NCBI GenBank assembly: GCA_040954595.2
Contig: CM082593.2
Coordinates: forward strand, 6,208,172 to 6,272,171
Source of the DNA: Balanoglossus misakiensis
Lineage: Eukaryota > Animalia > Hemichordata
Reading direction: 5' to 3'
Length of the DNA: 64,000 nucleotides
A model generated the notes under the pieces. That model saw only the letters and a list, made by a program, of their open reading frames with translations. It was not told the DNA's origin and ran no database searches. How positions within the stretch are numbered: the first letter of the stretch is position 1; the number at the start of each line of letters is the position of its first letter. The position numbers were made by a program, and so were the translations under genes. Shown piece after piece: positions 1 through 64,000 of this stretch.

Positions 1-27
1 CTCACTAACATGTATGTCTGAATTCAG

Positions 28-3000
28 ATATCCAGGCTTGGTCTGGATGGTGCAGGGCAGGAATCTGTGGATAGCTTTCAGCACGATGCCAGCGAACTCA
101 GGGAGCAACCATATGGTGAGTGGACAACAGCTTACTTGGTAAATACTGTCGGCCATGACAAAACCAACTCCAATCCATAACTTTGTGTGGTAGATTTTCT
201 GACAGATTTGTGCCTTTCGTGTTCTATAGCGAATTTGGGTTAGGATAATCTGAATCGACTCTATGTCAAGAGTTGAACATTTTGTTACAGTATTTTTTGT
301 TAAACTCTCACTGATAAGGTTGCATGCTTATCAAGAATGCAGCTTGGAAGGGCAAGACAATGGTGACCTGTTCTTATTTTATCAAATATTACCATCTTTT
401 CCGTGCTATCAAGAACCACGTCGTAAAATGAGTTTTGTCTCTGCAGGCACACATAGTCCTCCAAACAAAAGACACAATCGTCACTTGACGCCCAGAGAAG
501 AACTCGCGCACAAGCGATCGCGACCGGTGCAAAGTCAACATTCCAGTCGAGGGTACGACGAGGTGGATTCCAAGCCGATTGGCACGCGACAACGGTCGCA
601 CCAGTTTGAGACTTACTCCCAGCACAGTACTAGCACTGTGGACACCGCGAGAGACAGTTACGATGATGACATCAGTCCGCCGAGGAAATCTCAGCAACCT
701 TTGTTACGCCAGTCCAGCAATTATGAGGACACGGGGCGTTCTTATCATATGTCGGACATGTTGTCGTCGAGTCAGTCGTACGAGAGCCTGGCGACGGACC
801 ACTCGGAGAGGAAAGCGCGAGTCGCCGATCTACAAAGTAAAGCTGCAGCGGCGTACGAAAGGTTGCGGGAGAGACGGCAGAGACTGAGCATGTTGCAAGA
901 TCGCAGCGCCGAAAGATCGCGGGATTATGCGAGTTTGAGCCTGCCGCAGAGACCGGAGAGGACTTCGCTGGTCAGTCACGGCCACAAGGGATCCGTTGTG
1001 TACGAGAAAGACCCGCGGACGGGGAAGGCCATTCTGGTCATCAAGCGACCGCCGAGTCTCGAACGTTTCCAGGGAAGTCGCACCCCCGAGAGGACGAGAA
1101 CGAGACCTCTCGGGCAAGCGCGAGATCGGAGCCTCGACAGACACCGCGATCGGAGCTCAGAGAGGCGCAGCGAGAGGGATTACGACAGAGCTCTGCTCAG
1201 AGACAGGACTGTTGAGAGGCCGCGGAGCAGTGCGGGGCGCGGTTACCATAGCGATGATGATACCACTCTGAGTGACCACCTAAGTGAGCAATTGAACGGA
1301 AGTCGATATACCGGTAGATCCATGACATCATTAGATACACAGACACAAGGTGAGAAAAGCATCCAGTAAAATAAGCCCATAACCCTTTCACTGACATGGT
1401 TTGGTCCAAATCCATTGTTTTCTATGGTAAGGTTGGACCTCTGAAGAAGGAACTGGGGGCGAAAGAGTTAATTAAAAAATTCGCTTAAGTTCACAAGATG
1501 CTGATGTATAATGATATTAAATGAAAAGTAGTAAGTCAACTTCTCTAATTTTCGACTATATAATTGATTTTTAGGGAGTTACCACCCAGACATGTATCCA
1601 TACTATGGTTCCACTCCAACCCTGGCATCCAGACCAGAGGACATGGACCATGGTCATGCCAGCCAACCAGATCTCAGGCATTACCCATCACATGACCGCC
1701 AACGGCCAATCAGACCTCGTCATCTGGATAGAAGCAGAGACATCTTGGGTGATGTGGCCTACGAGAGGGCACCGACCAGAAGGAAATTAAAGGTATACCT
1801 TAAAGTCAAGAGAATGCAATACATACATCGTACAGTCAATACAACAGCTACATTAAATGACAACTGACATGCATGCAAACTCCAGTGGTTTACTAAAAAA
1901 ATTGTTTTTAATTCACAGAAATTCTTTGGTCCAGAATTTGTTGTGATGAGCAGTGAGCCAAACATCACATTAGACATGCCTCCATCAATCATGGTAAGTT
2001 GCATTTCATTTTCATGTATTTCAAACATATCTGCTATGTTATGGTGAAAATAACGAGTTCTTGACTGAAAATCAGTTGATTTCAGCTGTTTCATAACCCT
2101 TAACCGATCCAGTGTATTGCAACGTATTTCTATTTTTCAGAGTAAGAACAGCAAAGTACCGCAGGGCAGGAAAAGAGTGACCGTTGTCTTGTTGAACGGT
2201 CAGCGGTTGGACCTGACCTGTGACATGGCTTCGCTGGGCAAAGAGCTGTTCGACATGGTCATCTCCCACATGGCCCTGTTGGAACACCATTGCTTTGGAC
2301 TTGCATACATCAAAAGTACGTGTGTTATCACACTGTGTGTTATTTCCGAAGGGTTTCGCCTGATGGCTTCCAACTGGTAACAGCTGGTGCCTAGTATCTT
2401 TCTGTTTACGATTTATGGATGATGTTGAGAGATTGACAATGCGAGATGGTCACATATTGCTGCAAATGGCTATAGTGTATACAATGTTGATATTAGCATA
2501 ATATTTGGAATTTTAGTCAATGTGTTTCCTTTATCTTTTATTATGTTTGTACTGTCAACAAGTGATGTTTCAGGCGTGTCATTGTAAACTCTGTCATAGA
2601 CTAGACATACAAAGTGCATGATTGTGTAAATTACAAAACCGGCTTTTGACAGAATTTGTATGTTTTTCAGTGTTTGTTTGTGGTAATGAAATATTTAATA
2701 CTGTCTGCCAACTCATGCTGAATTTAAAATCATTTTGAACAATTAATACAGATCAGGTCTTTCATAATGTCAACATAATGTAGTAGTGTTATAATGACAT
2801 GTAAATAAATGTTCATGTATTACATGTAGTGTTGAGAATAGGAATGATTCACATGAAACAGGACAGTGTTCAATTATGGCAACTGTCAATTTTAAAATCA
2901 GCATCATTACAGTGATTTCTAATTTCCCCCAACAGATGGTGAATATTTTTTCTTGGAGCCAGACACTAAACTCTACAAAGTGGCCCCAGATGGCTGGAGG

Positions 3001-6000
3001 GATGACATCAGAAGGTCAAAGACAACCATTCCTGTCTTGACGTTCACTCTGTTTTTCAGAGTCAAGTTTTATGCAGAAAATATCAGTATTTTAAGGTAGG
3101 ATCACCAAACTAGTACTGAGTGAGTGGGGTGGGGTTATATGCATTTGTAGCACTCACTGTCCTGGTGCATTGTACACTATCACACCTATATAGTTGCTGC
3201 ATCACACTTTTCTTGTTCCCATCTCAGGCATCAGGTTACCAGACACCAGTACTACTTACAGCTGCGCAAGGATATCTTGGAAGAGCGCACGCAGAGTGAT
3301 GAGGAGACCGCCTTCCAGTTGGCCTCCCTTGCACTGCAGGCCGAGATGGGAGATTACTACGAGGAGGTCGGTCACAACTATTTCCTTCCCGAGCACTACT
3401 TGCCCCGGAAGATGATCGACAAGGTCGGAGTGGAGCACATCCGGCACCAGCTTCCCACCATGCACTTCAACAATCACGGAATGTCGGATATCCAGGCTGA
3501 GTTAGAGTTCATTATGGTAAGGCATGACCTTTGACCTATGACCTCATATCCTTTACTATTGTGTTTATCTGAATTTGTTATGCATCTCAGAATATGTTAC
3601 GTAGCAGTAGTGTATTTTTGTGCAATACTTTCTGGTTGATAAATCCATCAATAGTTCAGCTGTAATTTGGAAAGAATTGTTTGCATTTAAGTCCTGATCT
3701 TGTCATGTTTTGCTGCTTATTTTGCACCCCTTGAATGTTTATAACTGATTTTGTAATAAACTTCGTTCCATCGTACAGGAAGCACGTAAGCTTGCAGAGT
3801 ACGGTATCCATTTCCACAAAGTCATGCAAATCAAGAATGAACCCCAGAGTGCAATATGGTTGGGTGTTTGTACCCGTGGTATCATCATCTACAAAATCAC
3901 CAGCGGACAGCGGACTCCGGTGCAGAAATTTGCCTGGCACCTCACCAAGAAGATTGCTTTCAATGTAAGTATTTGTGACATGTATTAAATTGTGTGTAGT
4001 GCAAAAGAGAGACTGCCAGTGTCTTATTATAGTGGGGTTAACGTCTTTGATTTGGATCAGAATTTTGATTTTCAAAATACAGGCATTGAATGTCAGAACT
4101 GTATAAACACTAGCTGTAGCGTTTAGGTGCCTGGCTCTGAGACAGATGAAATCATTAACAAATCGAGAGAAAAAATATGTTGTGTGTGTAAGCAGTGTTG
4201 CTAACCATAACACTGTCTTCGTGTATGTACACGACTGTTGCAAGGCTATCAGATCATCTGTTGCATCAAAATAGTAATTGTCTTTTTCTCCTTGCAGAGA
4301 AAGCGTTTCATTATTGAAGCTCGTGAAGGCACCGGTGAGAAATTTGTGAAATACACGGATGATTATAAGAAGTAAGTATTCCACAGGTATTCTGTTTCAT
4401 AGTGGGGAATACTGGTACTTTATTTATCTTGAGAGGTTTCAGTTTAGGATAGCATTGCTAACTTTTTGAACCTTGTAACTCAAGTAGACAATCCTAGCAT
4501 GCACAAATAGATTTTCTGTAATTTTCAACGTAATATCAAAATTCAGGGCTAACTCTCAAAATGTCTTCCCTGCAGGGGCAGATACATGTTGAGGTTCTCC
4601 TCAGCTCAGCACAAATTTCACATGGCTATGAGATCAAGAGCTAATGTATCCCAGATTTTCCATCAAGGTATGTAAGATAGATGTACTTAAAAATATCAGC
4701 TGATGCTTACTATTGCAGTGTCTTTTCATAATACACCAGGCACTGGAGAGTCCATACGTGTAGCACAAACAAACGAACACAGTCGATTTTCAAATCTACT
4801 TAGCACAAATTAGGTTTAATGTTTTCTGACTGATTCAAATTTAGACTTTGCTTTTCTTCGAATAATCCATTTCCCTAATTGCGTCAACAGAGTACCCCAG
4901 TGAAAATCCTTACGAGGATTCACACAGTTACCACGGCAACTACGAAGCTGACGAGGGAGAGTTCAGCGACTATGATAATCACCAGGACGGCTACCACAGC
5001 GATGGTAACCACAGCAACCAGTACCCGTTGAACGACTCATTAAATGGCCGCTATGGTTCCCATGGCGTTCAGAACTTCAACAGAGATGAAATGAGAATCC
5101 CGATTCCGTCGACGTCCACTTCCGGAACTCCGTCTCCCGGAAGGTAGGGCGAATTATCAGGAAAGCCAACCAAAACAGACTGGCTATCAATAGAAAAATA
5201 TGAAACCAAATGAAATGTGAACTAATATGTTGCCAAGAACACTGCACATTGCCATCTTCAAGGAAGTAATCCCAGACCTACTGTTCATGTTTTGCTAAGT
5301 GACCAACAAGCAAAGTCCCACTATACATGCACTGCAAGCAAGAAAATCACATCAAAATTTGCACTTTTCATTTTTCCCTTCACACAGAAACACAGACAGT
5401 GAGCCACTGACCCCTCGAACTCCACGCGAACCGAGTCGAAGAAGTGCACCCTATGACAGAGAGCCTCGGTTGTACAGGGAACCCCCTAGTATGCATAACT
5501 CTAGTCAAAGTCTTCCAGCGTATGTCATAGGTAGGTAACACCTGGGATGTTCTTGTAAGATGAGAATTTCTGCATCACTATGTGCTGTTGGTAGTTGTTC
5601 TGTTTCAAAATAATGAGGAATGAGACGCATTTGTTTTTTCAACTTTGTGTATAAGATAATCTTAATCAGGAGTGGACTGTATGGTAATTTGGCAGAGACA
5701 ATAATTACACTATCATTTGACTTCATCCTGCTAGAACTGTCGTGCTGCAGACCTGAATAGCACCCTCTTTTGCTGTGATAAGAAGCACCAACAGTGCACT
5801 CCGTGAACAAGAAACATTTCTTAAACTTTTTCCTTTTTTCGCTCCGCAGATACCAGCATCAGAAGTGCTCTGTCGCCGAACAGCTATCTCGAAAATGAGA
5901 CAATCAGTGAAACCCTACAAGAACGCTTGAATGCACTTCCGTCCCCCGAACACCCAGAAAGAGACATTATTATAGTCAAGATAGAGAGAGATCCCAAAGT

Positions 6001-9000
6001 TGGGCTAGGTATGGACGAAATTTACCTTCCATGTCATTGCTGTGTATGTAATAAGACAACTTAGTATAGTAGGCTTTTATTAGCTCCTATATGATGGTCT
6101 TGTAACTATTAACCTTATTATCTGACAGGCTTCACGATCGTTGGAGGACAAAACCCACGTAGTCTCGACCTGGGCATCTTCATCAAATCCATCCTCCCAG
6201 GGGGGCCAGCGCACAAGGCAGGACAGCTGAAAGCTGGTGATAGGTTGATTTCTGTCAATGGTCACAGCTTGGAGGGCATCACGCACGAAGTGGCCGTTGA
6301 GAGACTTGCTTCGGCCGGTGAATCGGTGGAGATTATCGCTTCTCAACCTCAGACTGTCAAAGGTGGGAAAGTGTTGTGTGATTTTTGATTTTATACAAAT
6401 GTCATGAAGTAAAAGTAAATATTAACATTCTAAGTAGCATAGTGTCTTTATTTATTGACGTCATTGGCCCTTGACCAGTTGTATGTATACACAGCAGACT
6501 TGCAGAAGGGGTAGTTATACATATTCCAGGGCTAACAAGGGACAAATTTCTTTACATTTTGGTTCAACTGTATTATGTCAACATACAAATTGGTCTTTAT
6601 ATGCTGTTTAGAAATTGCTTCTTTATCGGCTTATAGTCATAAACTCTCAAAATTATGTTGATAAAAAAGCAATATGTACTGTTATTCACCACTCCAGGAC
6701 GTGCACCACCACCGCAAAGGAACAGTGTGTCCTCAGAAGAAACTGTGACTTCACAACAGGATATCAACCAATCTGTGGAATCATTGAAGAAGAAGAAGAC
6801 TCCACCGATTAAACCAAAGAGATCGGCCAACAGTTTGACTGCAGGACTGAACGGAGGAAGCACTGAGGTCATATCAAGGGAGAACGATGAACAGTCGAAC
6901 GCCTTACCAGACAGTTATGATTTTGTGGACGGTAGGAACGACCAGCCAGGCAGTTACTTGGATCATAAAGACAGGATCGAAAATGCAGATTACGAGGAGC
7001 ATGATGGACGTGGAGCTGTGGACAGGGAGGGTAGTGAGAACTCAAGCAACGTCTCCACTCCTAATATGTCTGACGATGAACATTTTATGCCGGATGAAAG
7101 CGGACAGGTGCGCGCGGGAGATGAGGTTGCCAGGGTGAGGGATGATGAGGAGGAGGAAGAGGATGTATTGAGTGGCTCTTATGGACAAGAGGAGGAAAAC
7201 ACAGATGGGGAGGAGGGAGATATGTATAAACCTGGCGATGTCTTTGAAGTCGAACTCAGCAAAGTCAATGGTAGTCTGGGACTCAGTGTTACAGTAAGTT
7301 ACCATGTGTTTGGCCTACATGTCATGTATACCACTTTAACAATTGTTCAGTGACAGCATTGTTACATTTTATAGGACGACAAGTGCAAGATATGTTGACA
7401 TGACATGTTCAGGCAATTTTTTCGGTTGGATTCCAAACCAGAATGATAAATGTTCACATAGTTGTATATGCTGCATGCGAACTAAACAGCGCTGTCATGA
7501 CAAGATGGCCGACATTCTGCATGCAACAGTAGCTGAAAGCACTCCCAGATGACTCCATTGGTTGTCTTTTCTTAGGGTGGTGTCAATACCAGTGTGAAAC
7601 ACGGCGGTATCTACATCAAGTCTATCTTTGAAGATGGAGCTGCACAGGCAGACGGCAGACTCAAAATCGGTGAGTTAAATCTTTGCTGTGTTACACTTTA
7701 CAATCATGAGAACCTTATGCTGTGAGGCTGTAGTAAAAGGGCTGTATTCTACATCTTAGTTCAATTCTATCCTATCAGTAAGCATTTGAAAAACCTGTAT
7801 AAAATGTCCTGAAATTTTTGTGAAGTGAAGTAGTGCTCTAAATCTTATGTGAAGTGTCAAAGATTTGTACAGATTTGCTCTTTGTGCATGTGGTGTTCCA
7901 TAGTCTATTTCAGCATTTATAGTAGGGAATGTATTGGGATATAAAGCCCCTCATATATTCTTTGTGTATAGGTGACCGTGTGTTGAAGGTGAATCGGGTT
8001 GAGTTAGTGGGAGTCACACACAAACAGGCAGTAGAGACATTGAGACAGGCTCCTAACAGGACCGTCCTCGTGGTAGAGCGAGGTGTCCCTCCCAGCGGTG
8101 GGCAGGCCCTGCCTCCCACTCCGGTGGCCACGCCCACCGGCGAAGTGCTGGAGAAGTCCGCGGTCGTGGTGGCCAACGCGGCACTGGCCGGCCGGAGAAC
8201 GCCAAGTCGAGGGACACCCTCGGTGGATGGCAGCCAGGCGTCGCCGTCGGTGGAGCACAGGGCGACGCCCGCGCTGAGCAACCGGACCACGCCCAGCCTG
8301 ACCGGCAGATCGACTCAGATGCAGAACAGCCGGGGGACCCCTACATCAGATTTCAGGAGGACACAGAGTATTGCGACTCCTGATGAGGAATTTTACAGCA
8401 GAGAAACAGGAACACCGAAAACAAACAGCCCAGTGCCATCACATGGCCACAGAACATCTCCGTCAAAAGACATAGCGACAGCACAAAGACAGCTGCCAGT
8501 GACGCCCCAAAGATACACACCTACTGAGTCAAAGAGGACAGACTACGTCACAGATCTACTCCAAGACGTGCCAAATTATCCGTTCATCAGCAAAGGTATT
8601 ACCATAGTTCAAAATCAGTACTTTCTCATTTACACCACAAATGTTTATGCAGTATTAAACTTGACATAACTGAGGAGGTTGTTAGTGTAGCATACTGTAA
8701 GTCTGATTGTGTCATTTATTAAAGCTATACAGTCGCCCATGAAAATTTAGCCACAGTCACCATGGAAAGGTGAGATCTAGCCAGTCACAAATTTTCAGTG
8801 GATGGCCACTGACAAAAGTGCGCCCCTATATGGTCATTTTACTTATGAAGTGATATGATGTGTTGACATTCGCACACCACATCTGGTGGACCCCGCTTTT
8901 TTTCATGATTATATGTATTCGGTTTTCTTCCCAGACAACGTCTATCAAGTTGAGCTCAGCAAAGGCAACAGTGGTTTCGGATTCAGCATCCAAGGTGGCG

Positions 9001-12000
9001 GGGCCAAACACAAAGACCCTCTGTTGAACCTGATCCGAATCCGGAAGCTCTTCCCGAACCAGCCAGCGGCCAACAGCGGTCTCATGCAGGAAGGGGACGT
9101 CATCTTAAAAGTGAACGATTCTGCCCTACACACACTGAACCATGCGGTGAGTGTCCTCTGCAGTCATGGATACATTATCCCTTTCACCACCATGGTTTGA
9201 CCCAAGACCATTGTGTACTATGGTGAAATTGGACCTCTACAGAGGAAAAAGGGGTTGAAAGGGTATAGATAGTATATGTCTTGGGGACAGATTTTCAAAA
9301 TATGATAGTCCTCCAAGAAGTATTTTTGAAACCAAAGAAGAAAACATGGTGTACACCATCTTGTTTTCATGAAAATCGCTACTTCAAATTTTCTTCATAG
9401 ACTTAAGACACAGATTTTCTTCACTTTTTTATGTATATTAGGAAACCGTCAATGTACTGCGTACGTCACCACCTGACGTTACCTTGGTGATGTGCCGGCC
9501 ACCCCCAGGAGCTCTCCCAAACAAAGAAACGGTAAGTTAAAACTTTGTGGCTTTGACATTTGATCCATCCATCCATCATTCATTGCAGGTATATACTGCG
9601 ATAATAGCCAGCAGTTTCTCATTTACATGTATCCGATATCTGTGGTTTATCCACACAAATAATCGATACTTTATTTGTTCTATCTTCCAGAGCAAAGGTG
9701 ACTATGACTCGGACAGTCCTCGCGTCACCCCGTCGCCGCAGACGATCCAAGCCGAAATCCAGCCGTCGCTAAGCAACCAAAACTCCTTCGATTCATTCGC
9801 GATGGACTCGCCGGCAGCATCGCCGGTCGCCGCAGCAACCAAGACGAAGAGACTGTCCTCGACGGAGACTCTGGCAATGGCAGAGAAGTCTTCGCTTGCA
9901 GACGATAGAGGTGTGATATCACCGGTCTCCGTGGAAACATCTCAAACATCATCTATGTCCACGCCGTCTCCCTCTAAGAGATCATCAATGCAGGGTGTAG
10001 GTTGACTTCAATTTTAACTCGACATAAATGTATACTGTGTTTCATAAAGCTTTATGAATTTAATAAGCCACCTGGCAGTCATATACGAAGAGGTTTTCTT
10101 GGAGTGCAGGCTTTGATAAAAAATAATTCAACCTTTTCACCACCATGGTTGAGTCCAAACCCATTATTTTCTATGGTCAAGTTGGACCTCTAAAGAAGAA
10201 AACTGGGAGTGAAAGGGTTACATCCCCCTCTAAATACTTCTGAATCCCTCCCTCTGTTATATTTTGTATCAACTGTGGTATTCAAATCTCTGTCCACCTT
10301 CACCTTGTCTCTACAGGAAACTATTGACGTGACGCTTCTGAAACCAGAGAGAGGTGGTCTGGGTTTCACGGTGGCTGGAGGTGTGGAATCAGGCGGCTGC
10401 TACATCAAGGGCATTGTGCAAGACCCGGCCAAGTCTGATGGTAGACTGAGGAAAGGGGATAGACTCATTAAGGTAAGCTGGTACTCGGACAAAAGTTGCA
10501 AGTACCTCAAAGTTTACGTTTAGTTTTATTTGTGTATTAAAGAGGAACGAATGTGTACACAACCAGTGGACTACTGCAGTGAAAAACATGAATTCAAATA
10601 ATGTCACATTTTCAACAACTTTGGTCGCTGTACAAAAATGAATGTATAAAACTATGGTTGCCTGCATTAGTATTAAACCGACACTTGCATTTTTTGTGAC
10701 CTTTGACGTACAGGTGAATGGTCACGACATGACCTCAATGAGTCATTTTGAAGCGGTCTCATTCCTTCGGACAACGCCGCAAGAGGTCAACATTGTTGTC
10801 TTGCGCCCGGTCGAATCGCCCGTCAAAACTGCACCTTCCTCTTCGAACGAGATGGCCATCGTCTCCATCAGACGCACCAACGCCGGCCATCTTGGATTGA
10901 GTCTCAGAAGCAGCGGTGGACACATCTACGTGGAGGATGTCACGCCTAGTTCCCCGGCGGACCAGAACGGCAACGTGCAGGCCGGCGATGAAGTGTTTGC
11001 CATCAATGGCACGCCCGTGAGAGGGGTCAGTTTGGGACAGGCCATGCAGATTTTGGACGATGCTGATCCTGTCGTGGATCTGCAACTCATCAGGTGGGTT
11101 TCTGTGCTAAAGCATTGATTTGAAAATGCCTGATTGTAAAAAATACTGTGCATGTGTTGTGCTGTGTTGCGAGGTAGATATCCAAGTCATGTGAATGGAG
11201 AATGTTACACAAAATTTGCCGAATATTCTTTCTAACTTGCATAAACTTTTTTTTACTTTCATCACAGAGATGGAATGCCAGTATCGGTGCAATCTCCGTC
11301 TGTTTCCATACCAACCAGTCCATCATCCTCTGTCACCAGTCCGTTACCCAGGCAACCGACGCCCTACATCCCCAACCAGGACAGTTTCTCCTCTCCTGAA
11401 CATCAGCCCAAGTCCAATGCCGATTCGGATATCGACATCGGCGAGCTGTCCTCATCTGAAAGCGAAGCTGAGGCAGAAGTCAAGGCGCACGTGCGGGGAC
11501 TGGTCGGCGCGTTCGAGACCAACCAACACAACGTGATCAGAAACAAGCAGTATGGCAGAAGCAAGGCACCGGTTCAACCCACGTCCAGCGACAGCGACGG
11601 GGAGGTCGTCGACAGGCAACCGATGCAGTCAACGGTTCAAGTGCACCAAGAAGTTGGCGGCACGAGAGACAACCCTGCTGAGGTGCGTCCCATTTGTAAA
11701 AACTCTTAAGCTGAGCATGCATTCCATTAATTTGTCTTTCTCCACGCGACAGAGCCTGGACCAGTTCGTAAATGTAGCCTTTGTTCTTATAGGGTGGTGT
11801 GATAAAACTAGAGTTAGTAAAGCCATCTAATGGAGGGCTTGGATTCAGCCTTATTGGAGGAGAGAAGGGCGGAATGACAGGTGTGTTTATCAAGACCATA
11901 ACTCAAGGAAGTATTGCTGACCAAGATGGCCGCCTACACGTTGGCGACAGGCTTTTACAAGTAAGAATGTTGGAAAATAAGTTAGCTAGTACTGTAAGAT

Positions 12001-15000
12001 TTTCAAGCCAACTTCAAATTTTAATGCACCCTGACCTATATGACATAATTTGGAAGTTTTTATGTGAGTCTGCAAGTTTGTTTTTGAGTTGAGACTGGCG
12101 ATGGTCACACGACAAATGTACAGTAATGCCAGGATGGATTAATTGCAAGTTGAATTTCTCGATTGCAGGTCAATAGGGAAAGTTTAGTGGGAATGACCCA
12201 CAACAAGGCAGTGGCCATTCTAAGGAAGACAAAGGGAACCGTGAAACTGGCTGTGTCCAGGTAAGTCTGGTCACATAAATACACGAAGTGGCATTTTGTT
12301 GTTGTATCCTTGATAATTTGTCTCTGTATAAGTACATGTATGTGTACCCAAAACTTTGCCTGTACATAGCTATGAATTTTGTACAACTGACATGCCAGTT
12401 CTCAACCCAGGAAAAGTGCCAGTACCTTAAGACTCAACACAGTGATGCAACAATAATTTGATACATCTCTTTCACAGACCCCCGTCATCTAGACCTCAAA
12501 GTAGGATCGGTCAGCCTATTGGGGACGAAGCAACACACAGCCAAACAAAGAAGACAGGTCAGTTTATCAAAAGCACTGATGTGCAGAACATTGCATTGAG
12601 CGATGTGCCCATATTTCCTTGGATGGCTACCCCCCTTATTTGAAGTGGTGTTTGTCTCAGAGCTGTTAATAAAATGTACTCATTCAGTTTTCTGGGGTTT
12701 TATCACACAGATGAATCTGACCACAGTGAGAGTATAGGATTCAGTTCCTCCGTCTCCCTGCCTCTCAGCCGCCAGAGTCCGGCCCACGCCAACCGCGGAT
12801 CCCACGGCTCGGGTCACAACACCGACAGCGACTTCGACGCGGCGTTCGATCTGCCCGACGATTCGTCGAAGCCTCGGAAGAAGCACGGCGCGGAGAGCGG
12901 CGGCGAGTCGAGCCCGTGGACCAGCGACGTGGACGTCCCCCTCGAAGATGGAAGCCTGTCGCCGACGCCCCGGGAGAAGTCGAACGCGACGAGCGTAGTA
13001 GTCAGCGACAGCGAACTCCTGCGCATGTTGTTGGTGAAACCGGTCAACGGAGGGCGGTACACCGGTAAAAGCTTGCAGAATATCATCGCTAACATGCAGA
13101 AGCAGATCGAGAAGCAGGACCCGGTGGAGGAGTACAAGGTATTAAAGATTGTAGCGTTGGCCGTTACTTTCCTCCAGTGTTGCTTCAAATGTCTGGTGTT
13201 TCTTTCCGCCAGTGATGCATGAAAATGTAGTTTATTTGGAACGTTCACAGTCTGTGAGGAGTGACTGTGGTACAATATATCTCTCACTTCATCAAACAGT
13301 GACTGTTTCTCTTGAATATTTCAGCAACTGCGTCTTGTCAAGGCGGTGGATGACTGCGAGACTGCCAAAAATCCAACCAACAAGGACAAGAACAGATACA
13401 GGAACGTGCTACCATGTAAGTACTTTAACCGTTATTCCAACATGATTTCCCAGACATAAATTCGTCAGGAATATTAGCGGAGACGCCTGTGCATTCAGTA
13501 AGCTATCTACGGTGGATGTATGACACAAAGAGTGAATCTCTTTTCTTTGATTTCGTAGACGACGTGACGAGAGTGAAACTGAAGGAAGGCGGGGCAAGCA
13601 ACTACATCAACGCCAGTCACGTACGATGGTCTGTGGGGAATGCGCCCTACCACTACATCGCGTGCCAGGGGCCGCTGCCTCACACAACCGGGGATTTCTG
13701 GCAGATGATCTGGGAACACGAGGTCAATGTCATTGCCATGGTTACCATGGATATGGAGAACGGAAAGGTAAAGATGCTATTGTGTTCTCAATCCAGTCCA
13801 TTGTCTCATTTTGGATTCATTGATGAATGGGTATGACTTGCAACAGATGTGAACATTTTTTTATTCATGACTTTCAGGTCAAATGTCACCGGTACTGGCC
13901 AGACAGTGTGGACACGCCCCTGATTGTCCAAGGTCGATTTGAACTTCAGATGACAGATCTCCAAACTCTGGAAAATTTCGACATCAGACATATTACGATG
14001 AGCGACATGAAGGTGAGCATTTTATGCACTGATATACAGGCACACCTACCATCCACATATAACATTGATATTTCAAGTATAAAATAGTTCTGTTTTACCA
14101 TATATTTTCTTGTTGTACTAGTTGACGGATGCATTTTCCTTGTTTTGTTTGTGTTCCTAGACTGGCAAAGAATGGAAAGTGACTCATCTGAACTTCACGA
14201 CGTGGCCAGACCATGGCGTACCAGTGTCTGGCCTCCCATTGGTCCGTTACATGCGTCACATGCGTAGGATACACAAGTCTGGACCAATCGTGGTGCACTG
14301 CAGTGCGGGGATCGGTCGCACTGGCACCGTGATCACCATCGATTTGATTCTTGCCATGATTGAGAGAGATCTGGATGTAAGTGAATTTACTTTTTTTTTG
14401 TTGGAGTGCATGCAATAATGGAGTGAACATGAATGTCTTTGAGATTCATATAAAAATACCGAGAGGTTTCTTTTTTGTTTTCATCCAATCAGTTGACATT
14501 TCTTGACAATTTTGAAACTTTCTGTTACAGTTCAGTATTCATGAAATAGTGCAAGGATTGAGAGGTCAACGGCAGGGAATGATCCAAACCAAGGTAAGAT
14601 TATTGAACTTTAACCCCTAAATTAGTCTATAAAAAATAGCCTGCAGCCTGTACATCTGTACAGAGAAATAAAAGCGTCCATCACCTGTGTTTATAAAAGG
14701 CCAAGAAATGTACCCAGGGCATTTGTGTGGGGACAAACATTAGACCTTTGTCTGAAACCTATAACTGTTTGTTACTTGTACGTTTATCTCAGATTTACGG
14801 ACGTTTTGTCATCTTAATTATAGCACAGACAATGAACTTCGAGAGACAAAAAGAAAGGTGTCTCCAGTGAAGCTTAAACCCTCCTGTTGACAAAATTTCA
14901 GATTCTGTCACTACCAATGACAAACCAGATTTGATTTACTAATGCAACTTCTCATGTGTTCCTTGCAGGACCAGTATATCTTCTGCTACAAGACGATTCT

Positions 15001-15025
15001 GGAAATTCTGAAGTCACTTTCGTGA
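28..15025 (+). CDS. PTPN13: Protein tyrosine phosphatase non-receptor type 13 (FERM - 6x PDZ - PTP); 5' part (expected KIND domain) lies outside the window
   Basis: 33 phase-consistent GT-AG exons: 28-115, 414-1349, 1575-1792, 1919-1993, 2141-2315, 2936-3095, 3228-3516, 3779-3964, 4298-4371, 4576-4667, 4891-5143, 5388-5530, 5850-6008, 6129-6362, 6698-7293, 7576-7669, 7972-8595, 8935-9146, 9442-9531, 9691-9996, 10317-10472, 10714-11093, 11268-11682, 11793-11960, 12169-12260, 12478-12557, 12711-13138, 13325-13415, 13559-13767, 13878-14012, 14161-14376, 14531-14593, 14969-15025 (TGA). PTPN13-diagnostic peptides: FFGPEFV, pre-FERM/FERM VVLLNGQRL and HQYYLQLRKDILE, PDZ2 GGVNTSVKHGGIY, PDZ4 QDPAKSDGRL. 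PTP motifs: KNRYRNVLP, YINASH, WPDHG, HCSAGIGRTG, QRQGMIQTKDQYIFCY. Confidence 0.95.
1380..1471 (+). mobile_element. ~90-bp piggyBac-type MITE copy
   Basis: (T)AACCCTTTCAC...catggtttggtccaaatccattgttttctatggtaaggttggacctct...GAAAGAGTTAA; same family as the other copies. Confidence 0.75.
2141..4667 (+). other. PTPN13: FERM domain exons of PTPN13
   Basis: RKRVTVVLLNGQRL...FGLAY, LFFRVKFY, LASLALQAEMGDY, YGIHFHKV, WLGVCTRGI, FSSAQHKFH. Confidence 0.9.
9175..9265 (+). mobile_element. ~90-bp piggyBac-type MITE copy
   Basis: ccctttcaccaccatggtttgaccc..ttggacctctacagagg..tgaaagggt. Confidence 0.7.
10127..10220 (+). mobile_element. ~90-bp piggyBac-type MITE copy
   Basis: accttttcaccaccatggttgagtccaaacccatt..ttggacctct..gtgaaagggtta. 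Confidence 0.75.
13325..15025 (+). other. PTPN13: Classical PTP catalytic domain exons with intact catalytic Cys/Arg, WPD and Q loops
   Basis: NKDKNRYRNVLP, YIACQGPL, DFWQMIWE, KCHRYWP, WPDHG, VHCSAGIGRTG, QTKDQY. Confidence 0.95.
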
Positions 15026-16162
15026 CAACAACACTGTGATGCTTGTCTAACCACACAGTACGTCCAGCAAGTGCAGTTTTGTTTGAACCAAAATAAGCTG
15101 TACAGCTGCTGAGTAGTTGCGATGTGAACATACAAGAATGTTGCTATTATAGGTCATATTTGGCTCGAGGAGTATCAAAACACTTCCATGTATAGAGAGA
15201 AAAACGGTGATTATGCAAGAGTTTGGACAACTGTACATTATCTCATTTTTGAGCTCCAAGTGACTACCATGCTCTTGTGTTAACTTTGCAGGGAAATTTA
15301 AACACGTTGTCTTGTTTATGATTTTATGATAGTGACAATTGTTGAATTCCTGTTCCAGAAAGTGCTCTATAGACAAGACTGTTGTATCAGTGCTCGATAC
15401 ACTAGGGACTAGGATGTTTCTGTAAAACTTGATTCAGTCTTTGGTTGGAGGCTTTCATAACATTGGCCAATTTTTTGGAGTTTATGATTTTCAATTTGAT
15501 GAAGTTGGAAAGTTGAAGCTGTTATTTTTTTTCCAGTTTGCAATAATTGTAATGATAAAGTGTTATTTAGAAATTGATGAGTAGATGTAGCTGAAAGTGT
15601 ATAGCAGAGAATTTTTTCTCATGTGATACAACTATGCCATGTTAACATATAACCTTGAATTTTGATGTAAATATGTATATTGTATTTTAAAGTGGGGAAT
15701 GGTAGATCTCGGAATCTCAACAGATTTATCAAAAAGTTAATACAAATGCCAACAAATTTTAATTGCCATGGCAACTATAAACTAGAAGTAACAACTGAGA
15801 TGCAATCAAACATTTGAGAAATACGAATTAGTCTGTTAGCAATAATTTTTTTATCTGGGATTTCAGAACTATGAGACCTTGATTTCTTGAATCTGTACAA
15901 AAAAGGAAAGGAAATCTTTATTTTTCTATTCTCAGAGGGGTGAGAGGTATACGGAAATAAGCTCATCCAGATTTGTTGTAATTCATTCGTATTTGACTTT
16001 TAGTCTTGTAGTAGTGTTCAGTGTTAAGTTCATGAGTCTTAAACTCTAAGGGAGAAAAAGGTATTTCAACTGACTTCACTTTCCAAAAGAGACTCAATTT
16101 TTTTAAGCAGGCCAAACTGTTTATTGTGAATGAGATCAAATGTGTTAACACATTTGCGTTAT

Positions 16163-16255
16163 TTAACCCTTTGACCACAATGGTTCAGTCCAAATCCATT
16201 GTTTTCTGCAGTAAGAATGGACCTCTACAGAGGAAACTGGGGGTAAAGGGGTTAA
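16163..16255 (+). mobile_element. ~90-bp piggyBac-type MITE copy with TTAA on both sides
   Basis: TTAA-CCCTTTGACC...GGTAAAGGGG-TTAA. Confidence 0.8.
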
Positions 16256-17234
16256 ATGTTAGAAAACTGGCATTAATTTAAATATATGAGTTAGCTGCCC
16301 TTATCTTAGCAGCAAACATGTTTTGCATGCATTTTGTATTTATCCTTTTAATAGAATGTATTATTTTAGTTTAAATTACCTAAGTTAGTTCAGAATATGT
16401 TATTCAGTATTGTTATATTTTTTCTCGCCTATAGACAAATCAATTTCTGTACTTTATATCTCTACATGTCAAAGTTCATAACTACTGTTTTAATTTTGTA
16501 TAAAAATATTCCCAAAACCAAAGCCTACATATATGTATGCCAAACCATCCATTTTGAAGTAGATATCCTGCCATCCAATATTTTATCGTTAACCATCCCA
16601 TATTTATTTCAAGCGTGCTTTCCCATAATATTATAACCCTGCCTGATATAACCATGTTTACTGTAACAGTTTTATTTAATGAAATTATAATATATATTTA
16701 TTTGCATTATTCTAAATACCGTCCCTCAAAAAAACTCTTTTCTCGACTGCTAAGAATGGACATGTGTGTGGATATTTAATCGAAAGACACATCTATGTAA
16801 TACATTGGAAAGGAAAGATAAGCTTTTCCCAGAAGTCATTGCAACTTATCAGAAAACATCAGTGCTGTTGTTTGTAGGACTTTCCTCCAACCATGTCTGT
16901 ACTCACTCAATGGTATGAGGGAATTTGAAAAAGTTTTACCTCATTTGCATAAAGTGTACATGGAACCTTGTTTTGTTGCACTGAATTATGGGAAGGTACT
17001 TTTTCTTTTCTCTGTATGACATCAACTGAACAAATAAAACAATTATAAAATACTTTTTTGACCAGGAAACTGCATGTGTCCCAGCAAGATCCTTATTTAT
17101 CAAAACCCAGACACAGTTCATCAAATCAAATTTGATTAAGAACCCATATATTTATCATGGTCATCATTGTGTGTTTTATTTAAACTATTTTATTTGCATG
17201 AAGTCTAATTGTTTTGTTTTTAATTTCACAATAA

Positions 17235-17468
17235 ACTACAATTCATACAACTATACTGATTCTCTGATGCATTGAATTATATCCCCAATGAAAGCATTCA
17301 GTCAAAGTTTGTCTCTACATTGGAAAAAATCTTCAAATCAAAGAAAATCTGACTACAAAACACAACTGTACCAACTCCCTGATGCATTGAATTATATCCC
17401 CAATGAAAGCATTCAGTCAAAGTTTGTCTCTACATTAGAAAAATATCTTCAAACAAAAGAAAATCTGA
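17235..17468. repeat. Local tandem duplication, period ~115 bp
   Basis: ctgatgcattgaattatatccccaatgaaagcattcagtcaaagtttgtctctacatt occurs at 17264 and 17379. Confidence 0.9.
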
Positions 17469-17824
17469 TTTTGTTGCCTGCTTTTCAGGATTTTGAGTGA
17501 GTGTGAAGCAGAAGTATGGCCTTACTCTCGCAGAAAAAGGACAAGGTTGAATATGAAAGGAAAGTTTGGGAATTTCCAACAATTCCTATGAAAGTAATCC
17601 CCCTATTATATACTGCAAGAAAGACCTACCCACATTGCATGGATCAAACAAAGTGATTCAGCTAGATATGTGTACTGCTGACAATAATATTGAAATTTAC
17701 GTAAAAACAAAACTTGAACTCATCTGATAATCAGTGACTTTATTATTTTTCTCTTATGGTGTCTGCAAAAAATATGTAGTGAGTACAACACATGAGAATC
17801 ATTCTGACGCTTTTGTCTTGTACT

Positions 17825-19875
17825 TCAGTAAAACCCATCTAATTTGTACCAGTTCGTGCTGCCATTCATCTCACTATCAGTGCACTCATTTGTTAAATCC
17901 CATTTTACCTGTACACATTTATATCTCATTCCTCTTATTACTCTTCCTGTTCCTGGTGGATCTCCATCCTGAAAAATATGATGCAATTATTAAATACCAT
18001 TTGTTATACTCTAAACTAGATCAGAAATATCAGACACAGATGGAACATTTGGTGTATCTATATTCACATGAATGATGTTGGCTGGAAAGTTTGAGACATA
18101 AGCTGTGAGTTAACGGCAGCAAACATGATAATAATAAAGAAAATGGTCATTTAATATCATATGGCATAATAAAAATGAACACATATTTCACCTTATTTCC
18201 TTGATCCCAATCTGGTCCCCGAACAACTACAGTTCCAACTTGCATTTCGGCAGCCATGTTTGCACCTTCAACAATAAAATCATGTGTGCTACCCATTAAA
18301 TCTGTGATTGTCTATTTTCCATGACAACAGTCAGTGGTTAAATTTGCATACTAGGTATTAAACTGTACCTTCAAGACATAACTCCAGTTTGAAAGCTAGT
18401 GAAAGTGAACAATATGAGTACTGCAGTGTAAACCCAAAGATATAACACCCGCCCTCACCGAGTTCTGTTTTATTTGAAGTTTTTGCAACGTGCCTCTGTG
18501 ACTTACCTGACATAACATGAATGGCAAATGGGGATCCGGAAATCTGATTATTGCCAACACATAACACCAGATTATAGATGCCTTCTTGATCTTCGCGAAA
18601 TGTGAAATGGTAACCGTTGGAAACATGTTTTGCTGATAATTGTTTAGTTGATCCATTTGGACTTGTAACTTTCGCTTCAAGTTTAACCTGGCCTTGTACA
18701 TTTATTTCCACACTTTCTCCAGTGATGGCAAATTTGGGGATTCTAGATCGTGTCACCTCCACTCGGACAATACCAAGAATCTCCTCTCTATCAATGATCT
18801 CAGTGTTTGGCTTAAACGTGACTTGCATTTCAGACGCACAGCGTATGGTTGTGGTTCGCAACATTTCATCAATGCGTCCAGTCGTTTGCTTGTGTAGGGC
18901 TACTATTTCATTGTCACCATAGTTAATCAGGACATTAATAAAGTCACAGACACTTGAAATATTCTTCTCTGCTATTTCGTATTGATCGATTTCGCATTCC
19001 AGATGCTTCTTCTCAGTATCATGGCATGCCTTCAGACTTTCGACCAACTTTTCCTCGTCTTTTCTAAGTTTCACGATGGCTTCTTCTGTGTGAGTTTTGA
19101 TCTTTTTCAAATCTTGTTGGTGACGGTCAAGAGCATCAGATAACTCTTTCGTAACCACTTCGACGCTCTCACGAGCCTCTGCTTCTTTAATTCGGAGTTT
19201 TTCCAATGGATCCTGTAAAGTCTTGATGAAATCCGCAGTAAAATCTTTAAGAGATTTATGTTGATGGTCAGGTCCCGGTCTGTGGTCAAGGACCAGGCAT
19301 TCAAGACAGATTGGCTTTTCGCAGGAGTCACAGTAAATCTTCACAACATTTTCTTCGTGAGTTTCACAGAACATCGGCAGACGGTACGAGGATACCTTGT
19401 CAACTCTTTCAGTTTCGCTCCCTTCGTCATCCAGCCCCATCAACCTATGTCCCCTGTTGATGCTGATCTTCGCGTGACCTTTGACACACTTCTGACAGAG
19501 ATTAATTTGACAGTCAGCGCACCTCTTTTCTGCAACCCCCTCTTCGCAAAAATCGCACCTGACCCCTTCAGATTTGCTCGCTGATTGAGATTTGCACGCT
19601 TTCACGTACTCTACCAAACCGTTGATGAGGAAATTTGAGCCCATGAGAGCCACGGTCGTCTCACCCGGAAGTTTGATGTCCTGTCGACACTCCGGACATT
19701 TTGGGATTCCTGAACTTTTCTTCACTAGCGTTGCCAAACATCCCTCGCAGAAAGAATGTAGGCACTGTAAAGTCTTGGCATTTTTGTAGTACTCTTGGCA
19801 AAGACTACAGGTCAAAAAATCCTCGGCAAGTTTTCCCAAATGATCACCACCGAGTGACGAACTAGCTGCAGCCAT
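17825..19875 (-). CDS. TRIM/RBCC E3 ubiquitin ligase: RING - B-box1 - B-box2 - coiled coil - filamin-like repeat - MIB/HERC2-like domain (~528 aa, 3 exons)
   Basis: Exon 1 is 19875-18507: RING CSLC..CLHSFCEGC..CPEC; B1 CDFC..CADC..LCQKC..H..H; B2 CETH..CDSC..CLEC..H..H; filamin-like VTSPNG..GIYNLVLCVGNNQISGSPF. It ends at a perfect TCAG|GTAAGT donor. Exon 2 is 18265-18192 (ANMAAEMQVGTVVVRGPDWDQGNK). Exon 3 is 17968-17825 (DGDPPGTGRVIRG..VQVKWD..WYKLDGFY*). Phases 1/0 fit. Confidence 0.85.
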
Positions 19876-20142
19876 GTTCGTATATTTTATCCTCTTTCGT
19901 TTTGGTTTTCTCAGAAACGTGGGTCACTGACGTCATAACTGTGCTTCATTTTCATTGGACGATTTCGCCAGAGTTGGAAATTTATGTATAGAGAGTGTAT
20001 TTCAAAACATCTAATCATGATTTAGCTGGAAAATACTCACTTTTCAACAACGACAAAATTTGGGCGTTTGGAAGGACGAGGAAGTGCTTTTCTGGTCTGG
20101 TCCGACCCCTGCCCCACTTTTTGCCGCTGGCTGCGCTGTGCC

Positions 20143-20212
20143 TAGTCTCGGTTACCCAGAAGCCTTTGCTTCTTCCGATGCTTCTTCAAAGGCGTCTGGC
20201 TAACCGAGACTA
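20143..20212. repeat. 70-bp hairpin / TA-bounded mini inverted-repeat element
   Basis: TAGTCTCGGTTA-c-CCAGA..GCCTTTG ... CAAAGGC..TCTGG-c-TAACCGAGACTA. Confidence 0.8.
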
Positions 20213-21579
20213 CGCTGTGCCGTGATTGGTCGGCTGGACTCGAGCAGCAGTCATTTAATAGGCACAGGCATTTCAAATTTCTTTGAGAATAAAAAAAAGG
20301 TCTCACTGGAACATTCACATTACTGGACTCACTGGTTGCCTGGCCAGTAATGACGACTTCACCGCCAATAGTGTCAACTGTGTCACTAGTTTACAAAAAC
20401 TATGACATTACAACTATCTAGACTATAGTCCACATACTTTTTTCTAAAGCACAGAAATTCAAACTTCAAGCAAACATCGAAACCACACTACAAATGAGAT
20501 TATTGTTTTGTTATGAATGTTTAATATATATCATAAAATAAAACAAAAGGCACAGTAATAAAATATAGAAATAGAAAACGAAAAATACAACTGTCTATCA
20601 AAACATAAATTAAGGTTGTTTTCTTCATGTTTTGTAAATAAAATAATACTGTTTAATAATCATAAATAAAAAAGTGAACATTCCGTAATACTGCTAATTA
20701 CAATCAGACATCTGTATTGTCTCTTCAGGAGACATTAAGAGACTGGTAGATTACATTGGATGACATTTTTTGAGAAATAAAAAAAATGGACGCAGGATAA
20801 TTGATATCGTCAAGGCTACCTCCACTATCATCATCAACAATGCCACAAGGACACTGATTATTATGAATTTTTCAATTCATGATGTCACCCAATTTCAACG
20901 GCTCAATAATGACCCCCCACTCTTTAAACAAACAACCCCAGCAATTATTCTGTTTCGGCCATTTTTTAAACTTATAATCCAGTTCGAGTGAATATAAAAA
21001 TACAAGCTTTCACGTAAAATTAGATAAAGATTGAAAATATTGGCACTTGTTAAATATATTTCAGTAAAGCTATGGGACAAAAAGCTGAGTAATATTCTGT
21101 TAAAATTTAGCACACGTTTCCTTTATGTCCCTGTGTAAGAACTGACAATTTTTTAAACATGTTAAAAGATGTTGGCAAGAACCTGTTTGTATTGTTTCTT
21201 TACATAGAATATAGACCTCCCTCTGGAGTCTGTGCATAGAATTAGAAGTAATATCAATGGCAGTGTATTTCATCATAAGTAACAATATGCAGATCAGTTG
21301 GACAATGTTAACACTACTGCTTGTCAAATCGATTAATATACATGCATATATCTTTGACTGCAAAAGTAAAAAATAAGACTACTTGGAAATACAAAAAGAT
21401 AGTTACAAATTTATAATAAACATGATTATTCAAATAAAAAAAAAACATTAACTGTATCACAAGGCTTTCTGAGAGTTCCTGTATAAAAAATAATAACTTT
21501 GAAGAAACTGGCCGTTTTAGTTGGAAAAACCACAGACCACAACTATGGAATGAATCACTTCCCAACACTGAGCTGTCAT

Positions 21580-21672
21580 CACCCCTTTCACCCTATTGTT
21601 TGGGCTCACCCCATTGTTTCCTACCATGTGGACGGAACCATATACAACAAACGGGGGGAGACAAAAACTTAA
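21580..21672 (+). mobile_element. Degenerate MITE copy in the 3' UTR of the FZ-EGF gene
   Basis: cccctttcaccctattgtttgggctcaccccattgtttcctac..ggggg. Confidence 0.45.
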
Positions 21673-21711
21673 CACTGATAAAAAATCTCCAGTATGAAAA
21701 CTATCAACAGT

Positions 21712-24700
21712 TTAAAATTTATCCGTTTTTATTCTATCAATGACGGTATCCTCTTGACTCGGAAAATGGAACGAGTCATAAGACGGGTTGTCAATGGCAA
21801 CAGGGCTTTGACCTTTAACCTTCCCAGAATCACTCGTGGGTGACGAGGGTTCAACCGGTTCACAGTAAGGCACGGGATCATGTACTTCATCCGATTCAGC
21901 AAATTTATTTTCCGCGACTTCATTTGATTCCTCTTGGTATGGCTCATTATAGAAGTTACTTGTTTTGCTTTCGTCTGGGTTGATGCTATCGTCCTGAAAT
22001 GTTGATGGAATATAGAGAGTGTGAGAGGTTTCCCATTAAAAGAGAGATGATCAGATTTTGTTTATAGGGGAAGGGACAATACTGGAAAGAATGAATGACA
22101 GAAAACATGGTCCAGTTAAATTTGAATCCAACTGATTGAAAGTATGAGCCAGTACACTATCCAGATTTCTAAAGATGTGTGTCTCAACTTATTTATTGGT
22201 AAACAAGATTTCCTTATAGGATTTGAACTCGGACGTAATCCCTGCACATTCAAATTCAGAATGTGCTTGACAGCCTGATGACAGGGTGGGCCTGCTGATG
22301 ACCAAGGGTCAAAGGTCGAAACCTACCGCGTTGATTTGTTTGAAGGAGTCTGCTTCGTTTCGTGTCATAGTCACATCATCGTAGGCTGGGTTTGTAAAAA
22401 CCGCCGAGTCAGGACGGCCGGAGAAATAATGTGTCTTGTGCGTCACATGTTTCCTGCAAAGAGAAAGAGCCTCTTGAATGTAAAGATGTGTGCAATTGAA
22501 AATGCCTTTAGAACATTTTCCTGTAGTCTTATAGTAATACATCTAACCACCTGTACATCTCAAATATTAATTTGGTGTTTGAACTTTCTACATTGACAAA
22601 TTTGATAAGATTTGATTTCAGGATGTAGCCCCAGGAATTTTTCATATTTGATACAAGTGTATTAAAAATACATAACTATCTGTATAACAAAGTCATTAGA
22701 ATACACACCTGCAGATGATGATTAGAACAATGATGATAGCCAACACCACCAAACAAGCTATCGCTATGCCAATGCCGATGGCCAGGCTGCGTCTTTTCTC
22801 TGCTTTTTCTGTCGGATGAAAAGATATCAAAATATGTAGCGAGACATTTATATTTATCATGATGGCAATATAGCATTTCAGAAACTAGCTATGGTGACAC
22901 TGTATCCTTTCACCCCCATTTCCCTGTAGGGAGGTCCAACCTTGCCACTGAGAACAATGGAGTTTGACCAAACCATTCTGGTGAAAGGGTTCACTTGAAC
23001 ATCCGAAGTAATACCCACTTCTACGACAAAGGTGGACATGAGATCTAGCCAGGTTGTCCATGGGAGTACTATAACCTAATTGTTTGACTGCAACACTTAC
23101 CTAATCGACTCCTTTCAGACTTTGTCAGTACTTTCTCCTCGCACCTCTTCCCTGTGAAGTTTCCATGGCAACTGTTACAGGAGAAACAATTGCAGTGTTT
23201 GCAACAGTTTAGATTAAAATCAAGATAGGGCTAATGAAAAAGTTGACTCAATCAATTTTCCCTGATTTTCAAAGATTGCATTTCTTTCAAAGAGTGGATG
23301 AGCAGTCCAAGAAGTTTCAGAGTCTATGAACCCTGAACGAACACGATACCATATCATACTCATAATTGTCACATAATCTCAGCCTGCAGTGAATGTCTCG
23401 TAGAAAGAAACCAGCATTTACTCACATGCACTGTTGTTCTGGCGTTCCGTCCACGGTGACTTGGAAACAGGTGCCACCATTCATGCAATAAGCATCAGGA
23501 GATGCGTCGTCCTCACAACGGATGTGTCCCCTCCGACTCGTGTCTTCTCTGGTGGGCTCGACGGTGTCCTGGGTGTCTGTACTCACTGCGGTCGTGTCAT
23601 CTTCTTCTGTCACACTCCCTGTGTGTAAACAGTGAAGAGAGGTCAAACGGTGATCCACAAGACACAAACAACAGAGGTGATAGTAAACCTGAAACTAGAG
23701 TAATACTATACTATATATGACAAAAATTGACCAGAAAGTTTGTCCATGAACTCACGGCTTTAATAGTTAAGTGGTGATTTAAAATCATGCCTGTCTTGTC
23801 AGGAATTGTCGATAAGCATGTATGACAGCTAAGTATGAAAGAATAAGAAAAGATGTTGGTTTGAGAGAGATGGCTCTACCTTTCGTAGTTACAATGCGGG
23901 GAGAAGATGTCGATATCGTCGAAGGCGAAACTGTTTCAAGCAGAGGAGGTAGTGTTGCTAGCGACGGGGAAGAAAAGCACTCGTCGGAATTATCCGGAAG
24001 GCTGGAACAGTCGAGTTCCTCCGGCCAGGAAAGACCCTCCTCCAGAAAAGACGCCAAGCAGTTGTCACGCGCCGTCTGACAGAATGTACGACAGGGAGGC
24101 AGCACGTTGCCTCTGTCGCAGGGCGGCACGAAGGCAGAGCAGAGCAAGAGATGCAGATTACGGTCGCACGGAGAAGACAGCATAGGGGAATACAACGCCA
24201 GGAAAATCTCAGCTTCTGATTGAGACGAGTGGCCGGCAAAGTTGGGGAAACCGGTCAGTGAGTAGGGAAGATCTTGACACTGTGGAATGTGTATAGCTTC
24301 GCAGAAAACTGGAAAAATAAAGCGAAAATAATAACAGAAAAAAAAAATTAAAAGTGCATGGTTTGATTTGCTGTGCAGATTAACTCTTCTGCCAGAGAAT
24401 TGTGTTATTTATTTTATTTGGAAAAGTTTTTCGCAGACATCAGGAAAGCTGGTTGCAACAGACCCCTACCCCGACACAGCTTGGTTCGAACCTGATGACG
24501 TCATATGCTTGGTTGGAGTCATCTACTTTAAATAGGGGTGCAACCCACTGTAAAATGATGTATGACTGACCTGTGCAAACTGGTACTGGATGACTCCAAG
24601 CGCCATTATTGCAAGTGACAATGTGCGCGCCAGCTAGCATATATCCTCTGTCGCAATCAAACGCTACAGTAGTGTAGGCTCTGTAGTTGGGTGTCCCAGT

Positions 24701-27700
24701 CTGAGATCCATGGGCTGGACTACCAGGATCAGAGCAATCAGCTGAAAGATATAAAAAAAAATTGTTCACATGAACCCACACTGCATGTATTAAATGGGCA
24801 ATACAATTAACCAGCTCAGAAATCAATTGATACCCTACTTGCAAAACCTGAAGATTTTTTGATAGCTTATTACATTGACAGTTCCACTAATGTGCATTAT
24901 TCATAACCTTGTAGGCTGTACTGATTGGAACCATAGACCCAGTGGAGAAAAAGGGTCTATGTTGGAACATACCATGTTTAGAATTGATATTTATCAATCA
25001 CTTACCAATACACTGTGGTAAGGGCAGTGACCAGGTGCTATCAGACCGACAGGTGGACACAGGTGCACCAATCAGACTGTAATTCGGGTCACAGCTGAAT
25101 GTAATCTGAGACCCAACAATCGCTGGGAAATTTGAAAATCCGCTGACCATATCAACATCACCATTTGTCAAATCACCAGGGTCAGGACAGCCTGTGGCAA
25201 AAAAATATGTTTGAAGCTATGACTCATAAATGGTATAGTTGATCAGTTTTGTATCACAATGTACATTGTAACTAAAAATTTGTTTGCGGGCAGCTCTGGA
25301 CAAAGTATCATGATTAGGCAGATATTTCAGCAGGGCGCATATATGAGCTATAACACTGTACATGCAAAAGGTATTTTGTCAGCTGGATATCTGTACTATT
25401 AGTACATATTTGGTCAGGGTATACTGGACTATGAGGTATATGTGTCGATATACATGTAATGTAGGCAGTGTAGTCCATTAAAGCCCTGGGTAAACTTTAC
25501 CCATTACTTTCAACTTTTCTTTAAGGCAAATATACTGGGATAAACTTGTAACTATACTTCACCTGGGTGTAGTGTTGTCGTGCTGATTGGCTGCACTGTT
25601 GTCGGGACGTAGTCCACAGAAACGCACTCAGGATGCGATCCGGTGGAGAACAGAAAAGTCATCTGGCAGTCGATGGGCCATTCGATTCCTATCGCGCCCA
25701 ACATCGGCTGGCAGTCGTCGCGCACGCGCTCACACAGCGACTGGCAGGGTGGCACCACGCCCCGGTCGCCGCACTTGGGCAGGTACAGAGAGCAGACCAG
25801 CAACTGGAAGTGGTCGGAGCAGCCCAGGTTGACGAACGTCTGAAAGGAGTCGAGCGCCGACGCGACCTCGCTCTGCGTCTGGTGACCGATGGTGTTCGGG
25901 AGGCTGGTTCCGTTGTACAAATCTTGGCACATCGCCACGGAGACGGGTTCGCAGAGGTCACCCGGTGCTGACGATGGAACACAAAGTGGGCATCGTTATT
26001 TATTTGTAAACATGACAACATCTTAATTCACCTAAAAGTGTTTTGATATAAACATACATGTATAAGATTCTTTTCACCCAGTCTAAGTATTGGCAATGGA
26101 ATGTGACCAGAAACCTGAATGTCTGCCCGATAAAATCAGAGTATGATAAATTGTGAAATAAAATTATTAGTAGATTAGATTAGCCAATTCAAATAACCTT
26201 ACGTGGAGCATGATCTTCTGAAACACAGTTGGGAGAAGAGTCTGGGCTGAAAAGCAATGTTATCTCACAATCCATGGGCCATGGCAATCCAAACCCATCT
26301 AGCACTGGTTTGCAGTCATCGCGTACATGTTCGCACAAGGACTGGCATGGCAGTATGACGCCACTATCATCGCACTTGGGCAGGTACATTGCACAAACCA
26401 GCAACGAAAAATACTCGGAGCAACCAATCGCGATGAATGGTTCAAAGCTTTCTAGCGCTGATGAAACTTCACTCTGGTTTTGGTGGCCGACCATATTAGG
26501 CAGTCTTGTCCCGTCGTAGAAATCTCGACACATCTCCACGGTGACCGCTTCGCACTGGGAGCTTCCTCCTCCTCCTCCTCCATCTTCACCGGGTCCCGGT
26601 GGACCGACGCAAACGTCGCCGTCCTCGGAGCTGGGGAAGTTGGAGCAGCTGAGGAACGGCGGCCATTCAACATTGATCTGCGTCAGCATTGAATTGCATC
26701 CGTCGTAGGCAGACTGACACACTGACCTGCACGGCGGTACGATGCCGTCTGCCCCGCACTTTGGATGGACCACGGAACACAAAAACAGAGGCAGATACTC
26801 AGAGCACTGTACCTGCATAACGAGCGCCATCTCACCCAGGGTGCTTTCAGCCGACGCCTGGTCACTGTCGAAAAAGTAATTGGGGTACGTAGTCTGATTA
26901 TACGGGAGGTGAGATCGACATGTTTCGCTTGTAAGCAGTTCACAGCTTGCGGGTGCACCCGGAGTAGTTTCAACAACGCCAGCATTTGGAGTTGTTGCTG
27001 GCGTGAATGTTGTCAGACTCAACTCAACACTGGCAGGTTGGGCTGTTTCAGCCACCGTGGCTGGTGCAGCTGTGGTAATGTCAGAAGCGACTGTCGTCGT
27101 CTCCTCGGTAACAAACTCGATACACTCGTGTTGCGGGAAGGACGAGCAGTTCAGGTTCTCCGGCCACTCAGCGCCGTACCAATTCACCAACGCGATGCAG
27201 TCCTCGTACACCAATTCACAGGCCGACCGGCACGGAAACCGCACGCCGTCCGAGTCGCAGTACGGGTGGTAGACCCCGCAGACAAACTGACCGATATACG
27301 GCGAGCACTCGTACTGGATAAACGACGAAAAGTAAGTCAGTTCGAGATTAGCATCCTCGTGGTTTTGGTGTCCAATGAAGTTAGGGTACTGTGTGCGGGT
27401 GTAGTTCACGTGATCTGCACACAGAGAACTCCGCAACACCTGACAGCCCGACGGTGATGTCACATCCTGTCCTGTGAATCATGGGAAGAACGATATATAT
27501 CAAATCATAACACCTCTTATTTAGCCTCACAAAAGGGCACTGTGCATACTGTGTTGTGATTTGCTAGAATGAGCCACGTGATAGGAAATCAGAATGACTA
27601 TTTCCCTAGGGGAATAGTTACAGGATCTACTACCCTGTAACACATAGGCCTGGCCTATTTTCAAGCTAGAGCACCTGTATATGCATTTTAATTTGGCTCT

Positions 27701-27914
27701 TGGTATAATGGATAGTGATATCTAGAATACATAAAACAGATTTAGTGCATTATATTTGCTCTGAATTCAGGCACATTCAAACTTGTTATCCTTCATCACC
27801 AGGTGTATTTCATATCAAACAAAATGTACAGTACTTACCACCACTGAGACAGACCAAGCCGAGAAAAGGAAGAATAAAAGTAACCAGGACAGCAAATCTT
27901 CTTGTACAGATCAT
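21712..27914 (-). CDS. Type I membrane protein: signal peptide - 4x Frizzled CRD - 2x Sushi/CCP - Frizzled CRD - EGF (ErbB-ligand type) - TM - cytoplasmic tail with two NPxY (~1102 aa)
   Basis: Exons: 27914-27839 (MICTRRFAVLVTFILPFLGLVCLSG), 27471-26203 (FZ1-3), 25967-25563 (FZ4), 25191-25006 (CCP1), 24741-24571 (CCP2), 24308-23880 (FZ5), 23618-23426 and 23171-23101 (EGF), 22808-22709 (TM LAIGIGIAIACLVVLAIIIVLIIIC), 22453-22327 (FTNPAY), 21993-21712 (IDNPSY, TAA). All are GT-AG, phases join, total 3309 nt. The FZ cysteine pattern (C..C..YPN..GH..C..C..P.C..PCRS.C..C..WP..C..C) occurs five times. Confidence 0.9.
22903..22993 (-). mobile_element. ~90-bp piggyBac-type MITE copy (reverse orientation)
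   Basis: cctttcacccccatttccctgtagggaggtccaacctt..accaaaccattctggtgaaagggtt is the reverse complement of the family consensus. Confidence 0.75.
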
Positions 27915-28932
27915 CGTAAATATTGCACATGACTGTAGAGAAACAAAATCAGACAAAAGTGGTAGAATTAGCATTTATTTTCTCTGTTTATTTCCCATTA
28001 TTTCCTTATCATTCAAGTCCACTTGTTTGTTGACAGTACAGAGTTCGTTATAAGTTGCCAAGTTGCATAGTGATTCACATATATGTATTTCATGCCCAGG
28101 GCTCCCACCACTGGGACTATACCAAAGTTGCCGTATCAAAGGTCATGGCCCCAGTGATTAGCTATCACAGTTAGAGGTAATTCACACATGATTAGAAGGT
28201 AAGCTCAAAGCCAAACTACCAGGAAGATAACTGTTTATATTTATTTATCAGATTACGTTGGCATCTGGGCCCATGGCCATGCACAGCCAGACCCAGAAGA
28301 TTATAAGATCATTGGGCCTTCCCTTACTGTGGCATGTACTGCTGTCCCACATCTAGATTGTGTCTTCAGAACACTGACAGGACCATTTGTCCCGTTGTTA
28401 TCAATTACTTTCTGAACTCTGACTTTGAATGTTTCATCCGACATTTGCACTTATCTGTGCTACGCTATTGGTCGAACTATGTGATGATGTAGGTGATTCA
28501 ATGTTTGGTGACAGTTTTGCTGACAAAATAGTCTACTCTGTACCTAGTATCATATATCATCAAGAGGTTTTTTTCTTAAGTGAATCAGTTCTTCCCTAGT
28601 GTGGCTACAAAATTAAAGAAACTGTTGATTTAACTTTTACTTTCATGGTAATCTTGTGCAGAGAAGGTTTCCGCATATCACATGGACAACCAGGATATCT
28701 AATGACACATTCTGCGTCCATCGTGCATAAAATCAATCATAACCTCAGTTCAAATGAGTGCACCAACACCACTAACTTTGATCTGCACACATTATGGCTC
28801 GCTGCACGCCAAACATTGAGGTCAGCATATATTTATAGTATCAGAATAACAAAATATTGGGTTACATCTTCGGGGTGACTGGATGACATCATGCAGTTAG
28901 GCAAAAGGCCAATGCAAGTATAAGTGTAGTAG

Positions 28933-28994
28933 TCTAGAATCCAGTCTGGTGTGTGTGAAGCATAGCGAAAAAACAAACAAGTCTGGATTCTAGA
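28933..28994. repeat. Short inverted repeat (12-bp arms)
   Basis: TCTAGAATCCAG ... CTGGATTCTAGA. Confidence 0.7.
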
Positions 28995-29178
28995 TTAATG
29001 TGTACACTGAGAATGACAGGTCTGTGTTACTGTTACACTGCAACAGAATTGTTTTCCCGAGAAAGGCAAGAGTCTTTGTTTCGAGGTTCACAATGTTTAT
29101 TCACTGTCTTTAGTTTATCATGATGGTCTCATTCTAAACAAGACACAATGTTTGTACGCAGGGACTAAAGTCTTAAAG

Positions 29179-29233
29179 TTTAACAACTCCAGCTCGATCA
29201 AAGCATTAAACTTTTAACAACTCCAGCTCGATC
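29179..29233. repeat. Direct repeat of a ~21-bp motif
   Basis: tttaacaactccagctcgatc occurs twice, ~34 bp apart. Confidence 0.7.
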
Positions 29234-29806
29234 TCATTCGGCTTGTGAAGTAAAAAATAAAATACTTTTGTTGGCATAGAAATGACATCACAAGCAACCA
29301 CTATGGCAAGTTTTATGTACAGTAGTTGGGCATTGCTGTGGGTAAGAAAAAACAAGTGGAGTCATTCGTCAAGGCTCTTGTAAACTTGAAAATCACAGCT
29401 GGACATGTGAGTGAAACCACCGGCTTCATTGGGCTTTGGCCAACACCCTTCAAGTCATGGCTTTTCTATAAACTATCTGTAAGCTGATACAGCTTGCCGA
29501 CTTCTAGACACTGACAGAAAATACAAACATACAATCTGTTCACGAAAGTTAATTACTTCTTCTAGGAAGTATAAACTTTTCTGTACACACTATGAACTGT
29601 CTCTTTTTAAGATTGATTTGTTCGAACCACCGACATTCTTCCAGATCACATTCTTCATTTCTCACACTGCAATTAAACGGTTTTATGAGATCAGAGGTCA
29701 TCATCTGGGGACCAGAATGGCACTATGGGGATTTTACATTACTGCCTGAGTCATATTTGTACAACACGCTTGAAGTCTGACTCGGTCTGACTATTAAACC
29801 TTGACA

Positions 29807-29873
29807 TGCCTACTTTCATATACTTTTTCAGTAGTACATGTATAACTACTGAATAAGTATATGAAAGTAGGCA
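29807..29873. repeat. Near-perfect 67-bp palindrome
   Basis: TGCCTACTTTCATATACTT-tt-TCAGTAGT ... ACTACTGA-at-AAGTATATGAAAGTAGGCA. Confidence 0.85.
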
Positions 29874-30646
29874 CTGCATAGTTTTATAATATACTTTTAT
29901 AAGGAAACAGGAAGTTTTTGTACGTTATCAACTTTATCACTGTGTGTGGTAAATCGATCCCACACTCTCACTCACTCGACACCGTTATATGACACGACCG
30001 CTGATTGGGTGATATTTAGCCAGGGCGAACTGTTATCCAATGGCGCGATGTGTAATAACGTCACGGACAGAAACCAGAACTTGCCACATGCAGACGACAA
30101 ATTATGTCCATTTCATATTATGGAAATCAATTTATTCAAGGTTTGTTGGTTTCTGTTGCGAAATTAACAAATTTGGTGGTCATATGAGAAACAGAATATC
30201 GAAACCTAGGCAACTGTACACTTGACCAAACACCCATCTCAGTATGTGGTGGTTGGGAATGAACAAATATCAGTGAGTGGTCGGGTTACATTATTGATTA
30301 TACTTGTGCAGTATAACATTGAAATAACATAAACAATCTCACGATCATAGTCACTGATCATAACTTTAGTTCGCCCGGCGTACAAGTGGGGATGGGGACA
30401 TATAGAAGAAATCTGGCCGGACGCTCAGTGGTTACAATCTTGACGCCTAGAATTCCTATCGGATACGATCATTTCCAACAAGGTTATTACGAGACCGGAT
30501 TGACACACACAAAAACCACCCACACATACATACGATCAGATCATCAGATCATTCAAAACTTAGCCCGATTCTTTCTGATGCCAAGGCGTTTTGAATGACT
30601 GACTATGGTGTGTATGTGTGTGTATTAAAAATCAAAGGCAACTTAC

Positions 30647-31087
30647 ACAAGTGTCGGATAAAATCCCCGATCGTCCTACACCCGATGATGAACTTGGTAA
30701 CGTGTGACTATGTACGTTGATGTCAGGGTCGATCACATCTTATCAAGGCAAAAAGCAACGCCCTGCCCAGCCGCCTACACCACGAATGACTTGAAGGAGC
30801 GAAAGTGTTTTGGATTTGGGCGAAACCAATATATATACTGTCAATGTTGCCATTTCTTGTCATGTGAGAGCTTGTCAGGTTAAAAATCATTCACATATGT
30901 AATGTACATATTAAAATAATGCAATGTACATGAAAGTAATGGACTAAAGCCTCCGAATTGCGAAGAAATGTAGCAACGACCCGCTTTCAACCCGTCCTCC
31001 CTCTAAAGAATATTGACACGTCCAAAAGGTCACAGAGTGTCATGGCGGTCGTTGTGCGTTTCGTATGACGTGAGGCCGGTTCCCGGG
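30647..31087. promoter_or_regulatory. Putative bidirectional promoter with non-coding first exons of the FZ-EGF gene (-) and PPM1K (+)
   Basis: Minus-strand GTAAGT donor at ~30646 and plus-strand GG|GTAAG donor at ~31087 face away from each other. The interval is CpG-richer and holds a CCAAT (~30826) and a TGACGT CRE-like site (~31066). Both genes' ATG exons start with an AG acceptor, so each needs an upstream UTR exon. Confidence 0.45.
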
Positions 31088-31808
31088 TAAGTTTACACGA
31101 TAAAATGGGTTGTTTTCGCAGTTTTTTTTCGTGGTTGATTGCAATAAGGATGTGTGCTTAACAATTTTAGCGGGGTTCCTCTTGTATCAACCGCGGAGCT
31201 ACTCCGTGGATCAAGAGCCAACTGTGCAGACGTGTCTGGTTTGAAATTTGTGTTCTATCTACCCGATACGATGTGACCTGTGTACCTGCTCGCGCTAGGA
31301 TCAATACTACACGTAGATTTTGACCCCATTGCCATATTAAAGGACCTCGGTGGTAAAACCACAGGCTCTGGACTGATTACCACACTCCACAACTGTGGGT
31401 GGTCGGACTACATGTCAATTTCTTGTTGTCAATGTTGACAAACATTCACACCTAAACAGTTGTCAATTTCAAACTTAGTGCTATCTCTCCTCTGGTACTG
31501 TCCATTGTTATGTTTATGCTTGTAAACACCTTGGACTTTGTTGCTAAAACTTAGTCTGTGCATTTTTCTGCATAATACATTATATGCTTATTGCTAAGAG
31601 TGAGAACAGACCTTGAGAAAAAGGATGTTTTCAATTGGATGACCTTGAGTGACCGTGACTTGAGTAACCAATTGAATCGGATTTTAACTACCTAAAACAC
31701 CGGTGAAAAGCTGTCACTTGGTTTCATTTTTTTATTTCCAGAAATAAGAACTTCGCCTGCTGAGCATCCGCAGCAATCACCAGATGCCAGTCTCCTCATC
31801 ACAGGGAC

Positions 31809-33620
31809 ATGTTTAGCAGAAATCTGATTTCATCATCAGCCAAGATTGTGAGCGGTGCAACTTGGTGCGCAGGTCCGAACGTTGTTGCGGTCGGTTTGCC
31901 GAAATCCGCTGGACCATGTGTGGTGTCAGTTCGATGCTACGCGCAGAAAAAGGAGAAAAAGCAGCAGATACGTAACAGACGCGGCGTCAACTTCGACACG
32001 TTCGGAACATGGGACAACCGAATAGATCTCCCCATCTTACTCGACGAGAGCATCGCACACGGCAAACCCATCCCCAAAGTCTCGCTGGAGCACGTTGGCC
32101 ACGCCTCGCTGATCGGGCGGAGACAGGCCAACGAGGACAGGATTTGCATCAAAGAACTGGTTCCCAATCTGTTGTACTTTGCCATATTTGACGGACACGC
32201 CGGATCTGTTACCGCCGACTATGCCTCGGTTCATCTTGAAAAACACATCAAATACTGGCTGGATCAAGAAGCTGACTTGGAAGTTGTGTTAAAACAGTCA
32301 TTCGTCGACCTTAACAACACATTTTCAAGACACATGCATTATCAATATGCAAGTATGTATATTTCAATCACTTACCAAGTTCTCAGTTGATCGAATAAAA
32401 TCTCATTGCCTTACAAAAAAATAAGACTTATTGTATTGGACATAAACTTTCGAGTAGTTTCCAAGACTAAATGATGGTGAAAATATTCTTGTTTAAATGC
32501 AATAAATAACTACTTGATGTGATAGCACAAAATCCAAGCTTGTCTGACCTCATTTTAGGGGACAGTCTCAGGGCAGCAGCCCATATTGACAAAATTGTGC
32601 CACTGACCCTTGACCTTTACCTTGTCGACAGATTATGAGCACTACGTGACAGGATCGACAGCCACAGTGTGTTTGCTGCGTAACAGCATCAAATTAGTCG
32701 TCGCGAGTGTAGGCGACAGCCGTGCAATATTATGTCGTGAGGGGGTCGCCAAGCGACTGACCAAAGACCACCAACCTGAGGACCCGGACGAAGCCTCTAG
32801 AATCAAAGAAAGCAAGGGATTTATCAGGTAAGTGAAATAATTCACTAGTACACGCAATGTCCCATCCAGGATGGGTACCTGTCCTGATACCATTCCAGAC
32901 TTAAGTGGAGTGAGAAACTACTGCATGTTTCTTGTTTTAGTGTAAGAATGATAGTGTCACTGTCATATTTAATGATTTTGTTTTGTAACTTTCAGCTGGA
33001 ATAGTCTTGGGACAGCGTTGGTGAATGGTTCACTGACTATGACAAGAAGTTTTGGTGATTTGCCATTGAAGCGATTCGGGGTCACTTCAGAACCGGAAAC
33101 TCAGTCACTAGAGGTTAGTAAGAGTTACTATGGTTACATGATTAACTGGCTGTAGCAGTTACATTTTGTTGATCCATGTTAATTAGAGAGAATTTCCTTT
33201 GTCATTTGCAGTTATACTGAGAGCTGCATGCAAATTGGAAATTTGGTTGTTGCACGTGCCACGGTGTGACAAATCAACTTGTAAAATGTTTGACAGGGAA
33301 TGATTTACTATGGTAATCTTTTTGTGATGTGCTAAACCGTATCTGAAACATTGTCCCTGCAGATCAAACACAGCCGCGACAGCTTCGTGGTGTTGACAAC
33401 GGACGGGGTGAACTTCGTCATGAACGACCAGGAGCTCTGCAACACAGTGAGCCAGGCGAACGACCCGTCGGAGGCCGCCCACCGACTCGCCGACCAGGCC
33501 CTGCAGTACGGAAGCGACGACAATGCCAGCACCCTGGTGATCCCGCTGGGGATGTGGGGGAAATTCCGGAATCCCTCAACGTACAGTTTTACGAGGAATA
33601 TGATCGGCAATCGATACTGA
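31809..33620 (+). CDS. PPM1K: Mitochondrial protein phosphatase 1K (PP2Cm), ~371 aa, 4 coding exons
   Basis: Exons 31809-32352, 32632-32827, 32996-33113, 33363-33620. [30 protein letters not shown] matches the PPM1K N-terminal signature. PP2C motifs [36 protein letters not shown]. Basic, acid-poor presequence. Confidence 0.93.
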
Positions 33621-34679
33621 GGTCGCCGCAGAAAGGCGGCTGATTGGTGTCGCAAAATTTACAAGATCGTAGCTGATTATTGAGATTTTATACCAAAGTG
33701 GGCATTATCCCTGTCAAAAATCATTTTTGGACTTTGAGTCCAAGAGTCAGTTTCTCACTAGATGTATTCCACAACATTGAGGATTCCATCATTGACATAG
33801 AGGGCACACTCAAAGATACGTACCACAGCTCTTATGAATCACCTTGCCGGTTAGCCAAATAGCACGTTATATTCCTTGTGTTATCCAAACTTCAATTTCT
33901 CTCTGAGAACTTTTCAGTTTTATGCCCAATCCAACTCACTCTGACATGTCACACAAGTGAATATTATAACTATGGCTAAAATGATTCAAAAAACTTTTGC
34001 CGTTTTTAAAAAACAACCCAAGTAGAGGTAGAAAGAAATTGCAAATCTGACATGCAACTCAAAAAAAAAACTCTATTCAAATTTTCCTGTTATCTGTCAC
34101 GTTACAATTGAAATGATGTTTTCTCTTGTCATCATTCATTTACAGTTCTCTGTATTGTTATTGCTGTTTATATTGTGTAGTTTGAAAATACTGAAATATT
34201 GATGCGGTGACAATATTTTAGCTTTGGTGACTTCTCCAAACAATATAGGTGAGAAACGTTGATGAAAGACTGATGCAGAAACAAAGGGCATAGCTACATA
34301 TGGCATTGAACATGAATAAAATCTGTCAGTGCAACATGCATGTTAGTACAGCATTCTTCATGTTCAAGCACAGGATTGCTGTTGTGTGTGGAAACATCCA
34401 GTCATGTAACAGGCATTTCAGACATCGCACCGTTCTTTATCAGGTGATTGCCCTATAAAAAATCTGTTGTCACGTTAAATCATAATGTACCAACGACTGT
34501 CCAGTGCATTGTACAAATGCACGCCACAAAGTTCCAGACCTTATTACAATCACACCATTGTAAACACCAGGGATAAGGTTTAAAGCAGTGGTTTTTAAGT
34601 TGAAGCAGATTTGAAGACTTTAATATGTTATTTGCAAGAAATTTGCCAATTAAAGGTAATTATAAAAAAATCGCGTCAA

Positions 34680-36707
34680 GGACACGGTGGTCCCATTGAA
34701 TTATTACACAAGAAAAAGTCTACACCGAAGTACATGGCCATATACAGACACACACACACACACACACACATAGCGAGAGGTCAATGGGCAAACACTGACT
34801 GACCAATGGCATATGTACTGTATATACACTAAATAGAACAGCTGGCCTCTTTAAAACTTAGCCAGTTATGTAATCATTCAGGAATTTGCTGTGTTTATAT
34901 GAATCACAGAGGGGAGTTCCTGCCTAATTAAAACAACTCAATAAAGTAAATACACACTACTTTGCAAAGCAATCTGACCAGTAGTTCTTGAGTTACTGAG
35001 TTTTGACCAAATTCACATTTTTCCAGTCATTTGCATATTTTTGGCAATGACAACTTCATTTGAACAAACTCCTATCTACAGCCCAGCCTGCATCAGCGCA
35101 CTGAATATCAAGGTGATACACGCAGCGGTTTTCAAGTTTTTGATGTGGACGGACATACATCCATCCATGCATACATACAGACGCAACCGAAGGTCCCATG
35201 GTACATACCAATGGGACCCAACAACAATCTAACATCGGACTGTCGACACAGAAATCTGATGGGACGATGAATGCCAAGATGAACTGTATAGCTCTCAAAT
35301 CACAGCAAAAGAAGGCAATACAAAAGCTCGGGGAACATGTTGCGCTGACCTGCGTTAACAGATCCCGTGAGGAGTACGGTGCCCAGAGCGCTAACACATC
35401 CCCAAACTCCCGCGACCTCTTTTGCACACAACAATACAATGGCGGACTCGCGCGAGCCTCTCACAAACATAAACATCCCTGTGTCTACAAAATGAACACT
35501 GTATAGCTCTCAAATCACAGCAAAAGAAGGCAATACAAAAGCTTGGGGTGTGTTGCACTGACCTGCGTTAACAGATCCCGTGAGGAGTACGGTGCCCAGA
35601 GCGCTAACACATCCCCAAACTCCCATGACCTCTTTTGCACACAACAATTCAATGGCGGACTCGCGCGAGCCTCTCACAAACATAAACATCCCTGTCTCTA
35701 CAAAATGAACACTGTACAGCTCTCAAATCACAGCAAAAGAAGGCAATACAAAAGCTCGGGGAACATGTTGCACTGACCTGCGTTAACAGATCCCGTGAGG
35801 AGTACGGTGCCCAGAGCGCTAACACATCCCCAAACTCCCGTGACCTCTTTTGCACACAACAATACAATGGCGGACTCGCGCGAGCCTCTCACAAACATAA
35901 ACATCCCTGTGTCTACAAAATGAACACTGTACAGCTCTCAATTCACAGCAAAAGAAGGCAATACAAAAGCTCGGGGAACATGTTGCACTGACCTGCGTTA
36001 ACAGATCCCGTGAGGAGTACGGTGCCCAGAGTGCTAACACATCCCCAATACGAACTCATGGACACAAACTATTTATATTTCTAGGTCCAAAACTTTAACT
36101 ACAGTGAGACAAAACTGTTAGGCTTTTCTCATATTTAAATCAAGTATTGAAATGCAAAGTAAAGTGTTAAAATGCAAATTAAGACTGACTGGAGTGGTTC
36201 TTCTTTTCTCCAATGAAGTTCAACTTTGCTCAATGGGCAAACACTGACTGACCCATAAGCTGCCAATGGCATATGTACTGTACATACACTAAATAGAACA
36301 GCTGGCCTCTTTAAAACTTAGCCAGTTATGTAATCATTCAGGAATTTGCTGTGTTTATATGAATCACAGATGGGAGTTCCTGCCTAATTAAAACAACTCA
36401 ATAAAGTAAATACACACCACTTTGCAAAGCAATCTGACCAGTAGTTCTTGAGTTACTGAGTTTTGACCAAATTAACATTTTTCCAGCTAATTTGCATATT
36501 TTAGGCAATGACAACTTCATTTGAACAAACTCCCATCTACAGCTCAGCCTGCATCAGCACACCAAATCTCAAGGTGATACACACAGCGGTTTTCAAGTTT
36601 TTGTTGTGGACGGACATACAGACATACATCCATACATACATACATACATACATACAGACGCAACCAATCCCATAAGGTCCCATGGTACATACCAATGGGA
36701 CCCAAAA
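34680..36707 (+). mobile_element. Composite non-autonomous Helentron/HINE-like element: two ~440-475 bp direct copies around a tandem array
   Basis: 34781-35221 and 36230-36704 are near-identical. Each ends in a (CATA)n microsatellite, then a hairpin GGTCCCAT..ATGGGACC, then an A-rich stretch. A 10-bp GGTCCCATTG at 34689-34698 is the inverse of CAATGGGACC in the hairpins. Confidence 0.6.
35283..36047. repeat. Tandem array of a ~215-bp unit, ~3.6 copies
   Basis: Units start at 35283, 35498, 35711 and 35926 (actgtaYagctctcaaatcacagcaaaagaaggc...). They are nearly identical; unit 2 has a 2-bp deletion. Confidence 0.95.
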
Positions 36708-37962
36708 ATATACATGTAGTTCTGTTTTTGTATGACAGATCATGTGTGCATGTGAAATTCAAAGTGATTTTTGTTTGTGTATGTATCGCCATTACCGGTA
36801 CCTTGTGTGCCAGTGTTACAAACTCTGAGCTTTCATATACAGAACACCCTATCATGCAAACAATATTTTAAACGATATATTTGTATATGAACGAAGGAAA
36901 ATAGTTTTATTGCGAATGAACACACCATCAATATGTCTACCACACTGAAAATCAACATCCCATATTGCCATAAGAGAAACGCCCTCACAAGGTGAAACAA
37001 ACAACTATAACTCAAATTTCAAAGCAGCATTTTATGAAGAACTTGAAAATAAACCTATTCACAGGCTTGTCAAGAACAAGTGGTTTTCATTATTGCAGTG
37101 TATGTCACAATTTCTGTTATGAGTTGCCTGACTAACTCACTTTGTGATTCTATACATGAGAAAGGAAAGTCTATAGTGGTCATTATACACTCACAAATTA
37201 ACACATCAAGGATCAAAATCTTACAGCTATGACACCATGCATTTACAATTCAATCCTATCCAGTACTTTTGATACAAGCGTTCACCCAGCAATTGCAGGT
37301 GTGTTCAGGTCCTTTTTTTATAAACAAGCATTTCTTTCCAAATATTTTATAGTAGCTAGTTAAACTGGCTACAAAATTTGTGCATAACCTATAATTGTAG
37401 TGATAGTTACAGAGCAAAATCTAAATGTATATTCACCAAATAAGCCAGGCAGTTTAGCTATAAATTGTCCAGAGAGAAAATAATGACATCTGTTCTCTAA
37501 AAATGAAAAAGCCTCTGTCTACAAGAAGTCAATGTCAATACAGCAAACCCAGTCTCTGGAACTCCATGTAAACGTTTAAACCATTCGACATTTCGCCATA
37601 AGGCCACTTGAAGTGAATGAGAAGTCCTGTGCATATAATTTATGTTTAGGTAAAGGCACTGAGGGTAAACAGTAGCGGTAATCTTTGCTCAGTTTTTCAG
37701 TAATCCTGTTCTGTGTGCTGGCTGCCTTTCTTGATGGGGCAGTATGTATAATAAAATGTACTTGTGTAGAATGCATTATTGATGATCAAATCAAAGTCCA
37801 GGTATGAACAGTTCTTTCATAGTGCATGTCACATGGATGAGTCTGATGTTTGTAATTTCAGGACAGCAGTACAAGTACAGCTGACACATGGAACCCAAAC
37901 ACTGACAAAATCTGGCCAAAGATTACAGCTACCATCCCTTTAGTTTACATTTTCCAATGTAT

Positions 37963-40770
37963 TTACACTTCCAGAGTTCCGACATGCAATCCATCACTGC
38001 CTGTTCCCAGATCAAACGAAGGACTCCTTTTCATTTCCTTCTCTCCATCCTTGAACGGATTATACTCAAAGTCCTTGCCTCCGGCATCGTCGTCGTCCCG
38101 GAAAACCTGATCTCGGATGTCGGATCCGGACGTGCGGCCCGCTGTTGCGCTGTCTTCGTGCTCGTCCTCAGCTTCTTCAAATCGGTCGTAATCTTGACCG
38201 GAGGCCCCCTGGTCTCCGAAGCTCCTGGCTTTTATGGTGTGGACGCCGTGCAGAATTGCGCTTACTAACAGCATTATTCCTACACAAAAAACAGCGAAAA
38301 CGTGAACCGATTAGAGCTTCTCAATGCGTTTATAGTTTCAGTGGCCACTGGTAAGTGATGTCATTCACAGATACACTCACTTTGATCACTGTCAATATTT
38401 TCACCGAACAAATTTTTTATTTGTCTTAGCTGCGGTTACACGGTCGATGATGACATGAATGAGTAGGGTTTACAGGTGCTGGTTACCAGTAATAATCAGG
38501 ACATTATCGAGATTATGAAGCATGCCAACTGATGCCGATTTTACGTACCTAATATGCAGTTACCATAGCAACAAGAATGGTGGCGCATATAAAGGTGCAT
38601 TGTGGGATACGTTTGTATTTATATGGCAGACCGTTGTCAAGTTAGCACACAAACACAGTGTCGTCAGAAGGCACATTGTCGACGCAAGACATGGATGAAA
38701 CACAAATAAAAAAACAAGTCAACAAGCAAAACTGTAAGTTGGCAAATGGGGAAAACTGTAAGTCCTTTCAGGTATAAAGAAAATAAAGCTAAATACTGTA
38801 TAAATACTACATACAAATATTACTGCAAAAGATTAATTTAATCTATAGATATTCCATGCAGGTAAAGTTATAATTTCAATCATACTGCATAAAAGTGTTA
38901 TAAACTACAAATAGTACTTGTTAAATAAATAAATACTAGTTCGATGTTTTAAATAGTGTTGCCATGGCAACGTTTTAAATGTGGGAATATTGGTATTTCT
39001 CTTTTCTGGCTTCCTGCTGTTCCTCTGTGACCTCTTCTTTGTGGAAAGTTTTGATGGAGTACACCAAACCCAGCAAAATCATCAAGGCACCTTGAATTCA
39101 AAACGTTGTGAATTACACTCAAGTGTGGATGTGTCACTAAACTATAATATCTATAGCGGGTGGAGTAATTTCAGCTGACTCAATGAATGGATTGAGTGTA
39201 TCAGTGACATAGGAGATTGGTTAGTAACAAACGGACAGTGAATCAGGATGCCAGGGGCTGGTGTCACAGTGCCATCCAGTGAGGTAATAAATAATGAAAG
39301 CTCTGAATATTTAACTGGGTCTTACCTGAGATGACGGCCAGCCACACTGTGGTGGGATTCAGAAAACAAACAATGGACAAAATCACGTATAAAATACTTC
39401 GCTTCCAGTTGTCAATCCACGTGACTATGCTCCAGCATTTGAACATGCAGGACTCCTCTCTGCAAACAAAATTAGTATTGAAGTCACATTTCCCGGAATT
39501 CTTTTTTGTACAATGTGAAAGCGACATGGAAACACAGGCAACACTACTGAAAGAAACTTTCTTTGTTTACAATAAGACCTAAGATCTGCTCAAGCTACAG
39601 TAAAAGTTACTTTGACTGTACTTTTACATCATATAAAACCTTGCAAGTCACAGGACTGAGTAGCAGTATGCTTTGATAGAAATGTAATAAACTACTGAAA
39701 AAATACCTACTTGCAACACCTTGTGGCACATTTGTCGAGGATGAAAAGCGTTTCCAAAAAAGTAACCAGTATTGCTGTGATGCTGCAGAAGGAAAATGAA
39801 TACTTTATCAATAAACATTAAAACATGAGTCATGATAATAGGTAGACATGTCATGATATATAAGGTCATGATATAGGAGTCATGAGATCATGAGTAACGT
39901 AGTATTATGGGAAAGGAAGCCAACGAGTTGAGCTTAACCACAGATGAAAGAACATGAATCAACTTACAGGAGATAAAGACCAATTTCTGCATGGGTTCCA
40001 CGATTCACAACTTCAATTCCAATGCCCCATAAACCTGTAACAGTGAGTAAACAAATATTAAGATTTTTTTTCTCATGACATTTCAATGTTTTGGGCGTTT
40101 CTTTTAATATGTTTAATATGGTTTTGATTTTAAATATTAATATTTAATATGCATATGCCCTTTTTGGATCGCCTGTCATTTCAAACGTGTATTGTTTTAG
40201 ACCAGTTGGGGCGCATTCCATTTCAATGCAAATTTTACGCTTCAAATTGATATATTGCAATTGTTATTAACTTATTTATAGCTACGTTGACTGTCTTTCT
40301 CTAATGTAGAATTCTTCTTTCAGCGATCGTAAAAACTGAATAGCCTACTGCCAAGGTCGCGGCGACTGCGACAAATAGCCCCACTGTTCAGGGGCAGCCG
40401 ACCGCGACCATTCCGACTATGCGAACGACCAAAGAGTGTTTGTACAACACTCACTCGCACAACTGCAACTTGGAGATTGCGATCGCATAGATGACGACCG
40501 AGTATTGCTCAGTGCACACACACAACGAAATAAACGTGTAGTTTTGATCATATGATCAGTACTTGTTGCTGGTACAGCGTACCGTATTGTAGAAAGACTC
40601 ATGGATTGCCAGAGTCATAGCGAGTTCATTCATCATGCAACCTCACCATCGAGGGCAGTGAAAGTCACGTACGTACCTACGGCTGTAACGATTCCCCAAA
40701 CCCTAGTTACGAACGTAAAATGGTCCCACACAAAATTACAACATCCACATCTGTCTCTGCCTTCTGCCAT
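37963..40770 (-). CDS. TMEM72: TMEM72-like four-pass membrane protein (~227 aa, 5 exons)
   Basis: Exons 40770-40677 (MAEG..VWDHFTFVTRVWGIVTAV), 40034-39968 (GLWGIGIEVV..IGLYL), 39782-39711, 39459-39326 (WKRSILYVILSIVCFLNPTTVWLAVISG), 38279-37963. Phases join. Resembles vertebrate TMEM72 (recalled LAYLLLSVACFLHP..VW..IPG). Confidence 0.75.
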
Positions 40771-43084
40771 GGTCCGATTTAAAATTCAGCAAGAGCTTTG
40801 TTGTCCATTTGTATTAGATCACCAAAATAGTACGCTGTACCGATAGTACAGTCACAGTTATATGTAAAAAGGGATGGCTTTAGCTTGGATTCGGTTTCGG
40901 ATCCGACCTAATAAGTAGTTGAGGATTTATAATCTGTAGATTCAGTATACTGTAGGACGGGCAGGAGGGACTGTTGTTTTAGTGCGTAAAATTACATAAA
41001 AGTCAATATTACCTTTTTACCGAATAGTATACATTTATCTATTCATATTTCTATATAAAACCGCGAGTTTACGCAGGAAAAGGTTCGAACACATTCGCTG
41101 TAAATTATTATCATGTGCAGATCTCGCCTCGGCCTCGGCTTCAGGCATGTGCACTGTTTCTGTATTATCCAGGTTTCAGCCTGGTTTCTATCTGTATCAT
41201 CCAATTTGGTGATTTGCATTATGCGGCTAAGAGGAAATATGCTGAGCAAAATCCTTCGAATTATTTTTGCTCAGCTAATTTTTCTCGCGTGCGACAGCCT
41301 ACTTAAATATAAACAAAGAAGTTTTCCAAACACGCCATTGGTGGCGACATTTAAAAATCCACAACAGGGCTTATTGTCCTTGTACCAGAATGTCATTGCC
41401 CTTCCAAAAGAACGTTTGCCCCAACAGGTGCGATCAGTCTGGCAATGTACGCCCGTTTTCAATATATATTTAAATTTTCATGACCTCGTTATCTGGGGCG
41501 TCTACATTGCACACATGTTACAAAGTGCAAAGCATGTTGACCAATCACACAAATGTTGTGCATGTGACCAACCTGTTTCAGGTTTAGGGAAAGTAATTGA
41601 CCAATCAGAATTGTCAGGTCTAAATTATTAGCCAAACAGTGGATCGCTCAATTACCAGCATGTTGGCGCATGCTCTATACACATTTTCAGCCGTTTTATT
41701 TTTTGTGTAGGGGTACCTGTTCAAATACAGGGGGCATCAACTTAGCGGACATATGAACAAAGTGCCCTCACAGCACTGAATTCCGTTATTTGATCCGCTA
41801 AAACTGTTTATCTCCAAGATTCATAACACAACACAAGGACACATTTCGTTCCATCAATTTGAACATTATTTTATTGAAAAAGGAGATACTCAGACACCTG
41901 TTCTTCGAAAAAAAAAACATAAAATTATGATTGGTATTAAATGGTCCATCTAAAGAGTAGAGTCACAAACCACAATAGACTAATAATTTACATGTACGCA
42001 ACTACAATGATTGAAAAAAAATGGCATCTGTACATAAAATAATTTACTGCGACAATGGTTTATACATACTAGTTTGTGAAGAGAGATACTAACATTGTTA
42101 TGGGTATGCTTTTCACACCCTTACATTGACCTATTCAGTACACCATGTCTTATTAAGAAAATTGTTCACAGAGAAAATCAAACAGTTCTTCCATATAGCA
42201 GAGTTTCTGTTTCACATCACTTTAAAGAGCCCCCCCCCCCCAGAAAATTATTCCAAGAGTCACTCTCCTTCAACGTGACCACCGTATACAGTTTACGTAA
42301 AGAAAGACCGGTTGTGGTTGTCATAGTAATGATACATTAAGCAGTTGTGTTCTGAGGTGATGTGATAAAGGCGGCGTGGCTCCACTGAACTATAATCTGT
42401 AGTCAAGACTTGTCGTAAATTTTACAGGAAACCTCTTCACGGTACACAAAACAGTAAATATTCAACAGCACTGTGATCTATAGAATTTAATTCGACTGAA
42501 GCAGATGTGATCTAGAATGTGTATAATCATATCTGAATTTTTATATGATTAATATGAATGTGATAGTGTTTATACAAAAACAAGTACTGAAATAATAACA
42601 ATGACATTTATAATTTGTTTGAAAATATCAGATGAACAATGTATGAACAGAGAATTTAACTCAGCGAAAGCAAAGAACGAATAACTTGACATGAAAGTGT
42701 CAAATAAAATACAGAAATCTGCGAGCCAAGACTGGAAAAGTTGGACATGGAATCTCTGATAGTTACAATGCACATAAAAGGTGTACACAGTCATACAATA
42801 AATTACAGACAATGCCTTAACACTGTTTCATTTCAGTTTACGAATATTTTTTTGTCTTTTTTAATGATTTCCTTCCTTGCCACTAAAGAAAGCAATGATT
42901 GGAATGACGCTCTTCAAAGGTCAAAGGTCAAAGAGCCTGAGCATGTATGAAAACATTTGTCTTGCTTCTTTGCGAGCATTACGGTTGAGGGTTACACTAC
43001 AGTTCGCTTCATGGTCTAAAATATATTCAACATTAGTATAAGCAACGATAGCATAATTTGCTAGCCTATGATCATGAGCAATGA

Positions 43085-43290
43085 CAGGATGCTTAGCCAA
43101 TCACAGGCCTGGACAAGATGATGAGCCAATGATCACTGTGAGCCAGAACAGGATGATCAGCCAATCACAACAGGATGACAATTAAGATTAGCCAATCACC
43201 GACTGGGGTTTCTTGTGATAAGCCAATGGCCATCCAGGACTGGGTGAGCGTTTGCTGACCAGCAGCAATCTCAAGCAATGATTGGCTGGG
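43085..43290. promoter_or_regulatory. Cluster of AGCCAAT (CCAAT-box) motifs in a degenerate repeat
   Basis: Five AGCCAAT on + (~43095, 43124, 43159, 43190, 43221) and one ATTGGCT (~43281), several preceded by CAGGATG. Confidence 0.4.
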
Positions 43291-45581
43291 GTGATTTGTG
43301 ATATAAATCTTCCTCATACTGCCAATTTACAGATACAACTAATGTATAAATATGAATGTATCATAAACTACTGCTTGCAAGATGTACACCAATCAAATCA
43401 GTTGCTATTAAAATATTTATGCATTTCTTTTTCTGTGATAATTTTTGAGACCAGAGCGACTAAAGCAGAAAGCTTCTTTAAATAATGAAATTTTATATAG
43501 TTTGAATTCTGAGCAAGAGTAGACATCAGAAAAAAAGTCTTACAAAGTTTGTATAGGCTTGCATGTAAGTTCTCAGTCACTGAAAGTTTCAAAGGCAGAT
43601 GGCCATAAATAACTCACAAAAAACATAAACAGACACTGTGTACACAAATCAAACTACACAAAATGTCGTCTTGATGCAAGCTGAGCAGATATACCGCTGC
43701 AGTGTGTGTGGATTTCTCTCATTGGTTGCTTACAGACCATGCATGTCACATGATCATCATGTGACTGACATATGACAAGAGGTAGAGAGGCTATTGGATG
43801 AAAATCAAGCTGATGTACAGTGCAGATTGGTAGCAAGATGACGGCTGTGTTTGAGGTAGGTATCTGGCAAGGCAGTGGTCTGTCAGTTTATCAAAAACCA
43901 CACTGATTTGTGTTATCACAGAATTAATTTTTTTCTTCTTTAAAATACCCCATTATGATTTACTTTTGATGCAAAACAGATTAAGAATTAATTACCACGT
44001 CTGGTACATATGCCACAATTGATAAAGTATTCTTCCAAAGATAAACACCATTTTTAAGAGAATTTATGTTTGATATATTCCTAATAATATAACTCAGAAT
44101 ATTTAGAACATTTTTTGCATTGTTAGCTGTTGAGCTGAATGCTATGCTATGAAGGAAATAGTTGGGTTCTATGCTACCATGTACGTCGCTGTCGTACGTA
44201 GTCAGCTATTGGCTAGTTATAATGATACGCCATCAGTTATTGGCTACGCAGTATGTCAGAGAGCAAATCATCTGGCTGGGCACCACTTGCTCTGAAAAAA
44301 ATGTCTGAATTACATCATAGGTCACCAGGGGGTCAGGTTGGTCAATTTTTAATTTATATTTGAAGAGTAGATAGAGTACAGATACTATGGTGATGAAGTA
44401 TGTGGAGACCACAAGTGATCAAACAAACGAACAAACAAACACAGACAATGAGGACGATGTGTTGATTGTCTTGGATGATTACATGGTAACCTAGCAACAA
44501 ACAAGAAAAATCCATACACCATACAGACAAGGCCATTGCAGTATCTTGAGTAATCTAAATCCTAGTACAAAATATACACATAATTTTTAACATAATTTCT
44601 CTCTTGGTTTTTCAAAATTACTTTATACATCCTATATACAAATATTCAATTTTCCTTCGATCGAGCATAGACAGTAGAAAAGAGATACTGTCCATGAATC
44701 GACCAAGCTTTGGATTAAAACAACTGTAAGTTTTAATCGAAGCAAAACTTGTAAGAGGAATCTCGTTATAATTTACACTTAGCTATAATAAACAAGACTC
44801 TGTAAAAAGCACTGTTTCTAGTGTTGCAGTGTCTACTAATTCATATGGCCCCAGATCACAACTACACGACGGCTGACTGCCATCTTTCTACATCACAGCT
44901 ATTCTCATATCCCGCTGTATGCAACTGACAACACAGGGGTCATCGCAACCTTTAAACAGACACTTATCCACGATTCGACTTCCGGGAGAACACATGACTG
45001 GAGGATCGCCATTCCGTGTATGATTCCACCCGACCTCATTCCAGTATATAATCCTTGCTTGTAATTCCGTCATGAGCCCCCTGTGTTGTCGTAGTTACTT
45101 CCGTTGCTACGACTACAGTAAACGATACAAGAATACTTCGATATCCTGAGAAACTGGGAGCAGTCTTGGTTATGCAAATGTCGTCTCTTGTGATTCTTAT
45201 TTTTTGTCCTTCATTCAGTCTGTACTGGTGAAGTCTCTGTGTGGCATATCGCGTAGGATTGGGTCGACAGATCCATGTGTATCGCTCTTTTTTCAAGAGT
45301 CCCTTCATGATTCTGTTCCCGTGGGCAAGTCACACAAAAAAACGAACCAACATACTGACGCACACATCATCCCTGTCGTTGCGCGATTCCAGTGCGGTCT
45401 CGACAGTCCACCTGCCAACCAGCCAATCACCAGTGACGAGCACACACTCGCGCACGGCAACTAACAGTCGACGCCCACCGACGTGTACATCAGTCACATG
45501 ATGGACTTACACGTCTCCTACGAAATACTGTCATCTCACATTGTCTGCTTTCAAAACGTTTTAAGGGAAGCTGTGTGACAT

Positions 45582-48500
45582 CTACGAGACAAACGAACCT
45601 CCAATGCCGACCCGGACTCCATGAATTCCAGCTTTGAAGGTATTGTTATTGCCTGCAGGGAAGAGAAAAAGTGTCGTATATGTCACGTCAATGGACACGG
45701 ATAATCATACATTCATCTTCAATATACATATATTGAAAAATGATACAAAGAACACATGCATTCATTTCAATCTCTCATGAAGTTACACATTGACTGACTT
45801 CTTCACTTGCTGCAGAATACACAGTCTTCATTTTGCGCAGGATGGCAATTTCAATGAATTACATGAAAAGCTCGGTGATACTTTTGAAGTTCACGATAAG
45901 CCTGACACTAACCTGACCTGGTGGCTTGTGATTTTAATGACCTGGCACTGACCTGACCTTTCTGGGAGTGACCTCCTAACATTGACGCAACCTGGTGACC
46001 TCAATGACTCACCATGATGAGTGACACCACACACAGTACTCTTGCTATTTTCCTCTGCTGTCATCTTCCCTAGCAAGCTACTGGTACTCTCACGTAAGAG
46101 AGACTGATCTTCCCAAACATTATTCTCCATGGAAAACTCTCCACTATTCCTAGGTTTACGTCATGTCTTTCTATTTCAGCTACATCCACTAACACTAGAT
46201 ATCTTTCTGAAATAGGAATCTTTTCCTGCACGCCAATAAATCAATCTACTCTTTCTCTCAACTGCCCTTCTGTCTTTTAAAGGCGACATCAAACAAACTA
46301 ACAACTATCACACAAACTATCGATTCCATAGTCTAACTTTTATTCTATTCTAGTATTCAGAAATTCATCTCAGATCTACTAAACAAAAAATAAAAAATAA
46401 ATATCATTCTGCAAAGTGAACGGTTGGCGGCTTCCTGACTTCACTATTTGGGGATTCCTCACCTGGTGTGGGATTGGATGGTCTGAAAACACTGGCATTG
46501 TACGGGACTGGTATGGATTGCGGTGTTGACGACCTCCTGTTAAAACCAAATGGTGTCTCCGACTGAAAAAGACGAGTAAAAAAGATATTCAGGTTTCCAG
46601 ATTAGTCAGGGTTCAGCTAGACTCTCTCACAGCCCCTCTCACAGTCCATGCAGGCTTATAGTCTGATTGCATGTGTGAAGGTTGGCTACACAACACCGTA
46701 TTGGGCTTCTCCTTTGCTAAACTTTGAGGGCGCATCAGTGAAGAGCCTTGTAGGGCACCGTGGGCTGTGAGAGAGTCTTGGGTTAAGCTTACATGTATAC
46801 ACAAGACAAGAACACATACCAATTCCATGATTCTATGTAGGATTTCCCATCAGGGCAATGCAACATGAACTCACCCGAAACGTGTGCGTCGTGTTCGGTC
46901 TCGACTCGGGATTGGCTATTTTGTTGAACGGCTTCCGACTGGTCTCGTCGGCTACGGCACTCGACACGCGGTTGTGAGAGTACCGACTGCTGAAACCACC
47001 ACGCTGAAAAAGAGACATATTTCAACAGTCTATTAACCCTTCCACCGCAATGGTTTGGTCCCTATGTATTGTTTCTATGGTAAAGTTGGATCTCTTAATT
47101 CAGAAACAGGGGTGAATGTATCAAAACTCACTTGTAGATACAGGTATATCACTTCATCAGGGTAAATACTATATCCACCAAGCCATATGTTACGCTTCAT
47201 ATAAATTTTACGCAACTGGAATATTCAGACACGGACAAACATCAGACTTTTTTGAACTCACCACTGGTTTCAAATTGTAAGTTCCCATCTGTGAGTTTTC
47301 GTGTACTGTTTCTATTGGTGGCAGGACACTGTTCCGTGACCACTGATATGCGGGTGATAGACTTGTCATTGGATGAGTCGGCGAAGATGAGCCAGTTTTC
47401 CTGCGAGGAGAAAAAAACAGCAATGATGGACTGATAACTCCACAGAATATAAACTGTAAAGAGAGTCTTTATAAGAATCATGATAAATGTAATTTTAAGT
47501 CAACAAAGGCAAGTTCAAGGTACATATGCCCATATATAGTTAAAAGGGCACGTCTATAAAACTTTCCATAACCCTATATGTTTAAAAAAAATATTTAATT
47601 TGTGCTATTATTTAGGTACGCTCAATCTTATGTGCAAAATACAGCAAATCAATCACAGTGGAGGAATTATGTAGATTTCAAACACACATAGATTGTGTTG
47701 GAGTTGACCTATGACATGAACTTCGCAATGTTGATGACAGTTACTTATGAATGTAACACTGCTTTTGTGTTTGTACCTCAATACACATTTCTGCAAAATT
47801 CCTGACATGTACAAGCGTTCAAATAAGTCAGGTCAGCTTATGCACCATTTAAGAAAATGCAAACACACAAAAATACAGAAACTGATGCTATCCCAATTTT
47901 TTAACAGTCACACATCAGAATACCATACCCCCGAGTGCATTATCATCACAAATCACTTTACAACTGAACTCAGTTAGTGTGTGTTTTACTTCCAGGTGCT
48001 CTCAAACTACTGAGACTTACCACTTGTCAGGAAAACCTTTGCCCTTGGGACTGAAAGGAAGAGATACTTTTTGTCTAAATCTCCCTGTACTGAATCCCCA
48101 GTATTTCTGTATACACTTAAGTGGGCTGGCTGACCCCTTGCCCCCACCACACTTTTGCATCTTGACAAGATTCTATCAAATTCTGGTGTAGATTTGCGGT
48201 TGAATAACGATTAAACAGGCAGCCGCAAAGACAAGGTGGTGCAGCCTTTGAATAGTACTCAAACAGGACAGCCAGTTACAGTAGTATATAACCAACCGAG
48301 AAGACAGAATATATTTGATGCTGTTGCTGTTGGTTTTTGTGGTCCAGTCTTTTCTGGACCAACGTGACACTACACCCAAAACTCGCAGAGAGAATCGATA
48401 CTTACAATTTCTTTCCTATTGCTAAAATATTGAACTCATCCATGGGGGTCTTTGGACGTTCTGGATACTTCCAGGAGGTCTGTAATCTTTTGGCTTGTCT

Positions 48501-51500
48501 CGTCGGAATCTTGCTGGCCGTTCTGGGCCTCTGTAGTAGGTTACTCGATCCCGGTCGATTGTTAGACAACGCTTCCTCCCTGTCAAAACAAACATACCGG
48601 TATCAACAATTTGACAACAAAATCTACGGAAATTGAAAAAAGGTGATTCAAACTGACAACAGTTTAAAATGTTAATACAAAAATGCTGATATGTGAAATC
48701 TGGTGTCGGTTTTCACCTTGTGAGGGCGCCACTTGTTGTGGAAAGGTCCAAAACATGGCAGACAAATGTATTCCTAGGCACATAACAAATTTATTAACTA
48801 TGGCCAGAAATGTTCGGTGTAATGAACATGAGGTTATGTGACTTACATAGGGTTTTTATCGCGCTTGTGTAAATATTTGGCTTGTACTATTATCAATCCG
48901 TCTAAATCTGACAATGTGTTGGCTGGTGCTGTGTTGAGTCTTGCCTGTGGAAACAAACAAACAAACATACAGATCAGTTACCATGGAGATGTAATGATTG
49001 ACACATAAGTCAGCAATCATAACCAGGGAGACAGATCTCACAAAAAGTCACTGAGGACTAAGTTGTGTTTACTTCTTGGGTGGGACACTGTCTATCCAGT
49101 TAACATCGAAAGTAAGAGACTTGAGGTAAATTTTTGCAACGACAGAATCTGGAATTAGTACAGAGGACTACAGCTTACCCCTGATTGTATTGGATTTAAC
49201 CTGGCCGCATCGAAGCCCCCTCTGGAGGGCGGCGGCGACGACAGAGGGTCAAAGCTCGGCCCTATGCCTATTGGCGCCAACATGGGTACATTGGGGACAT
49301 CCATGTCCATTTGATCTGCATTGAGATCTGAAAAGAAAATAATGAAACATTTGTGTCACTCTTTTCGTATGCACATATTTCAACACTTCTTGAAATGAAG
49401 CCAACATGATACATACACTTGCATGTATGTACCCTAGAGGGTGATAATCTCGACATTGCTCGAACAATTCTCCATACTACATCAGATCAACATAACAGTT
49501 CTCATGGATAATGTATATAACTGGTGGGTGTACAGATATCTTGAAGGCAGAGATTTTCAGCTGCTATATTTTTGCTATTCGGACAGTCAAATTTACCAAC
49601 ATATACCCTGCTTGTCATAAGGTCACTCAGGGTCAAAGGTTCAAAGGTCAACGCACTCACCATTTCCCTTTCTGTCTAAGTGCTTCTTGATGAGAACCCT
49701 GAGCCATGTGGACACTTCATTCCACAGTGAATCAAACACTTGGCAACTAATGCTGTCTTGAAGACAGGCATTCGGTGTGATAGGTGGGAAACCTAACCTC
49801 CGCCGCCTTGGAGCGTGGTATTTTTTCTGTTCAAAACCATCATCGTCCCCCCTAAATGAACGAACAAACATAGGAAAAAAAGGATTAGCTAAAATGGTAA
49901 AAATGATATGATTGGGAGTACATGTATATCCAAGATTATGTTTGGATGTGCTGTGAAATTTTGTGGGTGAAACATTTTGCATTTTTACAAAAATTTGAGG
50001 AAAAGGCTCACCCAATCTTGTCGTACGCAAGATATTCCTCCACGCAGCCGTCCGACTCAAAGATTTCTTCTTCCAGATGCGAATATTGGTGATTGGGCGA
50101 GGCAGTTCTTAGTTGAGATGGGTCTACAGAGGGCGCTTCGGTGGCCACCACGTGTTGCCCTTGTATTGCAAGTCTGAAAGTCAGAGGTGATCAATTACAA
50201 TTAATCAATCACAATTATCTACATCCGACGCGACACAACTGCGCATGGCCACCAACAGCCGATAGTTTCAGTAGGTAGTACTACCATGCGCACAACCGGA
50301 TAATTACAGGAAATCGTTAGAGCAATGGTGCAATTACAGTAATTGCTGATATTTCTGAAAGAATAGGATTACATTAATCATTGCAATATCTATAATTAAC
50401 TTTCTCGTTTGGAGTTGACATGAGTGGGTGATCAATTAAAATAATTGACAAATATTTGCATTACCACGATGGCAATAGCTCAGACAAAGAAACCATGCTC
50501 CTGTTAGTATACATAATAGTAATACATTTTCCCTACTTGGGTTAATTTTTTTCATGGACACATTCACAAGGGCTTTCTGTTTTATCCTCCAAATCCCTCT
50601 TCACAGGACCTGTTCTGCTTGGCCATGCAAGTGTGAAAGGCGGAACAACCAGAAGTTGGAAGATTTTAACTTACTCTTGAGTGTCCATGGCAACACAGCC
50701 AGTGAGTTCATTTTCACCTACATCTAGTAAAATGCTGCCTGTAGATGGCCTGGGCGCTTCTTGAGGGTAAAGCTGAAATCCTGCATCTTGGGGCTGGATT
50801 AGTTGCTCGCCAAGAATTCTACAAGGATAAACAGAACATGTAATGTAAATACATTAAGATTTTTTAACCCTTTCACCATCATGGTTTGGTCCAAATCCAT
50901 TGTCTACTATGGTCAAGTCGGACATCCCAAGAGAGATATAGGGGTGTATAAAGGGTAAAACTGTACCTGAGATGTGGAAATCTTGCTTTCCAGTCCTTGC
51001 ATTCCTGGGCAAGTTGTGGACTAACACCTTTGGTGTCTTCAAACAGAGTGCTGTCAATCTCCTCGAACATGTGACGCACTGTCCTGGCAGCTCTCTTGTC
51101 GAATTCCTGCAACGGAAACCAAAATAGAGTTCACAAACATTCACACACTTATCATATATGCACTGCTTTGACCTGGTTGACTTATTCACCCCCTTAATTT
51201 GGTTTGATCGCATTGTTTACCACTGGGACTGGTGGAACCACATACAAGGAACTGGGGGTGAAAGGGGTTAATTATCGGCAGCCCCCTCGGTAGGGAACTT
51301 TGAATTTTCTTGCTGAGCCAAATGAGTTAGCCTATCCTATTTCATTAATAGTAGGTGGCAGTGATGTTAACCCCCCCCCCCCCCCCCCTTTCAAGAAAAT
51401 TCTGGAAAATCTAATCCTCAATCCAGACCCAGACTGAACAGCATACCACACTGAACCACTGGGGGCGCACTTCATTCTATCACAAGCCAAGCTACGGATC

Positions 51501-52833
51501 AGCAGCTAATCACCAGTGTTACGGAAGTCAACACTACAACAACACAGTATATTACACCATATTTTTTTCACTGTGGGTATGTGTGTGTAAAATCCGTTTC
51601 TGTACATCACATTGCTATAATATCGGACACGAATCTCCGCACACACTTACGTCGTCCGTCCACGAGAAGAGACTGCTCCTCTCCGTCGAATTGCCCGTCG
51701 TCCATCCATTGGACGCCGACAAGTTAATCTCGCCATGGTGCTCGATGATTGTGGGCGACGACCGACCGCTCGTACACGGCGTAACGTAACTGTTATTGTA
51801 ACTATTAATGGCTTCGTTTACAGTCTCTATGTATTGAAACGGCAACACGTCGTCTTCTACTCTCTCCGGTAGCGGGTGATTCTCACCCCGCGATGCGATG
51901 CCGCGACTGTAACAGAACAGAGACAGTTGAAACTGTTAGAATCTATCAGAAATGTTCCCGACTTCATGAACCTTAGAGTGATTAAAACACAGAGGTCCAC
52001 TGCTAAACAATTGGCATATACCTGGCAGGTTGTGTGTACGAGAAGAGACGAGAAAATTAAAATATTCCATGGTGATATCCCTTTACTTCCTTTCATGTGG
52101 ACGGACTGTGCTTTCATGTATGTTTGAATTACAAACCGTGTATTTCACATTAAATCCCAGCATTTCAATTTAACAAAAGACTAATAAAAATGTAATACTA
52201 GTACACAACTTTCAAGAGAAAACCAGATTTTTTTCAACGTGTGCAGGATTTCAAATGAAAGCAAATGGTGCCCACATGTGTGTGATTAATTTATTGCTGA
52301 TTTCAGAGTGACGTGTACACTATATTGCTGGCTTCCTCATTTTTCGGGCCAACACTCCCGAGCGCAAACATGAATTAACTGTTTTTATAAACAGAATTAC
52401 TGCTTGCATTGACTGAGCTTAAAAGCATTAGCCAATACTCAGTCAGGATATGTTGTGTACACAGACCTAGTAAAAGTTGAGCAAACTACATGTGCATATA
52501 AGTACAGCGTGGCTGTAAATACCATAACACCTTTCATTTCTAAGCTATTCAAGTCTTTTCAGAATGAGAGAGACACGTTCTTCCAAAGAATCACTGAGAT
52601 GGTATAAACTCGACAAAAGTCAAATCGTTCTGGCCCATTTACTTTGTTTCACTTCTGAACAATCTGTCGACGCCTGGCTTATCTTGTCGTGGACTTCACA
52701 TCGCACAACGCATAGACTCCATACACTGACTTTTATTCAGCGCAATTACCCGTCGGCACATATTTGGCCCCCTGTACTGGTTTCTAAGTTACATTCCAAT
52801 ACAAAGAAAGCCACCTTGAAGACTGCCTGTCAT
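45582..52833 (-). CDS. FAM149B1: FAM149 family protein (DUF3719; FAM149A/B1 co-ortholog), ~597 aa; identity of the first exon is uncertain
   Basis: Exons 51906-51651, 51106-50967 (EFDKRAARTVRHMFEEIDSTLFE..LAQECKDWKARFPHLR), 50818-50675 (ILGEQL), 50173-50012 (EEEIFESDGCVEEYLAYD), 49851-49661 (GFPPITP), 49327-49179, 48944-48847, 48579-48406, 47400-47262, 47003-46875 (RPNTTHTFR), 46562-46463, 45652-45582 (TAG). Candidate start exon 52833-52793 is low confidence. Confidence 0.85.
47033..47118 (+). mobile_element. ~90-bp piggyBac-type MITE copy
   Basis: ttaacccttccaccgcaatggtttggtcc..tttctatggtaaagttgga..ggggtgaa. Confidence 0.65.
50864..50958 (+). mobile_element. ~90-bp piggyBac-type MITE copy
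   Basis: ttaaccctttcaccatcatggtttggtccaaatccattgtctactatggtcaagtcgg..aaagggtaa. Confidence 0.75.
51181..51271 (+). mobile_element. Degenerate MITE copy
   Basis: ttcacccc..tggtttgatcgcattgttt..aggaactgggggtgaaaggggttaa. Confidence 0.6.
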
Positions 52834-55800
52834 TCACTGACTGGGCCTTTCAGTGGCTTTTCTTTAAAAACGCCAAACAAAAACCTGACAAATAGTTCTT
52901 TAAATGATAATAATTATGCCGGTTATTGATGAGCCCGCGCATCGGTTGGGCGTCCATCTTATGCCAAACAGATCCAATGACGAATCAACTGTCTATGCTA
53001 ATATGAACTCATATCCAAGCAATGACATATACCTTAAAAAATTTCCTGTTCCCTAAAAAGGGTATTATTTTCAGAACAGGCTGAGTCAATATTACGAAAC
53101 ACTGACAAACAAGAATTTTTCATAACAGTACAATATACGAACTTTGTTCTTTTTTGTGTACATTCATTCATTATACACGTACTACTGTAAAGAACGGCGT
53201 TCGATCATTCAAGATATTTTTTTTTGTATTTGTACAGAAGGTGGAGTTCCAATACAGATGACATGTTGAGTGTGTGTTCCCACATGTACTCCAGGTGATT
53301 GACGCACTCTATTTTTATGTTTGGATGCCAATTGCATAGTTTTGTACATACAACACTATTTACATAAAATATACTGATATTTTCATGTATGATAAAGGTA
53401 CCTGCAAGACTTAATTAAACAAGCAACACACAATCAGTCAGATAGCAATACAGTTATGCAACTAGAGATATCGAACACAGCATTACACAGCTGCAAATAT
53501 TTACATGTGATACTGTCTTGTTCCACTGTGGTGTAGATTAAATAAGTTTTAAAATATATAAATTTAATATTTTAACTTATTGGGGAGACATCTCAATGGA
53601 CACAGTGTAATCCTTCATGAGCAAATCCCTGAATCTGACTTCAAATCAAAATTATTCAGTCTGTGTTTTTTTTTTGTGTGTGTGTGTGAAGCATTTCTGA
53701 TTAACTTAAAGAAAATAGTTGACTGGTAAATCTCAAAAGACTTCTATTTTGGAAAAATGTGTATAACAAAAACCAACGGGCTATTTTTTCGTTACATGCT
53801 ATTTTTAAAATGGCCGTAAAGCTTCATAGCCCATTGCTGTTTATCAACTATCAGTATACTAGGGGTGTTATCTACAATATCAAATGAGAATTAGACAACA
53901 TCTACTTATCGACATTTTCCAGGCAACATTTCGTATCACCCATGACAACAGTAGTCATAGCATCCATTTTCCAAAACCATCCCCAATGTATGATTTATGG
54001 CCATCTTCAAAGTTCACGGAGTCATAATAAACATACACGGTGCTTCAAGTTTTTCTAAAATTGATGTACAGTGTACGATTACATGTCGTTTCGCATCTAT
54101 CAATTCCGCATTAAGAATTCACCTGTCCGAGTGTGATTTACAAGCCGTTGCGCTGAGTGAGACAGCAGAAAAACGTTTTCTGTCCAGTCACCTGAAAAAT
54201 TCAGGTCACATACTGAGCAGTATGTTATTTTTTACTGCTTATATCACATTTATTTATTCACTGGCGCTTAAAATTGACATCGAGGAGTACGGCTTTTTGC
54301 GTTACCCTTTAACCGACAAAGCCCATGCCCAATTAGACAACAGCACCCCCAACTACCAACGTTGCCTACCCTGTTATTTATGGAAATATCCTCATGTGTG
54401 GACATGACCTTATAAATCAATTTCTTGTGGAGACTTGTGTGGGACTTGGTTACATGCATGTATATTTACAAGGTGCGGTACATATGGTTTGTTTATCCAG
54501 GCAAACAGAAACAAAATTATTCATATAGCTGAGCTCACCTAACTACATTGTGTACACACTCCATAACTACTTCTTTCTAGACAACTTAGAAGTATTGGTA
54601 GTCAATCATCATTGTGCCCTCTAACACACATTTTTTCTATAAAAAAATTAACAATCTGGGAAATTTTAAATTTCTCAGTATGAGCTCTCCACACCTTTGC
54701 CTGTACATGTCATTGTATGTAAGAAATGATTTTGTATCATGCTGAATCTATAAAAAGATTCTGCAGACAGAAAACAGTTACCACGTGAGGGGGGAATTTT
54801 TTAGGACATACATGTACGTGCATCACAAACAGTACAGTAAAAACCAAAACACTTCCAGAAAGATCTGCCCGCAAGCCTCACTACAGATTGCAATTTTTTC
54901 AAAATTTATAACATACGTGCGAACTGTTCAGATAAATTAATGAAATCAATTGAGAGGGATGGTACATGTACTTGTAAATTACTGAAACTGACGCCAGAAT
55001 GATCCAACCAATATCGTAACATAACGCTACTCTGTATATGAAGTGCGAAAAATGGTAAATCATTTTCGACTATCCAAACACATCACACTGCCTACTGTGT
55101 AAATCGAAGCACTAAATTACGTCATAAAATATCACAGTAAGTGTGTGTAAATTTCAAATCTGTATACTTTATATAAATGTAGACACGAGTTATTTCAGGA
55201 CTTGATAGAATATGAGTATCGGCCCATATTTCTTGGTTGTGGATGTGTACATTTGAATATAGTCATTAAAACTTCACGGATAAGCATTTTAAAATTTCAA
55301 AATATGAATTTTGAAAATCTAATACCTCATGCTCCAAGTTTATGTATATATATTGAAATCGATACACGTACATGTACATGTGCTTGTGTCTAACTTGAAC
55401 CGCTGACCTTGGCCATGTGAGAGAAGCTTCCTTAAAACGCTTCACATATAAAGAGGGATCTCTGATGAACTCGTCTCATTAATATTCAACACCAGAGACT
55501 CGCAGTCTCGGATTTAAAAAAATTTGTGACAAATGAGATTGCCGATCAACGGCACCGCGATAAACCTGCCACCGATATACACGTCACAGTTTCAATGCTA
55601 AGCTCTTTGTTTGGGTTTGTTTTGGTCAGTTGCCACGGCAACCAGCTGCCCGGATCGCTCCCTCTCTGAGCAGAGAATGGCAGCTTTGGCAATCTCTCAT
55701 TTTCTTTAAGCGTCGTTTCCTCGACTCGATGGCTTATTGCACATATCAATTTATTCAGCCCAGGAATCCAGGATTCCTCACGTATGAGCCTTGATGGAGT

Positions 55801-58800
55801 ACTTGTCTGGTTCAATCGTGACACAATAAAAAGCTGAATAAATGTCATATAGTAACTAGTAGATTTCATATTTTATCCTGAGAACACATGCTTGTATGTA
55901 CAAATAAAATTTCTGCAGCCACTGTTGATTTTGAACAAGTACTCCCATTAATTTTTAAATTCGTAATTTTATATAGATTCTTCATTCAGATTTTCCGATT
56001 TCTCAGAATCATCAAATTCGAAATAAATGTACATGTACAATTGCTTAATTTGAGAAATAACCATCATTCTTCAGATTGGATAATCCTTCAGTGATTTAAT
56101 AACAAACTCAACTGTGTTATATGGTTGCAGTATGGAAGAGTATCTGAAACCAATAGCGCATTTTGCTCACAAAAAGTACAGATCCAGCAATTTCCCTGTT
56201 TCAGCAATGACAAGGATTTCTAGTATTTGACTGCTGCACTAAACACGGACCTGCCTTGCTCCGACTTACACTGAAAAGCTAAAGACAATGAAAATCTTTG
56301 TGGTGTCTTATATCACTGCACGCTCCGCAGCACAAAGGAAACACAATACCGATCTTGTACGTATGTTTTTTATGTGAAAAATCCTTACGTGCGACTTGTG
56401 GGGGGATGAAAAAGCATCTGAAAAGATCTCACTGTGTTCAAAACATCGCATGATTAAAACTGTCGACCGAACAGGCAGTGAGTAGCTCTCACAGATTACT
56501 GAACCAAGAAACGTGACCACAAAAGACGCGCACAATAAAGAAACTGCTGGCTCAAAAGAAGACAACTTTACAACAGTCTTGATCGTAAATCAACGCTGAC
56601 AGTTTTTATGTTCGGCGCTATTTATCTTGTCATACGACATATTCGTCAATCGCGAAAAAGCAAACAGGACAGGACAGAGCTAAGCTGGCTTTTCTTACCC
56701 AGTCTGAGGTAGACTCATGTCGTTTGGATATTCTAATAACATTGTCGAATTAACCACACCGTCAGTGAGTGATTGTTAGTTTTTGCTCGAAATGCCACTA
56801 AAAAACATGACCTTTTCCACTGTTCAGATAGAAAATTAATCATTAGTGACATTTTCCTGTGTAACAGTGTATATTCTGCAAAGACACTGACTATATGCAT
56901 TGTAGCCTGACCAGTGTGCAATCCAAAAACATGATTTTTTATTATCTTAATTTGTATGATATAGTAACATTCTTGTACCAGACCTGGTATACGCCATCAT
57001 ATACAACACACATTTTTATTCATGTATAGTGACAAATTCTTGCATCAATATCACAGCAATAGGCTCTTAGGTGCCATCCCCGAGTCCTATAGACACAAAA
57101 CATTGTCACTATTTTGGCCGACCACATACCATTCTCAATAACACACAAGTGTGCAGCTTACCTATCTTGGGAAAATTCAGCGTACCTGCATTCGAAAACG
57201 ACCGCCCTAACAAACAAAGCCACTTGACAGGTACTGTTATGTTAAATCCCGATGTTACGCTACATTGTCAAAATACTTTAGAACAATGCCAGAAAGCTCT
57301 TTAAGGGAACATTTTCTAGCTCTTCATAAATCTAGAGTGACAAAAGTGGACAGGAATTCTTCTGCTTTCACTAATAAGGGTTTTAACATACCACGCATAC
57401 GCGCACCAAACAGCGTACCCTTGAAAGACAGAAGTATGTCACATTTTTTGTCTGTGAGACAGGGGGGATCATGACCAATACAAAAGTCATCACTGAAGTA
57501 GAAAATTTTGCAAGTTATTGTACAAGCAACTTTGCAGCAATGACAATCTAATCTGTTCGACACGGCAGCATGTATGTGTGATTACAACAGTTTCTCCACT
57601 GAACAATTAAACTGTTAAACACATCAGCTTTTCAAAAGACAGAAACTTGTAAGCCTGAACGAGGTCTAGCATTACGGTATAGATGGATTAAACGGAAAGT
57701 CCAATCCTTTGTTTGTTAATGAAATTTGTCTCCCGAGCGGAGGAATTATTATTTTCCATTATGACAGTTGCTGTGGCAACCGCATCAATCGATTCACCAC
57801 TGATGAGACGGTGCATGAATGGACAATATTTCACTCGAGTCCTAATTAGGGCGTCGGTACAATCAGACACCCATGACAGCAGCTCCTGAGAGGGAATTAT
57901 ACCCAATTGACAGAGGTTGGCAGAGATCACCCTCCACTGTTTGCAAATTACTGTGCATGCCCAGCCTGATATTTTGACACCGCTAATACCGCAGCGCGAC
58001 AATGCGTACGGACTTCGAAAGTGCTGTAATTTGCGCAACAACACCGCACATCCAGAACACACAGTGAAACTGTAACCCCGCGCGTACGTCGTTCTTCGAG
58101 TAAAGTAGATCGTTGTATACTACAATTAGAGTTGTGAAATCGCTACAGTATCTCACGTGCTATCTCGGTAACTAGCTAATCAGACTTCCTTTGCATTCAA
58201 GGAGAAATACAGTACACACCATGATTTCAATAAAACAGCATTTTTCCCCTAAATTTTTAGAGGATGCAGAACACAAATGATGAAAGAAACTGCAGTTATG
58301 TATCTCTGTCGGGAAAAATAATTGTTGATTTTCACATAAACAAAACCGTGAACACTCTGTTTTTCAGTTTCAAACGACATGCCCATCCCCCGAGTGCAAC
58401 AAAGATTATATAAAATTCAAAGGACTTTAATTTACCTGAAAAATATGTGTGTACGACTCCACCTACAATTCATGCACCGTTGACGTTCGGTATTGGTGTC
58501 TTCCGTGACCTTTCACCTCTGCGCGGTTTTGTTTACTTCAACTCTTATCCTGACAACTTTAATGATTCTTTTCATTTTGGAATATTGATTTTATTGATTG
58601 CGGCTCCCCCCAAACACCCATCTATTGCCTCCAGGTCACCATGCAGGCTTGAAATCGCTTGAAAATTTAAAACCAAACAATATTATGATAGTTTAATAGG
58701 GAAACTTGTATGCAAAGTGACCAAAGAAAACCAAGCCACTGTTTACAGGTATCTGTTCAGTAAATAAATCAAGTTGCTAATCATGCCTTTGCTTGTACAC

Positions 58801-59794
58801 TCTCAAAGAACTAACTGATCTTGAAACTTTTTGGTTTTCTGTACATGACATTGATTCATATCCTGGAAATTTTCAGGAAAATAGAAGTCATGGAAGTGTT
58901 TGCGATTTTCTTAAAAATCAACATTTCCTTAGAGACAAACTTCAATAACGTCTGAAAATTTCCCAAACAACAACAGACGGCAACACTGCAAAACTGGCCT
59001 GCTCTCCAAGGATAAATATTTGATAACTGAGATGTTCGCCTATTAAAATTTCATTCCTAAAGGAGGTACGGAGTGTGTTCGTACGCCTCCTGATGTAAAC
59101 CCGTCCTTGCACGAGTAACTGATAAGAAAAGTCGGTGTTATACTTTAGTGGCTGGTGACGTGAAGACGGTTTTCTGTTCAAGTACCCTGTAAATAGATCT
59201 CGCCGTGCACTTCACAAAATATACCAGGGATATAAGAGGGATGTGAAAATCTTCCAACCTGCTTTCAGCTTCTGCTAATAACCCTTTTCAGTCGCGAAAC
59301 GCAGTGTGTGTTTAGTTTGGCTGTTCCCATGCAGGGTTACAGCAAAGCCTCGGATTAGCGGGGCCCGATTTATTCCCCTACTTTGTTCGAAAACACATTC
59401 GAAAACAATCGACTTTGCGCAAAATTCCCTCCGGCTAGGATTTTCAGTGATTTCACAAACTGTGCACAGTTTGGGCTGTTTGGGGGGCAAAGGAATGTTG
59501 TAAGAATAAAGCTGGGCAGTGATCTGCATATATATGCAGTTTCTGATTGCTTTTCGTGTGGTACCCTTGGACTTTGGTTTATATAATGAGACAGCTTTGT
59601 TCTGCAAGCAACCTGGTGAAAAATGAAGATGTGCCTGATTTCACAGGTGTAACATTGCCATTAACAGTTATTCTGTAGCTAAAGTAAACATTAGGGTACC
59701 GAACCAAACCAAAAGGAATATTGGTATGGTATATCTAAAAAAAATTTTTTCCAAAGCGGCCGCCTTTAGCCATGTGATCACACCATTTTTGACT

Positions 59795-59897
59795 TTAACC
59801 CACCCCTTTCACCACCATGGTTCAGTCCAAATCCATTGCTTTCTATGGTAAGGTTGGACCTCTATAGAGGGAACTGGGGGATGATGAAAGGGTTTAA
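59795..59897 (+). mobile_element. ~90-bp piggyBac-type MITE copy
   Basis: ttaacc..ccctttcaccaccatggttcagtccaaatccattgctttctatggtaaggttggacctct..tgaaagggtttaa. Confidence 0.75.
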
Positions 59898-62800
59898 CCG
59901 TTGCTACTGTGCAACTCAAGGTTCAGGTGTACTTACATATGTACAATGCTGCCGTGTTCAAAGATTCTCTCACATAAACACAGCACACACTTCCAAGGCA
60001 CAGTATAAGTGAATTTAAACTGTAACACCAAATGAAATTGTGTGCGAATTTATCTTTCCTAATGAAGCACGTCTAAAGCCACACAGCCATTTCAATTCAT
60101 TCCCCTGCCAATACCCAGGATGTTGTTATGGGCGTGTGTGTCCATGGTACACACACACATCCCGGAAAACAAACCTATGTGAGATCACGCCTTACAGGGG
60201 GGCATCATTACTGTGAATGACTGCTATTTCTGAGTTTCATTCTCCCTTGTTCAAACTAATTATCACACACAGTAAAGCAAATCAGTTAACTGTTAGCCCT
60301 ATCTCACCCCCATTTTCTACAAATACAGACTTTAACCACTGTATCGAAAATAAAGCCAAAAATGGTAAAGATAGGTTATTTTTCATGACATATTCCCTAT
60401 CCATAGCACTGCTCAGTAGAATTTGATTTCATTTTTCATTTTAAACAAGTCTTTTTATCTCATCATTGTTCAGATTATTTTAGGTCTCATTGTTTCAAAT
60501 ACCTAAAAATCTGAACATCAATTTTCATCTCCAAATTATTTGAGATGTTTTTATATCTTCATTTTGAATTTTATATACCTAAAATCTATTTGTCATATCT
60601 CCATTTTTAATTTTAAGTACCTACAAATCTGTGCATCACAGATTGATAGAATCAAACACTCTACATTTAATATATCGGCATTTCGGCCAGAAATATAAGA
60701 GAGAAAAGGAGAGGAATACCCACACACTCAGCACCGTTGACAGTTGTCTTAATCCCTCCGCGTCCAAACTGCCGGCCGACCGTACTTGACGGTTGATAAT
60801 CCCATTTCTGCTGGCGGCATAGACATCCTTGGTTGGCAAGGTCATTTTCCTCTCCAAAATATTGCACTTGATGTACATCAAGTATGTGTAAACCTAGCCA
60901 TTGTTTGTTTTCTCCATTGTAGTGATGCAGAGGTCAGGCGACAGAAGAATACCGGTACAATTGTTCCTCGTGGGTACCAAAGTCCTTGGAGTCAGCCCAG
61001 AGCCATCAGTTGCGGGCCCAGCCGACACCAGAGATCTCTGACACAATGTTTACTCATGTTGTATCACAAACACACGCCAAGGTTGGTAGTTCTATAAACG
61101 CAATACATTACCCGAACCTGTTCATGCGTGCCGACTTGTTCACGGTTGCTACACGGATCAGATTCCACCAAAAAAAAATCACCAAATGACCAAAAATTCA
61201 CAAGATTTCGAAAAAATGTCCAAGATTTGTCGCCTGCAGACTACAGCAGAATGATCATCTGCTGCTCACAACATGTGATAGCTTAAAGATAAACGCGACT
61301 CCAGAGGCCGGAGATGGCTCTTTGGTAATTCCTAATTACACGCTCCCAGACTGGGGTTCCACCCTCCACGGTCTATTGAAAAACAACCGGATTACAAACC
61401 GTTTCAATTAGCAGAGCCCTCTCAAAAATTCAAATCCGATAAACAAAACAGCAGCTTTCTGTATTTAACCGTGTAGTTCTTTCAGAGCTGGGTGCCATTT
61501 CGCATAACGACCCACAATAATTGCCTGAAATGCTCACATAGGTGAGTTTGTCATTACACACAGATTGCTACGATTTGGACAGTGTTATTGAGATAGCGGC
61601 TATCTGTTCTGTTTTCCAATGCAAGCCAATTTGTCCTATCACCTAATCAGCCTTTCACAGATGTGGCTCAAGATACTCCTTGTCCAGTTGTATTATATCG
61701 GTCGGTCAGTAATTTCAGCTGTTGATGAGCGAGCTATCTGTCACACAAGCAGATCTCCATGCGTGTGTGTGTAAATATAAGCGCGGTGGCTTCACAGCAT
61801 TGTTGCCACACAAAGCACACAAACCGTTGGATGTGACCTCAACACGGATCTATATATTCACCAGGAGAGGGAAAACAAAGTGAGCACTGCCAACACTTCC
61901 ATGTGCGGATTCCTTGTGACGGAAACAGCAACCGCGGACAACTGCAATCCTATCCAAACACGATGTTAAATATCGCAAGCTGACACACTGGGGGACACGT
62001 TGCATTCGGGCTCAGAGAGTACACACAGAATTCCTCTGTAACATATGTGTGTCTCAGTGGTGTTGTGAATGCATTGGTGTGAACATGTCCACAGTCATTC
62101 AAATGGCCTTCATGCATATACTTAATGAATGCACTGAATATAAAGAGGAGAGAATATTGTGCAGGTACTGCATAATGGCCACCCGCATATATAATAACGT
62201 ATAATCACGTACAGCAGAGACAACACATTCATCATGTTCTTCTGAATAATTAACCACAAATTTACTTCCTCATTCTCATTACTATAATTAATTTCATCAT
62301 TTACAATTTCGGTCTGTTGAGGGCAGCATTCATACATGTATGCTCGTACATGGATTTGATCATTGAGAAAATTATAACTGGTACAAGTATTGGTCAGAGC
62401 ACCTGAGTTTGGTGATCGTGGTTTAGTTTTACTTCAAACACACACACACACACTGATTTTCAGACATTTCTTTACGAGCTTGCTTTCCATTTAACTACAC
62501 AAGCATCTTTTGGCACGGTCTCAAGGTTTGCAACGCTCATTTCACATCATAGACCCAGGAATGTACTTGGCCATTCATAAAGATTCAAATGAGGCGAGGT
62601 GTAAACTGGCAGTTTTTTTGTCAAAACTCCAATCAAGATCTCTGATGTAATGAATATTCTGTGGCACAAGAAGATGTTATATCTCTTGTTCAGAACATGT
62701 ATAGCAACACGAGAAAGACTCTAAGAAACTAAAATTATTGGCTGGTCAATCTCTGAACGTAACTTGTACAGCTTAATATTGGGAAAGGGAAATTTACAAA

Positions 62801-64000
62801 TGACGACAACACCTACTTATGTTACACTCTTATTGGTTGAGTAAATCTTAAAAATTTGCTTGTATTGTTGCATAAAATCAATTTGCTCAATCACATACCA
62901 GTACTCTATGTTTTACAATGTGAATATATTTCAAAACTTTAAAGTATGGTAACTATCTTACATGCCCAGATCTGCCCCTTTTCTCATTGGATACCACGTC
63001 ACAATGGTGTAACATTCTTTCCTTTATTTTAAGCCAAAAACAAAAAAAATATTTGTGTGGTTCCGATAACCTGACCAGTATTTAACTATTTTTTAACCCA
63101 CTGACATGATACTACACTTTATAGCTCCAAACAAACATGGACAAGAATGTCAGAAGCTACAACCTGCTCTGTTCAGATTTATAACGTTCACAGCTTTGGC
63201 AGCTCCAGTCTTCACACTGATAGCTGATAAATTTTAGTTGCAATAGCCACAGAGGGCGATGTTCTGACCGTTCCTGTGGTTGAATGAGATGCTAAGTGGA
63301 GGAAAGAGCCAGCACAGGCTGGGTTGCCTAGGGAAACCAGTCAGTTGAGTTTAGCTGAAAGGTTGAGGGCGCACATTCAATCTGGGGATGAGTTGGCATT
63401 AGGCAAAAGGAGAGCTGAGATAATCCTTTGTAACTCAGTGTCGATGATCATTATTCATCTTTTGAATATTATCTGTCAGATAGATGGATGTCTGTAAATG
63501 AAAAATTAACTGAAGTTTTATTAAGAACCAAATAACTCATGGTTTCAATTACCAATTCCTAAACAACACTGCCTCTGCCAAGCACCTTTAAGTCCCACAC
63601 GGGTATTAGAAATCCCGGCATTTGACCTCTAACCTTTCGTTATAAACTATCACACCCGATATTGACAACATTTCTGATTGCACAACTGGTTACCAACAAC
63701 ACCTGGAATGAACAGCACTTTTCTCTCACACGCCACCGGTGCAGTCAATCACACTTTTATTAAAGCAGAGACTGCATTTAAATCTACTGCGACTTCTACA
63801 GACAACAGCCCCACTTTCCTAAGGATGCTAATTCGTTCAAAACTCGGACAACACTGCCTGGGGCAAATTTGCTTCTACACTGCAGTCATCTCTCACGACA
63901 GAAAACAATCAATCGTGTCGCCGTATGTTATGGTAACAGCGCGACTAAGGTTATTGTAAAACATCTCAACTGTCCAGATAAACATATTGTGACAATTTAA

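Follow-up and report, generated by a model that had tools for sequence, protein, structure and literature searches.

This locus raises the question of whether one membrane protein of the acorn worm Balanoglossus misakiensis joins Wnt-binding Frizzled (FZ) cysteine-rich domains (CRDs) to a growth-factor module acting on the epidermal growth factor (EGF) receptor (EGFR), as an initial annotation of the 64,000-nt stretch of DNA analysed here (the window) had proposed. The coding span runs on the minus strand from 27914 to 21712, with the ATG at 27914 and the stop codon at 21714-21712, and its 11 exons join into a single 1102-aa frame without internal stop. All ten introns are of the GT-AG type and 235-371 bp long; their phases, 5′ to 3′, are 1,1,1,1,1,1,2,1,2,0, and introns 1-6, on either side of the CRD and Sushi modules, are phase 1 throughout. 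Exon-by-exon Pfam searches identified three Fz domains in exon 2, further Fz domains in exons 3 and 6, and Sushi domains in exons 4 and 5, and left the EGF half-exon under the cut-off (E 0.025). Hydropathy analysis revealed a signal-like N-terminal stretch and one transmembrane (TM) helix at approximately aa 942-966. The resulting order, signal peptide, four FZ domains, two Sushi (CCP) domains, a fifth FZ domain, linker, EGF, TM and tail, is the one the initial annotation had read from a single spliced ORF, and the spacing of about 21 aa that it gave between EGF module and membrane is likewise correct, with 21 residues separating Cys6 from the TM helix. The features are as follows.

27839..27914, minus strand: exon 1, ATG start codon and a hydrophobic stretch resembling a signal peptide (aa 1-25; hydropathy, GT donor)
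26203..27471, minus strand: exon 2, Frizzled CRD1, Ser/Thr-rich linker, CRD2 and CRD3 (PF01392 three times, E 8e-74)
25563..25967, minus strand: exon 3, CRD4 (Pfam Fz)
25006..25191, minus strand: exon 4, Sushi/CCP 1 (Pfam, E 3e-12)
24571..24741, minus strand: exon 5, Sushi/CCP 2 (Pfam, E 1e-10)
23880..24308, minus strand: exon 6, CRD5 and the start of the Ser/Thr linker (Pfam Fz)
23426..23618, minus strand: exon 7, Thr-rich linker, dibasic site and EGF Cys1-Cys4
23172..23425, minus strand: phase-2 intron separating EGF Cys4 from Cys5, an ErbB-ligand hallmark (criterion from the accessible text of PMC1618406)
23101..23171, minus strand: exon 8, EGF Cys5-Cys6, Leu47 equivalent and charged stalk
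23146-23144, minus strand: Arg41-equivalent codon, in exon 8
22709..22808, minus strand: exon 9, end of stalk and TM helix (aa 942-966; hydropathy)
22327..22453, minus strand: exon 10, membrane-proximal tail
22398-22381, minus strand: FxNPxY motif FTNPAY in exon 10, part of the 9-aa stretch that is the longest invariant one in the four-species C-terminal alignment
21712..21993, minus strand: exon 11, distal acidic tail and stop codon
21789-21778, minus strand: second NPxY, in exon 11

Orthologues in Ptychodera, Glandiceps and Saccoglossus combine FZ, Sushi, EGF and TM within a single protein (XP_070545285-97 in P. flava, XP_077999276 in G. talaboti, XP_006819459 / XP_077867355 in S. kowalevskii); RefSeq labels them uncharacterised, and their precomputed domain lists give Fz and Sushi without EGF. 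Because RefSeq proteins of three acorn worms carry all four elements together, the single-gene model is supported, and a split of the FZ and EGF/TM exons into separate genes was rejected, as FZ and EGF share one chain in three other genera. The gene model in the window comes from genomic DNA; an artefact, with adjoining FZ and EGF/TM genes merged by prediction, is highly improbable given the short GT-AG introns, their compatible phases, the identical linkage in the other three genera and the presence of FZ and EGF in 10/10 P. flava isoforms. RefSeq isoform sets are commonly based on RNA alignments. Nine of the ten P. flava isoforms also have TM and FxNPxY, four skip the last CRD, and one, X7, stops just past the EGF exon without TM and tail; in the window gene, read-through of the corresponding intron likewise reaches a stop after 10 more residues.

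Genomic context agrees with orthology. PPM1K lies 4 kb upstream of the window gene (31.8-33.6 kb, plus strand). In the other species, the contigs bearing the PPM1K orthologue and the family gene are equal in size (35,945,698 bp in P. flava, 18,482,504 bp in Glandiceps and 332,157 bp in Saccoglossus), the PPM1K accession being the next number in Glandiceps and near-adjacent in P. flava; PPM1K linkage is thus common to all four species. Among the orthologues seen, that of P. flava is closest to the window protein (57% identity to isoform X8 over 1124 columns), and the two have the CRD3/4 type in common (100/100). For the window species, P. flava, Glandiceps and Saccoglossus, respectively, CRDs number 5, 6, 3 and 5 and Sushi domains by Pfam 2, 2, 1 and 2, the Saccoglossus model being partial. 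An AlphaFold model of P. flava X8, made from a 3-row alignment, had a mean pLDDT of 31.

The distribution of the family was examined by several searches. Exon 2 as query retrieved five proteins from 2995 candidates, of which three are P. flava isoforms and two are multi-CRD proteins from echinoderms; as it missed the Glandiceps and Saccoglossus orthologues, this search is of limited sensitivity. When 1.84 billion representatives were scanned in full by HMMER with the P. flava EGF-TM-tail region, 163 matches reached E<=0.001, of which 150 are listed and provide all HMMER-derived counts, controls and tree rows given here. Besides the query's own cluster, the only matches listed that extend along the tail are from Glandiceps talaboti (E 1e-56) and Saccoglossus kowalevskii (E 4e-47), and these two are also the only ones with a CRD among the 149 other matches listed. 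The Glandiceps C-terminus as query yielded five matches among 432 candidates, from the same three species only. Amphioxus P0088 has a similar EGF-TM-FxNPxY end and was rejected as an orthologue on its DB/FN3 ectodomain and a match of only E 3e-5. No orthologue outside acorn worms was found among the matches listed from the 1.84 billion representatives or with the Glandiceps C-terminus, and the gene family appears to be restricted to acorn worms, so that its wider relevance is limited.

The initial annotation had noted that this architecture is absent from the FZ-CRD proteins and EGF-family ligands known to it, and so far this stands: within a literature search of freely accessible texts, which reached few genome-paper supplements, no title or abstract described an Fz-Sushi-EGF-TM architecture, no paper named the four locus or accession identifiers, and the accessible portions of PMC11414264 and PMC3516229 make no mention of the architecture. 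The combination is real and, apparently, lineage-restricted and undescribed, its proteins being already in RefSeq.

Each of the five CRDs in the window protein contains ten cysteines; CRD3 and CRD4 are 61% identical, and Cys9 is shifted by two residues in both. CRD1, CRD4 and CRD5 matched their best Frizzled/sFRP structures with 82-89 bits per domain and Smoothened matched exon 2 with about 27-30 bits, so that the CRDs are nearer to FZD/sFRP. When the Fz8 lipid-channel positions, taken from the accessible text of PMC6873803, were mapped onto the CRDs via Cys and Trp-Pro anchors, CRD1-5 had hydrophobic residues at 4, 5, 5, 5 and 3 of 5 positions; unrelated echinoderm CRD arrays (P0004 with nine CRDs, P0005 with four) score alike, and the channel pattern is therefore compatible with Wnt binding and not proof of it. 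The CRD5 groove is partly polar, with Ser and Glu at two channel positions. Among orthologous domains, CRD1 of Glandiceps and CRD2 of Saccoglossus retain Gln71, Pro74, Ile78, Met122 and Phe127; position 72 is Phe or Tyr and position 125 is Phe. Corin, Sizzled and MuSK employ their Fz domains in non-Wnt roles. In addition, EGF binding has been reported for sFRP-3, possibly by way of the CRD (PMC2424011, accessible text).

We then considered the EGF module. The phase-2 intron at 23425-23172 splits a codon between Cys4 and Cys5, and this intron position together with a juxtamembrane location is the published signature of ErbB ligands (accessible texts of PMC1618406, PMC12485627 and PMC11686035). 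Both of these Stein-Staros criteria apply to the window EGF module, and in each of the four orthologues one EGF module was detected, next to the TM; according to the accessible text of PMC1618406, mucins, meprins and IMPG2, none of them a verified ligand, are selected by the same criteria. The initial annotation had named the C1-C2 gap as the only altered spacing, which is wrong, since the C3-C4 gap of 12 residues also departs from EGF-type spacing (10 in human betacellulin and epiregulin); among the matches listed it is 13 in most neuregulins and 12 in Spitz-like modules. A dibasic site directly precedes Cys1 in 3/4 orthologues. In PDB searches with the P. flava EGF module, the best 5 of 67 matches (E<=10) were neuregulin-1 (E 1-3e-6), with Notch1 fragments close behind (E 3.5e-6 and 5e-6) and then EGF; the exon-7 half-module of the window matched EGF and neuregulin-1 only at E 0.5-1.2. 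An Atlas search placed pro-neuregulin-4 and gurken-like clusters at the top with 0.90, a score reached by shuffled proteins in 4-10/100, and a MALRD1 cluster at 0.89; an earlier Atlas search, with gurken-like and spitz clusters at 0.80, gave a lead only.

As for receptor contacts, the initial annotation had listed the equivalents of Tyr13, Leu15, Tyr37, Gly39, Arg41 and Leu47 (the accessible text of PMC1618406 also names Tyr13, Leu15 and Arg41) and had found them matched or conservatively replaced. Indeed, 6/6 positions are satisfied in the EGF modules of both the window protein and P. flava. Among the matches listed, all six occur together in 2/137 non-juxtamembrane repeats, 35/97 single juxtamembrane modules and 10/18 NRG/Vein-type modules, these controls being biased towards the query because they were picked up by similarity to it. 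As Arg41 alone is found in 65 of the 137 repeats listed, only the six-residue combination is informative. Together, the C4-C5 intron, neuregulin-1 as the five best matches in the PDB and the rarity of the six-residue signature among ordinary repeats support a ligand-type EGF module, for which ErbB-ligand ancestry is likely on sequence grounds.

Two points go beyond the initial annotation, namely the loss of Arg41 and Leu15 in 2/4 orthologues and a cytoplasmic FxNPxY motif. The Arg41 position is occupied by Thr in Glandiceps (with an Arg one position earlier) and by Gln in Saccoglossus, and that of Leu15 by His and Lys, respectively; the other two orthologues keep both residues. Arg41 contacts EGFR Asp355 and is near-invariant in known ligands except tomoregulins (PMC1618406, accessible text), and among the matches listed it is kept in 18/18 NRG/Vein-type modules. 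The Saccoglossus EGFR, as given in the accessible supplement of PMC4914847, keeps the Gly-Asp-x-Phe segment with the Asp355 and Phe357 equivalents, and the Saccoglossus NRG in the accessible part of the same source retains Arg41. Besides this family, acorn-worm ligand candidates with an intact Arg comprise an NRG and pro-EGF-like P0030, the latter encoded in P. flava on a contig equal in size to that of the family gene. These replacements weaken the proposed conserved Wnt-EGFR linker and leave the ligand-type character of the module standing: EGFR agonism is plausible in this species and Ptychodera, but is unlikely to be what the acorn-worm family is conserved for.

A tree of 114 juxtamembrane EGF modules among the matches listed (52 columns; TM-less rows, including Vein-like P0154, were dropped) left 71/108 forks open. 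The family rows group together with support 92, inside a weak 93-row ligand-containing group with support 80, where they neighbour two rows of mucin/SEA-like type along with a single small EGF protein. HMM profiles of 17 ligand, 137 repeat and 13 multi-EGF juxtamembrane modules, built from the matches listed, did not discriminate, as the repeat profile gave two Spitz-like controls their higher score.

In the four-way alignment of EGF, TM and tail, the longest invariant run is AVFTNPAYD, approximately 20 residues inside the membrane and 9 aa long against 5 for the next. FxNPxY occurs in the tails of 4/4 orthologues and a second NPxY in 3/4; shuffled tails contained FxNPxY in 418/200,000 cases. 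Outside cysteines, identity between the window protein and P. flava is 86% in the proximal tail, 78% in the TM, 69% in the EGF module, 55-72% in the Sushi domains and 44-67% in the CRDs. Among the 114 juxtamembrane-EGF rows from the matches listed, FxNPxY is present in 4/4 of the family, 0/10 neuregulins, 0/7 Ig-EGF, 1/70 small, 1/10 other large and 3/13 multi-EGF rows. FXNPXY is the coated-pit signal of the LDL receptor (PMC2133019, accessible text), and NPAY in LNX1 is a ligand of the Numb PTB domain (PMC3162930, accessible text).

Building on the observed architecture, exon phases, orthology and conservation pattern, we propose, with a probability of about 45%, that the window protein is an endocytic scavenger of Wnt-type ligands built from the 3′ half of an ErbB-ligand-like gene, with the EGFR arm secondary. 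Symmetric phase-1 CRD and Sushi exons would have been added, in an acorn-worm ancestor, ahead of an ErbB-ligand-like EGF-stalk-TM cassette; CRD1-4 would bind lipidated Wnts, the FxNPxY tail would recruit clathrin or PTB adaptors and internalise the cargo, and shedding or a TM-less splice form may yield a soluble CRD decoy. In this lineage the EGF module would have kept its ligand-like character and in two others it would have decayed, perhaps with EGFR signalling covered by NRG and P0030; since those two lineages lost key residues, EGFR activation would be a dispensable side function. In favour of this reading are the tail motif as the longest invariant run, the proximity of the CRDs to Frizzled/sFRP and, for the assembly of the gene, the phase-1 introns, the variation of CRD (3-6) and Sushi (1-2) number among species and the C4-C5 intron with the neuregulin matches. 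Against it weigh the hydrophobic groove, which is largely fold-determined and equally well kept in echinoderm arrays; the window EGF, which keeps six contacts and equals the best CRD in conservation against P. flava, fitting retained agonism; the tree, which on 52 columns leaves the origin of the EGF module open; and a comparison of four species. Endocytosis is also not the sole reading of the tail, because NPxY also docks signalling and recycling adaptors.

The EGF evidence could also be taken at face value, in line with the initial annotation, the protein being a true ErbB-ligand precursor from which ADAM-type shedding frees an EGFR agonist, with Wnt-binding CRDs and a tail motif that governs turnover only; a single protein would then link both pathways. 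Both Stein-Staros criteria, the six contacts of the window and P. flava modules, the dibasic site and the TM-less end of X7 with its counterpart in the window speak for such a precursor, which we nevertheless regard as somewhat unlikely: the criteria pick out mucins, meprins and IMPG2 as well, acorn worms own other Arg-intact candidates, and Glandiceps and Saccoglossus have replaced Arg41 and Leu15, in Saccoglossus although its EGFR keeps the partner residues. A combination is unlikely too, in which the window species and Ptychodera would clear Wnt through FxNPxY while the shed or TM-less form acts as an NRG-like EGFR agonist tethered to a Wnt decoy, so that one gene would switch from Wnt removal to EGFR activation, the agonist arm having decayed in two other acorn-worm lineages. 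Dual Wnt-EGFR function is thus possible, but less likely than first thought.

Conversely, the protein might be an endocytic or adhesion receptor whose CRDs have a non-Wnt partner, be it a protease, a lipid, a lipoprotein or an EGF-type factor, and whose EGF module is an LRP/MALRD1-like stalk. LRP-like C-terminal fragments with juxtamembrane EGF and FxNPxY occur among the matches (P0077, P0104, P0118), and the MALRD1 cluster in the Atlas, the multi-CRD arrays of unrelated echinoderm proteins, the reported binding of EGF by sFRP-3, the shifted Cys9 of CRD3/4 and the partly polar CRD5 groove all suit such a receptor. The C4-C5 intron, long C3-C4 loop and best matches to neuregulin-1 point instead to ligand ancestry, the tree sets the family in the ligand-containing group apart from LRP-like rows (with support of only 80), and some orthologous CRDs hold near-Frizzled groove residues; we consider this possibility unlikely.

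Acorn worms are a main deuterostome model for Wnt-driven head-to-tail patterning and for regeneration. If the scavenger reading is true, their Wnt gradients would be shaped in part by a single-pass scavenger that had gone unrecognised; should the EGF module work in certain species and have lost its activity in the rest, the family would form a natural series from growth-factor precursor to endocytic receptor by exon shuffling. In its accessible text, the survey in PMC4914847 lists two other Saccoglossus ligands, its 'EGF' entry being a different, repeat-rich sequence, and accepted only known architectures; because of this restriction, and because Pfam leaves the EGF module at or below its cut-off, domain-based surveys miss EGFR-ligand candidates of this kind.

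The proteins resemble several known systems. With neuregulins and EGF/TGFa/Spitz precursors they share the single juxtamembrane EGF, long C3-C4 loop, approximately 20-residue stalk, type I TM and, in the window gene, the C4-C5 intron as well as, in P. flava, a TM-less splice form. Neuregulin membership was rejected, as the window protein lacks an Ig I-set and an NRG intracellular domain (no Ig or PF02158 match in Pfam); unlike neuregulin-type ligands, the acorn-worm ectodomain consists of Fz CRDs and Sushi domains and the tail carries FxNPxY (0/10 neuregulins among the matches listed), and unlike in ErbB ligand precursors, Arg41 is not conserved across the family. Repeated capture modules, a juxtamembrane EGF, a TM and a tail with FxNPxY and a second NPxY recall the LDL-receptor family, LRP1/megalin and MALRD1, but the acorn-worm proteins are without LDLa, YWTD and MAM domains (LDLa and YWTD absent in Pfam scans), would capture by Fz CRDs and have, in the window gene, an EGF of ligand-type gene structure; LDLR membership was rejected for want of LDLa repeats and YWTD propellers. 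With sFRPs, Frizzled, Corin, MFRP, ROR/MuSK and Sizzled they share 10-Cys CRDs, about as similar to FZD2/3/4/7 as to each other, but differ in having 3-6 tandem CRDs on a single-pass anchor with EGF and no 7TM, netrin, kinase or protease domain; sFRP membership was rejected on the missing netrin domain and the TM. Last, tomoregulins (TMEFF1/2) place follistatin-like capture domains, for another morphogen class, ahead of a ligand-type EGF without the conserved Arg (PMC1618406, accessible text), whereas the acorn-worm proteins have other capture domains, keep the Arg in 2/4 species and carry the FxNPxY tail.

Besides the FZ-EGF gene, the window holds the following features:
254–15000, + strand: multi-exon gene encoding FERM, several PDZ and tyrosine-phosphatase domains (called by domain content)
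18358–19923, − strand: intronless TRIM-type ORF with RING, two B-boxes and a Filamin repeat (called by domain content)
31764–33620, + strand: PPM1K orthologue, 70% identical to that of Ptychodera flava
35283–36048: tandem array of 3.6 copies of a 215-bp unit (96% matches)
37963–38310, − strand: exon-like open frame without a confident Pfam match
48422–48712, − strand: exon-like open frame without a confident Pfam match
51615–51935, − strand: exon-like open frame without a confident Pfam match

The three other acorn worms all show linkage between PPM1K and the FZ-EGF gene. The gene at 254–15000 is PTPN13-like, judged by its architecture. In human, PTPN13 and PPM1K lie at 4q21-22, on the same chromosome arm as EGF, BTC, AREG, EREG and EPGN, and this shared location hints weakly at an old link between the neighbourhood of the FZ-EGF gene and the ErbB-ligand region. 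The TRIM-type ORF adjoins the FZ-EGF gene on its downstream side.

Two introns of the FZ-EGF gene may give rise to alternative protein forms. Read-through into intron 8 (over 23100–23069, − strand) reaches a stop 10 residues further on, and could possibly yield a secreted form resembling the P. flava isoform X7, which ends right after the EGF exon. The stretch 22326–22197 (− strand) of intron 10 contains an early stop together with AATAAA at 22197, a possible source of a short-tail form resembling isoform X3.

Among the proteins retrieved by similarity, P0030 (P. flava XP_070544757, annotated as LRP4-like) resembles pro-EGF in its architecture of YWTD propellers and EGF repeats, and its last EGF module matches all six ligand positions. 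The amphioxus protein P0088 (Branchiostoma floridae XP_035693825) has the order DB-FN3x3-mucin-EGF-TM and carries two FxNPxY motifs; it parallels the FZ-EGF protein in combining a capture ectodomain, a ligand-like EGF and an endocytic tail. The echinoderm proteins P0004 and P0005, with nine and four CRDs, respectively, have in common a C-terminal domain that lacks a Pfam match.
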